DNA of 64,000 nt from assembly GCA_964458305.1 (NCBI GenBank), contig CAYWIH010000002.1, forward strand, positions 32,599 to 96,598, given 5' to 3'. A program made the position numbers and the translations under genes. Below the pieces are notes generated by a model. That model did not search any database. It had not been told where the DNA came from and was given only the letters and a program-made list of their open reading frames with translations. Below are positions 1-64,000 of the stretch, piece after piece (position 1 is the first letter of the stretch; each line of letters begins with the position of its first letter). The DNA comes from an uncultured bacterium (GTDB taxonomy: Bacteria > Cyanobacteriota > Cyanobacteriia > Cyanobacteriales > JASJDA01).

Positions 1-1
1 T

Positions 2-1216
2 TTCAGACAATAATTTTTTGATAATTTTTAAAAGTAAATTAGAATCTAGTGGTTTAGAAATATTTGCGCGGACGTTTTTTGATAATTTAGCTCGGATACG
101 GTCTACAATATTATCCGTTAGCAAAATGACCGGAGTATTTTTTAAACGATCGACTCGCTCTAATTGAGATAAGATTTCGTAACCGCTTACAATTGACATA
201 TTTGCAGCCAATAAAATAGCATCTGGCTGATAGGAAATTAATCTAGGAACAGCTTGCCAACTATCTTCAATGCTAATAAAACGGTTGCCAGTTTTTTTAA
301 CTATATTACCTAGAAATTGACATTTTCCTGGATCGTTATCGATCGCGACAATTAAAGCAGATTGGCAATTATTATTAAAATTTAACGAAGTATTGCGATC
401 GCTATCGGCTTGAGGAGATTTAATTTCTTGGGGATATATTTTTGCAGCTCGATCTTCAAATTCTGATAATTGTTCCGGTTCGATAAACTGCAGTATGCCT
501 TTATTAACGTAAGTAATTAAAGAACTAGCTAATTCTATTAAATTATCTCCAGTTAAAAAAGCTAGATCTAGCAGACTATTTTTGCCATCTAATAAATTAA
601 CTAATTCTGGAGAAATAATATTAGAGAAATTTAATTCTGAATTAGCTATAGTCACTACTAAATGGGGCGACCAAAATCCCAAACCTTTTTCTACCCATCT
701 AGCCCAAACTAGCTTACTTTTTTTAAATGCTTCTTCTGGATGAATTAGAGCTAAGGGTTTAGCTGACATATAACTAATTTTAGCAGAACTATAACAATTA
801 GAATCGATGCTGTATTCTAGGGAATGGTAAGTTTCTTGTTGTAAGAGATCGAATAAAATTTCTTCTACTTTAGTTTGGATTAATTCTTTAACCTGCTGCA
901 GTTCGATCGTGTTTTTTTCTAAATAATCTGCTAAGATTAGATAGCGATCGCAACCGGAATGATTTTCTTTTAAAATCGCAAGAGATTCTCGATCTAATTG
1001 AGGAAAATAATGTTTTAGATGTCTGTGCCAAGATTGAAGAGCTGCTCGGCCACCATCAACCCAGAACAATCTTCCCAAACAAAAATATAATCGCCAAATA
1101 ATATTGCGCGGGGAAGTTATTTTTAATTCGCCGTTAAATTGTTTTTCCTTTAAATAAGATAGTTGTTGAGATAGTTTAAGATTTGTTAAATTGATAGTAC
1201 TAGTAGAAGAGCGCAT
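2..1216 (-). CDS. PatA/PixG-type response regulator (PATAN-like N-terminal domain + C-terminal receiver); 3' end runs off the left window edge
   Basis: Absent from the supplied ORF track because it reaches the edge. Manual minus-strand translation from ATG 1216-1214 gives MRSSTSTINLTNLKLSQQLSYLKEKQFNGELKITSPRNIIWRLYFCLGRLFWVDGG... The C-terminal receiver reads ALIVAIDNDPGK...QPDAILLAANMSIVSGYEIL...PVILLTD...ISKPLD. The frame is open to position 2. Confidence 0.65.
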   Translation of the reverse strand, partial: MRSSTSTINLTNLKLSQQLSYLKEKQFNGELKITSPRNIIWRLYFCLGRLFWVDGGRAALQSWHRHLKHYFPQLDRESLAILKENHSGCDRYLILADYLEKNTIELQQVKELIQTKVEEILFDLLQQETYHSLEYSIDSNCYSSAKISYMSAKPLALIHPEEAFKKSKLVWARWVEKGLGFWSPHLVVTIANSELNFSNIISPELVNLLDGKNSLLDLAFLTGDNLIELASSLITYVNKGILQFIEPEQLSEFEDRAAKIYPQEIKSPQADSDRNTSLNFNNNCQSALIVAIDNDPGKCQFLGNIVKKTGNRFISIEDSWQAVPRLISYQPDAILLAANMSIVSGYEILSQLERVDRLKNTPVILLTDNIVDRIRAKLSKNVRANISKPLDSNLLLKIIKKLLSE

Positions 1217-1394
1217 CTAAAAATATATCCTGACTTTACTTGCCGATTTCAAAAGAAATATTTGAGGTAATTTCGATCTCAATATCTCTTAATTAAATTA
1301 TCGTAGCGAAAACAACAAAATTCATCGGCATATGTAAGTAACATACATTAGGCTGATTTACTTAATTTGTAATAAAAATTAAAATATAAGCCGA

Positions 1395-2066
1395 TTATTC
1401 TCGCAGAACGTAACCGACACCGCGTACAGTTTGAATCAAACGTTTTTCTTGTTTAGCTTCTAATTTGAGGCGTAAATAGCGAATGTAGACCTCAATAATA
1501 TTAGAATCCCCCATAAAATCGTATCCCCAAACCCGCTCTAAAATTTGGTCGCGAGTGAGAACTTGACGGGGATGGGACATTAAATATTCGAGCAAATCGA
1601 ACTCTTTAGCAGTAAACTCGATCGAGCGATCGCCGCGATTTACTTGACGAGTATTGCGATTGAGACGCAGATCGGCAAATTCGAGAACCTCAGAAAGATC
1701 CGAACTATTACTACGCAAACGAGCGCGAATTCTGGCCAGCAACTCCTCAATACTAAAAGGTTTAATCAAATAATCGTCAGCACCAGCATCCAAACCAGCA
1801 ACGCGATCGCTAACTTCATCCTTAGCAGTCAACAAAATAATCGGCACTTTCGAACCAGTTTGACGCAAACGCTTGCAAATTTCGGGCCCCGAAATACCAG
1901 GTAACATCCAATCGAGCAAAATCAGATCGAAATCCGATTCTCGAGCCGCAGTCAAACCGCTAAAACCATCGTTAGCGACTATTACCTCGTAACCTTCATA
2001 TTGAAGCTCTAATTCGATAAATCGAGCTAATTTCGTTTCGTCTTCAACAACTAAAATACGGGACAT
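1395..2066 (-). CDS. OmpR-family two-component response regulator (receiver + winged-helix)
   Basis: The internal ATG at 2066 gives MSRILVVEDE. Receiver motifs are FDLILLDWMLPGISG, ILLTAKD and KPF. The winged-helix tail reads LTAKEFDLLEYL...VRGVGYVL. The 41 extra N-terminal codons in the track ORF overlap the upstream gene and were dropped. Confidence 0.9.
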   Translation of the reverse strand: MSRILVVEDETKLARFIELELQYEGYEVIVANDGFSGLTAARESDFDLILLDWMLPGISGPEICKRLRQTGSKVPIILLTAKDEVSDRVAGLDAGADDYLIKPFSIEELLARIRARLRSNSSDLSEVLEFADLRLNRNTRQVNRGDRSIEFTAKEFDLLEYLMSHPRQVLTRDQILERVWGYDFMGDSNIIEVYIRYLRLKLEAKQEKRLIQTVRGVGYVLRE

Positions 2067-2092
2067 TTTTCCATATAATACGATACGAGAGT

Positions 2093-3160
2093 TTATTTTT
2101 GTTTGGGGACTCGAGGCGATCGGGGCTGCTTCGGAAAAGGACTGAGAACGCGATTGAGAGAGCGTAATTGTTCGGCCGTACCCATACAAATAAGCAAATC
2201 TTTCGGCATCAAACGAGTTTCTCCAGTCGGCCCGGCCACCAGAGTGCCATCGCTGCGGCGAATAGCCAAAACCAGCGCGCCAGACTGCGATCGCAACCTA
2301 GCCTCTCTAAGAGTTTGGCCGACGCAGGTACAAATATCGGGATCGAGCATATATTCTTCCATATAAAAAGAGCGATCCGCACCACTGAGAATACCATCAA
2401 CAAAATCCATAACCAGAGGTCTCAGGGCTGCAGCTGCCAAACGCCTCCCGCCAGTAATATAAGGAGATATTACCGCATCCGCGCCAGCTCTTTGTAACTT
2501 TTGGACAGCTTCTTCAGAAGAAGCCCGAGCGATCGCCCGCAGATCTCGATTGAGGGTTTTAGCAGAGAGTATAGTATAGAGATTTTCCGCATCCGAACCC
2601 AAAGCAGCCACCAAACAAACAGCTTTATCGATTTGAACCGCTAAGAGAGTTTCATCGAGAGTAGCATCCCCTTGAAAAGCAACATAACCCATTTGTTTGG
2701 CTGCTTCGACTTGTTGAAGGTTGGCATCGACAATAGCAAAAGGAATCTTTTCCGATTGAAATTCGGTAGCTACTTGACGGCCCATGCGCCCGAATCCACA
2801 GACAATATAATGTTGTTCTAGGCTTTCTATCATTTGTTTCTCCTGTCGCCGTCGAATTCTTTGCTGAAAGTATCCTTCAATAATTGCCTCGGTAAAGCGA
2901 TTGACGATATAACCGATAGTGATTACTCCCATCAAGATTAAAACAATAGTAAAGAGACGGGATTCTTCCTTGAGAGGATAAATTTCCCCATACCCTACCG
3001 TAGATAGGGTAATAATCGTCATGTAAGCCGAATCCAACCAAGTCCAGCCCTCAACTAGTTTGTACCAAACAGTACCGAGGAGAACAACCCCACCCAATAC
3101 GAAAGCACCTCTAATGAGTTGTTGTCGCAGCCGCCGCTCTTTTTCTTCAATGGTGTACAA
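2093..3160 (-). CDS. Two-TM potassium channel with cytoplasmic RCK (TrkA-N/TrkA-C) domains
   Basis: Selectivity filter TLSTVGYGE between hydrophobic helices. Rossmann motif IVCGFGRMGRQVA. TrkA-C-like C-terminus. The start is a TTG at 3160, so the exact start is uncertain. Confidence 0.85.
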   Translation of the reverse strand: MYTIEEKERRLRQQLIRGAFVLGGVVLLGTVWYKLVEGWTWLDSAYMTIITLSTVGYGEIYPLKEESRLFTIVLILMGVITIGYIVNRFTEAIIEGYFQQRIRRRQEKQMIESLEQHYIVCGFGRMGRQVATEFQSEKIPFAIVDANLQQVEAAKQMGYVAFQGDATLDETLLAVQIDKAVCLVAALGSDAENLYTILSAKTLNRDLRAIARASSEEAVQKLQRAGADAVISPYITGGRRLAAAALRPLVMDFVDGILSGADRSFYMEEYMLDPDICTCVGQTLREARLRSQSGALVLAIRRSDGTLVAGPTGETRLMPKDLLICMGTAEQLRSLNRVLSPFPKQPRSPRVPKQK

Positions 3161-3301
3161 AACAGTTTCACTAAATTTAAATTACTCTGAGCTACCAAAA
3201 AATATTGTTTAAATCCGATCGAACCGGAATTTGACTAAAATTGTGATTAACATTTCCCTTAGAAATCTATTAGCAATCAATTTTTTTTAGGAGTCAACTA
3301 A

Positions 3302-4582
3302 ATGGCGAGCGAGCAAACTCTGGTTGAAAATTCTGGCCCTCCTTCAGCATTTTCCTCCTCGATCGGTTTCGACCAAGATAATTTTAATGCCTACGTGACG
3401 AACACTTACGGCCGCTTTCCTATTGCTATAGAAAAAGGGGAAGGTTGTACCGTAACAGACACTCAAGGTAAAGAGTATCTCGATTTTGTAGCCGGAATCG
3501 CTACTTGTACTTTGGGACACGCCCATCCCGCTTTAATTGAAACGATAACGCAACAAATTCAGAAATTACATCACGTTTCCAATTTTTATTACATCCCTTC
3601 TCAAGGAGAGTTAGCACGTTGGATCGTAAACAATTCTTGTGCCGATAAAGTATTTTTCTGTAATTCTGGTGCGGAAGCCAACGAAGCGGCCATTAAATTG
3701 GCTCGTTTGTACGGCCATCAAGTCCTAGAAATAGACGAGCCGGTTATTTTAACCGCAAAAGCCAGCTTTCACGGTCGGACTTTAGCAACTATTACCGCTA
3801 CCGGACAGCCTAAATATCATAAAGGTTTCGAGCCTTTAGTGCGAGGTTTTGAATACGTTCCCTATAACGATCTGATTGCGATCGAAGATGCGATCGGCGA
3901 TATCGATGAAGGTTCTTATCGTCGGGTAGCAGCAATTATGTTAGAACCCTTACAAGGCGAGGGTGGGATTCGTCCGGGAGATTTGGACTATTTCTTGCGC
4001 TTGCGGAAAATTTGCGACGAAACGGGCATCCTGCTAATTTTAGATGAAGTACAAGTGGGAATGGGTCGCACTGGCAAGTTGTGGGGCTACGAAAATTTGG
4101 GCATCGAACCCGATATCTTTACTGCGGCTAAAGGTTTGGCCGGAGGCATTCCGATCGGGGCGATGATGAATAAGAAATTTTGCGATCTCTTCCAACCAGG
4201 AAATCATGCCAGTACTTTTGGCGGTAACCCCCTTTCTACTGCTGCTGGTTTGTGCGTGGCTCGGGTTTTAGAGCAAGATAACCTTTTAAATAATGTTATC
4301 GCCAGAGGAGAACAATTACGCACTAGATTGCGGGCGATCGCGGCATCTCATCCCGATTTGTTTGTCGAGGTTCGCGGTTGGGGTTTAATTAATGGTATGG
4401 AACTAAATCCAGATGTCGAAATAAGTTCGATCGATATCGTTAAAGCTGCTCTCGATGAAGGGTTATTAATTGCTCCTGCGGGCCCGAAAGTGCTGCGTTT
4501 CGTTCCTCCTTTAATCGTTTCTGAAGCCGAAATCGATCGGGGGATTTCGATGTTAGAAAAAGCAATTGCTAATGCGCGCTAA
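3302..4582 (+). CDS. argD: Acetylornithine aminotransferase (class III PLP aminotransferase)
   Basis: 426 aa. Motifs GHAHPALIETITQQIQKLHHVSNFYY, LILDEVQVGMGRTGKLW and FTAAKGLAGG (PLP lysine context), typical of ArgD. Confidence 0.85.
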   Translation: MASEQTLVENSGPPSAFSSSIGFDQDNFNAYVTNTYGRFPIAIEKGEGCTVTDTQGKEYLDFVAGIATCTLGHAHPALIETITQQIQKLHHVSNFYYIPSQGELARWIVNNSCADKVFFCNSGAEANEAAIKLARLYGHQVLEIDEPVILTAKASFHGRTLATITATGQPKYHKGFEPLVRGFEYVPYNDLIAIEDAIGDIDEGSYRRVAAIMLEPLQGEGGIRPGDLDYFLRLRKICDETGILLILDEVQVGMGRTGKLWGYENLGIEPDIFTAAKGLAGGIPIGAMMNKKFCDLFQPGNHASTFGGNPLSTAAGLCVARVLEQDNLLNNVIARGEQLRTRLRAIAASHPDLFVEVRGWGLINGMELNPDVEISSIDIVKAALDEGLLIAPAGPKVLRFVPPLIVSEAEIDRGISMLEKAIANAR

Positions 4583-4677
4583 ATTCTCAAGCCTCGATCG
4601 GCTTTGTTTGAGTTTATCGGGCAAATTCTAACTAGGTTGCCTGCAGATTTAAGGGGTTATTGTATAGTTTAATTTTT

Positions 4678-5814
4678 ATGGCAGATCGACAACATCTTTA
4701 CTTACTCAAGCAAAATTTGCATATTTGGAATGAGTGGAGAAAAAACAATCCTGAAATTGAGATCGATTTAATTGAAGCCGATCTCAGCGAAATCGATCTC
4801 ACTGGTGCCGATCTGTCTAATGTGGATTTGTCTGGGGCTAAATTAATTAGTGCGGATCTCTCGCGAGTTAATTTGAGCGGTGCTTATCTTTCTGCTGCTA
4901 ATTTGAGCTTTGCTAAGTTAAACCGAGCTAATTTTAGTTTTACTTATCTTGGCAGTTGCGATCTCAGTTTTGCCACTCTCGATCGAGCTAATTTGAGCGG
5001 TGCTTATCTTGCTGCTGCTAATTTGAGTTTTGCCGATCTCAGTAATGCCAATCTTAGTTTTGCTAATCTCACTGAGGCTGATTTTAGCGAAAGCGATGCG
5101 AAATTTTCTCAATTTAGTTTTGCTGACTCGAGCGGGGTCAATTTTTATAAGGCTAATTTATCGAACACCGATTTTAAACAAGCCAATCTTAGCGATGCTA
5201 ATCTCACTGAAGCCAATCTTACCAATGCTAATCTCACCGAAGCCAATCTCAGCAAGACCAATTTGAGCTACGCGATCGCTTATTTTACGAATTTTAAAGC
5301 CGCTACTTTTAATGGTGCTACTGTCGAAAGTTGGAAAATTAACAGTTACACTCGATTCGAGCGAGTTATTTGCGATCGCGTTTATTTGCAGTCGTCTCGA
5401 GCCGAACAAAATTTGAGCGATGAAGTTTTAAAGATCGATTTCGCCCCCGGTGAATTTACCCGTCTGTTTCAAAAAACTCGAGAATCAATTGAATTGGTTT
5501 TTGCTGAAGGTATCGACTGGCCTTGCTTTTTATCTGTGTTTAAAACACTTTTGTTAGAGTGGAGTTCTTCGGAATTATCGATTAAAGCGATCGAATCTGA
5601 ATTTTCTGGGGCTTTCGCGATCGCTGTTGAGGGCCACTTTACCACCGAGAAAGCAAAAATTATCGAGAGTTTTTGGCTTAAGTACAATACACTTCTTGCC
5701 GATCGCCTTACCCCAGATCTCAATTTTGACCCCAAACAAGTTAATGGCGATCGCTTGTTACAAATTATTGAAATCATTGTCGATCGTTTCGAGGAAATCG
5801 AATCTACTGAATAA
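4678..5814 (+). CDS. Pentapeptide-repeat protein with a non-repeat C-terminal domain
   Basis: About 200 aa of A(D/N)LSx pentads (ADLSGAKLISADLSRVNLSGAYLSAANLSFAKL...). The ATG at 4678 (MADRQHLY) is preferred over the TTG at 4660. Confidence 0.85.
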   Translation: MADRQHLYLLKQNLHIWNEWRKNNPEIEIDLIEADLSEIDLTGADLSNVDLSGAKLISADLSRVNLSGAYLSAANLSFAKLNRANFSFTYLGSCDLSFATLDRANLSGAYLAAANLSFADLSNANLSFANLTEADFSESDAKFSQFSFADSSGVNFYKANLSNTDFKQANLSDANLTEANLTNANLTEANLSKTNLSYAIAYFTNFKAATFNGATVESWKINSYTRFERVICDRVYLQSSRAEQNLSDEVLKIDFAPGEFTRLFQKTRESIELVFAEGIDWPCFLSVFKTLLLEWSSSELSIKAIESEFSGAFAIAVEGHFTTEKAKIIESFWLKYNTLLADRLTPDLNFDPKQVNGDRLLQIIEIIVDRFEEIESTE

Positions 5815-6552
5815 TTTTATTTTTTAAGATTTTGTCGCGCTCCTCAGCTTTTATGCAAAGTTTTAATAATATTTTTTTTTCTTTGTAAATTTTAGAAACT
5901 ATAACAATTTCTTAATTTTTTTGGGGATATTTATGACAATAGTCTAACTATCCCAAAATTTATTGCATATTTTTTTTTAAGTGTATATACTGAAGACAGA
6001 AAATAACCAAAAATTACTTATTTTGGTTAAGGAGAAAGAGCTAAATAGTCAGTATAGTTTTAGGTTTCGTATCGATCGCCTAATCAAGTTTTCTCGATCG
6101 ATACGAAATAATAATAAATTGTTTCCAACTGAATAATTACCGGTACAGATCGAGATCGGCAAAGATTTTCAAAGTAAAATTATTTGTCTGTTTTTGAGAA
6201 TCATAATTTTTCTGAAAAAGCCCTTTGTTTGTGAGATTAGAATATTCTCAAAAAAACTAATTTAAAAGATTAGCTATGTAATCAAGAATAAAAACTAATT
6301 TAAAGATTTTCTTGGGAGAAGATTTTTAAGATTTAAAATAATAGTCTACTACAAACGGACGAAATTAAAATGTATTAAAAAAAACATTGTCAAAAAAGTT
6401 TAAAAGCAGGTATTTTTTGAAATAGAAAGGCTCTCTCTAAAAGAGTAGAAACGATCGATGTTATCGATTAATTAAAAAAAAAGCCTTATTATAAATAATG
6501 AGAAAAAATGAATTAAGCTGATAAAATAAGGAGTGGTTAAGAGGAGTAAAAA

Positions 6553-7716
6553 ATGAAAAATAAAATCCTATTTTTAGGTATTAGAGGTATTCCAGCTAAG
6601 CATGGTGGCTTTGAGACTTTTGCACAACGTTTGGCTCTTTACTTAGTAGATAGAGGCTGGGATGTAACAGTGTACTGTCAAATACAAGGAGAGCAAAAAA
6701 TTGTCGAAAAAAAATGGATGGGAATCAATTTAATTTGCATACCAGTAAAGAACGATAACGCCTTAGCTTCGATCGTATTTGATTATAAAGCTACTCTAGA
6801 TTCTTTAAAAAGAGAAGGGCAGATCATGTTATTTGGATATAACACTGCAATATTTTCTTTGCTGCACCGCTTGAAGAAGAGAATAAGTATTATTAATATG
6901 GACGGATTGGAATGGCGCAGACAGAAATGGGGCAATCTAGAGAAAGCATGGTTGTATGCAAACGAACACTTTGGAGCTTGGTTTAACCGCCACTTAATTG
7001 CAGATCATCCAGAAATTAAAAACTATTTACGTCAGTACATTAAGCCCGAAAAAATTACTGTCATTCCTTACGGAAGCGATCCGGTTATTGATGCGGATGC
7101 GAGCTTATTAAACCGATATAATTTATCTGGAGGCGAATACGCATTAGTGATAGCCAGAGCCGAACCCGAGAACTCAATTTTAGAAATTGTGGCGGGTTTT
7201 TCGAGCAAGAAGAGAAATATGAAGCTGGTAGTATTAGGAAAGTACGATCGCGACAATAATTCTTATCAAAAGCAAGTCTTAGATGCAGCGAGCGAAGAAG
7301 TAGTTTTTCTCGGAGCAATTTACGACAAAGCAACAGTTCAAGCCCTAAGATTTTACGCCAGATTATACGTTCACGGACATACAGTCGGAGGAACAAATCC
7401 ATCTTTAGTAGAAGCTTTAGCGGCAGGTACGCCAATTTTAGCCCACGACAATCGCTTTAATCGTTGGGTAGCAGGAGATGGTGCGAGTTATTTTAAGGAC
7501 ACAGCAGAATGTGACGAGCAATTAGCTCTATTGTTAGACAATACTGACCTACTCAAAAAAATGAAACTGGCTAGTATCGATCGATACGTTGAAGAGTTTT
7601 CTGAAGATAAAGATTTAGCAGCTTACGAAGAATTATTTCTCTCCTATTTACCCGAAGAAAAAGCAGCTAATAACTGGGTGTTGATCGAGCAAAAATCATC
7701 GGCTGGAATACGTTAA
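6553..7716 (+). CDS. Glycosyltransferase, GT4-like with a DUF1972-type N-terminus
   Basis: N-terminus MKNKILFLGIRGIPAKHGGFETFAQRLALYLVDRGWDVTVYC. C-terminal GT-B motif HGHTVGGTNPSLVEALAAGTPILAHDNRFN. AGGAG-type RBS upstream. Confidence 0.8.
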   Translation: MKNKILFLGIRGIPAKHGGFETFAQRLALYLVDRGWDVTVYCQIQGEQKIVEKKWMGINLICIPVKNDNALASIVFDYKATLDSLKREGQIMLFGYNTAIFSLLHRLKKRISIINMDGLEWRRQKWGNLEKAWLYANEHFGAWFNRHLIADHPEIKNYLRQYIKPEKITVIPYGSDPVIDADASLLNRYNLSGGEYALVIARAEPENSILEIVAGFSSKKRNMKLVVLGKYDRDNNSYQKQVLDAASEEVVFLGAIYDKATVQALRFYARLYVHGHTVGGTNPSLVEALAAGTPILAHDNRFNRWVAGDGASYFKDTAECDEQLALLLDNTDLLKKMKLASIDRYVEEFSEDKDLAAYEELFLSYLPEEKAANNWVLIEQKSSAGIR

Positions 7717-7979
7717 AATTTGAGGGAACAATTTGAAGAAACTGTTATCGGTAATCTGTGTCCGAAAAAGATACCGATAATAGCATACTAAAAGAATTGT
7801 CTCTTCAAAAACAGATGAAAACGCAGCATTTTTGTAAATATCTATAACAACAATTAATTTTTTGAGAAAATACGCTTCAATCTAAAGTGAGATCGCCAAA
7901 GCGATTTTTAGTACTTAGTTTAGATAGCGACATCGAATCGCTACCAAAGAAAAAGCTAGAGAAATTTAATTAGGTATTT

Positions 7980-9413
7980 ATGACAAAATCCATCTATCCA
8001 AAAACGTCCTTACCAAAAAGCGATCGAGGGGCAAGAAACAATAAATTCAACTGGAACTTTTGGCTCAAAGCCGGAATCGGACTTAACGTAGCTGTCTGGG
8101 GGCTAGGTGGCTTTTTGCTAATGTGGATGGGATCGACTTACGTAAGTAGAGGAGCGGCGATCGTCTCTGCGGCCGGATCTCAAGTTAAAGTGCAAGTACC
8201 TGGAGTAGGACAAGCCTCAGACGCTGGAGATAATTCTCCCTACAGATATTTATTTGGAGTAGACCCGAGGGAAAATTATCAGTACATCGCTCAAAGCGAA
8301 GCGGTACTCTCAGAAGCAGCCAAGGCGATGAATATGTCATTAGAAGACTTCGGAGAACCAGAATTAACTTTGAGCAGAGGGACAACAGTAATCGAATTTG
8401 AACTAGAAGGAAATACGCCAGAAGAAGCTAGAGAAAAGGCCATGGCCTTCTATCGAGCATTCGTCGATCGGATTCAGTATTTAAGAGAAGAAGAACAACA
8501 ACGTCAAGAAAACAACACTCAAGAAGGTTTAGAAACAATTCGCGATCGCCTAGATGGGGCGCAAAAAAAACTAGCCGAGTTTCAGACTAACTCGCCGCTC
8601 AAAGTAAGCGATCAAATCGACCAACTCAGCGATCGACTCGAACAAATGCGGGTAGCTCAAGCAGAGTTAGTAGCAGAACAAAGAGCAGCTGAATCCCGTT
8701 TCAACCAACTAGCCGCCAGTATCGGTATCTCGCCGACTCAAGCAACAGAAGCTTTAAGATTGCTTGACGATGACGTTTTTCAAAAAAATTTGCAAATCTA
8801 CAGCAGCACTAGTGCTAACCTTCAAGTTATTTACTCTAAATTTACCCCACAAAGTCCCCATGCAATACAAGAAGAAAACAAAAAAAGACTAGCCGAGCAA
8901 GCTTTATTCGATCGCAGTCGTGCTTTATTAGGTAGAGCTATTGATGAAAGCATTATCAATCGTATTAGCTTAGGCAATAACCAAACTAAAAGTCAATTAA
9001 TCCAACAGGCGATCGGGGTTTTAGCAGAAGAACGAGCATTACAAGCTAGAGTTATCGGATTGCAAGAACAAATCAGCCGCTTAGAAAATCGACTCAATGT
9101 TTTGGTCGGCCAACGATATCATCACGATCGACTCACCAGAGACGCTCAAGTTGCCGAATCTATTTTTGTCTCTAAATTAGCTCAAATAGACGGTAACAAA
9201 GCTGAAAATGCTACTTCTTATCCCATACTGCAATTATTGATCGAACCAGATCTACCCGAAGATAGCGAGATCTCCACTAAAGTGACGATCGCGATCTCTG
9301 CATTAGGGATAACGTTTTTGACAGCAACAGGATTGATTCTATTTCGTCCGCAAGAAAACAGTAGCCTAACTCAACTGACGACTAAAACAGATTCAATTTC
9401 AACTGAAAAGTAA
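7980..9413 (+). CDS. Polysaccharide co-polymerase-like protein (Wzz/GumC/KpsE topology, no kinase domain)
   Basis: One N-terminal TM (WLKAGIGLNVAVWGLGGFLLMWMG) and one C-terminal TM (VTIAISALGITFLTATGLILF) flank a long coiled-coil-rich periplasmic region. No Walker motifs. Confidence 0.6.
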   Translation: MTKSIYPKTSLPKSDRGARNNKFNWNFWLKAGIGLNVAVWGLGGFLLMWMGSTYVSRGAAIVSAAGSQVKVQVPGVGQASDAGDNSPYRYLFGVDPRENYQYIAQSEAVLSEAAKAMNMSLEDFGEPELTLSRGTTVIEFELEGNTPEEAREKAMAFYRAFVDRIQYLREEEQQRQENNTQEGLETIRDRLDGAQKKLAEFQTNSPLKVSDQIDQLSDRLEQMRVAQAELVAEQRAAESRFNQLAASIGISPTQATEALRLLDDDVFQKNLQIYSSTSANLQVIYSKFTPQSPHAIQEENKKRLAEQALFDRSRALLGRAIDESIINRISLGNNQTKSQLIQQAIGVLAEERALQARVIGLQEQISRLENRLNVLVGQRYHHDRLTRDAQVAESIFVSKLAQIDGNKAENATSYPILQLLIEPDLPEDSEISTKVTIAISALGITFLTATGLILFRPQENSSLTQLTTKTDSISTEK

Positions 9414-9425
9414 TGAGGATTAAAA

Positions 9426-10808
9426 ATGTCGATTAGGATGCGCGATCGCCTCCTGAAAAAATTGCGTTCAAAAGCTCTAGTAGTAATGATTATTACTTTT
9501 TTTGGAATGCTGTTTGGTTTGTTAGTAGATATACTAACTGCCGCTAGGTTTGGTAACAGTCAAACTGCTGACGCTTTAATTATTGCACTTTCCTTTCCTA
9601 GATTGATAGATACTGTCAGTCGCGAAGGGACAAAATTTAGTTTAGTACCTTTATTTATCGAGCGAAAAGAAGCACTGTCATCGAAGAGCTTCAATCATTT
9701 TGCAAGCGGTATTTTCAATCTGAGTTTAATATCAGGTATTACCTTAACAATTTTTTGTGAAATATTTGCCTCGATAATCTTAATTCCTTTAGCACCGGGC
9801 CTGTCTCCCGAAGCATTCAGCGAAACAGTTTTTTTATTTCGGGTTTGCGCTCCTTTAATAATTTTTGCTCCAGGAATAGCCGTGCTGAGCGTTCTACTCA
9901 ACAGCCAAAAACACTTTTATATGGTGGCTTTCCGCAATGCTGTCGCTCCCAGTTTTATGGTGGCTGCTTATGGTTTCGCTTGGAATGCTGAAAATGTTGC
10001 CTTTTGGGTTGTTTTATCTTTTGCGATCGGCTTTGCTGTTTTTTTGATTACTTTGTTTTTTGATGCTCGGAGAATTTTGGGACACCAACATCAATGGTTG
10101 GCAATAGCTTCTAAAGAGGATTTAGTTCGTCTTTGGGGAGCTGGTTTTTTACCCACTATCGGCTTTATTTTTCGACAGACGGGTAATATAATTTCGCGCC
10201 AATCATTAGTTACTTTAGCCGCTCCTCCCGGGGGAGTAGCAATTTTTTATTTTGCTACTCGTTTGTTTGCAGCAGCTCAAAATTTGATCGGAGTCAGTAT
10301 TGTTACCACTAGCTTACCGGCAATGACAGAACACGATCTGGCCGGAAATAGAGCTAAATTAGCCGCCGCTATCCGTAAAAATTTAGCCGATGTATTAATA
10401 GTTACTTTACCTGCAGTATTTTTAATCGTCTTTTTTAACGAGTACATTATTAATTTAATTTACCAAAGGGGTAACTTTTCGGCAGAAGATGTCAAGCAAA
10501 CTTCCGAGATTTTCTTTTGGTTGGGATGGGGATTAATTTTTACTTCTTTAGTGCCAGTTTTGAATTCTGGTTTGTACGCCCAAAGAGCTTATAATGTAGT
10601 CTTTAAAGTTATGGTTAGCATGACTTTTGTCGGGGTTATTCTTTCTTGGATATTTTTACAATGGAAAGGTTTGGCTGGGGTAGCGATCGCTATTTCTCTT
10701 AATGGTTTAATTGCCGTATTAACTTTGATATATTGCCTGTCTAAAACAGGAATTTCTTTAACGATCGTTCCTCGAAAAAAAGCGAATGCTAACATACAGA
10801 AAGATTGA
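9426..10808 (+). CDS. MOP-superfamily flippase (MurJ/MviN/Wzx-like polysaccharide biosynthesis protein)
   Basis: 460 aa polytopic membrane protein. N-terminus LVDILTAARFGNSQTADALIIALSFPRLI resembles MurJ/MviN. Sits in the polysaccharide cluster. Confidence 0.7.
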   Translation: MSIRMRDRLLKKLRSKALVVMIITFFGMLFGLLVDILTAARFGNSQTADALIIALSFPRLIDTVSREGTKFSLVPLFIERKEALSSKSFNHFASGIFNLSLISGITLTIFCEIFASIILIPLAPGLSPEAFSETVFLFRVCAPLIIFAPGIAVLSVLLNSQKHFYMVAFRNAVAPSFMVAAYGFAWNAENVAFWVVLSFAIGFAVFLITLFFDARRILGHQHQWLAIASKEDLVRLWGAGFLPTIGFIFRQTGNIISRQSLVTLAAPPGGVAIFYFATRLFAAAQNLIGVSIVTTSLPAMTEHDLAGNRAKLAAAIRKNLADVLIVTLPAVFLIVFFNEYIINLIYQRGNFSAEDVKQTSEIFFWLGWGLIFTSLVPVLNSGLYAQRAYNVVFKVMVSMTFVGVILSWIFLQWKGLAGVAIAISLNGLIAVLTLIYCLSKTGISLTIVPRKKANANIQKD

Positions 10809-10844
10809 GTAAGTCACTATTTTTAGAAAGAGGGTTAATATTAA

Positions 10845-11822
10845 ATGAACGTTTCTCAGCAAGCTCTAGCAACTCAATATTTAATAATCGGTGGAACGAC
10901 TAAAGCCGCTACTACATCTTTATATCGTTACTTGGACGATCGCCCCGATATTTGCGCTTCTACCATTAAAGAAACCAGATTTTTTATCGACGATGATTAT
11001 CCTTTATCTCCTTTAATAGCCGCTAAATGGTCGGAGGGAATCGAAAAATATAACGAGTGTTTCCCAAAAAATTATTCCTCAGAATGTTTGCGATTGGAAG
11101 CCTCTCCAGATTATCTTTATTCCGGGGGAACGCCAGCAAGAATCAAAGAATATTTACCCAATGCTAAGATAGTATTTATTTTGCGAGAACCGATTTCTCG
11201 ACTAATTTCTTGGTATAAATTTGCCAAACAGAAAGCATACATTCCCGCAGATATTAGTTTTGCAGAATACGTAGAAAAGCAATTTAAAAGCGGCTGTTTG
11301 GAAACAGCAAAAGCAGAAAAAAGAAAGAGCGATCGAGCCGATTTTGTACCTCAGAGTTTTTATTTTAGCACCTTAGAACAAGGCTGTTATTCTAAATACC
11401 TTAAACCTTATTTTGAAGGATTGGGAAGGGAAAATGTTTGTATTGTTTTTTACGAACAATTATGTAGCGATCCAAAATCTGTTTTAAAAGAAATCTGCGA
11501 TTTTGCTGGAATAGATCCATCTTTTTACGACAATTATAATTTTGAAGTATTTAACCGCAGCCAAACCATGAAAAGTAGCAACATACACGCTATTTACAGC
11601 AATTGTTTGAATGGAGTTCGCAAATACACTCATAAACTGCCAATTCGTCCCTTATTGCGCGCTACCCGTCAATGGTTTGATAGCACTATCTATCATCCTT
11701 TAAATACTCGTCCTCAAGAAAAAGTGGAAATTTATCCCACCCTTGAAAGTAAATTAAAAAATTACTATCAAAACGAAATTAAAGAGCTAGAAAACTTACT
11801 GGATCGATCGCTTCCCTGGTAA
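10845..11822 (+). CDS. PAPS-dependent sulfotransferase
   Basis: 5'-PSB loop IIGGTTKAATTSLYRYL and 3'-PB motif ILREPISRLISWY. Soluble, 325 aa. Confidence 0.8.
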   Translation: MNVSQQALATQYLIIGGTTKAATTSLYRYLDDRPDICASTIKETRFFIDDDYPLSPLIAAKWSEGIEKYNECFPKNYSSECLRLEASPDYLYSGGTPARIKEYLPNAKIVFILREPISRLISWYKFAKQKAYIPADISFAEYVEKQFKSGCLETAKAEKRKSDRADFVPQSFYFSTLEQGCYSKYLKPYFEGLGRENVCIVFYEQLCSDPKSVLKEICDFAGIDPSFYDNYNFEVFNRSQTMKSSNIHAIYSNCLNGVRKYTHKLPIRPLLRATRQWFDSTIYHPLNTRPQEKVEIYPTLESKLKNYYQNEIKELENLLDRSLPW

Positions 11823-11883
11823 TCTAGTAATAATTAAACTTAATGTCATTTAGTGAGGAAAGATCCCCAATCGTAGAGCTAAA

Positions 11884-13389
11884 ATGATTATAGCAATTAT
11901 TCATCAATATACAGTTAAAATTGCTTCTTGGTATAGATACGCTAAAGAAAATGGAGAGCTATCTTTTTGGATAGTATTTGCTGTAACTGTTTATCTTCCT
12001 TTTGAAGAATTTGTAATTAAATTCACTCCATTTCGAGGCATAATATTATTCGGCTTTCGCGTCCTCACCACCGAATTTATAATTTTTGCACTTTTTTTAA
12101 AATTAATATATGAAATAATATTTCGAGGCAAACAGTTTAAAAGAACCCCCTTAGATATTTTATTTATTGCTCTTTTATGTTCGATCTTCATTTCAATTAT
12201 CATTAACAAAGCGCAGATAATAGAGAGTTTAGTTAATATACGTCCGATATTTCGCTACATTCCCCTTTACTATGTTGTCGTTCACTTAGATATTTCCCGA
12301 GAAAAATTAAGCTTAACTTTGAAAACAATTAGAAGGATCGGCTTATTCCAAAGCTTGCTAGCAACCTTCCAATATTTTGCCCCTGTAAGCATTAGTAATT
12401 TTTTCCTTCCTTTAGATACGGGGGTATCAGTTGGGGGTTATCAAAGAAGTATGCTGCCAGCAAAAACAGGAGCAGCACTCGGCACTATGGGCATATCTCC
12501 CAATCTTACTACATTTAGTTTAATCTCACTGTCTCTTTTCATAACAACTATTTATAGCAAAGCAAAAAAAGCTTTTTTGCCATCTCTTCAAGAAATTTTT
12601 TGGATTTTAATCATCTTTTTTAGTATTTTTGCTACTTTAAAAAGAGCCAGTCTAGTACTTGCAGTTTTGATTCCTATCTTAGTATTGTGGCATCTTAATA
12701 AAAGAAAAAAAGCTTTAAAATTGGGCTGGTTTTACGGTGCTATCTTTTTCGGTTTAATCTTCACTTTATTAGTAGCGAATTTTCAGCCTCAGTCCCTAGC
12801 TGGTAGGGATGATAGACAAGAAAGAATCGAGCCTAGTGCTTATATAATAGAAATTTTTACCCCAGAATATTGGGAAAAAACCAGTGAAAATTCTCGGGGC
12901 TGGATGATAAGATATGTCGGAAGTTCTCTACTAAGATCTGAGGGGATTTGGTTTGGTTTTAGCCCGGCTTGGACGACATTAAAAGATAGATTGATCGAGC
13001 TTAATAAGGACGATCCTTTTGCTCAACAAAGATTTGAAGAATCTATTATAACTACCTTTGAAGATACTTACTGGTTAGCAATGTTAGCTTACTATGGAAT
13101 TATCGGGGTGCTAATTTATTTACTCATTCTCTGGCGTTTGTATCGATCTTGTCGATGGCTGACAAGAAATAGTTCCGATCCAGAATATCAATCTTTAGGA
13201 GCAACAGTGGCTACCTTAATTGTTATTTATCTCTTTTACTGTTGGGTTGAAAGGGTTTGGGAATTGAAAACAATTAGTTTTTACTTTTGGCTTTTAGCCG
13301 GTTTAGTTACTAATTCTTATTATGCTTTCAAAGAAAATGCTATTCGGCGACAACAAATGAAGAGAATACCCCATGAAAATCTTAAGTAA
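11884..13389 (+). CDS. O-antigen ligase/polymerase-like (Wzy-type) membrane protein
   Basis: 501 aa with more than 10 hydrophobic helices and a large loop. The region FATLKRASLVLAVLIPILVLW is typical of the Wzy_C family. Context next to flippase and PCP genes. Confidence 0.65.
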   Translation: MIIAIIHQYTVKIASWYRYAKENGELSFWIVFAVTVYLPFEEFVIKFTPFRGIILFGFRVLTTEFIIFALFLKLIYEIIFRGKQFKRTPLDILFIALLCSIFISIIINKAQIIESLVNIRPIFRYIPLYYVVVHLDISREKLSLTLKTIRRIGLFQSLLATFQYFAPVSISNFFLPLDTGVSVGGYQRSMLPAKTGAALGTMGISPNLTTFSLISLSLFITTIYSKAKKAFLPSLQEIFWILIIFFSIFATLKRASLVLAVLIPILVLWHLNKRKKALKLGWFYGAIFFGLIFTLLVANFQPQSLAGRDDRQERIEPSAYIIEIFTPEYWEKTSENSRGWMIRYVGSSLLRSEGIWFGFSPAWTTLKDRLIELNKDDPFAQQRFEESIITTFEDTYWLAMLAYYGIIGVLIYLLILWRLYRSCRWLTRNSSDPEYQSLGATVATLIVIYLFYCWVERVWELKTISFYFWLLAGLVTNSYYAFKENAIRRQQMKRIPHENLK

Positions 13390-13528
13390 GAATAGCTAAT
13401 CTAAGCATTCTTAAGATGGAACAAAATTACTAGGTTAAAGAGAGATAGATCGATATAAAAGTTATCTATCTAGGATTATTAACCAAATACAGAAATTGAA
13501 TTATAACCTTCACCTCAATCGACTATAA

Positions 13529-14497
13529 ATGCAACTCAAATTTTCCAAAAAGGAGCGATCTTTGTCTAGCATAAAATTACCCAATTTAGTCATAGCTGGA
13601 GTAGTTAAAAGTGGAACTACATCTATATACAGCTATCTTTCTCGCCATCGAGATATTTGTCCTTCTTCTGTTAAAGAAACTTGTTATTTTTCCTATTATC
13701 GCTACGGTAAGTGGGATAAACGTTATAGCGAAGAATTAGAACCATACCAACAATATCTAGGTTATTTCAGTCAGTGCGAAAATCAAAAATATATTATGGA
13801 AGCTACTCCCGGATATTTTGAAGGTGGGGGTAAACTCGCTCGAGAAATTCAAAAAACTTTAGGAGATAATGTCAAAATATTAATTGTTTTAAGAGATCCG
13901 ATCGGGCGGTTATTTTCCTTTTTTAAGTATAAAAAAAGTATGCTCGAACTCGATCGCCAGTTAACATTGGCTGAATATATAAGTAAATGCCAAGCCATGC
14001 CGATCGAGCAAAAAATTAAAGAAGAAAACGATCGTTACTGGGGTATAGATGGCGGATTTTATGCTAATTATTTACCTGATTGGTTTGATGTCTTTGGAGA
14101 CAATCTCAAAATAATGTTTTTTGACGACCTCAAACAAGATCCTAAACTGTTATTAAAAGATTTGTGCCAGTGGTTAGAAATAGATTTTTCTATTTACGAA
14201 TCTAGTAGTTTTGAAGTAGAAAATAAGAGCAGAAATTATAAAAGTCAAGCTTTGCAAAAAATAGCATTATTGGTAAATAATAAAGCTGAAAAATTTTGGC
14301 GAGCCAATCAGGGAATTAAAACTGCCTTAAGAAATATATATTATGCTGTTAACGGACAATCTCATCAAGAAACCATAAATGAAAAAACTCTTGATTATCT
14401 AAAATCAATTTACAATCCCTACAATCGCAAACTTGCAGGACAATTAGCCGAGCGAGGTTATACCGATCTTCCTTCCTGGTTAGCAGAATTAAATTAA
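13529..14497 (+). CDS. PAPS-dependent sulfotransferase (second copy)
   Basis: 5'-PSB loop VIAGVVKSGTTSIYSYL and 3'-PB motif VLRDPIGRLFSFF. Paralogous in layout to 10845..11822. Confidence 0.8.
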   Translation: MQLKFSKKERSLSSIKLPNLVIAGVVKSGTTSIYSYLSRHRDICPSSVKETCYFSYYRYGKWDKRYSEELEPYQQYLGYFSQCENQKYIMEATPGYFEGGGKLAREIQKTLGDNVKILIVLRDPIGRLFSFFKYKKSMLELDRQLTLAEYISKCQAMPIEQKIKEENDRYWGIDGGFYANYLPDWFDVFGDNLKIMFFDDLKQDPKLLLKDLCQWLEIDFSIYESSSFEVENKSRNYKSQALQKIALLVNNKAEKFWRANQGIKTALRNIYYAVNGQSHQETINEKTLDYLKSIYNPYNRKLAGQLAERGYTDLPSWLAELN

Positions 14498-14510
14498 CGG
14501 TCTTATTAAA

Positions 14511-16052
14511 ATGAAAATATTGCAAATAACCGCGATCGCGTTAACAGTATCAGTGGGAATTAGTTCTTGCAAATCCGCAGCACAAAATACTAACAATAAA
14601 GACAATACAATTAGGGCGACTTTATCGCCAAACAGACGAGAACTCGGCCCAAATTATGTTTGTTTTAATGTTAATACGGTGCAAGTTGATTCGTGGAGAT
14701 CGCCAAAATTAATTGCAGCGATCGATCTGCTCAAACCGAAATTATTAAGATTACCGGGTGGAGATGGTTCTAATTTTTGGGATTGGGAAAGGGGAGGACT
14801 AATTCAAGATACGGACGATTTACCCGATGAATTACCTTCTTTTTTAAGAGCTAATAGAGCGCGTCGATATACTAAAGGGAAACTAGAAGATTTTCAAGCA
14901 GGTTTAGAAGCAAGTAATACCAAGCCGATCTTTGTATTGAATATGCTTACTTCCGACTTAAAATCCCAAATGAAAATGCTGAAAACAGCCAGAGAAATGG
15001 GGATAAAAGTCGAACATATAGAACTGGGTAACGAATTCTATTTTGGACTTCCCAACTATCGAAAAATATTTCCGAATCCTCAAGCTTATGCCGATATTTC
15101 CAGTCGATGGATAACCGCAATTAAACAAGAATTTCCCGATGCTAAAATATCGACGATCGGTGTAATTCCAAAACAAAACCAAAATTATCGCCCGCGTTAT
15201 AAAAATTGGAATCGAGCTTTATTAAAAGAAGCATTACCAAAAGCTGACGCAATCGTGCTGCATATTTACGAGAATCACGGTTTAAATAATAACGATCGGG
15301 ATTTCGATGAAGAAGATCGTCAATTTCCTTTTTTTACTCCTGAAGAAACAGAAATAATTTTAGGAGAACCTTTTAGAAATTGGCAAAATATTCGCAATCA
15401 CTCTAACTTTCAGTTAATACCTGATGACAAAAAAATTTGGATTACTGAATACAACTTAATGGAAAAGATAATCTATAGAAATAAAGAAAAAACCCCGAGG
15501 GTAATAGGAAGTTGGGCCCACGGAATGTACGTTATGGCAATGAGTTTATCTTTTCTAGAAGATCCGCGAGTAGAAATAGCTTGCAATCATTCATTAATAA
15601 CTCGTAATTCTATGTTCGCAGCTGTTTTCGGCAATCGAAAAAGCTTTATAAATCCCTCAAATCCAGATTTAGAAGTTACTCCTTATAGTTTGTCCGCAAC
15701 AGGATCGGCTTTACAATTCCTGGGTAAAGCAACCGAACAAGTAAATTCAGCTCAAAAAATTAGTTTTGTCAACAGTCCAATTTTAAAAGGTAAAAATAAT
15801 TACCAATATCCCGCTTTATACGGTTGGATCTTTACTGATACTAGCAGCAACCAACAAGCATTAATTATGAACTTAGGCGATCGGAAAATTGAAGTAAATT
15901 TAGAGAATATATTCCCCGATACTACCAATTATCAACAAATTTACGGCAACCCCCGCACTTTAGTAACTGCTCCCGAGATTCTCGATCGCAACCAAGGACA
16001 AATTAACCGAAAAATTACTTTACCTCCTCATTCAATAACGAGATTACATTAG
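14511..16052 (+). CDS. Lipoprotein, clan GH-A (TIM-barrel) glycoside hydrolase-like (GH79/GH51/GH30-type signature)
   Basis: Signal peptide with lipobox MKILQITAIALTVSVGISS-C. Motifs LLRLPGGDGSNFWDW, IELGNEFYF (acid/base NE) and IWITEYNL (nucleophile E). Confidence 0.6.
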   Translation: MKILQITAIALTVSVGISSCKSAAQNTNNKDNTIRATLSPNRRELGPNYVCFNVNTVQVDSWRSPKLIAAIDLLKPKLLRLPGGDGSNFWDWERGGLIQDTDDLPDELPSFLRANRARRYTKGKLEDFQAGLEASNTKPIFVLNMLTSDLKSQMKMLKTAREMGIKVEHIELGNEFYFGLPNYRKIFPNPQAYADISSRWITAIKQEFPDAKISTIGVIPKQNQNYRPRYKNWNRALLKEALPKADAIVLHIYENHGLNNNDRDFDEEDRQFPFFTPEETEIILGEPFRNWQNIRNHSNFQLIPDDKKIWITEYNLMEKIIYRNKEKTPRVIGSWAHGMYVMAMSLSFLEDPRVEIACNHSLITRNSMFAAVFGNRKSFINPSNPDLEVTPYSLSATGSALQFLGKATEQVNSAQKISFVNSPILKGKNNYQYPALYGWIFTDTSSNQQALIMNLGDRKIEVNLENIFPDTTNYQQIYGNPRTLVTAPEILDRNQGQINRKITLPPHSITRLH

Positions 16053-17130
16053 TATAAGCCTCAGCAGCAGATACCCATGTCTGTAAATTCACCATCGGAG
16101 CTTGATTGGAGTTAAACTTTTGTAGTATCTTAACAGCAGCAGCTCGAGAATCTTTCGGATCGATCGCGATCGGAGCGTCTCCCCCCGCTTCTATGGCAGC
16201 AAAATTGCGATCGCTGACTATTGCCCAACGTCCGAAAGATACTGCTTCGGCAATAGGAAAACCAAAACCCTCATTATCCGAAAGATATACTACACCTTGA
16301 CAGCGTCGATACCACTCAGCTAAAGCCCGATCGTCGACGTGGCCGTGATAAGTTGCCCAAGAAATCTTATCGAGAGCCTTCAGAAACTCTTCACCCGCAC
16401 TTTGAGTAGATTTATTTAAGCCTCCTACCAAGTGTAATTCCCAATCTCGACCGCTTTCTTCTCGGATCGCAGCAACTAAGTTAACAGCTTCAAAGAGGCG
16501 TTTTGCTGCCGGATCTATGCGTCCTACCGACAGGATAAATGGTTTTTCTGGTGCTGGGATCGATACTGGTGGTAAATCTACTAAACTCGAGTCCGATCCG
16601 TTAGGTATTGCGATCGATTTTTCTTTTAGTTTGGCATTCGGACGGAAATACAAGAGATCTTTTTTTGTAAGTTGAGAGACAGTAATAATTTTTTTGGCAA
16701 AATTAATCGAAGCATCCAAATAAATCAGCGATCGCAGCTTCGTTTTCAACGTGCTGCCATACTTATCTCCTGTTTTCCATTCGTTAACATCGTGAATTAC
16801 TGCTACTGTGGGAGGATGCCAAGGTAGTACGATCGGATTGGATAGAAATACTACTTTTGTAATACCTGCTTCGCGACAGCAGCTAGCAAAATTACTGAAA
16901 AACCACAGATATCTTTTTGTAGGAGAATAGTCTAAAGCCGGAATGACACTAACGTAATCTTTTAATTCTTTTAAAGCTGCTGTTTTTTCGATCGCATTAG
17001 GAGAAGCCAATATCTTTACTTTCATCTCTTTTGCTTCTAATGCTGCTACTAAAGGAGGTAACAACCTTTCTAGATACTGCCCGATTCCCAGTTTAGGCCC
17101 TCTGAAATGAGCTATTAGACCAATATACAT
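16015..17130 (-). CDS. Glycosyltransferase family 4
   Basis: GT-B C-terminal EX7E region LSDNEGFGFPIAEAVSFGRWAIVSD. 371 aa. Its 3' end overlaps the convergent hydrolase gene by 38 bp. Confidence 0.8.
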   Translation of the reverse strand: MYIGLIAHFRGPKLGIGQYLERLLPPLVAALEAKEMKVKILASPNAIEKTAALKELKDYVSVIPALDYSPTKRYLWFFSNFASCCREAGITKVVFLSNPIVLPWHPPTVAVIHDVNEWKTGDKYGSTLKTKLRSLIYLDASINFAKKIITVSQLTKKDLLYFRPNAKLKEKSIAIPNGSDSSLVDLPPVSIPAPEKPFILSVGRIDPAAKRLFEAVNLVAAIREESGRDWELHLVGGLNKSTQSAGEEFLKALDKISWATYHGHVDDRALAEWYRRCQGVVYLSDNEGFGFPIAEAVSFGRWAIVSDRNFAAIEAGGDAPIAIDPKDSRAAAVKILQKFNSNQAPMVNLQTWVSAAEAYTNVISLLNEEVK

Positions 17131-18143
17131 AATTATTTTCTTTCGCTCGAGAGCTTTATTAAATTTATCTTTTTTTCACTACATATTCAGGATAAATACT
17201 GACTGAGGTGCTGTCAAACGAGGTGTGACGTTTCAGTAATCTCTGTTAGCAACCATTTTTAAGATCGCTAAGGAACAGCATTTAACAATAATGCATTTTG
17301 TCAATCAATGTCAGATGTCCTAACTTTTATTTTTACTGCTATTTCTCGGTTTTATTGTTAAGCAATGTTAAGAAAAATCCCCTTTTGCATAAAAGTCGGG
17401 CTTGTCGAGATAATAAACAATTAGATTAAGCTCTAATTTTCAAAAAAAATAAGAGTCTATCTGCAAACAAAATAATAATTAGATTTTCGGATTAACTGCA
17501 TTATTACTAATAATAATTTTATGTTGTTAATCTATCGTTAGTTACTTATAATAGGCTTAAATTGAGAATAAAAAGAGAAAAAACTAATTGCAAATCTTAA
17601 AAAAATAGCAAATTGCCAGCCAGTTGCAATGTATTACAATATACTTTGATAAAGGATTAATTGGGACAATTTATATGAAAAAATAACGCAAATTTAAAAA
17701 ACATCAAATCGATCGCCGATTGTAGCAAATAAAATGAATAGTCCCGATCCAGTCGATTATCAAAAATTGCTCGATCTCTTAAATGTCGATCGAAAACCAT
17801 AATTTAGTTAACTTACCACGATCGTTTTTGTCAAAAACTACTCATCAAATATCTTGCTTGAATTTCAGTTTGAGATAAAAAAAACGAGCTGACATTAGGC
17901 AATAATGAACCCAATACGATCGCTTGGCGAGAAGGCAGAAGCCGCTACTTTTAAATGTAGACTCGCGCGTTAACTTTGTAAACAAACAGAGGCAACAAGG
18001 GTGAGTTCAATATCAACTTAACAATTCTTACTTCCAGTAAAAGCAATTATTAAAGCCGCCATCCGAGAAGTCCAAATACTGTTCGATAACTTCTGAGGAG
18101 GTAATTAAACCGGCAGCAAAAACCTCAGCCTAGTAATAGTGCT

Positions 18144-18179
18144 AAAAGCTGAGTTCAGGTACGGTTTCAGCTTTTTTTT
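18144..18179 (+). terminator. Rho-independent terminator-like hairpin with no upstream ORF (attenuator candidate)
   Basis: AAAAGCTGA (18144-18152) pairs with TCAGCTTTT (18167-18175) around a 14-nt loop, inside a run of 8 T (18172-18179). Upstream CTGAGG (18093-98) and CCTCAGC (18123-29) can form competing stems. Confidence 0.5.
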
Positions 18180-18420
18180 GTCAATTTGTGCCCATCAAAT
18201 CATACTTTTTACTACCTTTTGACTAGCAAATTTACTCTTCTTAACATTAAGACCATACTTTTTCAGACAGACAAAATCGCAAATGCAAGAGAGTATAGTT
18301 AGTAACATTCATCAGTAAAAAGTTAGAGACATTCAGGAGAATAAATTTCTGCGAAAACTTGGAACAGACTACCTTGTAAAAAGTTAAGAGCACAGACAAT
18401 TTCTTATCGAAAGAAGAGCA

Positions 18421-18726
18421 ATGAAAACAAGTAAATTATTTTTAAACAAAAGCAAAATAGGTTTGCTAACGATCGTTTTTCTAAGTTTATTTCAGACCTC
18501 AACATTAGCAAAAGTCCCCGAAATTAACCAAATAAAAACATCAACTATAGAATCAAGTTCCGATCGAACTATAGCGCGCCGCAGATTATTCCGCGATCGC
18601 CGAGGACGCTGTTTTTTTATCAATCGCAACGGTCGTCGCGTTTATGTTCCCCGTCGTCGTTGTAGGATGCAAGAACGTCGTAGCAGATTCTCAAGCGATT
18701 TTAACAACAATCCCCTTTACTTATAA
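18421..18726 (+). CDS. Small secreted arginine-rich protein (hypothetical)
   Basis: Sec-type signal MKTSKLFLNKSKIGLLTIVFLSLFQTSTLA-K. The mature part is extremely basic, with three Cys (CFF, RRRCR) in RRRLFRDRRGRCFFINRNGRRVYVPRRRCRMQERRSRF. No recognisable family. Confidence 0.45.
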   Translation: MKTSKLFLNKSKIGLLTIVFLSLFQTSTLAKVPEINQIKTSTIESSSDRTIARRRLFRDRRGRCFFINRNGRRVYVPRRRCRMQERRSRFSSDFNNNPLYL

Positions 18727-18867
18727 GCCTCGAGATCTTGCTGTAACAAGCAGACTATTAACAAAGCCAAGTTTGATTTTACAGCACATAAAAAACCACT
18801 CAGCAAATTCGATCGAGGATCGATTAGCAAAAGTAGTCACAAAATACCATAATTTAGTTTACTTACC

Positions 18868-20562
18868 ATGATAGCATTTGCCAAAAAAACAACTATTAAA
18901 CAAGTTGTTCAATCTCAACTAGACACTAAAAAACTTGGGATAGTTGTAGGAGAAAAACCGTTAACCATTGAAGAAGTAGTTAAAGTCGCCCGCAATAATT
19001 GTCAAGTCAAAATCAGCGAAGATGTCAATCTCTTAAAAAGAGTACAGCAATCTTGCGATTACATTAACAACGCAGTAGAAACAGGAGAACCCGTTTACGG
19101 AGTTACTAGCGGCTTTGGCGGTATGGCTAACGTAGTCATTTCCCCGGAACAAGCCATTGAGTTGCAAAATAATTTGATGTTGTATCACAAAGTCGGGGCC
19201 GGAGCAAAATTACCACTAGCAGATATTAGAGCGGCGATGTTGTTGCGGATGAATTCTCACTTACAAGGAGCATCGGGAATTCGTCTCGAATTGATTCGAC
19301 GCATGGAGGTGTTCTTAAATGCGGGAGTTACCCCTCACGTTCCTGAATTTGGTTCGATCGGTGCTAGTGGAGATTTAACTCCTTTAGCCTATATTTGCGG
19401 TGCGATTACAGGATCTCACAAAAATTATCTAGTTGATTTTAACGGAGAAGAGACAGACGCACCCACAGCATTAGAACGTTTGGGCCTCTCACCGATGCAA
19501 CTCCAGCCCAAAGAAGGCTTAGCAATGATGAACGGGACTTCCGTGATGACAGGAATTGCCGCCAACTGCGTTTGGGACGCGCAAACTTTCTTATCCTTAT
19601 CAATGGGTGCTCATGCCTTAATGGTTCAAGGTATGAACGGAACTAACCAATCTTTCCATCAATTCATTCATAACTGCAAACCCCATCCCGGACAAAAATG
19701 GGCAGCAGCAACCATGCTAGAGCTGATAACTGGTTCTGAGCTAATTCGCAACGAATTAGACGGATCTCATGACTATCGAGGAAATCGACCGATTCAAGAC
19801 CGCTATTCTTTGCGTTGTTTGCCCCAATATTTAGGCCCGATCGTCGATGGGATCGAGCAGATCGCCGCGCAAATCGAGACTGAAATTAACTCCGTCACCG
19901 ATAACCCTTTAATCGACATCGATCGACAAGTTAGCTATCATGGCGGCAATTTTCTCGGTCAGTATATCGGTACGGGAATGGACAATCTGCGGTATTATTT
20001 AGGGTTGCTAGCCAAGCATTTAGACGTTCAAATTGCCATGCTAGTAGCACCAGAATTTAACAACGGATTGCCCGCTTCTTTAGTAGGAAATCCCGATCGC
20101 AGCGTCAATATGGGTCTTAAAGGGTTGCAGATAACTGGTAATTCTTTGATGCCACTTTTAAGCTTCTATGGCAATTCTTTAGCCGATCGTTTTCCTTCTC
20201 ACGCAGAACAATTCAATCAAAATATTAACAGTCAAGGATTTGGTTCGGCTAATTTAACCCGCAGCTCTTTAGAAATTGCTCGGCAATATATGGCGATCGC
20301 TTTAATGTTTGGAGTTCAAGCTGTCGATTTAAGGACTTATTTAATTAAAGGACATTACAACGCCACTGAATTTTTATCTCCAGCCACCAAACCGCTATAC
20401 TTAGCAATTCGCAATGTCATTGGCAAACCACCAACAGCCCAAAAACCATATGTTTGGAACGATGACGAACAATTTTTAGACGAACATATCGCTAAAATTG
20501 CTGCAGATCTTGCCGCACAAGGAGAAATAGTCGGAGCGATCGACAGAATTTGCCGGATGTAA
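18868..20562 (+). CDS. MIO-dependent aromatic amino acid ammonia-lyase (PAL/TAL/HAL family)
   Basis: 564 aa. MIO-forming triad in FGSIGASGDLTPLAYI. Also YGVTSGFGGMANV. Length and layout are like cyanobacterial PALs. Confidence 0.9.
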   Translation: MIAFAKKTTIKQVVQSQLDTKKLGIVVGEKPLTIEEVVKVARNNCQVKISEDVNLLKRVQQSCDYINNAVETGEPVYGVTSGFGGMANVVISPEQAIELQNNLMLYHKVGAGAKLPLADIRAAMLLRMNSHLQGASGIRLELIRRMEVFLNAGVTPHVPEFGSIGASGDLTPLAYICGAITGSHKNYLVDFNGEETDAPTALERLGLSPMQLQPKEGLAMMNGTSVMTGIAANCVWDAQTFLSLSMGAHALMVQGMNGTNQSFHQFIHNCKPHPGQKWAAATMLELITGSELIRNELDGSHDYRGNRPIQDRYSLRCLPQYLGPIVDGIEQIAAQIETEINSVTDNPLIDIDRQVSYHGGNFLGQYIGTGMDNLRYYLGLLAKHLDVQIAMLVAPEFNNGLPASLVGNPDRSVNMGLKGLQITGNSLMPLLSFYGNSLADRFPSHAEQFNQNINSQGFGSANLTRSSLEIARQYMAIALMFGVQAVDLRTYLIKGHYNATEFLSPATKPLYLAIRNVIGKPPTAQKPYVWNDDEQFLDEHIAKIAADLAAQGEIVGAIDRICRM

Positions 20563-20636
20563 CCTCAATAAAATCTATCTCCGAATGAGATAGATTATCC
20601 AGCAAAAATAAATTTAGATAAAGAGAATTTTCAGTC

Positions 20637-22148
20637 ATGAATATCGCGCAACATATAGAAAAAGCTTCTCAATTTTTACCTGACAAAACTGCATTAATTT
20701 TTGAAGATCGAGCTTACACCTACCAACAATTAGATCGCTTAATTAATAGACTCAGCAACGGCTTCAAGAAAAAAGGAATTCAAAAAGGCGATCGAGTAGC
20801 ACTTTTCTTACCAAATATTCCCGAATTTATTATTGCTTATGCCGCGATTTTAAAGCTCGGAGCAATAGCAGTTTCTCTCAATGTAATGCTCAAAAGCAGC
20901 GAAACCACCTACATTCTTAACGACTGCACCGCTAAAGCCATAATTACCACAGAACAACTTTGCGAACATATTAGCCCAGCAGACTTACCCTATCTCCAAC
21001 ATATTTTCGTTGCTGAAGCCAAAGCCAGTAAAGCAGTTAGTATCTATCAACTAATAATTAATGCTTCCCCCGAAGCCAAAGCAATAAAAATGCAACCATT
21101 AGATCCGGCTGCGATCGTCTATACTTCTGGAACTACTGGCTTCCCCAAAGGTGCAACGCTGTCCCACGGCAACATTATTTCCAATATGTACGCCCAAAAC
21201 CGTTGTTGCGAAATGACTGCAGAAGATCGCTTGCTGCTATACGTCCCTTTATTTCATTGTTTCGGTCAAAATGCCATTCTCAACTCAGGATTTAATATCG
21301 GTGCGACGATCGTATTGCAAGGCAGATTTAATTTAGAACGGATTTTAGAGGCGATCGCAAAAGAAAAGATAACCATGTTCTTCGGCGTGCCTACAGTTTA
21401 TATTAAGCTGTTAAATTCTAACTTCTGCAAATCCGATTTGAGTTCGGTACGCTTTTACTTTTCTGCAGCAGCATCGATGCCAGTAGAAATTGCTCGCCGA
21501 TGGGAACGAGAAAGTGGATTAAAAATTTACGAAGGATACGGTTTAACAGAAACATCTCCCTGCGCTTGTTACAACCACCCCAAAAAATACAAATTCGGAT
21601 CGATCGGCACTCCGATTGAAAACGTAGAAATGAAAATCGTCGATGGGGATGGTAAAGAAGTCGCCCCAGGAAGATTGGGTGAAATTGTCGTGCGCGGGCC
21701 TAATGTAATGTTGGGTTACTGGAATCGTCCTTTAGATAACGAAAAAGCAATCCGTAATGGTTGGTTTCATACCGGAGATATCGGACGTAAAGATGAAGAT
21801 GGCTATTTTTACGTAGTCGATCGACTCAAAGATATGATTAACGTTTCTGGATTTAAAGTATATCCGGCAGAAGTCGAAAACGCAATCTATCAACATCCTG
21901 CAGTCGCTGAAGTAGCAGTTTACGGAATTCCCGATCCAGTCAAAGGAGAAGTAGTTAAAGCCAATATTATCCTCAAACCTGGTTATACCCTCAGCGAAAG
22001 AGAAGCGATCGCCTTTTGTTCGGAAAAGATAGCTGCTTACAAACGACCTTATTCGATCGAATTTGTCGATTCGATTCCCAAAAATGCCACCGGAAAAGTA
22101 ACTAAATTAGTCTTGCGCCAAAAACAAGCTTCAGTTTTGGCCTGCTAA
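20637..22148 (+). CDS. Adenylate-forming acyl-CoA ligase (4-coumarate/cinnamate:CoA ligase-like)
   Basis: AMP-binding motifs YTSGTTGFPKGATLSH, GYGLTETS, TGDIGRKDEDGYFYVVDRLKD and the terminal PKNATGKV. Confidence 0.9.
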   Translation: MNIAQHIEKASQFLPDKTALIFEDRAYTYQQLDRLINRLSNGFKKKGIQKGDRVALFLPNIPEFIIAYAAILKLGAIAVSLNVMLKSSETTYILNDCTAKAIITTEQLCEHISPADLPYLQHIFVAEAKASKAVSIYQLIINASPEAKAIKMQPLDPAAIVYTSGTTGFPKGATLSHGNIISNMYAQNRCCEMTAEDRLLLYVPLFHCFGQNAILNSGFNIGATIVLQGRFNLERILEAIAKEKITMFFGVPTVYIKLLNSNFCKSDLSSVRFYFSAAASMPVEIARRWERESGLKIYEGYGLTETSPCACYNHPKKYKFGSIGTPIENVEMKIVDGDGKEVAPGRLGEIVVRGPNVMLGYWNRPLDNEKAIRNGWFHTGDIGRKDEDGYFYVVDRLKDMINVSGFKVYPAEVENAIYQHPAVAEVAVYGIPDPVKGEVVKANIILKPGYTLSEREAIAFCSEKIAAYKRPYSIEFVDSIPKNATGKVTKLVLRQKQASVLAC

Positions 22149-22199
22149 ATAATAGTTTTTTTTCACTTATCAAAAATTAAATTTAAAATTACCTGACCT

Positions 22200-23987
22200 A
22201 TGACCCTTCAATCGGATTCCAACTCTTCAGTTACAGTAGAGCCTTCATCTGGATCGTCAATTTTTTCCCACTCTAAATCCTCCGCCAATAGCCCGGCGAT
22301 CGCCAAAAATTCCCTTGCCAAAACTACAGTAGCAGAAGCTTTAGTAAAAATCTTCAATAAATTAGGAATTAACTCTGCTTTTGGAGTATCTGGCGGCGGT
22401 ATCGGCCCTTTGTGGGCAACTTTAGCAGCCAGTCCCATTCAAGTAGTACATTTTCGTCACGAAACTGGAGCAGCATTTGCCGCGATAGAATCATATTTTG
22501 CTAGCGATCGCCCGGTGGTAGTTTTTACGACTACCGGCCCCGGCATTACTAACGCCCTAACTGGATTGCTAGCTGCTAGAGGAGAAGGGGCTAAAGTAAT
22601 TTTAATCTCGGCTTATACCTCTTCAGGCAATCGCGGGCGATGGGCTTGTCAGGAAACTAGCAGCTACACCTTACCCCAAGAAGGAATTTTTACCTCCGGG
22701 TCTCTATTTGATTACGCAACTATTGTAGAAAGTGCCGATCGATTGCCAGAAATCTCGCGACGCTTAGCTATCGGTTTGACCCAACCAGGTGGATTTGTCG
22801 CCCATATCAGCGTTCCTACCGCAGTTCAAACCAGTCAAACTTCAGTATCGTTAGCACCCTTAAATTTCTCTCGCAGTTTGGCAACTGCTAACCAAGAAGC
22901 GATCGCTCAATGTGCTAAATGGATTTCTGAAAACTCCTGCGGGATCTGGATTGGCTTTGGCGCGCGCCAAGATGCCCGAGTTATCCGCCAACTAGCCGAA
23001 AAAACCGGAGCGGCAGTGATGTGTTCCCCTCGCGCTAAAGGAATTTTTCCCGAAAATCATCCTCAGTTTGTTGGGGTAACTGGTTTTGCCGGCCACGCTT
23101 CGGTATTGGAATATATGGAAAAGCACCGTCCTGAATGGATTTTAGTTTTGGGTACGCGTTTGGGCGAGCCTACTTCATTTTGGAATCCGACTATGATTCC
23201 GACACGAGGCTTCATTCAGGTAGATATCGACCCGAAAGTAGCCGGAGTTGCTTATCCCGATGTAGAAACTTATTCGATTCAATCTGAGATCGGAACTTTT
23301 GTCAAAGCATTATTGCAACATTTTCCCCAAGATCTCAAAAGATCGATCGGATCGCCTTTACCTCGACCGAAACTATTCAAAGCTAGTTCCCACACCAACG
23401 AATTAGTCAGACCAGCCGTACTGATGGCAGCGATTCAGCAACAAATCGTTAAAAAAAGCAATGCGATCGTGCTGGCCGATGCTGGCAACTCTTTTGCTTG
23501 GGCAACCCATTTTCTCAAATTCGATCGACCCTTACGCTACAGGATTAGCACCGGAGTAGGAGCGATGGGTCATGCAGCGACAGGGGTAGTAGGTGCAGCT
23601 CTAGCCTCTAATAATAAAGCAGTTGCGATCGTCGGCGATGGTTCGATGTTAATGAACTGCGAGGTGAGTACGGCAGTTAAATTAAGAGTTCGAGCAGTTT
23701 GGATCGTACTCAATGACGGTCGTTACAATATGTGCGCTCAAGGCGCAGCAATGCAAGGTTTTTCGGCAGTAGATACAGAAATTCCCGAGACTGATTTTGT
23801 CAAAATTGCCAAAGGTATGGGGGCTGATGGGATTCGGGTCTGCAAAGAATCGGAACTAGCTCCAGCAATAGAAAAAGCGATGGCTTCGGGCTTACCTTTC
23901 GTGGTGGATGTCACGATCGACCCCAGCCAAAAAGCACCGATTGGCAGTCGTATTACCAGTTTAAAAGCTCAAGGAGCAGAACTATAA
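22200..23987 (+). CDS. Thiamine-diphosphate-dependent enzyme (acetolactate synthase/acyloin synthase-like)
   Basis: PYR domain with catalytic Glu in VHFRHETGAAFAA. ThDP-binding motif IVGDGSMLMN...WIVLNDGRYNM. No small-subunit (ilvN-like) gene adjacent. Confidence 0.85.
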   Translation: MTLQSDSNSSVTVEPSSGSSIFSHSKSSANSPAIAKNSLAKTTVAEALVKIFNKLGINSAFGVSGGGIGPLWATLAASPIQVVHFRHETGAAFAAIESYFASDRPVVVFTTTGPGITNALTGLLAARGEGAKVILISAYTSSGNRGRWACQETSSYTLPQEGIFTSGSLFDYATIVESADRLPEISRRLAIGLTQPGGFVAHISVPTAVQTSQTSVSLAPLNFSRSLATANQEAIAQCAKWISENSCGIWIGFGARQDARVIRQLAEKTGAAVMCSPRAKGIFPENHPQFVGVTGFAGHASVLEYMEKHRPEWILVLGTRLGEPTSFWNPTMIPTRGFIQVDIDPKVAGVAYPDVETYSIQSEIGTFVKALLQHFPQDLKRSIGSPLPRPKLFKASSHTNELVRPAVLMAAIQQQIVKKSNAIVLADAGNSFAWATHFLKFDRPLRYRISTGVGAMGHAATGVVGAALASNNKAVAIVGDGSMLMNCEVSTAVKLRVRAVWIVLNDGRYNMCAQGAAMQGFSAVDTEIPETDFVKIAKGMGADGIRVCKESELAPAIEKAMASGLPFVVDVTIDPSQKAPIGSRITSLKAQGAEL

Positions 23988-24006
23988 ATTATTAAGGAGA
24001 TTGACA

Positions 24007-25158
24007 ATGAACTTTAAACCTGTAGGAATTAAGGCGATCGCCGTTACTTTTCCCAGCATCATCCGCACTAACGATTATTATCGAACTTATTACCCCGATT
24101 TAGTTGTCAAAGCAGAAGAAAAAACCCTAGCACGAACTTTTTCGGTAACTCAATCTAATTTTGACAATAAAGCCGCCGATATCTGGACTGAAGAAATGAC
24201 ACCATATTTATCAGATCCCTTTCGCGGTACTGTCGAACGTCGAGTATTTAGCCCCGAAGAATCTGCCCTTTCAATTTCCGATCGAGCCGCTCGAGATGTT
24301 CTCGAAGCAGCCAAGCTCGGCCCCGAAGATATCGATTTAATGCTGGTTGCTACGATCTTTCCCGATCGAGTCGGGCCTGGAGATGCGGCATTCTTGGCAC
24401 GGGAACTCGGTTTGCAAGGAGCTGCCTGGAATTTAGAATCTACTTGTTCGAGCGCGTTAGCAGCCTTACAAACTGCTGCGGCGATGGTTCGAGCCGGAGA
24501 ATATCGCAATGTGTTGGTGGTGATTTGTACTAACTACTCCCGGTTTACTGACAAAAACGATACTCTTTCTTTTCTTTCCGGTGACGGTGCGGGTGCTTTT
24601 GTAGTTAGTTCCCTCGAGGGCGATCGGGGCATACTCGGAACTCAAATTATCAATACTGCTTCGACTTGCGAAACTTTTTATAACGAACTAACCGCAGATG
24701 AAACAGGAAACCCGCAAATATTTATTAGAGCGCGTAAAGGTGCTGGAAAAATATTAGCAGAAACCGCAGTTCCATTAGTCCGAGAATGTTGTGAAAAGGC
24801 TGTAAAAGCTGCTGGTGTCAGCCTCGATGAAATTGATTTCTTTGCTTTCAATACTCCTACTGCTTGGTACACCAATGTTTGCACTCGGGCATTAGGAATC
24901 GATCGCGATCGCACCCTCAACCTCAACCCTTTATATGCAAACATCGGCCCGATGTTACCTGTAGCCAATCTTTATCACGGAGCAGAATCGGGGAAAATTC
25001 GCGAAAACGACCTAGTTCTGGTCTATACCATTGGTTCGGTATCGAATGCAGCCGCTAGCGTTATGCGCTGGGGCAAAGTAGCCCTCGGCCCCGCTCCCGC
25101 ACCGGCAATAACCTCAGCAGCACAGCTCGAGCGAAGTTTAGAAACCGCTCGCGTTTAA
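24007..25158 (+). CDS. KAS III (FabH)-like thiolase-fold enzyme, non-canonical active site
   Basis: AAGGAG RBS lies 7 nt before ATG 24007. Nucleophile Cys in WNLESTCSSALAAL. The HQAN position reads FAFNTPTAW. Asn-containing YANIGPM. 383 aa from this start. Confidence 0.8.
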   Translation: MNFKPVGIKAIAVTFPSIIRTNDYYRTYYPDLVVKAEEKTLARTFSVTQSNFDNKAADIWTEEMTPYLSDPFRGTVERRVFSPEESALSISDRAARDVLEAAKLGPEDIDLMLVATIFPDRVGPGDAAFLARELGLQGAAWNLESTCSSALAALQTAAAMVRAGEYRNVLVVICTNYSRFTDKNDTLSFLSGDGAGAFVVSSLEGDRGILGTQIINTASTCETFYNELTADETGNPQIFIRARKGAGKILAETAVPLVRECCEKAVKAAGVSLDEIDFFAFNTPTAWYTNVCTRALGIDRDRTLNLNPLYANIGPMLPVANLYHGAESGKIRENDLVLVYTIGSVSNAAASVMRWGKVALGPAPAPAITSAAQLERSLETARV

Positions 25159-25197
25159 TTTCTCTTTATCGCAAACAATATTTTGAGGAAAATAGTC

Positions 25198-26583
25198 ATG
25201 AAAAAAATAGACGGTTTTAAAACTCCCCACTGGTGGCAAACCCTTCAATTTGTCCTTAATAAAGTAGGCTATTTGGGAGCAGCAAAAGAGCGTTACGGTG
25301 GTGAGATCTTCACTACCCGAGTCTTTAGTGGCGATCCTGCCGTTTTTATCAGCAACCCAGAAGTAATTAAAGAGCTTTTCACCACTCACAGCAAACATCT
25401 TCAGCTCGATAATAAACTGACAAATTTTAGAAGACCCATTATGGGGGAAAACTCGATCTTTCTGCTCGAAGGAGAGCAACACGATCGCTATCGCAAGCTT
25501 TTGATGCCGATTTTTCGTCCCGATCGGATTAAAGTTTACGGGCAAATGATAAGTGAAACAACTAAAAAAGTTATCGATAAGCTGCCGACAGATAAAGTTT
25601 TTTCTCCTCTTAACGCCACCAATGAGATTACCTTAAATCTGATTATGGATATTGTTTTTGGTTGGTCAGATCGAGAACGGGGCGAACAATTTCGCAAAGT
25701 GTTATTAAAACTCGAAAAAGATGTTCGTTTTGTGCCTATCATTTATGCTAGCTTTTTTCCATCTCTGCAATGGAATTTAGGGCCGTGGAGTCCTTGGGGA
25801 TTTCTCATCGAGACTCGACAGCAAATGGATCGATTAATCCATGCAGAAATTCAAGCACGTCGCCAGCAACCTGAGACCGATCGACACGATATCTTATCAT
25901 TGCTTCTCTTAGCTCGCGATGAAGACGGCCAGCAGATGAACGATTCGGAGTTACTAGATAACTTAAGAACGCTGCTTTTAGCCGCTCATGGGACGATAAG
26001 TGGTGCTATGGCTTGGTCTTGGTATTGGGTTCATAAATATCCAGAAGTTCGCGATCGACTTATCGAAGAAATCGCTAGTCTCGGCGAGTCTCCCGATCCG
26101 ATCGCTATTTACCAATTGCCTTATCTTACAGCAGTTTGCAATGAAATCTTACGACTTTACCCACCCGATCCAGTAACGACAGTTGGTGCAAAGAGAGTAA
26201 TAGAGCCTTTCGAGCTGATGGGTTATAAATTCGAGCCGGGTATGTTTGTCTGCGCGTGCATCAAAATGTTGCATTATCGCGAAGATGTGTATCCAGAACC
26301 AAACAAATTCAACCCAGAGCGTTTTATAGAACAAAAGTTCTCGCCTTACGAGTATATGCCTTTTGGTGTTGGTGCGCGTCGCTGTATCGGTCAGGCTTTA
26401 GCCCAGTTCGAATTGAAGTTAGTTCTAACTACCATTGTCTCATCTTATCAACTCGAGCTTGCCGATAATAAGTTACCGCGTTCTTTTCCACCAGGAACTG
26501 AAGTTGCTCCTCTTACTAAAATGCTCAAAAAATCTCTTCGTCAAAATTCTCAGCCAAATAAAGCTTTAATCGAAGTTGGTTGA
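25198..26583 (+). CDS. Cytochrome P450
   Basis: Heme loop FGVGARRCIGQALA, ExxR (EILR) and I-helix AAHGTISGA. GAGGA RBS before ATG 25198. The N-terminus resembles cyanobacterial CYP110-type proteins (from memory). Confidence 0.9.
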   Translation: MKKIDGFKTPHWWQTLQFVLNKVGYLGAAKERYGGEIFTTRVFSGDPAVFISNPEVIKELFTTHSKHLQLDNKLTNFRRPIMGENSIFLLEGEQHDRYRKLLMPIFRPDRIKVYGQMISETTKKVIDKLPTDKVFSPLNATNEITLNLIMDIVFGWSDRERGEQFRKVLLKLEKDVRFVPIIYASFFPSLQWNLGPWSPWGFLIETRQQMDRLIHAEIQARRQQPETDRHDILSLLLLARDEDGQQMNDSELLDNLRTLLLAAHGTISGAMAWSWYWVHKYPEVRDRLIEEIASLGESPDPIAIYQLPYLTAVCNEILRLYPPDPVTTVGAKRVIEPFELMGYKFEPGMFVCACIKMLHYREDVYPEPNKFNPERFIEQKFSPYEYMPFGVGARRCIGQALAQFELKLVLTTIVSSYQLELADNKLPRSFPPGTEVAPLTKMLKKSLRQNSQPNKALIEVG

Positions 26584-26636
26584 TTAATTGCAGTAGTCAT
26601 TAAGTTTTTCGTTTTTTCTCAAAAGGTAAATTAAAA

Positions 26637-27764
26637 ATGTTCAAAATTTATTTCACTCTTCTCAATAAAATCTGGAAAAAATTTGGCTTTTCTGGGCCGT
26701 TCTTATTTTGGGGTTTATTGATACCGCTTCGTCTATCTTTTACTCATTTCACCTTATTTTTGGACAGAATATTTTTCCCAGGATACCGTAAGAAAAAGAT
26801 TGTCAATCCAGTTTTTATTATTGGTTGTCCTCGAAGTGGCACGACTTTTTTACACACATTATTGACAGAAACAAGAGATTTTTCTGTATTCGAGACTTGG
26901 CAACTTATTTTCCCTTCTTTGACAGCAAGAGCTTTGGTAAAACCAATAGTCAATCATTTAGTTAAAACTAATCGCTCCACGATTATGGATAAAAGTAAAG
27001 GTCATGAAATGTCTCTGAATAAAATAGAGCATGATGAATTTTTATTTTTACATAAAATCGAAATGTGTGGATTTAGATTTGCCTCTTTACTAGCAAAAGA
27101 ATTTGAAAATGGCACTAAAATACCAGAATTAGATATTCCCGATCGCCAACCAAAATATCTGCGCGATAAGTCAATGGATTTTTTCAAAGGTTGTCTTCAG
27201 CGACAGTTATATTACACGGGAAAAGATCGCCTCATCGCTCACGTTCATTTTTCTACTTTAAGATTGAAAACTTTGCTTAAGGCTTTTCCTGATGCTAAGT
27301 TTATCTATTTAGTTCGATCGCCTTACGAAGTTATTCCTTCTTATACTTCTTTCTTTACCAAGGTTGGTGCAACAAAGCAAGTGTTTTTTACACCAAAAGA
27401 TTCGTTATATCAAGAAGTTCTTCAGTATTATCGCTATTTCTACGAACTCCAACAAAATCAAGAAATTCCTCCAGAAAATTACACTGTTGTAAGATACGAA
27501 GACTTGTGTTCTAACCTAGAAGAAACTTTTGCCAAAATAGTCGCTTTTACCGGAATCAAACCGAGCCAAGCACTGAAAGAATCTGTCGAGCAAAAGAGTA
27601 AAAAACAAAAAAATTATCGACGCAAGCACAAAAATTTAACCCTAGAAGATTTGGGATTAACTAAAGAAAAAATAGCTGAAGATTTCTCGTTTGCTTTTGA
27701 GAAGTATGGCTGGAGCGAACCCCAAGCAAAAACTGAGAAAATATCCGTTAGCTCGGAATTATAA
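26637..27764 (+). CDS. Sulfotransferase with N-terminal hydrophobic anchor
   Basis: N-terminal hydrophobic stretch FSGPFLFWGLLIPLRLSF. 5'-PSB IIGCPRSGTTFLHTLL. 3'-PB YLVRSPYEVIPSY. Confidence 0.8.
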   Translation: MFKIYFTLLNKIWKKFGFSGPFLFWGLLIPLRLSFTHFTLFLDRIFFPGYRKKKIVNPVFIIGCPRSGTTFLHTLLTETRDFSVFETWQLIFPSLTARALVKPIVNHLVKTNRSTIMDKSKGHEMSLNKIEHDEFLFLHKIEMCGFRFASLLAKEFENGTKIPELDIPDRQPKYLRDKSMDFFKGCLQRQLYYTGKDRLIAHVHFSTLRLKTLLKAFPDAKFIYLVRSPYEVIPSYTSFFTKVGATKQVFFTPKDSLYQEVLQYYRYFYELQQNQEIPPENYTVVRYEDLCSNLEETFAKIVAFTGIKPSQALKESVEQKSKKQKNYRRKHKNLTLEDLGLTKEKIAEDFSFAFEKYGWSEPQAKTEKISVSSEL

Positions 27765-27794
27765 TCGCTCTTTCAGGAATATTATTCGAACGAT

Positions 27795-27840
27795 TTAGGG
27801 TATAAAAAAATAATTTTTTACAAATTTATACCCTAAGTTT
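27795..27840 (+). terminator. Hairpin/terminator-like element between the sulfotransferase and MATE genes
   Basis: Perfect 12-bp inverted repeat TTAGGGTATAAA (27795-27806) / TTTATACCCTAA (27825-27836) with an AT-rich loop, followed by GTTTT. Confidence 0.4.
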
Positions 27841-27876
27841 TCCAAACATCGCGATCTTTCAAATTAAGCACTAAAA

Positions 27877-29271
27877 ATGAAACCTCGACCACCAAGATTT
27901 ATCAAAGGCAAACTAACTGAAGATAGTATTAGTTCTCATTTAATTAAATTGAGCTGGCCGATGCTATTAGGAAGGTTAAACTTTATCGCCTTCAATATTG
28001 TAGATACCTTCTTTATCGCCCAACTGGGTACGAAACAACTAGCCGCAATGAGCTTTACTTTTCCTGCAGTTATGATTATTAGTAGCGTAGCTATGGGATT
28101 GGGAAATGCAAGTGGTTTAGTTATCGCTCGTATTATTGGAGAAGGCGATCGCAATAAAATTCAGCGCAGAATTACCGATAACTTGTTACTATCTCTAGTT
28201 ATTGGCATTATTTTAGGTTTAATTGCTTTAGTAACGATCGATCCATTTTTTAGTCTTTTAGGAGCTAAACCAGAAATTATTAATCTCATCCGAGAATACA
28301 TACCAATAATTTATATCGGCTCGATTTTTTCGATAGTTACTTTAACTGCAAATAATGCAATTCGTGCCTCTGGAAATACATTACTTCCCAGTGTATTAAT
28401 GATATTTTCTACTTTAATTAATTTTGTTCTCGATCCCTTATTTATTTTTGGCTGGGGTATTTTTCCTCGTTTAGAAATGCAAGGAGCAGCTTTAGCAACA
28501 TTAATTGCCAAGGCGATCGCTTTTATTTTATTCTTAATTATTCTCGATCGAGAAAAAAATATTGCATTTAATATCCCTAAATTCAAGGAACTTTTAAAAT
28601 CCTGGAAAAATAGCCTTTATCTTGCCATACCTATTATCGCTACTAACGCAATTAAACCTCTTTCTACAGCAATAATTATCGGTACGATCGCCGTTTATGG
28701 TTCTTCAGCTATTGCTGGGTTTGGGATTATTTCGCGAGTAGAAGGAATAGTATTAATAGTATTTTCTGCCGTATCAACAAGTGTCGGTTTGATCGTCGGA
28801 CAAAATTTTGGTGCTGGCAAGTTATTTCGCGTTAATAAAACCTTCTCGCTCGGTTCTCAATTTTGCTTGCTTTGGGGGATTTTTATGGCAATAATATTAG
28901 CCTTATTCTCTGGAAATATAGCAGCAGTTTTTAACAATAATTCTGAAGTTGTTTCTGTTGCGATCGCTTATTTTAAAATCGTTCCCATCAGCTATCCAGC
29001 TTTAGGAATTTTGATAATTTCTAGTGCTATTTTTAACGGTACGGCTAAACCTTTACCACCAGTTATCATGACTTTGACAAAAACTTTTGCGATCTACTTA
29101 CCATTAGCTGCAATTGGCAGCAAAATATTAGGAATTCAGGGAGTTTTTCTAGCTATTTGTTTGTCTAATTTGCTAATTGGGATATTAAGCTTTACCTGGA
29201 ATAAAATTAGTTTGAATCTTGTAGCAGAAAAAAAATCTATTTCTAGAAAATTCGCCGATCGGGTAAATTAA
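27877..29271 (+). CDS. MATE-family efflux transporter
   Basis: 464 aa, 12 predicted helices. N-terminal signature LIKLSWPMLLGRLNFIAFNIVDTFFIAQLG is typical of NorM/DinF-type MATE proteins. Confidence 0.85.
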   Translation: MKPRPPRFIKGKLTEDSISSHLIKLSWPMLLGRLNFIAFNIVDTFFIAQLGTKQLAAMSFTFPAVMIISSVAMGLGNASGLVIARIIGEGDRNKIQRRITDNLLLSLVIGIILGLIALVTIDPFFSLLGAKPEIINLIREYIPIIYIGSIFSIVTLTANNAIRASGNTLLPSVLMIFSTLINFVLDPLFIFGWGIFPRLEMQGAALATLIAKAIAFILFLIILDREKNIAFNIPKFKELLKSWKNSLYLAIPIIATNAIKPLSTAIIIGTIAVYGSSAIAGFGIISRVEGIVLIVFSAVSTSVGLIVGQNFGAGKLFRVNKTFSLGSQFCLLWGIFMAIILALFSGNIAAVFNNNSEVVSVAIAYFKIVPISYPALGILIISSAIFNGTAKPLPPVIMTLTKTFAIYLPLAAIGSKILGIQGVFLAICLSNLLIGILSFTWNKISLNLVAEKKSISRKFADRVN

Positions 29272-29337
29272 TTTAAACTCGAAAACTTAATAATATCGGT
29301 GTAATTTTAAATCCAATTCCCACTATCTCTAAGAAAA

Positions 29338-30504
29338 ATGATGATAAGCGAAAAAATCAAACAAATCGATCGACAATTAATCGAACTGATCGGCGAAAGA
29401 ATAAAACTTTTAGAGCGATCGGATGGTTCTTACCCCTTAGAAAATCCCGAGTTAATTCCTCTGCTCGAACAAGCTGGTATTCCCGAATTTGTTTGGAAAA
29501 ATTTAGCGATCGATTGTGCGGCTAGTTTAACAATTAAAGCTTCATCTTCTACGTTAAATAATAGGCGATCGAAACGGATAACTATTATTGGTGGAAAAGG
29601 AATGATGGGGCGTTTTTTCACAGCAAGATTATCTGCGGCCGGACACGATGTAAAAATTCTCGAATCTAATGATTGGGAAAGAGCAGAACAATTATTAAAT
29701 TCAGCAGATTTAGTATTAGTATGCGTGCCGATCGAATGTTCGATCGAAGTAATTAAAAAAGCAAGTAAATATCTTTCTCCTGATACTGCTTTAGCAGATA
29801 TTGCTAGTATTAAAAGTCCGATAGTCAAAGCAATGTTGGAATATCATAACGGCCCGGTCATGGGTTTGCATCCGATGTTCGGCCCGCAAATTAAGTCATT
29901 TTTAGGTCAAAAAGTAATCGTCTGTTCCGGGCGTGAAGATCGAGCTTTTCAATGGTTATTAGATCTGATTAAAAATGAGGGAGGTAAACTGATTTTTGCT
30001 ACTCCAGAAGAACACGATCGGATGATGGTAGATATTCAAGCAATTCGTAATTTTACTACTTTTAGTATGGGGGTTTTTCTTTCAGAAGAAGGAATAGATA
30101 TTAACCGCAGTTTGGATTTTTCTAGCCCTCTCTATCGCCATAATATTGCCGTAGTAACTCGTTTGTTCGCTCAGTCCGCACCCTTAATCGTAGATATTAT
30201 TTTAGCCACACCAGAGCGTCACCAAGCCATCTCTAAACTAGCAAATACTTACAGTCGTTTAGCTGAATTAGTAAACCAAGGCGATCGCGATGGTTTGATT
30301 TTAGAATTTCAGCGCGCTCAAAACTTTTTTGCTCGATCGATTCCCTGCGGTCTTAAAGAAAGCACTTATATAATTAATTCTCTCAATAATTTTTTAGCCG
30401 CTCAGGAACAAGAACAAAAACAAAAATATCAATTTTCACTCAATAATTGTCCCAGTAATTTTACAAAGATCTCTTCTCAGAAAACCCCGGCACTTTCTAA
30501 TTAA
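29338..30504 (+). CDS. tyrA: Prephenate dehydrogenase of the E. coli T-protein type, with a short, apparently degenerate chorismate-mutase-like N-terminus
   Basis: ITIIGGKGMMGRFFTARLSAAGHDVKILE ... GPVMGLHPMFGP ... SSPLYRHNIAVVTRLFAQ is collinear with the E. coli TyrA dehydrogenase domain. The N-terminal 75 aa keep only a helix-1-like EKIKQIDRQLIELIGERIKLLE. Confidence 0.8.
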   Translation: MMISEKIKQIDRQLIELIGERIKLLERSDGSYPLENPELIPLLEQAGIPEFVWKNLAIDCAASLTIKASSSTLNNRRSKRITIIGGKGMMGRFFTARLSAAGHDVKILESNDWERAEQLLNSADLVLVCVPIECSIEVIKKASKYLSPDTALADIASIKSPIVKAMLEYHNGPVMGLHPMFGPQIKSFLGQKVIVCSGREDRAFQWLLDLIKNEGGKLIFATPEEHDRMMVDIQAIRNFTTFSMGVFLSEEGIDINRSLDFSSPLYRHNIAVVTRLFAQSAPLIVDIILATPERHQAISKLANTYSRLAELVNQGDRDGLILEFQRAQNFFARSIPCGLKESTYIINSLNNFLAAQEQEQKQKYQFSLNNCPSNFTKISSQKTPALSN

Positions 30505-30650
30505 AATCGGGAGGATTAGTTATTACTAAATATATCAAAAAATTACGAGTGATAAAGACTATTTCACCTTCAATCTAGTTCTTTATAAGATAAGTATTTA
30601 AAGGGATTTTATACGAAGAAAAAATTTACCAACTCGTTGGAAATAAAGCT

Positions 30651-31985
30651 ATGAAAGATCTAAGCAATACCGCACCGCTCGAAAATCAAGAAACAAATCT
30701 AAGAACTGCTAATCCCAGCCAGATAAGCACCAATAAATTAAAATGGTTGATTCCAGGCCTATTAATAGTAACCTTAGCCGTAACTTTTCGGATAGTTTCA
30801 TCTAGATTTAACACCAGATCGGTTATTGATTTCTCAACGGTGACAGTACCTGCAAAAGAAAAACAATTGACCGTCAAAATTGAGGCTGCTGGCAGTATAG
30901 TTCCGAGTTACAGCGTTAATATTAGTCCAAAAAATATCGGACGTTTAACAGATCTTTATGTAAATCAAGGAGATGAAGTAAAACAAGGACAAATTTTAGC
31001 ACGGATGGACTCTTTTAATTTGCAAGCTCAAGCCAGCGAAGCTAAAGCAAAATTAAAACAAGCAGAAGCAGAATATACCAAAGTAATTAACGGCAACCGT
31101 ATTGAAGAAATTCGCAGAGCGCAAGCACAAGTAGAGTCCGATCGGGCCAAGGTAGAATTAAGCAATTTAGAAGTACAAAGATATCAAACCCTGGTCACAC
31201 AAGGTGCGCTCGCTCGACAAGAATTAGATCGCAAATTGAGCGAACATAAAGTAAATTTAGCCGCTTTAGAACGCTCAGAGCAACAATTAAAAGAATATAG
31301 TGACGGTTCGCGCAGCGAAGATATCGAGCTAACAAAAGCTAAAGTAGAAGCAGCAAAAGCACAATTAGAAGTAGTTAAAACCAATCTCGAAGAAACAGTA
31401 ATTCGCGCTCCATTTGACGGCATCATTTCTCAAAAATATGCTACCGTAGGCTCGATTATCACCCCCACCACTTCAGCTTCTTCTACCGCTTCAGCTACTT
31501 CCACTTCGATCGTGGCAATAACTTCCGGTTTAGAAGCAAAAATAAATGTCCCCGAAGCAAGTATTTCTCAAATAAAAACGGGCCAGCAAGTAGAAATTGT
31601 TGCCGATGCTTATCCTCAAGAGACTTTTACAGCAAAAGTCACACAAGTAGCCCCAGAAGCAGTAGTCCAAAATAATGTTACTTTCTTTGAGGTGAAATTA
31701 GAACTAATTGAAGGTCGATCGAAATTGCGCTCTGGGATGAACGTCGATGCCACTTTCATCGGCCAAACCAAACAAGCATTAACTATCCCGACAGTAGCGA
31801 TCGCCCTGCAAAACGGTGAAATGGGAGTGATGCTTTTAGACGAGGAAAATCAAGTTCAATTTCAACCCGTAACAGTAGGTTTAACCCAAAACGGCGAAAC
31901 TGAAATTCTCGATGGTTTGCAGTCAGGAGAGCGGGTATTTATTGATTCTCCCAAACAAAATAAAAGATCTTTTGGTAATAGGTAA
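30651..31985 (+). CDS. HlyD/DevB-type membrane fusion (periplasmic adaptor) protein
   Basis: N-terminal TM, lipoyl-like VNQGDEVKQGQILARMD, long coiled coil, then beta-barrel domains. 444 aa. Confidence 0.85.
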   Translation: MKDLSNTAPLENQETNLRTANPSQISTNKLKWLIPGLLIVTLAVTFRIVSSRFNTRSVIDFSTVTVPAKEKQLTVKIEAAGSIVPSYSVNISPKNIGRLTDLYVNQGDEVKQGQILARMDSFNLQAQASEAKAKLKQAEAEYTKVINGNRIEEIRRAQAQVESDRAKVELSNLEVQRYQTLVTQGALARQELDRKLSEHKVNLAALERSEQQLKEYSDGSRSEDIELTKAKVEAAKAQLEVVKTNLEETVIRAPFDGIISQKYATVGSIITPTTSASSTASATSTSIVAITSGLEAKINVPEASISQIKTGQQVEIVADAYPQETFTAKVTQVAPEAVVQNNVTFFEVKLELIEGRSKLRSGMNVDATFIGQTKQALTIPTVAIALQNGEMGVMLLDEENQVQFQPVTVGLTQNGETEILDGLQSGERVFIDSPKQNKRSFGNR

Positions 31986-32007
31986 TCTAAATAGGAGGTA
32001 AAATTCA

Positions 32008-33240
32008 ATGGGTGCAGATTTAAAAGAAAACCTAAACATGGCATTGCGAACTTTAACCGCCAACAAAATGCGTAATTGCCTGACGATGTTGGGGATGATT
32101 ATCGGTAATGCTTCAGTAATTGCAATGGTATCTGTAGGACAAGGTACTCAGAACGAAATTAAGAAACAATTTGAGTCTTTAGGGACTAATATTTTATTTA
32201 TCGTGCCAGGAGTGCAGCAAAGAGGGCCTCAAGCTGGAGCAGTTCAAGCAAATACTTTGTTGTTATCCGATGCCGAAGCGATCGCTAAAGAAGTTCCAGC
32301 AGTCAGTTACGTTGCTCCAGAAAAAATCGAACGTTTGCGTCTAGTTTATGGCGATCGCGATACGAATGTTAGCGTCACCGGTACTACTGAAACATATCCG
32401 CAAGTTAGAAATTCCGAAGTTGCTAAGGGTCGTTTTTTTAATACCGTAGAGGTTGAAAGTCTCTCTCGAGTAGCAGTACTCGGTAGCGAAACGGCTCGAC
32501 AATTATTCGGCACTCGCTCCCCGTTAAATGAAAAAATTCGCATCGGCGATCTCAGTTTTCAGGTAATTGGGGTGATGGCAGAAAAGGGTGCGGCCTTGGG
32601 TCAAAATCAAGATGAAGTAGCTTTTATCCCTATTGTGGTGATGGCTAATCAATTAAGCGGAAGAGATAACCTCAATACTAGCCCCACAGTACAGACTATT
32701 TCTGTTTCAGCTCGCGATCGATCTAGTTCTAGTGCTGCTCAATATCAAATTACTAACCTGCTCCGTTTGCGTCACAATATTTTAGATGGTGAAGATGATT
32801 TTACGGTTCGCAACCAGCAAGATTTGTTAAAAACTGCCAATAATGTGACTAATTTACTGATTTTGGTTTTAGGTGTGACGGCAAGTATTTCTCTAATTGT
32901 CGGCGGTATCGGTATCATGAATATGATGTTGGTATCGGTAACCGAACGTACCAAAGAAATTGGTTTACGCAAGGCTCTCGGTGCGACTGGTCAAGATATA
33001 TTAATACAGTTCAGTATCGAATCGATCCTTTTATCTACCACTGGAGGAGTTTTGGGTATTGTTTTGGGTGTGGGTGGAATTGTCTTAGTTGCTGCGGCAA
33101 GTCCTTTGAGTGCGATAGTTTCGGGTAATTCAATTTTGTTAGCTTTTAGTGTTTCTAGCAGTATTGGTTTGATATTTGGCATAATTCCGGCTCGTAATGC
33201 TGCCAATCTCGATCCTATTTTGGCATTAAGAAGTAGTTAG
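32008..33240 (+). CDS. ABC-transporter permease of the MacB/DevC (FtsX-domain) type
   Basis: AGGAGG RBS lies 8 nt before the ATG. N-terminus ALRTLTANKMRNCLTMLGMIIG, a MacB periplasmic domain, and C-terminal FtsX helices with ERTKEIGLRKALGA. Confidence 0.85.
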   Translation: MGADLKENLNMALRTLTANKMRNCLTMLGMIIGNASVIAMVSVGQGTQNEIKKQFESLGTNILFIVPGVQQRGPQAGAVQANTLLLSDAEAIAKEVPAVSYVAPEKIERLRLVYGDRDTNVSVTGTTETYPQVRNSEVAKGRFFNTVEVESLSRVAVLGSETARQLFGTRSPLNEKIRIGDLSFQVIGVMAEKGAALGQNQDEVAFIPIVVMANQLSGRDNLNTSPTVQTISVSARDRSSSSAAQYQITNLLRLRHNILDGEDDFTVRNQQDLLKTANNVTNLLILVLGVTASISLIVGGIGIMNMMLVSVTERTKEIGLRKALGATGQDILIQFSIESILLSTTGGVLGIVLGVGGIVLVAAASPLSAIVSGNSILLAFSVSSSIGLIFGIIPARNAANLDPILALRSS

Positions 33241-33241
33241 T

Positions 33242-33661
33242 TTAAGGCTGAATTATCGGACAAATAGTATCTGCTTTTGTGTTTTGTTTTGGTTGAGTTT
33301 CTGAAATTAAAGACTGTAATTTAATTTTGAGATCTTTTAATTGTTCGATGCGATCGTCTATTTCTTCAATTTTAATTTTAAGAGTCTGGCGAACTTTACT
33401 ACAAGGCATTTCTCCTCGATCGTGAATTTGCAGTAGCTGTCCAATTTCAGTGAGGCTCAAACCAAGACTTTGAGAGCGTTTAATAAAATTAAGTCGCCCA
33501 ACAATTTCAGGAGAAAAAAGCCTAAACCCTCCTTCTGTGCGCTTTAGGGCTTGAAGCAATCCCAATTTTTCATAATAGCGAATTGTTTCGATTGAAACCT
33601 TAGTTATTGAAGAGATTTCCCCGATCCGCAAGAGTTTTTCTTCTCGATCCGACATAAGCAA
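33242..33661 (-). CDS. MerR-family transcriptional regulator
   Basis: HTH LRIGEISSITKVSIETIRYYEKLGLL, a long dimerisation helix, and Cys residues at positions 87 and 134. It is the last gene of the minus-strand DUF4139 operon. Confidence 0.85.
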   Translation of the reverse strand: MLMSDREEKLLRIGEISSITKVSIETIRYYEKLGLLQALKRTEGGFRLFSPEIVGRLNFIKRSQSLGLSLTEIGQLLQIHDRGEMPCSKVRQTLKIKIEEIDDRIEQLKDLKIKLQSLISETQPKQNTKADTICPIIQP

Positions 33662-33683
33662 TTTTAATAAAAAAAATCAATTA

Positions 33684-35264
33684 CTAAGCTAAAAAATCCA
33701 CTTCTAAATTTACTTCTGGATTCACTTTAATTTTATATACTAAATCGATTTGGTGCTGAGAATAAGCATTTAAATTTAAATTCCAAATACAAAAACCATT
33801 TTCATCTGGCTCGACTCGATCGCTTGTTTTAGTTTTTATTATTTCGATTGTGACTTCTTCTAATTCTGAAATTGGTACTCGTTCGATTAGTTTAATTTCC
33901 CTGTTGCGATCGCTAATATTAGAAAGAAAAATTTGAACTGTAAAAATATAAATATCCCACTTTGTGAGATTATCTTCTTTTTTTTCCCAATCTTTTTCTC
34001 GCTGTACTCTTATTCCCGCATCCGCACCCCATCCTAAAGCAAATTTTTCTTGAGGTGCGATAAATAAAATTGAAGTTTTACCAATAAATTCTGTAGCACT
34101 AATTAAGTCTACTGGTGCGGCTAATAAAGGATAATTAGATAGATTAGTTTGAGTACTTTTAAGAATTACTTGCGGGGCTATTTCTGGCATTAAAAGATAT
34201 TCTATTTCTGCGGGCGATCGAAATTCAAATAAAGGTACTCGATAGGGACGACCGTCAGAAGGGATCTTAGCTTTATTTAAAGCTCTTAATATCCTTACTT
34301 CTCCCCCATCATCGACACCGGGTAAATTAACAGTAGTTGATATTTGTTCTGGTTTAATTCCGGTTGTTTGGATTGTTTGTTCTCTAGGTTTGACAATAAT
34401 TTGTTCCGATTTATTTTTAATATTAAGTAAATCGTCGTTAAGTAGAGGTGGTTCTGTTCCCAAACTAGCCCTTGCTGTCGAAAAAACTAAATCGACATTT
34501 TCCCAATCTTCTCCGGTATTTTGCCAAACACAACCATCACAGCCAAACTCGATCGAAGCTTTTTCTGCTGTTATTAAACGCGCCCGATGCCAAGGTCGCC
34601 AAAGAGCGTTAGCAACGATATATTCAAAGCTTATTTCGTATTCTCTTGGTTGGTTAATTGTCAGATCTACTTCGATATTAGCTGTATAAATATAATCCGG
34701 TCGGGCGATATTTTCGATTCTTGCGATTAAATAATTAATCTTTTCTGCCAGTTTTTCTTGTTCGTAATAGTTACTAACAATTTCGTTTTGTAAGTCTCGC
34801 ATTCTTTGCCACAAAGAATTTAATTGCCTGCGCCAACTGCTAAGATCTAACTGTCCCCAAACCGCATCGATCGGAATTTCTGCGATAGTTTTATTTAATA
34901 TCTCTTTTAATCTTATAAAAGATTTTTCACCGTGCTGACGTTCTTCATTTTTTATTTCAAAATTATTTACAAAATCACGATATTCTACTAACAGTTCTTT
35001 GATTTCTGCTGGTTTTTCTGCTTCTTTAACTAACATTTTACGGCGCGATCGCACGTCATTAATAAGATTATTTTTAGACAAATTTACAAATTCCGCTCTT
35101 AAAGATTTATCCCAAAGAAGCGGAGTGATTTTATCTATTTTTACCCTCCACAAACCAGGATTTAAATTAATAGTTGTTTTTCGCCTTACTAAAGCCCGAT
35201 CTTCAAGTAAAGTTACTACAGAAATAGGAGCATTTATAATTAATTCACTAATTCTTTTTGACAT
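33684..35264 (-). CDS. DUF4140/DUF4139 (MuiA-like) family protein, short paralog
   Basis: 526 aa. N-terminal beta-rich segment APISVVTLLEDRALVRRKTTINL, a central coiled coil, and a C-terminal region (WRPWHRARL...VDLVFSTA...LIERVPIS) collinear with the 774-aa neighbour. Confidence 0.6.
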   Translation of the reverse strand: MSKRISELIINAPISVVTLLEDRALVRRKTTINLNPGLWRVKIDKITPLLWDKSLRAEFVNLSKNNLINDVRSRRKMLVKEAEKPAEIKELLVEYRDFVNNFEIKNEERQHGEKSFIRLKEILNKTIAEIPIDAVWGQLDLSSWRRQLNSLWQRMRDLQNEIVSNYYEQEKLAEKINYLIARIENIARPDYIYTANIEVDLTINQPREYEISFEYIVANALWRPWHRARLITAEKASIEFGCDGCVWQNTGEDWENVDLVFSTARASLGTEPPLLNDDLLNIKNKSEQIIVKPREQTIQTTGIKPEQISTTVNLPGVDDGGEVRILRALNKAKIPSDGRPYRVPLFEFRSPAEIEYLLMPEIAPQVILKSTQTNLSNYPLLAAPVDLISATEFIGKTSILFIAPQEKFALGWGADAGIRVQREKDWEKKEDNLTKWDIYIFTVQIFLSNISDRNREIKLIERVPISELEEVTIEIIKTKTSDRVEPDENGFCIWNLNLNAYSQHQIDLVYKIKVNPEVNLEVDFLA

Positions 35265-35276
35265 AATTTTTTATCC

Positions 35277-35328
35277 CCCCTGACCTCCTACCCACTCTCT
35301 GACCCCTGACCTCCTACCCACTCTCTGA
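35277..35328. repeat. 26-bp direct tandem repeat, 2 full copies plus the start of a third
   Basis: CCCCTGACCTCCTACCCACTCTCTGA occurs at 35277-35302 and 35303-35328, followed by CCCCTG. Lies in the spacer between the two DUF4139 genes. Confidence 0.9.
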
Positions 35329-35338
35329 CCCCTGTACC

Positions 35339-35356
35339 GACGTACCATGGTACGTC
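35339..35356. repeat. 18-bp perfect palindrome GACGTACCATGGTACGTC (member of a dispersed element)
   Basis: Self-complementary around CCATGG. The 20-mer TGTACCGACGTACCATGGTA (35333-35352) recurs identically at 45412-45431. Confidence 0.9.
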
Positions 35357-35370
35357 CTCTAACCTCATTT

Positions 35371-37695
35371 TTATTCTCTTCTATTACCGCCAATTAACTC
35401 TTTATCGATAAAAGTTTTAACAGTATAATTTACTTCTAAAATTGTTTCTTCTTTTGCGGGTAAATCGATTTGCCAGCGATAACCGCCTTTAATTATGGCA
35501 TTTCTTTCTTTTTGATTGTATTCTTCCCATTCTGGAGATAAGCGATCGATCTCGACATCGACTTTAACATTGCGATCGGCTACGGGTATTCTTTCTCTAA
35601 CTTCTATTTTTGCCGATCTATTTAAACGGTTGGCCAGATCTATTTTAATTTGATGGTGTAATTGATTTAAGGCTACTAAACTATCGCTCGATCGGGTTTC
35701 ATTATAGTTAGTATTGCGAGCAACTTTTATTGCTTGTTCTACTCCCAATCCTAATTCCATTTCTCCACCAGTTGGGACAGTTTTAATGTTAGTTCCGAGG
35801 ATATATTCTCCATCGACATAAATATCCGCCGATCCTGCCAATAATGGGGCTTGTAGTGGGTTGCGAAGCTGGGCGATTCTAAATACATTTGTACTTTCGC
35901 GCGGAACTACTACATAACGTAAATTAACATCTGTATTTTGAGATGCGATCGCCACTGAATGAAATTGTCCGTCGCTGAGTAAATCTATTCTTCCTGCTGC
36001 TAAATAAGCATAATCGAAAGATCCTGCTTCTTCGCGAACGTCGATCGATCCGATAGGAAGAGATGGTATGTTATTTGTGGCTTCAAAAGTGGCTTTTTTT
36101 ACTCGATCGATAATATTGAAAGATACGATCGCTTTTTGCCGTTTGAGGTATGTTAAGTATATTTCTTGGCGCGATTCGATGTATAATTTACCTCGTTTGG
36201 ATCTATTATCTGCCGAACTCAATCGCATTAAATTATATGCCAGGCGATCGATCTGAGTTGACATTTTTATTCTCGACTGCGATCTTTTTCGCAATGATGA
36301 AGATCTAGTAGTAATTCCTCTTGCTTTTTCTTCTGGTTCTTCTAAAGTATATCCAGCATTAGCACCAGCTTGTTCTAGCCGAGCTATTACCTCTTCAGCT
36401 TTTTCTTTAGTTAAACCTTGTATGGCTGCTGGTATTGATTCGACGAACTCTTTAGATTCTTTCAGCCCCAAACCAGTAATCGATCTTATTTCTTTGAGGA
36501 TCGCAACTTTGTTCCGTTGTGGAACATTTGTCAGATAAACATCAAATTCTGTTTGTTCTTCTTCTGGTTCGGCAGCAGCACCCATCATCCCCGGCATCAT
36601 CATACCACCAAAAGCACTAGGAGGAGCATCAAGTTCTTCAAGATCGTAGGGAATATCCAAATCTAAAAGAGGTGCTACATTGACAGGAGATATATAAGGC
36701 AGATCGTATCGATCTGAAACGAGATCTTGCTTAGCTATATTTTTATGTCGATCGTAATCTTCAAAAAGAACTTCAGATCCTCTAGGAGGTTGTCGCCATC
36801 CAGTTTTTACTGGTAAACTAGGCTGAGCCTTGCCAATACGTAAAGAAGGTAATTCTGGTAATTCGCACCAACTTTCTGGCAAAGCGGTGGATAATTCTAA
36901 ACGCACCCCCAACCAATCTTCGCCACTATAATGAGCGATCGAGGCACGCATTGCAATAGTCGCTGTATTATTTTTACTATCCAAACGACAAACATAAGTA
37001 GGAGTCCAACGCGCTCCAGGCACGAAGTATTCTATTATTAATCTAGCTCGAGTAAAATTAGCTATCTCCCCGCTATAATTTAAACTTACTATTACTGTTT
37101 TGCGTAATTCGTTCGGTTTGGCTGCTTTTGCTGTCGAGGCTAATTTTTGTTTTTGTTCTAGATCTTGAAGATGTTCGATCGCCTGACGTAATTTTGCTTT
37201 ATTTTCGCGTCGCTCTTTTAATTTAATCTTAATTTCTTCTTCTTTAAAATTAGCTATTGCTAATCTTGCAGCGATCGGCGATGGTGGTGGGGCTTTTTTC
37301 GGATCTGGGTGGGGGCGATCGGGTATCTTTAAATCTGCGATCGCTTCTATTTCTGCATCTATTAAAGCGATGATGTTCTGTAATTTCTGTTCTGCTGCTT
37401 TGGCTTGTCTTATTGCTTCTTCTGGGGGAATAGAGTCGATTTTTTGCGGTGGTGGTACTGCCAAACCGATGCGAATATCCGTGGCGATCGCACTATTTTC
37501 TGACGATTCTGTTTCTACTCTAGCCCTAACGGAACTATCTTCTAAAGCTAAAGGCAGCCCAGCAATTTCTACTCTACTGGGTATCTCCCCATCGACTAAT
37601 TCTAAGTTAGCGATGCGGGTTATTGTCGCACCACTTGCATACACTTTTGCCTTATCGATGTTGGAATTTAATCGAGCTAAACTCATAAAATACAT
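35371..37695 (-). CDS. DUF4140/DUF4139 (MuiA-like) family protein with an inserted ribosomal bL12 (L7/L12) hinge + C-terminal domain
   Basis: 774 aa (start ATG 37695 or 37686). The N-terminus [17 protein letters not shown], a coiled coil, and C-terminal [17 protein letters not shown]...VRERIPVAD are collinear with the 526-aa paralog. Residues about 355-451 are bL12-like. Confidence 0.7.
36343..36561 (-). other. bL12 (L7/L12) C-terminal-domain-like segment inside the 774-aa ORF
   Basis: [74 protein letters not shown] compared with E. coli bL12 [71 protein letters not shown]. It is preceded by a Gly/Ala/Met/Pro hinge. Confidence 0.8.
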
Positions 37696-37889
37696 CCAGT
37701 CTCAAATTCATATTACAGCACAAGAGCAATAGGGAAATATTAATAAATCCTTCCCTCGGCATTGCGGTTGAATCCACAATCGAATAAAGATAATTATTTG
37801 TAGGAGAGTTTTTGGGATGAATAGCTGAAGGCGATCGGCTCAGATTAAAGAATAATAAAAATAGTTAAGCAAAAGAATCTAGAAAAAAA

Positions 37890-38177
37890 ATGTTTTTTAA
37901 AGCCGACAGCCCAGAACTAACTTATTGCTCCATTATTAACGATAGATTTCCAAATCCTTTGAGAGGAATTATGTATTTTGGTTGTTTGTATGTAGAAGTT
38001 AAATCTTATTCTCTTGAAGACTTAGCTGATAATACTACAACAGCAAACGATTTTTTAGCTTCACTCGAACCTAATTTATCGATTGTTACCGAAAATGAGG
38101 AAAAACTTATTATTTGGAGACAAAATGAGGTGTTAAGTAGAACGAGTCGTTTTAAAAAAGAAAAAGTTGCTGCTTAA
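37890..38177 (+). CDS. Hypothetical protein (95 aa)
   Basis: Open frame only. No recognisable motif and no clear RBS. Confidence 0.3.
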   Translation: MFFKADSPELTYCSIINDRFPNPLRGIMYFGCLYVEVKSYSLEDLADNTTTANDFLASLEPNLSIVTENEEKLIIWRQNEVLSRTSRFKKEKVAA

Positions 38178-38429
38178 ATTAGATCGAATTTAAAAAATCA
38201 ATTATCAGAAGTCAAATTAATATCAACGTAAAAATCACTGAAGATCGAGGGAAGCAAACAGATTAGAAACACGATCTCAAAGCATGTAATTTAAATTTGT
38301 CAAGAGATTTAGAAGGACGAAGAAAAAAAATTGCCAAAACCTTTGGCAAAACTGAGAAAAACTCTGTAATAGTAAAATTTAGAACCGCAATTGATTTCTC
38401 AGAAAGTCTAAAACAACTAGAATATTAAG

Positions 38430-38816
38430 TTAGTTGAGATTATGTTTTAGATCGAGGTGTTTAAAAACGGTACCGATTAAATCTTGAGGAGCATATGGTT
38501 TTGTGATGTAGTCCGTACCTCCTTGTCGTAAAGCCCAAAAGCGATCGAATTCTTCAGCTCTAGAACTGCAAAACAAGATAGGTATTTCTTGCCATTCTTG
38601 GGAACGGGAACGAATTTGACGACAAAACTCCAAACCATTAATACCAGGTAAAATAATATCTAAGAGAATCATATCGGGGAAGGAATTAACTTTTAACCAG
38701 TTCCAAGCGTTTTCTACACTATTTACTTCTCCGACTTTAAATCCAGCTTGTCTTAATAATGCTGACATTAGCCTTCTTTCTGATTTAGTGTCTTCCACTA
38801 CAAGTACAGTCTTCAT
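38430..38816 (-). CDS. Single-domain CheY-like response regulator
   Basis: MKTVLVVEDTKSE...PDMILLDIILPGINGLEF...PILFCSS...ITKPY. All receiver signature residues are present. Confidence 0.9.
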   Translation of the reverse strand: MKTVLVVEDTKSERRLMSALLRQAGFKVGEVNSVENAWNWLKVNSFPDMILLDIILPGINGLEFCRQIRSRSQEWQEIPILFCSSRAEEFDRFWALRQGGTDYITKPYAPQDLIGTVFKHLDLKHNLN

Positions 38817-39832
38817 TCTTATGATTTTAACTTTGTTATTTTTACTAGGATCTATAACAGATCTAATAACAATAAAAAGTGATTAAATGGTGACTTATAT
38901 TATCTCTCCTCAAATTTAAACAATCTTGAAAAATGATTAAAAAATAAATCCAAAGGTTGCCAATGTAATTAATTATCGTCGGCTTTTGCCTCCTAGGCAA
39001 AAGTTTTGCTTCTTTCGGTAGTTACTAATACCTTAGTTTAAGACCGCCCCTTCTCTAAGGGAAACCGATCTTTAAAGGATACAGTCCGCTTTCAGGAATT
39101 GGTATAAGAAGAGATGCAAAGCAAGTCTAATCGCTTTGTTCAACTTGCTTTTGTTTAATATTTAAAAAGTTGTAAGTCCCCAATGAGTTAAACAAAGTTT
39201 GAGGGGAAAAGTGGTTACAAAAATAAGAGGCTGAATGAAGATAATTTCGATTGTTGTAAGCTTGATAAGAGTAGAAAAAATCGTGAAGCTGGTGGACATT
39301 GAAAATATTTTAAGGCTGTTTCAAATGCATTCTATCATAGAATCAATCGACTGCAGCCTTTAATTTGACGAAAATTAGATAATATAAATTTTATTTGCAA
39401 TTAATTGTCCGAGCTGGGTTGTTCAAAAAAATCCAGGTTATTTTTGTTAAATTTTATTTTAATTGACTAATAGTTTAAGCAAAGATGATAACATTGTTAT
39501 TTGTAAAACTATTAAATTAATCTGGTCATCGATCGCTACATTATAAGTCAAAACTAATTAGTAAGATTTGAGGTGATTTCTAGATTTTAAAAATGTTAAT
39601 TTGCTTGTTAAGGAGAATTAAAAGGATCGAAGTTCGTTAGTTGTAATAATACATCAAATATTTCGAGCTTCAATTTTCGATCTCAGAGCGAACTGGATAA
39701 TTAGATCGCGTTTCATTATTAGATTGCAATAAAACAAGCAGAGCGATCGATAAATTAGCGGAAGTTTTTTAGGAAAGCGAACAATTAAAATGTAATCAAA
39801 AGAAATAAAAATATAAAGAAAGAGTAAGAATA

Positions 39833-40114
39833 ATGAATCAAAATTTACTAGAGACCTTAAAAAAAATCTGTCCCGAACAAATAGGAGAATTGATTAATTC
39901 TTGTCGTATATCGATAGAATCTTATCAACTAGAGGAAAATAATTCACAAGAATCGACTTTGTTTGCGATGATTTATAGCCCTTATTGTCTCTTAAATGAA
40001 TTATTGGTTTACGAAACGGAACTAGATTTGGTCGCTGAGGAAATGGGTTTAAATTCGATCTTAATTATTCCAGAGGGGCCAAATAATTTAGATTATTTTT
40101 TTAAAACTGCGTGA
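39833..40114 (+). CDS. Hypothetical protein (93 aa)
   Basis: Open frame with a purine-rich stretch upstream. No recognisable family. Confidence 0.35.
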   Translation: MNQNLLETLKKICPEQIGELINSCRISIESYQLEENNSQESTLFAMIYSPYCLLNELLVYETELDLVAEEMGLNSILIIPEGPNNLDYFFKTA

Positions 40115-40288
40115 TGGGAGAGTTTGCTGGTAGTTGCGATCGATATGTTATGATAAACTCAGGTAAAGATAAAGATTAACGATTAAGCATTGATTCAGTA
40201 TTAAAGGTTTGTCCGTCAAGTATTGAGCGATTTTTTTCAAATAATCTTCTCTCTTTAAGCACAACAATCATGGAGAAGAAAAAAACAT

Positions 40289-40576
40289 ATGTCAATTTAT
40301 GTAGGTAATCTATCTTACGAAGTCGAGAAAGAAGACTTAGATGCAGTATTTACCGAATACGGAGCTGTTAAAAGAGTTTATATTCCCACCGATCGCGAAA
40401 CAGGTAGAGTCAGAGGATTTGCGTTTGTAGAAATGGAATCTGAGACTGATGAAGATAAAGCAATTGAAATTTTAGATGGTGCTAGCTGGATGGGACGCGA
40501 CATGAAAGTTAATAAAGCTAGACCTCGCCAAGATAATAATTCATTCAGTGGTAGTCGTCGTAACAACCGCTTCTAA
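40289..40576 (+). CDS. RRM-type RNA-binding protein (cyanobacterial Rbp family)
   Basis: RNP2 IYVGNL and RNP1 RGFAFVEM. 95 aa with a short basic tail. GGAGAAG RBS. Confidence 0.9.
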   Translation: MSIYVGNLSYEVEKEDLDAVFTEYGAVKRVYIPTDRETGRVRGFAFVEMESETDEDKAIEILDGASWMGRDMKVNKARPRQDNNSFSGSRRNNRF

Positions 40577-40594
40577 ACTTCTAAATTGAATTTT

Positions 40595-40656
40595 AAAAAA
40601 AGCTTCTGAGTTGAAAGTAGATTAATTGTAAATCGCTTCGATCGGAAGCTTTTTTC
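40595..40656 (+). terminator. Terminator-like hairpin downstream of the RRM gene
   Basis: AAAAAAAGCTTC (40595-40606) can pair with GAAGCTTTTTT (40645-40655). There is also an inner GCTTC-GATCG-GAAGC hairpin (40635-40649) followed by T6. Confidence 0.55.
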
Positions 40657-40899
40657 GATCGACGAGCAATAAATTAATACTTAAATCGTGGGAACATATT
40701 CGAGCGGGCGATAGTCTAGTCAATTGTATTCTTCTTTTGCTATCTTTTTTCAGGCGTTAATAGCTTAAGTTATTTAGATTTTAAAACAATTATCAATTAG
40801 TCAGGCAATTTTCGGAACTTTTTCTCTTGCTAATTATTCTATTAATACGAGAGTTAGCTTTAAATAAAAGTCAAAGTAATTGGAGATAGTTTTTCGATA

Positions 40900-41901
40900 A
40901 TGGCTGTAATAAACGGGACAATTTCTGATGATATTTTATCGGGAACATTTGGAAATGATGTTCTTCAAGGTTTTGAAGGTAATGATGTTTTAAATGGAGG
41001 ATCGGGGGACGATCTTTTGAGAGGAGGAGGGGGAAACGATACTCTTAATGGAGGATTCGGCATCGATACTATAGATGGTGGATCGGGATTCGATCTGGTT
41101 GATTATAATTATTTAAATGGAGTAGTTAATCTCGATCTCAATACTGGTATCGCCAGGTTTCCGGGCAATACAACTTTAACCGAAACATTAATCAGTATTG
41201 AAGATGTCATTGGTAGTAATGGTAACGATACTTTAATTGGCAACAATGTCGGCAATCAACTTTTTGGCAGTAACGGTAACGATCTTTTGAGAGGAGGAGG
41301 AGGAAACGATACTCTTAATGGAGGATTCGGTATCGATACTCTAGATGGTGGATCGGGGATAGATCTGGTTGATTATAATTATTTAAATGGAGTAGTTAAT
41401 CTCGATCTCAATACTGGTATCGCCAGGTTTCCGGGCAATACAACTTTAACCGAAACATTAATCAGTATTGAAGATGTCATTGGTAGTAATGGTAACGATA
41501 CTTTAATTGGCAACAATGTCGATAATTATTTTGTTGGCAGTAAAGGAAACGATTTTTTATTCGGACAAGGTGGTAACGATATTTTAGTAGGAGGAGGAGT
41601 TGCAAATAATAGTTCTGAATTTGATATCTTAGAAGGAGGATTCGGAGCGGATACTTTTGTATTGGGCGATTCTATTGATACTTTTTATAAAGGAGATGGT
41701 TTCGCTACTATTACTGACTTTTTTGCGATCGAAGGTGATGTAATTGAAGTTAGCGCACGATACAACTACGAACTAAAATCAGCCTTTGGTGGAGTGGATC
41801 TTGTTTATCAGGGAGATGCGATCGCTTTTATTGATGGGGTAAGTTTAAACGATATTAATCTTGCACCAGTTTCTTCAGGTGGCAATTTTATTTACGTTTA
41901 A
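40900..41901 (+). CDS. RTX-type (hemolysin-type) calcium-binding repeat protein
   Basis: Repeated GGxGxD nonapeptides ([33 protein letters not shown]...). No N-terminal signal peptide, consistent with a T1SS-type substrate. Confidence 0.85.
41011..41521 (+). repeat. Near-identical 241-bp segments repeated with a 270-bp period inside the RTX gene
   Basis: 41011-41251 and 41281-41521 differ at only a handful of positions (for example GGCATCGATACTATAGAT vs GGTATCGATACTCTAGAT). They encode duplicated 80-aa blocks. Confidence 0.9.
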
Positions 41902-41909
41902 ATTAGTAC

Positions 41910-41955
41910 GGCGATCGAATAAAGGAGAAAAATAAGGTTTTTTGATTCGATCGCC
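41910..41955. terminator. Hairpin between convergent genes (possible bidirectional terminator)
   Basis: 11-bp inverted repeat GGCGATCGAAT (41910-41920) / ATTCGATCGCC (41945-41955). The loop contains GGTTTTTT. Confidence 0.4.
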
Positions 41956-42594
41956 TTAAGTACCTGGTAAATTACGTAAATGTTCCGGTAAATGGTAGCG
42001 ATCGCACAATACTTGTAAAAGAGGCCCGTGTAAGTCTAATTTGACGATGCTAATAGATGCTACTGGCATATCGATGCGATCGCGATAGCGTCCGATATCC
42101 ATGCCTAACAAGCTAGAAAGAACGATCCTAATCGTTGATTTGTGCGCGACTACTAAAACATTGCCGCTAGAATAGTTTTGCTGTATTTCTGCGAGTACTA
42201 AAGATGCTCTACTGGCTACTTCTGTAGCGGTTTCCCCTCTAGTAGGTGCGTTCCAAGCTGGTTCGGTCATCCAGTTAAAATAATCTTCTAGATATTCTTG
42301 TTTGACTTCTTCTTTTGATTTTCCTTCCCACTCTCCAAAATTCATTTCTTTTAAGCCGTCTCGAATTTGCATTGCCATGCCGATCGTTTCGCACAGTGGT
42401 TTGGCAGTGGCAATAGTTCGCTTCATCGGACTGACAAAAATGGCTTTCCAGGCGATCGATTTATAAACTTTAGCAAATGCTTCGGCCATTTCTTTACCGC
42501 TTGGGGTAAGGTCTGGATTTAATTCGCCGCAAAATCCATCGCTTTTGCTAGAGTCTGTTTCTCCATGTCTTAGGAAGTAAATTGTTAAACTCAT
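41956..42594 (-). CDS. Histidine phosphatase superfamily protein (phosphoglycerate mutase-like / CobC-like)
   Basis: Catalytic RHG motif IYFLRHGETDSS and downstream VVAHKSTIR (His). 212 aa. Confidence 0.8.
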   Translation of the reverse strand: MSLTIYFLRHGETDSSKSDGFCGELNPDLTPSGKEMAEAFAKVYKSIAWKAIFVSPMKRTIATAKPLCETIGMAMQIRDGLKEMNFGEWEGKSKEEVKQEYLEDYFNWMTEPAWNAPTRGETATEVASRASLVLAEIQQNYSSGNVLVVAHKSTIRIVLSSLLGMDIGRYRDRIDMPVASISIVKLDLHGPLLQVLCDRYHLPEHLRNLPGT

Positions 42595-43098
42595 ACAATA
42601 TAAATCCGAGCTAATTTGCGATCGATTTTTTTAATTCAAGCCACCAAAAAATTATAAACCCAAAAATACTTTTCAATTCTGTTTATTCTTTTTTTATATA
42701 AGCTTAACTTTCAATTATTACCTTTTTAGTTGGCAAATTTTTATCTATACTTCGATTTCATAAATCTTAACAGTCGAAAAAATTAGATTTTGAAGATTTT
42801 TATTAACGAAAGTCTTGGCTTCTGCGGCTTGATGTGGTAATCTCTTATTATGCTTTTTAAAAGAGCGTATGATATTTTGGAAAATTATAACTATTTTTAG
42901 AAATAGAGGTTTGTAACCCTTTTATTAGGAAGCGATCGATCTTTTTTAAGCTAATTTTTAGCAGTTCAGTTGAAGCGATGTTTTATTCTACAAAAATATC
43001 TTGACTTGACAAAAATAATAAAGTGTGCGTAAAGGGAAAATAAAAGCGATCGCACCAAAGAATATTTTATCTCGATCGAGATTTTTTTTAGATGGTAA

Positions 43099-43377
43099 CT
43101 ACCAATATCTTAAAAAGGTTTTACCTTCGATAAAAGGCTGGTATAGCAGTTGGTAGGATTCATCTTTATCTCTAGCATAGCGATCGATATGTTCTTTTAC
43201 AGTTTTAATTGAAGTTATATCGTCGCTGTCCCAGATTCCATCTTCATAAAATTGTTCTTTCATTCCTCCACGTTGATAAGATATCTGAGGATGGTACAAA
43301 CATATTTCTGTAACTGTAAATGTTGGCGGATCGATTACTTCTAGTTTTCCATTTAATCTTTTTTTTCTAGTTCTCAT
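43099..43377 (-). CDS. Hypothetical protein (92 aa), possibly the 3' part of a frameshifted gene
   Basis: ATGA overlap with the upstream ORF. Its frame stays open for 24 more codons upstream of the ATG (SSFKYDLRVKEYRRYQLWWDYVAT). Confidence 0.4.
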   Translation of the reverse strand: MRTRKKRLNGKLEVIDPPTFTVTEICLYHPQISYQRGGMKEQFYEDGIWDSDDITSIKTVKEHIDRYARDKDESYQLLYQPFIEGKTFLRYW

Positions 43378-43760
43378 CGTAGCAACATAATCCCACCATA
43401 ATTGATAGCGACGATATTCTTTAACGCGAAGATCGTATTTAAAACTACTTTATATGTTCCAGGAACTTGACATCTAAAATCTTCTCTACAACTTCCTGTA
43501 ATCCAATTTTCAGCCCAGTAGCGTTCAAAGCCTTCAAAATAGACATCATCTCTGATATATCCTAAATTTTTTAGTCCTTTAATAGGATCGTAGTATTCAA
43601 TTTCTCTTTCAAAAAAAAGAGCCTCAAAACATTTTAAAACTTCAGCATCCTTTGTTTTTATGCCATTCTCAGTAAGAAAAGTTATATAATCATAGTCTAG
43701 ATCGTTAATTTCGGAAGCGTTAACTTTTTTAGGTTCTAATATTGATATATCTAAGCCCAT
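43374..43760 (-). CDS. Hypothetical protein (128 aa), possibly the 5' part of a frameshifted gene
   Basis: Open frame in an AT-rich island. The last 25 aa (VVLNTIFALKNIVAINYGGIMLLR) look like out-of-frame read-through. Confidence 0.4.
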   Translation of the reverse strand: MGLDISILEPKKVNASEINDLDYDYITFLTENGIKTKDAEVLKCFEALFFEREIEYYDPIKGLKNLGYIRDDVYFEGFERYWAENWITGSCREDFRCQVPGTYKVVLNTIFALKNIVAINYGGIMLLR

Positions 43761-44151
43761 ATTTAATACCTTTTCTGTTTAATGTTGCTAAACTTGGCGA
43801 AAACTCATCCTATTTTCTAAAATAATTTATAAAAATAGTGTCTAGAAGAAAATTAATTTAATTTAATAATATTTAAGATAATTTTTAATTAATGATAAAA
43901 GGATTAAAATTGATGACTTACATACTTTAATTTAGAAAAACCTGCAATCTCTAACCTCTAACTAGACCTAATGACATACGCGGTGTAAATAAAAGGCTAA
44001 TTGGTATCATCAGTCAAAAATTAGGACAATAGATAACAAGTCTTGGGAAATTTTATTTTTTAGAAATGGAATAATTAAAATTGATATTTAAGATAATAAA
44101 TTGAATAAATTTAGAAATATATCCCGAGATTGACCCGGGAAAAAATTAAAA

Positions 44152-45069
44152 CTAAGAAACGATATCTTTAAGAGCAGGTTTTAAATTAGGATATTGATAT
44201 TCAAAACCGATCGATTGAGTCTTTTTCGGTAAAACTTGCTGACCTTCGAGAACTACTTTAGCACCATCGCCTAACAGTAATTCTAAAGCAAAACTCGGCA
44301 CTGGCAGCCAAGAAGGACGATTTAATACTTCTCCCAATACCTGACAGAATTGGTTCATACGTACTGGATTGGGGGCAGTAGCGTTAAAAGTTCCGGCCAG
44401 ATCCGATCTTTTTAATGCTGTAATAATAAGATTTACGAGGTCGTCGCGATGTATCCAAGAAAACCATTGATTGCCGTTACCTAAAGGCCCTCCGGCATAC
44501 ATTTTAAAAGGGGCTAACATTTTACCTAAAGCACCGCCATCCCCTAAAACTATACCAATTCTGAGGATAACTAAACGAACGTCAACTGAAGTTACTTTTT
44601 GTGCTTCTGCTTCCCAATTTTTGCAAACTTCTGCTAAAAAATCATTACCGGGGGGGCTATTTTCCTCAAAAGTTGCGGTTTCGCTAGTTCCGTAATAGCC
44701 GATCGCGGAGGCATTTACCAATACGCTGGGTTTGGGATCTGCTTTTGCTATTGCTGCGACAAGATTTTTAGTAGCCAGTTCCCGACTTGCCTTAATTTCT
44801 TGTTTGTGCTGTTCGCTCCAACGTTCGGCGATCGGTTCTCCTGCTAAGTTTACCACGCCATCGCAGCCAGAAATTTTATTTTGCCATTCTCCGGGTTGTT
44901 TGGGGTTATATTGTGCTATTTCTAAGTTTGGAAAAGCAGAAGGAGGGAATACTTTTTTTGCTCTTTCAAGGTTGCGGGTAAAAATTAATAATTGATGTCC
45001 TTCACGGTTAAGTTTTTGTACTAAACGACTGCCAACAAATCCTGTTGCTCCGGTAATTGCTATTTTCAT
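44152..45069 (-). CDS. SDR-type epimerase family protein (YfcH/DUF1731-like)
   Basis: MKIAITGATGFVGSRLV Rossmann motif. 305 aa. C-terminal region GFEYQYPNL is typical of the TIGR01777-type family. Confidence 0.8.
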   Translation of the reverse strand: MKIAITGATGFVGSRLVQKLNREGHQLLIFTRNLERAKKVFPPSAFPNLEIAQYNPKQPGEWQNKISGCDGVVNLAGEPIAERWSEQHKQEIKASRELATKNLVAAIAKADPKPSVLVNASAIGYYGTSETATFEENSPPGNDFLAEVCKNWEAEAQKVTSVDVRLVILRIGIVLGDGGALGKMLAPFKMYAGGPLGNGNQWFSWIHRDDLVNLIITALKRSDLAGTFNATAPNPVRMNQFCQVLGEVLNRPSWLPVPSFALELLLGDGAKVVLEGQQVLPKKTQSIGFEYQYPNLKPALKDIVS

Positions 45070-45190
45070 TTACTATTTTTGGAGGATATAAACAAATAAA
45101 GACCAAAGAGCGAAAATTATAATAATGTATTTATAGTTTACCTGCGATCGCTGCTTCGGCCTTTAATATTTTTTTAAAAGATTATTCTGG

Positions 45191-45295
45191 TTAACTGCCT
45201 TGAATTTTCAACAGTAAAAATCCCCAAGCTAAACCGAAAAGAATTAAAACAGGAGCGGCGATCGCTCCATAAAAAAGCATACTTTCAGCACTCAT
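45191..45295 (-). CDS. petM: Cytochrome b6-f complex subunit 7 (PetM)
   Basis: Not in the ORF track (34 aa). Manual translation gives [34 protein letters not shown], compared with Synechocystis PetM [36 protein letters not shown]. Confidence 0.85.
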
Positions 45296-45411
45296 AATTT
45301 TCTCTCATCTAGATATATTTCAACTTATGATAACTGCTGCGATCGATTTTCCCCCCAGACGATCGCCCTCTTTTAATACCGTTTTTGTTTATTACTACAC
45401 TCGATGAATTT

Positions 45412-45431
45412 TGTACCGACGTACCATGGTA
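45412..45431. repeat. Second copy of the dispersed TGTACCGACGTACCATGGTA element
   Basis: Identical 20-mer to 35333-35352. Here the palindrome's right arm has diverged (…GGTAAGC). Confidence 0.85.
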
Positions 45432-45516
45432 AGCCCCTACTGAATTTTGCAGTTGTCCGATCGGAAATTATATGGTAAAACGAACGAGTCGAAGGATAAA
45501 ATTAAAAACTTTAAAA

Positions 45517-46581
45517 ATGGCTACAGATCCGACTATCCTTAAAATAGCCGTTACTTTAGGAGATCCTGCGGGTATCGGGCCCGAAATTGTGCTAAAAGCT
45601 TTAGCAGATCGTGAATTAGTGCCTGAAAATTGTTCGATAACCGCGATCGGCACTCGATCGCTCTTAGAAGAAAGATATCAATATCTTCGTCAAAAATCGT
45701 CAGAATTAGCAGATCCGGCGACAATATCAATCTTAGATATTCCTTTAAATTATGGAGATCGCATCGAACTCGGTCAAGGAAATGCTGTAAGTGGTGCGGC
45801 TAGTTTTGCTTATTTAACTGAAGCGATCGCCAGAACTATTAAAGGGGAATTTAATGCTATTGTCACCGCACCGATCGCTAAATATTTATGGCAAGAAGCA
45901 GGATATAATTATCCCGGTCAAACAGAAGTTTTAGCAAGCAGTGCCAAAGCAGATCGATATGGGATGTTATTTGTAGCCCGATCGCCCCATACGGGTTTTA
46001 TCTTACGTACCCTCTTAGCTACTACCCATATTCCCTTATCTCAAGTTCCATCGGTTTTAAATCCCGAGTTAATGTCAAAAAAATTAGCATTGTTGATAGA
46101 CTGTCTTCGCACTGATTTTGGTATTAACAACCCTAAAATAGTTATCTCGGGTTTGAACCCTCATAGCGGTGAAAACGGACAATTAGGAAGGGAAGAAAAA
46201 GATTGGTTAATACCTTGGTTGGAAAAAGAAAAGCAAAACTATCCCAATCTAAAATTAATCGGCCCCGTACCTCCCGATACGATGTGGGTCAAACCAGGTC
46301 GTGCTTGGTACGATAAAGTAAATTCCGATAATGCTGCCGATGCTTATCTAGCTTTATATCACGATCAAGGCCTAATTCCAGTAAAATTAATGGCTTTCGA
46401 TCGCGCGATTAATACGACGATCGGGTTACCTTTGATTCGTACTTCCCCAGATCACGGTACTGCTTTCGATATTGCCCGACAGGGTATTGCCGATCCCAAT
46501 AGTATCAAAGCCGCGATCGCTTTAGCAACAGAACTGGCCCGACACCGACAACAGAACTATCAATACTTAAATTCCCGTTAA
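45517..46581 (+). CDS. pdxA: 4-hydroxythreonine-4-phosphate dehydrogenase
   Basis: [36 protein letters not shown] and [14 protein letters not shown] are PdxA signatures. Start taken at MATDP (45517). An upstream ATG at 45472 is also in frame. Confidence 0.85.
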
Positions 46582-46672
46582 ATTATACGACGATCGCTTT
46601 ACCTTTGATTCGCACTTTCCCAGATCTTGGTACTGCCGATCCCAATAGTATCGAAGTTGCCCGCTTTAGCAA
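46582..46672 (+). pseudogene. Decayed duplicate of the pdxA 3' end
   Basis: ATTATACGACGATCGCTTTACCTTTGATTCGCACTTTCCCAGATCTTGGTACTG-CCGATCCCAATAGTATCGAAG... aligns with pdxA 46411-46530, with about a 30-nt internal deletion and scattered mismatches. Confidence 0.7.
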
Positions 46673-47180
46673 TTCTCGATCTAACAGGGTTAAATTCTTA
46701 CTTGTGATTTCCATTCTTTGCTTTAGTGTTTGCGATCGTTTCTTTTGCTTTTAGCTTGGATCATACTTAAGTAAATACTAGGAGAACAAAGAGCTATTAA
46801 TTAGTAATTTTAGTATTTTTTATTTGCTAATCAGTTCGCAAATTCTAGTATTTTTACGGAATAAACGATCGACAAAAATTTAAATTCCATAAAGCGAGAA
46901 AGAAAATTACAAATTTTCAAAAGCCAGGATTTAACTTCGATCGAGACAATAAGCGCAAAGAAATTAGCGTTTTTGGGGATAAATAGTCGGGTAAAAAATT
47001 TAAAGTATCTATGAAGATCTGACATTTTTAGAGGGTAACATTTAAAATCTCAGAAAAAACACTTAAAATATCTTATGGATTGACTTCCATAAAAATCGAG
47101 ATCGACGTTATCTCTAATACCTCTTAATAAAAAAAAGCTAATCAAACATCAATTAGAAAAACGAGCGGGAGTAAAATATC

Positions 47181-47501
47181 GTGTTAATTCTGACTAATTC
47201 TGAAGTTCAATACTGTACGGTAACTCATTTTGAAGGTAAAGAAACTGAAACTTTACTAGGCTTGAATTATCGAGGCCTTTTATTTGTTCGCTCGAGCACT
47301 TATGCTAAAAATCAATTTAAAAATGCGATCGAACGATGCAGATATTTCTTAGATTTAGAAATCCCAGTCGCATCGATCGTCGTAAAAGAAGGCGATCGCA
47401 TTAGCGTTTGGTTTGAAAATAAAAAAGTTAAATTAGTTCAAAATCCTGAATTTAGCCCAGTAAAGAACAGTTTAGAAAGAAGACCAGAAATGGCCTGCTA
47501 A
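47181..47501 (+). CDS. Hypothetical protein (106 aa, GTG start)
   Basis: GGGAG lies about 9 nt upstream of the GTG. No recognisable family. Confidence 0.35.
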   Translation: MLILTNSEVQYCTVTHFEGKETETLLGLNYRGLLFVRSSTYAKNQFKNAIERCRYFLDLEIPVASIVVKEGDRISVWFENKKVKLVQNPEFSPVKNSLERRPEMAC

Positions 47502-47585
47502 TAATTCAAACAATCGAGAACAAAGCGATCCTCGAAGCGGATCTGAAGCGGGAGCTTCAGCGCGCAAAACTTTCGATCGCCAGTT

Positions 47586-48209
47586 TTAATTAAATGCTTC
47601 TCTTGCCATACAAGCGCGGCCGCTAACTGCTATTTCTGGATCTTTTTGCTGCAAATGTTGAAATTTTGCCAAAATAGGCTTGACAAATTCACTATTTTCT
47701 GAAACTCTAGCTAAAAGTGCTTGCAAACCAACTACAGCAGCATAACGAACTACCCATTCCCCATCTTCGCAAACTAACAATAAAACATCGAGAACTTGTT
47801 TTTGAGCCGGTAAAATATCCTCTTGGGGTAATTTAGACCAATTGATAAATCCCAAGCCTCTAGCAGCCGCACGACGCACGCTCAAAGAAAAATCGCTGAC
47901 AGCAGCTTTTAACAATAAATCGAGGGCGCGAGGATCGCCGATCCCAGCAAAAGCACGAATAGTCCAAGCTCTCGCACCATAATTATAATCGTCAAGATTT
48001 TCTAATAAATAAGGAACTGCTGGCTCGCCGATATCGATCAATCCATCGACAGCAGCAACGGCAGCTCCGGGATTGTTATAACCCAATATTTCAATTAAAG
48101 TAGGGATTGCTGCGGGATCTTTTCGATCGGCTAATGCTTCGGTTGCTTCTAACAAACCATCAGCAGAATCAGCTTTTTCGACAGCTTCTATATATTTTTG
48201 TACGGACAT
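47586..48209 (-). CDS. cpcF: Phycocyanobilin lyase beta subunit (E/F-type, HEAT repeats)
   Basis: IPTLIEILGYNNPGAAVAAVDGLIDIGEPAVPYLL and following HEAT repeats. Sits downstream of cpcE. Confidence 0.85.
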   Translation of the reverse strand: MSVQKYIEAVEKADSADGLLEATEALADRKDPAAIPTLIEILGYNNPGAAVAAVDGLIDIGEPAVPYLLENLDDYNYGARAWTIRAFAGIGDPRALDLLLKAAVSDFSLSVRRAAARGLGFINWSKLPQEDILPAQKQVLDVLLLVCEDGEWVVRYAAVVGLQALLARVSENSEFVKPILAKFQHLQQKDPEIAVSGRACMAREAFN

Positions 48210-48245
48210 TTTTTGAAAGTAACGAGTAGATAATTTCTGATTTCT

Positions 48246-48356
48246 ATACCGACTTACCGGGAGAGAATAGACAGCTTTAGTAACGATCGATCGGTAGGAA
48301 TCTATAAGTTATCAATTCAAGGAAAGCTGTCTACTCCTTCCACCCAAGGTACGTCG
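48246..48356. repeat. Long imperfect inverted repeat filling the cpcE-cpcF spacer
   Basis: Left arm 48246-48278 (ATACCGACTTACCGGGAGAGAATAGACAGCTTT) and right arm 48323-48356 (AAAGCTGTCTACTCCTTCCACCCAAGGTACGTCG). The 11-bp core is perfect. The outer ends resemble the GGTACGTC dispersed motif. Confidence 0.6.
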
Positions 48357-48360
48357 CTTA

Positions 48361-49185
48361 TTACAATAGTCCGTCCATTAACTCCATTAATTTAATACTT
48401 TCTTCAGATAAAGCAGTAATTTCCGACTGCTTTGTTAATTGAAATTCTAATAATCCTCTCAAAGCGATTAATTTCATACTATTTTCAGCTAAAGTATTAA
48501 AAATTGGCTCTCCAGCAGGATAATAACCGATCGCCCCTAAATCTATTAAAGCCGATCGTCGCAGTTGTAAATTATCTCCAGCCAAAGCCTTAACCAGAAT
48601 ATCCCCGTAAACAGAATTACCAGTTAATTGATACATCGCTCGAGCTGCTGCATACTGTACTTTAGGGACTCGATGTTTTAAAAAAGGCTCGATCTCCTCT
48701 TGAGCTTCTGTTGCTCCTAAAGTTCCTAAAGCTTCGATAATTGCCTCGTAGGGCTGCACTAGATGGGGTTTTCCAGGGACTTGCTTAGCCTCCGCTACAC
48801 CACCTGCAAGTAACTTTAAAAGAGGCTGAATACAACTGGCATCGCCAACAGTTTCTAAAGACTGTGCTGCAGCTTCTCTGACGTAAACATCGGGAAAATC
48901 CAAACAGCGAATTAATGGCTCGATCGCTCTTTTATCTCCCAGTTTACCTAAAGCTCTAGCTGCATTTCTTCTTAAAGGATAACCACCGTCGGGTGCTCGA
49001 TCTTCAGAGTCTTCTAAAGCCAATAATAAAGCATCGATCGCCGCAGGTGTTGCCACTCTAAATCTTCCCAACCACCAAGCAGCATAATAACGCTGACCTA
49101 AATCTTCTTTTTGCAATAATTTAGCGATCGCTGTTTCTTCGGTTAACGATTCTGGTTCGCCAAACTCGGGATATTCTTGTTGCAT
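48361..49185 (-). CDS. cpcE: Phycocyanobilin lyase alpha subunit (E/F-type, HEAT repeats)
   Basis: LGQRYYAAWWLGRFRV signature and multiple HEAT repeats. 274 aa. Directly downstream of cpcA. Confidence 0.85.
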   Translation of the reverse strand: MQQEYPEFGEPESLTEETAIAKLLQKEDLGQRYYAAWWLGRFRVATPAAIDALLLALEDSEDRAPDGGYPLRRNAARALGKLGDKRAIEPLIRCLDFPDVYVREAAAQSLETVGDASCIQPLLKLLAGGVAEAKQVPGKPHLVQPYEAIIEALGTLGATEAQEEIEPFLKHRVPKVQYAAARAMYQLTGNSVYGDILVKALAGDNLQLRRSALIDLGAIGYYPAGEPIFNTLAENSMKLIALRGLLEFQLTKQSEITALSEESIKLMELMDGLL

Positions 49186-49207
49186 TTGCTCGCAATAAAC
49201 GTAACAA

Positions 49208-49269
49208 TGCCCGGAACAGTAAACAAATACTAGCGCGCTTTAGCCGGCATTCGCATACTTTTCCGGGCA
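49208..49269 (-). promoter_or_regulatory. Stem-loop downstream of cpcA (possible attenuator separating cpcBA from cpcEF)
   Basis: 9-bp inverted repeat TGCCCGGAA (49208-49216) / TTCCGGGCA (49261-49269). On the minus-strand transcript it is followed by a U-rich TTGTTACGTTTATT. Confidence 0.4.
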
Positions 49270-49353
49270 AGATCTTCAACAATCTCGATCGATTGCTTAA
49301 ATTTCTCGATCGACTAGAGACTCAATTTTTGCCCCCAGAAGTCGCTCTTCAAA

Positions 49354-49842
49354 TTAGCTGAGAGCGTTAATTGCGTAGTCGAAATAGTTGTTAGCTTCGG
49401 TAGCAGATTGACCTTGCAAACCGTGGTTAGCTTTGATGTATTTTAAAGCTTCGATGTACCAGCTAGGAGATAATTCGTAGCTGCGGTTGATTTCATCTAA
49501 GCCAGCAACTAAATACTCGTCCATGGGGCCAGTTCCACCAGCTACTAGACAGTAGGTTACCATACGCAAGTAGTAACCGATGTCGCGAGAGCATTTTGCT
49601 TTACCTTCTTCGGTAGAAGCGTAGTTGGGCCCGGGAGTAGAAGTAGTGTAAGGGAATTTGCTGTACACTGCTTGAGCTGCTCCGTTAACTAAGCTTTGAG
49701 AGTTAGCAGTTAATGTTTTTGCTGCTTCTAAAGCGGCACTAGCTCTTTCAAAACGACCGAAAGCGATTTGAATTTCGGTGTTGCTTAAGAAACGACCTTG
49801 AGAATCTGCTGCGGATACTGCTTCGGTTAGAGGTGTTTTCAT
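49354..49842 (-). CDS. cpcA: Phycocyanin alpha subunit
   Basis: 162 aa. [25 protein letters not shown]...[29 protein letters not shown]...[18 protein letters not shown] is near-collinear with C-phycocyanin alpha. Confidence 0.95.
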
Positions 49843-49900
49843 TTTTTTCGATTTCTCCCTGATATTTTGCTAAAAAACGATGCTTAATTGAATGGTTTGC

Positions 49901-50419
49901 TTATGCTACTGCCGCTGCTGCGCGATCGAAGTAGCCGGAAATTTCAGAAGCAAGCGCGCTGCAATCGCCAGGAGTGATACCGTTAGGATCGTTAACGATC
50001 GCTAATGCTGCTTCTTTCATTTTTTGTACGCCAACTGCAACAGAACTTCCTGGAGTTCCTAATGCTAGGTAAGTTTCGCGTAAACCGTTCAAGCAACGAT
50101 CTTCTAGTACGGAAGCATCGCCAGAGAAAATCGAGTAAGTTACGTAACGCAAAATAATTTCCATATCCCGCAAGCAAGCTGCGTTGCGACGGCTAGTGTA
50201 AGCGTTACCACCAGGAGCGATTAACTGGGGCTGCTCTTTGAATAATTCGCGAGCTGCGTTTGTTACGATCGCCGAAGCGTTGCTAGTAATGCGGTTTACC
50301 GCATCCATGCGCTTGTTGCCCTCTTTAACCATGTTGTTAAGAGCGTCGATTTGAGAGCTGGATAGAAATTCCCCTCTTGCATCTGCTTGAGAAACTACTC
50401 TAGTGAATGCGTCAAACAT
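49901..50419 (-). CDS. cpcB: Phycocyanin beta subunit
   Basis: 172 aa. [20 protein letters not shown]...[16 protein letters not shown]...[14 protein letters not shown], with Cys-82 and Cys-153 contexts. Confidence 0.95.
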
Positions 50420-50749
50420 TTAGATCTCCTGTCAATAAGTTATGGTCTTATTTTTTAGTTGCGATCGCAACCATTTTTTTGGCAAAACAGGTGGATGTTT
50501 CCACTACTGTTTTAGTTTCCTTTATTTTTCTCAAAAGTTAAAGCCATTATCCATGATATGACTCAAACTATTTTTTTAAGAAATATCAGAAAACTTTATG
50601 TTTTTATCATATACCGCTTTATCGCGTTTATTTGCCTTTTTGGGGTTACTCTAGTTTCTCCCCAGGTAAATTTTATACAATCCTACGATATTTTTGCTCC
50701 CCAGATCTTGTAAATTTTTTAAGCTTTTTCTTAATAAAACTTAATATTA

Positions 50750-51517
50750 TTACAAGCTGATGATGCCCCAAGCTGCTAGAGCGACGGCGATCGCGATCCC
50801 AGCAAGTGCCGCTAATCCCCCGTAAAATATTGTTTGGGCGATCAGGGCGTATGCTTTGGAGTAAGGGGGACGTTGCCAACTCCAGCGATAGCCGGATGTC
50901 ATCCAAGGATATTGTTTGAATTCGTGGGAAAAATAGCCGATTTCTTCCAATTTAGCCCGATAATCTGCACCGTAACGAGGCATTCTCGCAAAAGGCAAAT
51001 CTCCTTGGGATCTTTGCGGTAATATCCGCCTTCTTTGATAGGGAAGGGTATCCTCGCCAAAGTTCTTCAAATATTCCTCGCTAGTCAGCAAGGCATCTAC
51101 GAACCCTTCTAAGCCTTTAGTCGCCAAAACGATCGACCAAGCCATTTTTTCGCGATCGTTGTAAATATCCCTTCCTAAAACGCGCCGAACGCACATTTGC
51201 ACGAAACGATAATTACTATTTGGCTCGTAATTGCGTCGCCGAAAAGTTTCTGAAAGCAGCAAGCCCCGCACGAATTCCCTGACGGTAATTTTTCGGTTTC
51301 TCAGCTGAGATTCTAGAAAAACTTGACGGTTGCTAGTTAAAAGTTGCTGTTCGTTAAAGATTTGGCGGTAAGCGGCTCTAATTAGCTCGTTGATTTCTAC
51401 TTGATTTGGTAGATGAGCTGTTGTATAATTTCTAGGCTGCTCTTCTCCTGGCACTTCAAAACCTGCTACGCGCTGATTTTGACTGTTAGGGGGATAGCTC
51501 AATAAAGGAATAGTCAT
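50750..51517 (-). CDS. cpcL: CpcG-family rod-core linker with C-terminal hydrophobic anchor (CpcL/CpcG2 type)
   Basis: PBS-linker domain (LIRAAYRQIFNEQQL...VREFVRGLLLSETFRR...RFVQMCVRRVLGR), plus C-terminal AYALIAQTIFYGGLAALAGIAIAVALAAWGIISL. Confidence 0.8.
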   Translation of the reverse strand: MTIPLLSYPPNSQNQRVAGFEVPGEEQPRNYTTAHLPNQVEINELIRAAYRQIFNEQQLLTSNRQVFLESQLRNRKITVREFVRGLLLSETFRRRNYEPNSNYRFVQMCVRRVLGRDIYNDREKMAWSIVLATKGLEGFVDALLTSEEYLKNFGEDTLPYQRRRILPQRSQGDLPFARMPRYGADYRAKLEEIGYFSHEFKQYPWMTSGYRWSWQRPPYSKAYALIAQTIFYGGLAALAGIAIAVALAAWGIISL

Positions 51518-51700
51518 ACCTTTGCTTGTCCTCCGCGAACGTTAAATTTAAAATAAGCCTTTAATTATTCCCATCTACGATGGTCGAGAAGGATTGGCTG
51601 AGTAATTTTACTCGTCTTTTTCCTTCTCTTTCGAGACTAAAGGAAGATCGGGCTATATTGCTATGTCTACGTCAAAAACAGCAATAATTTGTAATATTTA

Positions 51701-52456
51701 CTACAAACTCGGTAATAATTGAGGAATTTTTCTCGGCAAATCGAATAAAAAACCGTGAATGTATTCTTCTGTCCATTCTTCCCCGTACAAGCGAGCAAAC
51801 ATCCCCCGAGCCGGGTCTTTTTCGGCGCGATATTTGACATAACGCAATTGAGCTTGTAGGATATGCTTTTGCTTGTCAATGTCGTCGATCGCCACTGCTG
51901 CGCTAACAAAATCTAAATAAGCGGTGAGATAGTCGCAAAAAGCCGAATATACTCTAGTTTTAACCGTTTCTGTTTTTTCGGGCCGCGTCCACAAAAAAGC
52001 TTCCGAAAAGAAGGGTTTTGCTTCTTCTGGAAAATCTCCACCCCAACTTAAATGTTCTTGGTGGGTGCGAAATATTGGTAAAATCGGTTCGGTATATTTA
52101 TCTCGATAAGCTGGGTCGTCCCGAAAAAGAGGCTGCAGATCGATCGCGATTAGATGACCTCCTGGTAGGGTAACTAAATCCGCACCAAAAAAGGGTAAAT
52201 CGTAATTTGGCTGGGGAAAAATTACAAAATTAAGTACTTGTAAAGCTCCTCCTCCTCTGACGTGTGCCGCACGAATTTGCCGCAATTTTGGGGTAGAATA
52301 AGCAACCGAAGTAGTAATGACTGTTTCAAGTCTTTTTCCTTTTCCGGTTGTTGTTTCTTGGCGATCGAATCCTGGGGGAATTGGATAAGGAGATAAATTT
52401 AATTTATCTGATAGAAGATCGATCGCAAAATCTAAAAAAGGTTGATACAAACTCAC
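51701..52456 (-). CDS. pebB: Phycoerythrobilin:ferredoxin oxidoreductase
   Basis: [21 protein letters not shown] and [32 protein letters not shown] match PebB. GTG start at 52456. Confidence 0.85.
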
Positions 52457-52485
52457 GTCAATTAAATTTTAAATTGATTGATTTT

Positions 52486-53217
52486 TTATTTATTTGCTGT
52501 CACAGCTAAAGAGCGAGCATCTTCAAAGAGAAATTCGTGCAAAAAGCGATCGGCCCATTCGCTACCGAAATAACTGCTAAATAAACCGTGAGCGGGATCT
52601 CGCTCCGCGCTATAACAATCGTAATCTTTTTGAGCGGTAACGATGCGATCTATCTCTTGAGGTTCGGTTAAAAATTCTGCATCTTCGAGGATCTGCCAAT
52701 ACAATTGAATGTATTCTTTGTAAGCTGGAAACAGTCTTTTTACTATAGTTTCTTTGTCGGTTTTGGCAAAGAGAATGTATTTAGAAAAGTAGCGATTGGC
52801 ATCGTAAAATTTCATGGGAATATTTTGAGCTAAATCTCGATATCGATCGCGAATTTTTGCCATCGGTTCGACATATTTATCTTGATAAGCTCGGTCGTTA
52901 AATAACGGTAAAAAATCTAAAACTACTAAATTTTTTACTTTGCCAAAGGTTAAAAAATCTATGCCTAAAAGAGGGATATCGTAATTATGTGCGGGATAGA
53001 TAACGCTATTAAAGATTTGAGCCGATTCTCCAGCATCGATATAGGTATAACGAATTTTCCGCAGTTGGGGAGATTTATAGCACCAACTTTGAATTGTGGC
53101 TTGGTTTTTACCCCGATCGCTTTGGTTGAATTCCAATCCGGGCGGAATCGCTCTTTTTTCTAAATTAAAATGCTTAAATAGCTCTTCTTCTAAATATTCC
53201 CTAAAAATTTGATACAT
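52486..53217 (-). CDS. pebA: 15,16-dihydrobiliverdin:ferredoxin oxidoreductase
   Basis: IQSWCYKSPQLRKIRYTYIDAG...LLGIDFLTFG...YSAERDPAHGLFSSYFGSEWADRFLHEFLF matches PebA. Lies upstream of pebB as in known pebAB operons. Confidence 0.85.
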   Translation of the reverse strand: MYQIFREYLEEELFKHFNLEKRAIPPGLEFNQSDRGKNQATIQSWCYKSPQLRKIRYTYIDAGESAQIFNSVIYPAHNYDIPLLGIDFLTFGKVKNLVVLDFLPLFNDRAYQDKYVEPMAKIRDRYRDLAQNIPMKFYDANRYFSKYILFAKTDKETIVKRLFPAYKEYIQLYWQILEDAEFLTEPQEIDRIVTAQKDYDCYSAERDPAHGLFSSYFGSEWADRFLHEFLFEDARSLAVTANK

Positions 53218-53320
53218 AGATTAAGACTCGGATACTATAGCTCTGTTGCGAGGATATCGGATCTCCCAAAACCTCGTCTCATATGCGATCGACAAAGCAA
53301 CATTACTTAATATCGTTCTC

Positions 53321-53908
53321 TTAAATACCGGCCCGAGCAAAATTATTTTGAATCAGATCTTCGATGCGATCGCCCGACAAACAACGACGCTCCGAACAAT
53401 AAGTCATTAAATTCACGCCATTCATCATTTTGACCGTACTGACGCGAACTCGGAAATCATCGGTAACGAACCAACAACGCTCCTGACCTTGATTGTTATC
53501 GTAATCGGTATCGATAGTCAAGATACCATCTCGGCCGAACCAATAGCGACTGATTACGGGAATACTTTCAACGTAACCGCGATCGCGAATTAATTTTCCG
53601 CTCAATTTGCTGTCATCGTCGGGAATATCGATTAAAATTGCGGCATAATCTGGATTGGGTTCGCGATCGTCTAAATTTCCCTGCCAACTGAAACTTGCTC
53701 CTCCGGTTGCTCGATCGGGATCTATGCCTTGAGAGGAGCAAACTTCTGCTATTTTAGAATCGTCTGGCTCGATAACTGTGACGATTAAGTTAGATTCTCC
53801 CGATTCGTCGGCAGCATTGTCAAAATGATGTACTGTTCTTTGGGTGAACCAAGTTCCTTCGCTTTTGCGAAAAAAGTCCATCATCGTGGTTGGCGGTTTC
53901 AATCTCAT
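53321..53908 (-). CDS. S/U-type phycobilin lyase (CpcS/CpeS family)
   Basis: MMDFFRKSEGTWFTQRTVHHF is the family N-terminal signature, on a lipocalin-like length. The true start is probably at Met-9/10 (53884/53881). Confidence 0.8.
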   Translation of the reverse strand: MRLKPPTTMMDFFRKSEGTWFTQRTVHHFDNAADESGESNLIVTVIEPDDSKIAEVCSSQGIDPDRATGGASFSWQGNLDDREPNPDYAAILIDIPDDDSKLSGKLIRDRGYVESIPVISRYWFGRDGILTIDTDYDNNQGQERCWFVTDDFRVRVSTVKMMNGVNLMTYCSERRCLSGDRIEDLIQNNFARAGI

Positions 53909-54112
53909 TGTTTTTTGCTCCGCAATTTTTTTTGTGCCTTCGGCTTTATCTTTAACTATTTTCTAGATATACTTTAAAAATGCAATTTTTAGCGATTTTA
54001 CTAGTTTTATTTTTTTTTACAAAAGTTTATTTGCAGTTATTAATTAAAAATTTAAAAAATGCCAAAATTATGCAAAGATCGCGGGCAATAAAAATATAGA
54101 CCAAATGTAATT

Positions 54113-54940
54113 ATGCAAACATCCCAACAAAGCCAAAAAAAACACCAAGAGACGATCGAATTGCTGCGATCGGGAGAACAATTGCAAGATATTGAATTAT
54201 CTCATGCCGATTTGTACGGCATTTCTTTAAGAGGTGTTAATTTAACTGGTGCTAATCTCAATAAAGTTAGTTTGACCAATGCTAGATTGACTAATTCTAA
54301 TTTGAGCGGGGCTAATTTAGCAGGTGCGGATTTGCGCGGTGTCGATTTTAGCAGGGCTAATTTAAGCGGGGCTAATTTAAGCGGAGCTTATTTACAAAGA
54401 GCCGATTTGCGTCAAGCTAACTTAAAAGATGCTATTTTCGAAGGAGCTAAATTACAAGTAGCATTGTACGATTCGGTAACGGTTTGGTCGCCAGAATTTA
54501 ATTATCAAAACTCTGGAGCGGTCGGCCCGGGTGCTATACTCAACGGAGCATTTTTAAATACAGCCAATTTGCGCGGAGTCGATTTGCGCGGAGCTAAACT
54601 AATCGGGGCTTATTTGAGCGGTGCGGACTTGATCGGGGCTAATTTGGAGAATGCAGCTTTGAGCGGAGCTAATTTACAAAGAGCTTTCTTGAGCGGGGCT
54701 TATTTACGCAATGCAAGATTGAGCGGAGCAGAATTACAAGGGGCCGACTTGCGGGGTGCGGACTTAACCGGAGCAGAAATAAGTCATTTAAACGGTATTG
54801 CTGGAGCTGATTTTAGCATGGTAGTGGGATTGAATGAAGGGACGATCGCCCAACTATTAAGCAATCACTCTCAGATCGAGTTGACTACTTGGAATCCTTA
54901 CACTCGCAACAATACCAAAAATAGTCTGACATTGGAGTGA
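54113..54940 (+). CDS. Pentapeptide-repeat protein
   Basis: Long runs of A(D/N)LxG pentads (ANLSGANLAGADLRGVDFSRANLSGANLSGAYL...). Confidence 0.9.
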   Translation: MQTSQQSQKKHQETIELLRSGEQLQDIELSHADLYGISLRGVNLTGANLNKVSLTNARLTNSNLSGANLAGADLRGVDFSRANLSGANLSGAYLQRADLRQANLKDAIFEGAKLQVALYDSVTVWSPEFNYQNSGAVGPGAILNGAFLNTANLRGVDLRGAKLIGAYLSGADLIGANLENAALSGANLQRAFLSGAYLRNARLSGAELQGADLRGADLTGAEISHLNGIAGADFSMVVGLNEGTIAQLLSNHSQIELTTWNPYTRNNTKNSLTLE

Positions 54941-55309
54941 AAATTGTAACTTATAGCAGTTGAAATAAAGGTTGGGAGATGTTCGATTGGCAAAATGGTT
55001 AAATATTAAGGATTATTCCTCTGACTTGTGCTAAGAAGGGTCGATCGCTTCTATTGCAATCGACTTTTAAGTAAAAAAATTGCTAAATAGTTATATAAAT
55101 TTTAAATAAAACTAAAATTACTAAAGTTGCAAACAAATCAAGATGGTCTGGGCAACCCTGGCAGTAAAGCCGAAGCTAGAAAGATAAAAATTTTTCGGAA
55201 GATCTGAAAAATAATTTATCATCTTATTATTGTCAACTGCTTTACAAAGCAACCAAAAATTACTGCAAAATTCTACCTATTGTAGTGAATTTTTAATAGA
55301 TACCATCTA

Positions 55310-58216
55310 ATGACTCAGCAAAAAGAACGCGCCAAATCATCCCTCAAAGAGGGAGACAAATTAGACTTAGACGGTCTACAACTGAGATTCTCAGAAAAAT
55401 CAAAATCCCAATTAAAAACCAAAGCCACTGTCATAGCAAGCATATTAGGTATAATACCGGCTTTGATAATTGGAGGATCTACTTACTATTTTGCCGGCCG
55501 AGCTATCGATGAGGAGATTGTCAGAGTAGAACGAGAAGAAAATCAAGTTTTAGTTGCCAATAAATTAGAACAGCAAAGACAACTACTGACAATATTGTCC
55601 TTCACAACGGTAATTGCAGCATTATTCGGAGGCGGGATCGTCGGTTTTTGGACTAATCGTGCCATTAATTCGGCAATGAAAATTGCTAAAAACTCTAGCC
55701 AGTTGTCACCAGAGGCAGCAAAAACAGAGAGAACCGAATTATTAACAGAAGCGATCGGCCACATTCGTGCTTGTATCAAAGAGCAAGATATTCTCGATGC
55801 AACGGTAGAAGAGCTACAAAGAATTCTCAAATGCGATCGAGCAGTCGTTTATTCCCTCGAAGCAGAATCTCGAGCTACAGTAGTGGCTGAAGCCGTTCAA
55901 CCGCGCTGGCCCAGAGCTTTGGGACGGAAGATCGAAGATCCTTGTTTTGATGCTAAATACGCTAAAGAATATGAAAACGGTCGAGTTAGGGCGATCGAAA
56001 ATATTGATAATAGCGGCATGACTCGGTGTTACATCGACCAACTCAAAAAATTTAAAGTTAAAGCTAATTTAGTTACTCCTATTGTCAGCGAAGGAAAATT
56101 GTTGGGTTTGTTAGTAGCTCATCAATGCGACGGCCCCCGATATTGGCAGCAGTGGGAAGTCGATCTGACGGCTCAGCTGGCATCCCAAGTCGGTTTTGCT
56201 CTCGATAACGCTCGAGTTTTAGAACGAGCCACTCAAATCCAAAAACAGTTAGAAAACGAAACAGAATGGACGCAGTATTTTACCGATGCGATCGGCTATA
56301 TTCGCGCTTCCTTGCAAGAAACAGAACTGCTCAAAGCCGTTGTTAAAGAAGTTCGCGGAGTTCTCAGTTGCGATCGAGTGGTAATTTATGGTTTAGAAGC
56401 AGAAAATCGCGGCGTAGTAATTGCAGAATCGGTTACTCCGCGCTGGCCGAGAGCTTTAGGGCGCAAGATCGACGATCCTTGTTTTGATGCAAAATACGCC
56501 AAAGAATATGAAAACGGTCGAGTTAGGGCGATCGATAATATTTATGAAGCGGGGATGACTCCTTGTTACATCGAACAGTTAGCAAGATTGGAAGTTAAAG
56601 CTAATTTAGTCGCTCCCATTCTCAATGAAGGAAAATTATTGGGTTTGCTAGTAGCTCACCAATGCGACGAACCTCGATTTTGGCAACAATTAGAAATTAG
56701 ATGGTTCGCTCAAATTGCCATTCAAGTCGGTTTTGCGATCGATAACGCTCGAGTTTTAGCAAAATCTAACCAGATCCAAAAACAACTAGAAACTGAAATC
56801 GAGCGAAATGAGTTTTTTACAAATGCGATCGGACATATTCGCAGTTGTATTTCAGAACAAGGAATTATCGAGATTTCCGTTGAAGAAGTCCAAAAAATTC
56901 TTAATTGCGATCGAGTGGTAATTTATGGACTAGAAGCAGAAAATCGCGGTGTGGTAATTGCCGAAGCAGTCCAACCACGCTGGCCCAGAGCTTTGGGAAG
57001 AACGATTAAAGATCCTTGTTTCGATGCAAAATACGAAACAGAATATCTCAACGGCAGAGTTCGGGCGATCGATAATATTTATGAAGCAGGGATGACTTCT
57101 TGTTATGTCGAACAGTTAGAAAGATTGGAAGTTAAAGCTAATTTAGTCGCCCCAATCATCAAAGAAGGAAAATTATTGGGTTTGCTAGTAGCCCATCAAT
57201 GCGAAGCACCTAGAGTTTGGCAAGAATTAGAAATTAATTGGTTCGCTCAGCTAGCAGTGCAAATCGGCTTTGCAATCGATAATGCCCGTATTTCAGAGCG
57301 TTATGCTGCAATGGAGAAAAAACTAGCGCAAATGTCTCGAGACGATGTATTTATGGCTCGAGCCGAGCTACAAGATGGACATTTATTGCAAGCTGAGTTA
57401 CCGCAACTCTCAGGCCGCAGCGACATCGATATTGAGAATTTTTTAGCCAGGATCGAAACTCAAGAACAAACGATCGCTTCTTTTGCCGATCGCATTCAAG
57501 AAATAGTTAATTATAGCTCCGAGCTGGCCGAGGGAGTAGAATTACTAGATCGCAATGCTCGCGAAGATCTTAACGATTTAAACATCTTGAGAGAGCCGAT
57601 CGAACGATCTTTAGATAATGGAGGTGCGATCGCAACTACAATCGAGGGAACTACACAAGCGATCGATAAAGCGAAATCTCTTTTTAACCAACTCAAGGAG
57701 ATAGAGAGTTTAATTAGCGATTTTGGCGAACGCATTAACGAACAAACTATGAATTTAATTATTGAAGTTGGTAAGGGCGAACAACAGCTCGATCGCGATT
57801 CGATCGCCGGGATGGCCGATCTAATTTATGCTTCGACTCAGCAATTAACTTCTACAGTTGGAGAAATTAAACCAGTAGTTAGCGAAATCGATCGCCATAG
57901 CGCAGAAATTACTGCAGGAGTCGATAGTTGGCAACAACAAGATTCCCAGCAAAGGCAATTATGGCAACAGATCGATTCTCAATTCCAAAAACTGCTTGCA
58001 GAATCCGACGAGCGAATTAATTGCCTCGATCGAGTTACTAAAACTGCTGCAATTCAATTGCAAACTTCAACCACAGCTAACCAATCTCTTTTAGAATTAA
58101 GTTCTCTTGCCAAACAGACTTCAGAACAATCTAGCCTCTTAGCTAACTATCTTAACGAGCTAAAATCATTCGCCCTGAGAATCCATAATTCTCCAGTCGA
58201 ACCACCTAGAAATTAA
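55310..58216 (+). CDS. PixJ-like photoreceptor: two TM helices + three DXCF-type cyanobacteriochrome GAF domains + divergent MCP signalling domain
   Basis: Each GAF has DPCF and a second Cys exactly 28 residues later (DPCFDAKYAKEYENGRVRAI.NI...GMT.CY), then LLGLLVAHQC. C-terminal coiled-coil region with ERINEQTMNLIIEVGKGEQ in place of the MCP hairpin-tip consensus. Confidence 0.8.
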   Translation: MTQQKERAKSSLKEGDKLDLDGLQLRFSEKSKSQLKTKATVIASILGIIPALIIGGSTYYFAGRAIDEEIVRVEREENQVLVANKLEQQRQLLTILSFTTVIAALFGGGIVGFWTNRAINSAMKIAKNSSQLSPEAAKTERTELLTEAIGHIRACIKEQDILDATVEELQRILKCDRAVVYSLEAESRATVVAEAVQPRWPRALGRKIEDPCFDAKYAKEYENGRVRAIENIDNSGMTRCYIDQLKKFKVKANLVTPIVSEGKLLGLLVAHQCDGPRYWQQWEVDLTAQLASQVGFALDNARVLERATQIQKQLENETEWTQYFTDAIGYIRASLQETELLKAVVKEVRGVLSCDRVVIYGLEAENRGVVIAESVTPRWPRALGRKIDDPCFDAKYAKEYENGRVRAIDNIYEAGMTPCYIEQLARLEVKANLVAPILNEGKLLGLLVAHQCDEPRFWQQLEIRWFAQIAIQVGFAIDNARVLAKSNQIQKQLETEIERNEFFTNAIGHIRSCISEQGIIEISVEEVQKILNCDRVVIYGLEAENRGVVIAEAVQPRWPRALGRTIKDPCFDAKYETEYLNGRVRAIDNIYEAGMTSCYVEQLERLEVKANLVAPIIKEGKLLGLLVAHQCEAPRVWQELEINWFAQLAVQIGFAIDNARISERYAAMEKKLAQMSRDDVFMARAELQDGHLLQAELPQLSGRSDIDIENFLARIETQEQTIASFADRIQEIVNYSSELAEGVELLDRNAREDLNDLNILREPIERSLDNGGAIATTIEGTTQAIDKAKSLFNQLKEIESLISDFGERINEQTMNLIIEVGKGEQQLDRDSIAGMADLIYASTQQLTSTVGEIKPVVSEIDRHSAEITAGVDSWQQQDSQQRQLWQQIDSQFQKLLAESDERINCLDRVTKTAAIQLQTSTTANQSLLELSSLAKQTSEQSSLLANYLNELKSFALRIHNSPVEPPRN
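55745..57355 (+). repeat. Three tandem 537-bp (179-codon) coding repeats = the three GAF modules
   Basis: Landmarks recur at exactly +537: GCGATCGG at 55751/56288/56825, and CC(G/A)CGCTGGCC at 55901/56438/56975. Long stretches are nearly identical. Confidence 0.9.
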
Positions 58217-58222
58217 TTTACA

Positions 58223-60034
58223 ATGTTATCCATTATGGCCCTCTCTTGGGAAGTCGATCGAGAAATTTACCAAATTTTTATTCAAGAAACCCTTCAATTA
58301 TTGGAGCAGATTGAAGAGATTTTGGTGGGTTTCGATCGCGATTGGAATCAAACTAAAATTGAAGAACTTGTCCGTGCGGCCCATACAATTAAAGGGGGTG
58401 CGGCCCAAATTGAATTTAGCGAAACTCAAATCATAGCAGCTCGTCTCGAAGTTTTTTTTCGCCGTCTCAAGCACGAATCTGTTAAAGTAGATCTCGATTT
58501 GTTAAACCTTTTAATCGAAGGCTACGAGTTATTAAGGTTATCGGTAATAACTCGCATTGAAAATAACGGCCATCTCGATAATAGTGAAGATTTAATATTT
58601 CGATCGGAATCTATTTTTACTCAGCTAGAGGCGATTCTCGAAGACAACTCAGCCGCAGAAGATCGCAATATTCCTAAAATTACCGATGTCGAACCAGATC
58701 TTAAAAATTTAATTTGCAATACAGAAATAGCTGAAGCTCTCGAAGATCTCGATCGGGTTTTAATCGAAGCAAGCGAAGCAGATATCTTAAGCCAACTTCA
58801 AGATCGGATCGCAATTTTCCTCGATTTAGGGACAGTTTTAGGCATATCTGAATTTGTTACTATCGCCCAAACTACTCGAGCTACTTTAGAAGCAAGTCCT
58901 CAAGCGGCTCGAAATATCGGTCAGTTAGCTAAAGTTGGTTTTCAAGCTGCCTTACAAGCATTATTAAACGATAATAACCAAAATAGTAATCCCCCTTCCT
59001 TATCTAATGGTTCGATCGAGGATTGGGAAAATTTGGAGATAGATTTATTTTCACCAGATTTAGATCCGATTGTTTTCCAAAATTCGATCGAGCGAGCAAA
59101 ATCAGTTTTTTTAGAAGATTCTCAAGCTCTCAAACCGCCAAAATTACCAGCTGTAGCGGTTAAGAAAGAATTACATTATAACATTAGCAAATCTTTAGTT
59201 TGGCAGTTTCAGAATAATGTTTTTATCTTACCCTACAGAAAAATCGAAAAGAATTTAAGTGCTAAATTTGTTAAATTTATTTACTCGGATGGTGAGAAAT
59301 ATTTACGCTGGCAATCTCAATTGCTTCAAGTTTACCAACTATCTGAATTACTGAGTTATCAATACCCGCAAACTGCGCTCGAACCAAGCAAACAAAAAAA
59401 AGATTCTTCGATCTTAATAATCAATTTTCGCTCCCTGATTATTGCCTTAGAAATACGGATCGATCGCATATTTACTGCTTCAGAATTAACAATTAAACCT
59501 TTCAGCCTCGCTCTAACTCCACCTAATTATATTTATGGCTGCATCATCTTAGCAAATTCATCTTTAGCTTGCGCGATCGACGTTCCTTTATTATTAACTT
59601 TGACCTTCGATAGTCCTCAAAACACAAGTAATTCTCTCGATCGAGTTAATTCAAATAATAATAAACAACCGACTATTTTAGTAGTCGATGATTCTTCTGC
59701 TTGGAGACAAACGTTATTATTAGCCTTACAAAAAAAAGGTTATAAAGTCCTACAATCAGCAGATGGAAAAGAAGCGATCGAACAATTACAAAATAACTCC
59801 CAAATTCAATTAATTATCAGCGATTTAGAAATGCCTTATATCAATGGCTTCGAATTGCTTGCTTACTGTCGCGAAGATCTATTATTAAAGGAATTGCCAT
59901 TTATTTTATTAACTACTCGCAACAGCGATCGATATCGAAAGCAGGCAAAAGAATTAGGAGTTACGGAATATTTTACTAAACCTTATAACGAGTCAGAATT
60001 ATTAGATGCTTTGCAATCTTATTTACAGTCTTAG
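58223..60034 (+). CDS. CheA-like scaffold lacking the kinase core: Hpt + CheW-like + receiver domains
   Basis: Hpt motif LVRAAHTIKGGAAQ. CheW-like region (LVWQFQNNVFILPY...ILIINFRSLIIALEIRIDRI...). C-terminal receiver ILVVDDSSAWRQ...LIISDLEMPYINGFEL...ILLTT...FTKPY. No N/G1/G2 ATPase boxes seen. Confidence 0.75.
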   Translation: MLSIMALSWEVDREIYQIFIQETLQLLEQIEEILVGFDRDWNQTKIEELVRAAHTIKGGAAQIEFSETQIIAARLEVFFRRLKHESVKVDLDLLNLLIEGYELLRLSVITRIENNGHLDNSEDLIFRSESIFTQLEAILEDNSAAEDRNIPKITDVEPDLKNLICNTEIAEALEDLDRVLIEASEADILSQLQDRIAIFLDLGTVLGISEFVTIAQTTRATLEASPQAARNIGQLAKVGFQAALQALLNDNNQNSNPPSLSNGSIEDWENLEIDLFSPDLDPIVFQNSIERAKSVFLEDSQALKPPKLPAVAVKKELHYNISKSLVWQFQNNVFILPYRKIEKNLSAKFVKFIYSDGEKYLRWQSQLLQVYQLSELLSYQYPQTALEPSKQKKDSSILIINFRSLIIALEIRIDRIFTASELTIKPFSLALTPPNYIYGCIILANSSLACAIDVPLLLTLTFDSPQNTSNSLDRVNSNNNKQPTILVVDDSSAWRQTLLLALQKKGYKVLQSADGKEAIEQLQNNSQIQLIISDLEMPYINGFELLAYCREDLLLKELPFILLTTRNSDRYRKQAKELGVTEYFTKPYNESELLDALQSYLQS

Positions 60035-60438
60035 TATCCGATCTAAATAGAAGCATTTAATGATTAGGGGGACAGGGGGAGTAAGAAATGGAGAGAATTC
60101 ATTTGGCAATAGTTTTCAAATGAAGAACCATATTTTAAACCCTCTCAATTATTATCATCTAATTTAGTCCGTTAGTTTTTTAAAGAATACTATTAAGCAA
60201 ATTTAGAACAACAAAAGTTTGTTATTTGAGTTCATTAAAAATTAAAATTCTATAGAATAATTAGCTAATTAAATTCTCTTAATATAAAAAATATAAAGTT
60301 ATTTCTAAATCCGTATTTATCTCACTTGTTACGAATTTTTACTTGAAATATATTGATATATAGAATTAACTTTTAGGCTTTCTAGAAAACTCTTAAAAAT
60401 TAGTTTTCGCTTAAAAATAATAAACAGGAATAAATATA

Positions 60439-60795
60439 ATGCTTAAAAAAATTGGCTTAATATCAATTGCCATTATTTGCTTTGGATGCTCTAATTTTGA
60501 ATCTTCAGAAGATAAAACATTTAAAAAAATATTGGATAATTGGATATCGACAAGTCACGACCCTAAAATAAAGCAATATTTTTCTAATAAAATTAGATAT
60601 AAACAAGCTAAAAAATCAGCATTATACTATTGCAAACTTAAAAGAAAACATGGTAAAGAAATTGCCAAATATATGTTTTTAAATAAAAGTTTAGAATTGA
60701 GCTTACAAGAAAATCAAAAAGATACTTCTAATCTTTTTTTAGTAAATTTATATATTGAAAACTCTGCCGATTTAAGCTATTGTCCTGATAAATAA
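60439..60795 (+). CDS. Small putative lipoprotein (118 aa)
   Basis: MLKKIGLISIAIICFG-C lipobox-like signal. Lys-rich mature part. AGGA RBS. Confidence 0.45.
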   Translation: MLKKIGLISIAIICFGCSNFESSEDKTFKKILDNWISTSHDPKIKQYFSNKIRYKQAKKSALYYCKLKRKHGKEIAKYMFLNKSLELSLQENQKDTSNLFLVNLYIENSADLSYCPDK

Positions 60796-60988
60796 GTTCC
60801 TGCTGCGGTCATAGGTCTAAACTTACCTATCAAACCTTACTAATTTTAACGTGAGTTCGATGAAGTTAGACAGCTTTAAATCAAATGTACTCGGAGCTAT
60901 ACTGATGCGTCTGCGTATTGGTATAGCCGGATCTGCCTTGATTTCAGCTCTTTTTGTTTCGTCGAACTCACGTAAACAAAGTCTCTTA

Positions 60989-61849
60989 TTATTTTTGAGA
61001 AATGGTATTACTACGATCGCGTTTAATTATTGAATAATTATCTTGAGTAGAAATAAATGGCAGCAATAAGATCCAATGTAATTTTTGAACTTGAAGATTT
61101 TCTTGGTATTCTTGTAAGCCGATCGACATCTTTTCTTGACTAACACGAGAATTATGGCGATACGTGCCAAATAAATAATCCCACCAAGGCAAATTAAAGC
61201 CAAAATTACTATTAGTTTCGCATTCAATAATTGAATGATGAATTCTATGCATATCTGGCGTAACTAGAAACCATCTTAATCGACGATCTAATTGCTGTGG
61301 CAGCAAAATATTGCCGTGATTGAACATTGACGTTCCATTTAGTAAAATTTCAAACAAAACTACAGCCAAAACCGGAGTTCCCAATAATACTATTGCAGCG
61401 ATCTTAATTACCATTGAAAGCAAGATTTCAAGGGGATGAAAACGCAAACCAGTACTGACATCAAAATCTCGATCGCCATGATGGATTTTATGCAAATGCC
61501 ATAAATTTGGTAAAGCATGAAACATAACGTGCTGAAGATAGATCGCTAAATCCAATCCTATTATTGATAGTAAAACTACTTGCCAATTTGCTAGATCGAT
61601 ATTATTCAATAAACCCCAACTATTTCGATCGGCATATATCGCCATACTCACCGCACTAGCTGGAAATATTACTCGCAAGACAATTGTATTTAAAGCTACT
61701 AATCCTAAATTATTCAACCAACGCATTCTTTTAGAAATAGATAAATTCCGGCGTGGTGCTAATATTTCCCATAAACTCACTATTAAAAAAATGCCGCAGA
61801 AACAACTTAAGCGTATTATCGGCTCATTATTTAGTAGGTTAGATTCCAT
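60989..61849 (-). CDS. Fatty acid hydroxylase / sterol desaturase superfamily membrane protein
   Basis: Histidine boxes HVMFHALPNLWHLHKIHHGD and HRIHHS in a polytopic membrane protein of 286 aa. Confidence 0.8.
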   Translation of the reverse strand: MESNLLNNEPIIRLSCFCGIFLIVSLWEILAPRRNLSISKRMRWLNNLGLVALNTIVLRVIFPASAVSMAIYADRNSWGLLNNIDLANWQVVLLSIIGLDLAIYLQHVMFHALPNLWHLHKIHHGDRDFDVSTGLRFHPLEILLSMVIKIAAIVLLGTPVLAVVLFEILLNGTSMFNHGNILLPQQLDRRLRWFLVTPDMHRIHHSIIECETNSNFGFNLPWWDYLFGTYRHNSRVSQEKMSIGLQEYQENLQVQKLHWILLLPFISTQDNYSIIKRDRSNTISQK

Positions 61850-61864
61850 TGCTTGCTAGAGATA

Positions 61865-64000
61865 TTATTTTAATTGACGATCGCGCGGGAGAATATCAAA
61901 AATTAAGTGAATGCGCCAGTCATCGGATTGATTGATGGCTTCGTGGGGTTGTTTATTATCAAACCACCAAAGTTCTCCTTCTTGCATGGCAATCCATTCT
62001 TCACCCGCTCCTAAAAGACTACCAGCAGGACTTTGCAAGACCAAATGATAGCGATCGCGCAGTTGATAGTAACTACCCAGATCGATATGGCGATAAACCC
62101 GGCCGTGAGGTTTTAAACGCACGATCGTCGCTCTTGCTAATTCTCCATCAATGCTTTCGGCAAAGCTTTTGAGCCAATTGAAGACTTGGGGGAATTTTTC
62201 GGCTGCTTTGGTGGTGCGACTTTCGTGTACGTCATTGCTGCTGGTAATTCCTGGTGGAAATGGTTTTAGCGCGCTGCGAAGATAAATAGTGTTGGTTTCT
62301 CGCTGTACTTTAATTTTGTTCTGCCGACTGGTATCTTGAAGCCAGAGATCGGTATTATTGTTAATTTCCCTTAAGAATGGTTCGATCTCAACTCGGGAAT
62401 TTAGCAGACGAAAATTTTTTAAGTCTTTGGGTAGATTTGAACTCGAGCCGACTCCCGAGCGATCGGGCAAACGATCGACTGTAATTTTCTGGTTTGCTTC
62501 GCGATCGAATTTAGTAAATCTTTCAATTTTTAACAATGCCATCAAGCAATGTTGCACGTTATCGACTCTGATCGTATTATCATACACTGTAGTACGAATT
62601 GCGCCATGAACTCGAGATCGCTTTGAGATGTAAAAAAGATCGATATCATCGCGAAATTGTAATTGACGGATGCTGCGAATTCCTCGCCAAATAACTTCTT
62701 TATAGATGCTAGCCCGATCGCGATCGCCTGTTTGAATTGCTAATTGATAAGCATCGGCTAAACCTTCTAAATATACTCCGGTAGAAGAAGCATGAGGTGG
62801 CCCGTATTCGGGGCGATCTCGGTTGTAAAATCTTCCTTGTAAGTCTTGGTATTTAGCTCCATTCCACTCTTGCATCGATAGCAGCCAGTCGTTCATTTCC
62901 CAGATAAATTCTAAAAATTGGCTGTCTTTAGTTGCATTGTAGAGCAGAGTGTAAGCTTGAGTGTGCCAAGGTATAAAAGCAGGATTGGGATTATTGCGAT
63001 GCCAATTTCGATAATAATTAAAACTTTTATAACATTTTTCTAATAGGTTTGGATCTCGGTTTTTTTGATAAAGAGATGCCCAAAATAATAATGCTTCGCC
63101 AGGATAGAAATTTTGATTGTCGTTGCGATCGCCCGGCTGGTAAAAAGTCCGAAAAGATCCGTCAGGTTGCCAGAGCAAATCGATACATTTACAAAGTCGA
63201 TCGAAAATCTCGGCATAGTCTCGATCTATTTTTATTTTCCCGTCTCGTTCTGAATATTCTAAAATTGCTAAAGCTGCTAAAGATACTGCTCCTAATTTTA
63301 TTTTTCCCTCGTATTCGACTGCGCCAATTTCTCCTTCTCTTCGATAAAACTTTTTGAGATTGTAGTTAAGATTGTGACCTGCTAAAATCCAACAATCTGG
63401 GCGATTTGTAAATTTTGCGTAGCGAATTAGGCTTAAGGTTGCCATAAATTGGCGAATTAAATTATTAGCACTCGATTCTTGTCCGCGACTGGGAAAATAT
63501 TTATAAGTCATGCGCCCGTCTTCTTGTATTTGGCGCAACAACCAGTTTGCCATCGTTTCTACCATCTTGCTAACTTCCTGTTTAGAAAGTTCTCGATCGC
63601 CAAAAATACGATTACCGCGGTGGAGAGTAGTGACAGTTATTTCTGGAGTTAATTTAATTAGGATTTGTTGGGCATCAAATGTTTGAATAACTCCCCCTTT
63701 GCGGGCGAATGTTTCTGCGGAAATAGATTCATCTTTTAAAAATGATTCCCAGATTTTTTTAAAGCTGAGATTGCGGGCGATCGCGCTAGTCGGACTGTAA
63801 CGTTTAATTGTATCTTGATATTGTAATTCTATGCCGCGAATACCTCTATATACGTTACTGAAAATACGTTTAAATTTTGATGGTTCGACTAATTGATAGT
63901 TATAGGTAAAGCAAAGTTCGATCGTATCTATGCCTCTTGCTGAAGCGATCGAAGCTAAACCATATATTTCCAAAGCCTGGCTAATAGTTTGTTCTAAAAT
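61865..64000 (-). CDS. Fusion protein: alpha/alpha-toroid-like region + C-terminal aspartyl/asparaginyl beta-hydroxylase (cupin) domain; 5' end probably beyond the right edge
   Basis: C-terminus LKPHGRVYRHIDLG...RYHLVLQSP...WWFDNKQPHEAINQSDDWRIHLIFD is the Asp/Asn-hydroxylase/LpxO-type signature. The track start (63973) is a TTG, and the frame stays open to position 64000. Confidence 0.65.
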   Translation of the reverse strand: MLEQTISQALEIYGLASIASARGIDTIELCFTYNYQLVEPSKFKRIFSNVYRGIRGIELQYQDTIKRYSPTSAIARNLSFKKIWESFLKDESISAETFARKGGVIQTFDAQQILIKLTPEITVTTLHRGNRIFGDRELSKQEVSKMVETMANWLLRQIQEDGRMTYKYFPSRGQESSANNLIRQFMATLSLIRYAKFTNRPDCWILAGHNLNYNLKKFYRREGEIGAVEYEGKIKLGAVSLAALAILEYSERDGKIKIDRDYAEIFDRLCKCIDLLWQPDGSFRTFYQPGDRNDNQNFYPGEALLFWASLYQKNRDPNLLEKCYKSFNYYRNWHRNNPNPAFIPWHTQAYTLLYNATKDSQFLEFIWEMNDWLLSMQEWNGAKYQDLQGRFYNRDRPEYGPPHASSTGVYLEGLADAYQLAIQTGDRDRASIYKEVIWRGIRSIRQLQFRDDIDLFYISKRSRVHGAIRTTVYDNTIRVDNVQHCLMALLKIERFTKFDREANQKITVDRLPDRSGVGSSSNLPKDLKNFRLLNSRVEIEPFLREINNNTDLWLQDTSRQNKIKVQRETNTIYLRSALKPFPPGITSSNDVHESRTTKAAEKFPQVFNWLKSFAESIDGELARATIVRLKPHGRVYRHIDLGSYYQLRDRYHLVLQSPAGSLLGAGEEWIAMQEGELWWFDNKQPHEAINQSDDWRIHLIFDILPRDRQLK

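What the first reader, a model, noticed from the sequence alone, without database searches (positions are those of the whole stretch)
58223..60034. Kinase-less CheA-like protein (Hpt - unknown helical region - CheW-like - receiver) directly downstream of the photoreceptor
The protein starts 7 nt after the receptor stop codon. It has a canonical Hpt histidine (AAHTIKGGAAQ), a CheW-like domain and an intact receiver (DD...D...T...K). I find no dimerisation or HATPase_c motifs (no N box, DxGxG or GxGxG) in the about 200-aa middle region. No CheA kinase, CheW or CheY gene is adjacent. Combined with the degenerate MCP tip next door, this suggests a two-component photosensory module that either borrows a kinase in trans (with Hpt as a phosphorelay node) or signals without phosphorylation.
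Basis: partly seen in the sequence, partly recalled or inferred. Interest (0 to 1): 0.6.

Follow-up and report, generated by a model that had tools for sequence, protein, structure and literature searches.

The report
Kinase-less CheA relative beside photoreceptor
This cyanobacterial gene encodes a chemotaxis-kinase relative that has lost its whole ATP-using kinase core. It is always paired with its own blue/green-type light receptor, so the pair probably steers phosphate flow in a light-guided motility pathway rather than generating the signal itself.

Summary
ORF 58223-60034 (603 aa) has a CheA-type Hpt/P1 domain (His54), a CheW-like P5 domain and an intact receiver. Pfam, a custom PixL P3-P4 profile and six-frame searches find no dimerisation or ATPase domain.

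It is not a gene fragment. Its N-terminal 250 aa and C-terminal 290 aa align collinearly with full-length PixL-type CheA-CheY kinases. About 450 aa (linker, P3, P4) are replaced by a 57-aa disordered linker. Most of the "unknown helical region" is ordinary PixL sequence: the end of P1 plus a His-less four-helix bundle.

Kinase-less relatives form one clade (NJ bootstrap 487/500). They occur in Prochloraceae-type, Hydrococcus and Nostocales genomes. Wherever the neighbourhood is visible, a multi-GAF MCP-like gene with a diverged tip is adjacent, and no PatA, CheY or CheW gene is. The receiver's active site is kept almost everywhere. The Hpt histidine is kept in the window's subclade but was lost repeatedly elsewhere.

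Best reading: a receptor-docked phospho-acceptor (like CheV, or a phosphate sink) fed by a complete CheA encoded elsewhere. That kinase was not found with these tools. I rate it a new variant of a known kind, of moderate to high interest.

The parts
55310..58216 (+). Partner photoreceptor gene (968 aa): two N-terminal hydrophobic segments, three DXCF-type cyanobacteriochrome GAF domains and an MCP-like coiled coil. There is no HAMP between the last GAF and the coiled coil.
   Evidence: ORF. Pfam GAF x3, 194.5 bits. Best solved relative is the TePixJ GAF, 3vv4, E 1.7e-36. DPCF motifs at aa 210, 389 and 568; HQC at aa 271, 450 and 629; hydrophobic 19-mers near aa 35-60 and 90-115. The HAMP block present in canonical PixJ is absent.
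55784..56203 (+). GAF1 (aa 159-298)
   Evidence: Pfam best stretch; PDB matches to cyanobacteriochrome GAF domains.
56327..56740 (+). GAF2 (aa 340-477)
   Evidence: Aligned to TePixJ 3vv4 residues 48-185, with the DPCF and AHQC motifs preserved.
56864..57280 (+). GAF3 (aa 519-657)
   Evidence: PDB matches 5zoh and 3w2z; DPCF and HQC motifs.
57713..57847 (+). Diverged MCP hairpin tip (aa 802-846, ISDFGERINEQTMNLIIEVGKGEQQLDRDSIAGMADLIYASTQQL)
   Evidence: 23% identical to the canonical PixJ tip consensus. Canonical tips are 89% identical to each other; tips of kinase-less partners are 52% identical to each other. Pfam MCPsignal 11.5 bits against a cut-off of 34.6.
58217..58222 (+). 6-nt spacer between the receptor stop codon and the ATG of the kinase-less gene (operon-like coupling)
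   Evidence: Sequence. The same gene order holds in orthologous loci, with gaps of 45-317 nt.
58223..60034 (+). Kinase-less PixL-derived CheA-like gene (603 aa): P1, His-less bundle, linker, P5, receiver
58259..58663 (+). P1/Hpt five-helix domain (aa 13-147)
   Evidence: Pfam Hpt. AF2 helices 13-147. phmmer hits to CheA P1 structures: 2ld6 at 2e-8, plus 1tqg, 8c5v_C and 1i5n.
58382..58384 (+). His54 codon (CAT), equivalent to E. coli CheA His48. K57 and E76 align with K51 and E70.
   Evidence: Alignment to CheA P1 sequences. Invariant in alignment A1. Replaced in many other kinase-less lineages.
58694..58981 (+). Second, His-less four-helix bundle (aa 158-253). It is shared with full-length PixL-type kinases.
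   Evidence: AF2 pLDDT 80-92 in the full model and 87.6 when modelled alone. Aligns to the same region of 12 full-length PixL-type proteins. Foldseek gives only weak hits (E about 1, TM about 0.6), many of them Hpt proteins. No sequence similarity to P1 or to PDB sequences.
58982..59155 (+). Disordered, poorly conserved linker (aa 254-311). It sits where PixL has its long linker plus P3 and P4.
   Evidence: AF2 pLDDT below 50 for aa 252-311. Variable in length and sequence across the family. PixL residues 253-704 have no counterpart.
59171..59608 (+). P5 / CheW-like domain (aa 317-462)
   Evidence: 42% identical to PixL P5 plus receiver. Pfam CheW 23.8 bits. AF2 predicts a beta-rich fold with pLDDT about 70-88. 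No PDB sequence hit on its own.
59672..60028 (+). Receiver domain (aa 484-602) with D489, D490, D534, T564 and K586
   Evidence: Pfam 80.5 bits. Foldseek TM 0.92-0.98 to CheY and RR468. Active-site columns conserved across the family.
59822..59824 (+). Asp534 codon (GAT), the predicted phospho-acceptor
   Evidence: Sequence; invariant column.

Best explanation
The gene encodes a derivative of a PixL-type (type IV pilus class) CheA-CheY hybrid kinase. One ancient in-frame deletion removed the long linker, the P3 dimerisation domain and the P4 ATP-binding domain. What is left is P1 (Hpt, His54), a His-less four-helix bundle, a short disordered linker, P5 (CheW-like) and a receiver.

It is co-transcribed with a dedicated membrane photoreceptor. 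The photoreceptor has three DXCF cyanobacteriochrome GAF domains fused to an MCP-like coiled coil whose hairpin tip has moved away from the canonical sequence.

Shown here: the protein has no kinase core, and the pair forms a conserved, selected two-gene module.

Inferred:
- P5 docks the protein on its own receptor.
- The receiver, and in this subclade probably P1 as well, accepts phosphoryl groups from a complete CheA-type kinase encoded elsewhere in the genome.
- Blue/green-type light sensed by the receptor therefore controls how much phosphate this module draws from, or relays within, a pilus-motility (phototaxis) pathway.

Functionally this is a CheV-like adaptor or a light-gated phosphate sink, not a signal generator.
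For: **Anatomy**
- Pfam finds Hpt, CheW and Response_reg only.
- Residues 5-259 align collinearly with PixL 1-252. Residues 317-598 align with PixL 705-1010 at 42% identity.
- The P3-P4 profile scores at most 5.5 bits on all 24 kinase-less proteins tested, and >=496 bits on its best three (the top-scoring full-length relatives).
- The AF2 domain layout agrees.

**Not a relic**
- All 24 kinase-less sequences form one clade within PixL-type proteins (NJ bootstrap 487/500).
- 24 of the top 150 representatives at 50% identity are kinase-less and collinear with the query.
- dN/dS is 0.42 against a 95%-identical sibling and 0.32 against a 65%-identical relative. P1 is 0.14 and P5 is 0.23.
- One MAG carries three paralogous copies.

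**Dedicated partner**
- In the 13 distinct orthologous loci where the neighbourhood is visible, a multi-GAF MCP-like gene is adjacent. It lies upstream on the same strand, except in L010 where it is divergent.
- The other flanking genes are not conserved between the distant loci. No PatA, CheY or CheW gene lies in those flanks.
- Of 64 canonical-type loci, 62 carry CheY, 35 CheW and 26 PatA.
- Partner-receptor tips are 16-40% identical to the canonical consensus. They are still more conserved than their own flanks (0.52 against about 0.42), which suggests a shifted interface rather than decay.

**Phospho-acceptor role**
- The receiver's DD/D/S-T/K residues are kept in nearly all members.
- H54, K57 and E76 align with CheA H48, K51 and E70. 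They are invariant in the window's subclade.

**Precedents**
- The isolated PixL receiver drains phosphate from PixL lacking its receiver in vitro, and has been proposed to be a phosphate sink (PMC11181946).
- R. sphaeroides CheA3 has P1 and P5 and does not autophosphorylate. It works together with CheA4 as one unit (PMC10782961).
Against: - No kinase-competent CheA was found for this genome or any other genome carrying the family. The window has none. The rest of the contig could not be fetched.
- The phospho-histidine was replaced at least eight times in sister lineages, and the Hpt was deleted in Fischerella and Pelatocladus. P1 phosphorylation is therefore not essential to the family and may be vestigial here as well.
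- The diverged receptor tip and the absence of a cheW gene argue against the module sitting in the same array as a canonical CheA. That would make transfer in trans less efficient.
- The P5 assignment by Pfam is at threshold (23.8 against 23.5 bits). P5 has no direct PDB sequence match.
- Everything about phosphate flow is inference. There are no experimental data on any family member.
Confidence: 0.55

Rival explanations
1. Hpt-centred phosphorelay node. A foreign kinase, either a CheA core or a hybrid histidine kinase acting through its receiver, phosphorylates His54. P1 then passes the phosphate to its own receiver or to separate response regulators such as a PatA-type protein. The receptor gates this relay.
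For: H54, K57, G58 and E76 are invariant across the window's subclade, about 17 sequences down to roughly 40% identity. P1 has the lowest dN/dS of all the domains, 0.14. P1 matches CheA P1 structures with the catalytic Glu aligned. An orphan PatA-type regulator and a stand-alone CheY-like gene lie in the same window. Hpt-less CheA kinase-core proteins exist in cyanobacteria.
Against: His54 was replaced by Q, N, E, S, G, D or R in many other kinase-less lineages, and the Hpt was deleted outright in three. This cannot be the family's common mechanism. No donor kinase was identified. The PatA-type gene is 57 kb away, and in the sibling MAG it is not part of a che operon.
Confidence: 0.2
2. One half of a dedicated split CheA. 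A specific partner protein carries P3-P4(-P5) without P1, in the manner of R. sphaeroides CheA4, and is encoded elsewhere. Together with this protein it reconstitutes a private, complete kinase on the diverged receptor.
For: The CheA3/CheA4 precedent (PMC10782961). HATPase-less 'split' CheA architectures have been catalogued (bioRxiv 10.1101/2022.05.07.491035). Hpt-less CheA core proteins occur in cyanobacteria, for example P0283 from Euhalothece and P0367 from Microcoleus. P1 is intact here.
Against: No such gene lies in the operon or in the +/-10 kb flanks of any of the loci examined, whereas cheA3 and cheA4 share an operon. Repeated loss of the His is hard to reconcile with an obligate split kinase.
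Confidence: 0.1
3. A scaffold or decoy that works without phosphorylation. The protein only couples to, or titrates, its receptor or CheW/CheA partners, and the receiver acts as a constitutive interaction surface.
For: There is no kinase. The His is dispensable in many relatives. The receptor tip has diverged.
Against: The receiver's acid pocket, conserved Ser/Thr and Lys are retained in almost all of about 40 diverse members. That is the signature of selection for phosphorylation chemistry.
Confidence: 0.1
4. A decaying remnant or assembly artefact of a full-length pixL gene.
For: The architecture is exactly PixL minus an internal block. Many members come from MAGs.
Against: The reading frame is intact. 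The same architecture appears in isolates with complete genomes (Calothrix NIES-2100 and NIES-22). The clade is monophyletic. dN/dS is below 1. An identical protein is found in independent assemblies. There is no remnant of the kinase core in any frame.
Confidence: 0.02

Closest known systems
PixL / TaxAY1-type CheA-CheY hybrid kinases of cyanobacterial Tfp-class chemotaxis-like systems (Synechocystis Tax1: PixG-PixH-PixI-PixJ-PixL)
   Same: Homologous and collinear over P1, the His-less second bundle, P5 and the receiver (31% and 42% identity). Encoded directly downstream of a cyanobacteriochrome-MCP gene whose GAF domains resemble TePixJ. In PixL the receiver is a proposed phosphate sink (PMC11181946).
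   Different: The linker, P3 and P4 are entirely missing. The operon has no PatA-type, CheY or CheW genes. The partner receptor lacks the HAMP and has a tip only 23% identical to the PixJ consensus.
Rhodobacter (Cereibacter) sphaeroides CheA3, which works with CheA4
   Same: A CheA-lineage protein with a functional-looking P1 and a P5 but no kinase activity. It works together with another CheA as a single unit (PMC10782961).
   Different: CheA3 keeps recognisable but degenerate P2, P3 and P4 remnants and two extra His-less Hpt domains in a 794-aa spacer. It has no receiver, and its partner cheA4 is in the same operon. Here the core is cleanly deleted, a receiver is fused, no partner kinase gene is nearby, and the lineage is cyanobacterial Tfp class.
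CheV (CheW-like domain plus receiver), e.g. in Bacillus subtilis and Helicobacter pylori
   Same: The part kept by every family member is a CheW-like domain followed by a phosphorylatable receiver. The Fischerella and Pelatocladus versions are essentially bundle, P5 and receiver. On established knowledge, CheV couples receptors and is phosphorylated by CheA in trans.
   Different: The CheW-like domain here descends from CheA P5, not from the CheW/CheV lineage. The window protein also carries P1 and a second bundle. It has a private photoreceptor.
HATPase_c-less CheA-lineage architectures 'CheA.XI' and 'CheA.XII' in the CheW-domain survey of Vass, Bourret and Foster
   Same: Catalogued CheA-lineage proteins without an ATP-binding domain, interpreted as 'split' CheAs that work with a partner.
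   Different: I could not read their exact domain make-up or taxonomy, because the figure is not held. CheA.XII is tied to flagellar class F4. Nothing in that text mentions cyanobacteria or a photoreceptor partner.

Membership tests
CheA histidine kinase (four core domains: Hpt, H-kinase_dim, HATPase_c, CheW; PMC10782961) | Hpt (P1) domain with the phospho-accepting histidine | tested here: met
   Pfam Hpt 44.8 bits. phmmer hits CheA P1 structures, with H54, K57 and E76 aligned to H48, K51 and E70.
CheA histidine kinase (four core domains: Hpt, H-kinase_dim, HATPase_c, CheW; PMC10782961) | P3 dimerisation domain (H-kinase_dim) | tested here: not met
   No Pfam hit at E<=1. The custom P3-P4 profile scores -0.5 bits. 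PixL residues 253-704 have no counterpart.
CheA histidine kinase (four core domains: Hpt, H-kinase_dim, HATPase_c, CheW; PMC10782961) | P4 ATP-binding catalytic domain (HATPase_c) | tested here: not met
   No Pfam hit. The custom profile and tblastn are negative in all six frames of the window.
CheA histidine kinase (four core domains: Hpt, H-kinase_dim, HATPase_c, CheW; PMC10782961) | P5 / CheW-like domain | tested here: met
   Pfam CheW 23.8 bits against a cut-off of 23.5. 42% identical to PixL P5 plus receiver. AF2 predicts a beta-rich fold.
PixL-type (Tfp class) CheA-CheY lineage, by descent | Collinear homology of the N- and C-terminal regions, and placement within the PixL-type tree | tested here: met
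   The kinase-less clade nests among PixL-type sequences (487/500 bootstrap for its monophyly).
PixL-type (Tfp class) CheA-CheY lineage, by descent | Operon with PatA-type regulator, CheY, CheW and MCP | tested here: not met
   Only the MCP-like receptor is adjacent. No PatA, CheY or CheW gene lies in the flanks of any kinase-less locus. Compare the canonical loci L054, L090 and L091.
CheV | CheW-like domain followed by a receiver domain | tested here: met
   P5 (aa 317-462) then receiver (aa 484-602). This pair is the only part kept in all family members.
CheV | CheW-like domain of the CheW/CheV lineage, and no Hpt | tested here: not met
   The closest relatives of the domain are CheA P5 domains. 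The window protein has an N-terminal Hpt.
CheV | Receiver phosphorylated by CheA; couples receptors | not testable with these tools
   Needs biochemistry.
R. sphaeroides CheA3-type split CheA | P1 and P5 present, kinase function absent | tested here: met
R. sphaeroides CheA3-type split CheA | Degenerate P3/P4 remnants between P1 and P5 | tested here: not met
   The 57-aa linker is disordered and shows no profile signal.
R. sphaeroides CheA3-type split CheA | Partner kinase-core gene (CheA4-like) in the same operon | tested here: not met
   None in the window or in the flanks of orthologous loci.
Response-regulator receiver domain | Acidic pocket DD, phospho-Asp, conserved Thr/Ser and Lys | tested here: met
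   D489, D490, D534, T564 and K586. Pfam 80.5 bits. Foldseek TM up to 0.98 to CheY-like structures.
Methyl-accepting chemotaxis protein signalling domain (the neighbouring gene) | Pfam MCPsignal above the gathering score, and a conserved hairpin tip | tested here: not met
   11.5 bits against 34.6. The tip is 23% identical to the PixJ consensus. The domain is homologous all the same: orthologues in L002 and L004 carry MCPsignal hits, and the coiled coil aligns throughout.
DXCF cyanobacteriochrome (the neighbouring gene) | GAF domain with the DXCF cysteine and the canonical bilin-binding cysteine | tested here: met
   DPCF and HQC in each of the three GAF domains. Aligned to TePixJ 3vv4 at E 1.7e-36. 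Bilin binding and colour cannot be tested here.

The most novel reading that the evidence does not exclude
The receptor and the kinase-less CheA relative form a self-contained two-protein photosensory system that needs no CheA at all. The receiver would be charged by a non-chemotaxis donor, such as a hybrid histidine kinase, a separate Hpt protein or acetyl phosphate. The light-controlled P5-receptor contact would set its phosphorylation or its output to the pilus machinery. That would be a previously unrecognised, minimal class of chemosensory-derived signalling module, one that evolved by discarding the kinase.
Probability: 0.15. Interest if true: 0.8.

Novelty: new variant of a known kind. 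Interest (0 to 1): 0.6.

Why it matters
CheA is usually defined by its kinase core. A recent survey of 13,673 CheA proteins reported four core domains in every homologue and treated R. sphaeroides CheA3 as a unique exception (PMC10782961).

This finding shows a whole cyanobacterial family that differs in four ways:
- The core was cleanly excised.
- The protein gained a private cyanobacteriochrome receptor with a re-tuned tip.
- Selection then kept P5 and the receiver while the phospho-histidine was lost repeatedly.
- At least 24 clusters at 50% identity belong to it, spanning Prochloraceae-type, Hydrococcus and Nostocales genomes.

This is a natural experiment on what a CheA scaffold does without catalysis. 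It gives a concrete way to test the 'receiver as phosphate sink' idea proposed for PixL. It also suggests how extra colour inputs could be attached to one phototaxis pathway: one MAG carries three such modules.

NCBI currently annotates these proteins only as 'response regulator', so the family is invisible in annotation.

Tried and rejected
- **Is the second helical bundle a cryptic Hpt?** hhalign against the family's own P1 gave 2.4% probability. A profile search of PDB sequences gave nothing. Foldseek on a confident model (pLDDT 87.6) gave no hit at E<=1e-3, only weak matches in which Hpt proteins are common (TM about 0.6). I therefore call it a His-less four-helix bundle that is at best Hpt-like.
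- **Fold search with the full-length model.** It returned only receiver matches.
- **P5 alone against PDB sequences.** No hit.
- **Promoter and terminator scans of 54.8-60.6 kb.** Counts were at the level of shuffled sequence and so uninformative.
- **Reaching the rest of the 97-kb source contig.** The exact protein is indexed only on a 3.7-kb Logan contig. The left-edge regulator is not on record.
- **Is the PatA-type gene at the window's left edge the start of a canonical che operon?** The sibling MAG locus L089 shows it is an orphan, followed by glycosyltransferase and MoaE genes.
- **Finding a complete CheA in the same assemblies.** The contigs of the nearest full-length relatives (P0022, P0027) come from other assemblies. 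A search with a PixL kinase core returned no Prochloraceae proteins.
- **Is the downstream 118-aa ORF part of the module?** It is conserved only in the 95%-identical sibling, so no.
- **Domain make-up of the 'CheA.XI' and 'CheA.XII' architectures.** It is not in the held text or supplements.
- **NCBIfam.** It has no model for the family; only sub-threshold receiver hits appear.
- **One bootstrap script timed out**. I re-ran it with a faster implementation.
Full report
**1. What is at the coordinates**

The ORF at 58223..60034 (+) encodes 603 aa. It starts 6 nt after the stop codon of a 968-aa gene at 55310..58216.

Pfam finds three domains:
- Hpt, aa 14-100, 44.8 bits.
- CheW, aa 359-459, 23.8 bits, just above the 23.5 cut-off.
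- Response_reg, aa 485-597, 80.5 bits.

Nothing resembling H-kinase_dim or HATPase_c appears, even at E<=1.

The quoted motifs are present: AAHTIKGGAAQ with His54, D489/D490, D534, T564 and K586.

The N-terminal domain is specifically a CheA-type P1. phmmer finds T. maritima, E. coli and Salmonella CheA P1 structures (2ld6 at 2e-8). His54, Lys57 and Glu76 align with His48, Lys51 and Glu70.

The upstream protein has three GAF domains (194.5 bits). Its MCPsignal match is sub-threshold, 11.5 against 34.6 bits. The GAF domains are closest to the DXCF cyanobacteriochrome TePixJ (3vv4, E 1.7e-36). Each carries both a DPCF motif and an HQC motif.

**2. It is PixL with the kinase core cut out**

The nearest proteins with more domains are cyanobacterial PixL-type CheA-CheY hybrids of about 1,000-1,050 aa. 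Against two of them:
- Query residues 5-259 align collinearly with PixL residues 1-252 (about 31% identity).
- Query residues 317-598 align with PixL residues 705-1010 (42% identity).
- PixL residues 253-704 have no counterpart.

Most of the 'unknown helical region' is therefore ordinary PixL N-terminal sequence.

AlphaFold2, using a 17-sequence alignment, gives this layout:
- P1 helices, aa 13-147.
- A second four-helix bundle, aa 158-253, pLDDT 80-92.
- A disordered stretch, aa 252-311.
- A beta-rich P5, aa 317-462.
- A receiver, aa 484-602.

The second bundle aligns with the same region of twelve full-length PixL-type proteins. It has no histidine at the Hpt position. It shows no detectable sequence similarity to P1 or to PDB sequences. 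Its structural matches are weak (E about 1, TM about 0.6), with Hpt proteins prominent among them. Synechocystis PixL is described as having two N-terminal Hpt domains (PMC11181946), which fits.

A profile of the P3-P4 core built from 21 full-length relatives gives:
- >=496 bits for its best three (the top-scoring source proteins; only these were printed);
- at most 5.5 bits on all 24 kinase-less proteins;
- at most 10.3 bits anywhere in the six-frame translated window.

tblastn with three PixL proteins finds no core segment in any frame.

**3. It is a family, with a fixed partner**

Database searches give about 20 clusters at 90% identity. Of the top 150 representatives at 50% identity, 24 are kinase-less and collinear with the query.

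A scan of one genome per species finds the family in:
- several Prochloraceae MAGs;
- Hydrococcus;
- Nostoc sp. 106C and T09;
- Aulosira;
- Calothrix sp. NIES-2100 and C. brevissima NIES-22, both nearly complete genomes;
- Aetokthonos;
- Fischerella muscicola;
- Pelatocladus.

The window itself comes from a Prochloraceae-type MAG.

In a neighbour-joining tree of P5 plus the receiver, all 24 kinase-less sequences form one clade among PixL-type proteins (487/500 bootstraps). This indicates a single old deletion.

dN/dS is 0.42 against a 95%-identical sibling, based on few substitutions. It is 0.32 against a 65%-identical relative. P1 is 0.14 and P5 is 0.23.

In the 13 distinct loci where the neighbourhood is visible, a multi-GAF MCP-like gene lies next to the gene. 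It is upstream on the same strand, with gaps of 6-317 nt, and is divergent only in L010. The other flanking genes differ between the distant loci; only the 95%-identical sibling L085 shares them.

Canonical loci carry PatA-type, CheY and CheW genes upstream of the receptor (L054, L090, L091). Of 64 canonical-type loci, 62 have CheY, 35 have CheW and 26 have PatA. No kinase-less locus has any of them in its flanks.

One MAG (MO_167.B51) has three copies (L008, L009, L010).

**4. The receptor has changed too**

In canonical PixJ proteins the hairpin tip ([34 protein letters not shown]...) is 89% identical between species. Partner receptors of the kinase-less family are 16-40% identical to that consensus; the window's is 23%. 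They are 52% identical to each other, which is still more conserved than their own flanks at about 42%.

They also lack the HAMP block that canonical PixJ has between the last GAF and the coiled coil.

This looks like a shifted, private interface rather than decay.

**5. Which parts are indispensable**

Across the wider family, the receiver's DD, D, S/T and K residues are kept almost without exception.

The phospho-histidine is different. It is invariant, together with K57, G58 and E76, in the window's subclade of about 17 sequences. It is also kept in Nostoc 106C/T09, Aetokthonos/P0197 and P0232.

Elsewhere it was replaced:

| Lineage | Residue at position 54 |
|---|---|
| Hydrococcus | G |
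| P0158 | E |
| P0159 | S |
| P0151, P0167, P0177, P0212 | N |
| P0184, P0168, Aulosira, both Calothrix, P0156 | Q |
| P0251 | D |
| P0248 | R |

The whole P1 is deleted in Fischerella, Pelatocladus and P0246, which are 426-aa proteins made of bundle, P5 and receiver. Two members lack the second bundle instead.

The universal core is therefore P5 plus the receiver, which is the architecture of CheV.

**6. Mechanism**

*Shown:*
- The protein cannot autophosphorylate by any CheA-like route, because it has no P3 or P4.
- It and its photoreceptor form a selected two-gene unit.
- The receiver chemistry is under selection.

*Inferred:*
- P5 binds the partner receptor's tip.
- The receiver, and here probably P1, takes phosphoryl groups from a complete CheA encoded elsewhere.
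- Light changes that flux.

*Published support.* The isolated PixL receiver rapidly removes phosphate from PixL lacking its receiver in vitro, and has been proposed to be a phosphate sink (PMC11181946). R. sphaeroides CheA3 has P1 and P5 and does not autophosphorylate, and it works with CheA4 as a single unit (PMC10782961).

*The weak link.* I could not show a complete CheA in any genome that has the module. The window has none. The rest of the contig could not be reached. The PatA-type gene at the window's left edge is an orphan in the sibling MAG. The nearest full-length relatives come from other assemblies. A kinase-core search returned no Prochloraceae proteins, although it did show that P1-less CheA core proteins exist in cyanobacteria.

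*Rivals:*
- An Hpt-centred relay. This is plausible for this subclade but not for the family.
- A dedicated split CheA with a distant partner.
- A scaffold that works without phosphorylation. Receiver conservation disfavours this.
- Gene decay. This is refuted.

**7. Comparison with what is known, and novelty**

By descent the protein belongs to the PixL lineage, but it fails two of the four defining CheA features. It works most like CheV, or like CheA3, without being a member of either.

The 2023 CheA survey found four core domains in all 13,673 CheAs and called CheA3 unique. A CheW-domain survey lists two HATPase-less CheA architectures as 'split' CheAs, but I could not read their composition.

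Five full-text searches found no description of a cyanobacterial kinase-less PixL family or of its photoreceptor pairing. NCBIfam has no model for it, and NCBI names it 'response regulator'.

I rate it a new variant of a known kind. Interest is 0.6.

Noticed in passing
window 2-1216 (-): A PatA-type response regulator (PATAN N-terminal domain plus receiver) runs off the left edge of the window. In a 98%-identical sibling MAG (L089) it is 496 aa and stands alone. It is followed by glycosyltransferase and MoaE genes, not by a che operon. PatA-type regulators are the usual outputs of cyanobacterial Tax systems, so it is a candidate target, but it lies 57 kb away.
   Followed up: partly
window 38430-38816 (-): A stand-alone 128-aa CheY-like single-domain response regulator with no neighbouring che genes.
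   Followed up: no
window 47586-53908 (-): A phycoerythrin gene cluster lies directly upstream of, and divergent from, the pentapeptide-repeat gene and the photoreceptor operon. It holds two phycobilisome-protein genes (49354-50419), two HEAT-repeat lyase-like genes (47586-49185), two ORFs I read by eye as PebA/PebB-like bilin reductases (51701-53217; not scanned against Pfam) and cpeS (53321-53908). The cpeS, pentapeptide, receptor and kinase-less gene order recurs in sibling locus L085 but not in distant orthologous loci, so the link to pigment genes is probably local.
   Followed up: partly
window 33684-37695 (-): Two adjacent paralogous DUF4140/DUF4139 proteins. The larger one (35371-37695, 774 aa) has a ribosomal L7/L12 C-terminal domain (Pfam 69 bits) inserted in the middle of its DUF4139 region.
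   Followed up: no
L018 9956-11236 and L023 9926-11203: The Fischerella muscicola and Pelatocladus orthologues are only 425-426 aa. The His-containing Hpt is deleted as well, leaving bundle, P5 and receiver. They still lie downstream of a three-GAF MCP-like receptor whose tip is closer to canonical (about 0.37-0.40 identity).
   Followed up: yes
L008, L009, L010 (MAG MO_167.B51, JASJDA01): Three paralogous kinase-less copies in one MAG. In L010 the receptor gene is divergently oriented rather than upstream on the same strand. L009 is cut by the contig end.
   Followed up: partly
proteins P0137-P0141: Very long relatives of 1,690-2,273 aa match the query in 4-5 separate stretches with high total scores (405-499 bits). 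They are probably giant multi-Hpt CheA-type proteins and were not examined.
   Followed up: no
proteins P0278, P0283, P0312, P0321, P0367: Cyanobacterial CheA kinase-core proteins without an Hpt domain, some on very long contigs or complete genomes (Euhalothece natronophila, Microcoleus vaginatus). They are the complementary 'half' that a kinase-less P1-bearing protein could in principle work with.
   Followed up: no
whole window: The palindrome CGATCG occurs 285 times against 14.7 expected from shuffles, about 19-fold over-representation. This is the core of the HIP1-type repeat typical of many cyanobacterial genomes. Several copies lie inside the gene studied.
   Followed up: partly
window 6553-14497 (+): A run of same-strand genes for a glycosyltransferase, a MurJ-like flippase and two sulfotransferases, interspersed with ORFs that have no Pfam match. 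This suggests a sulfated polysaccharide locus. ORFs between 14.5 and 33 kb were not scanned.
   Followed up: no
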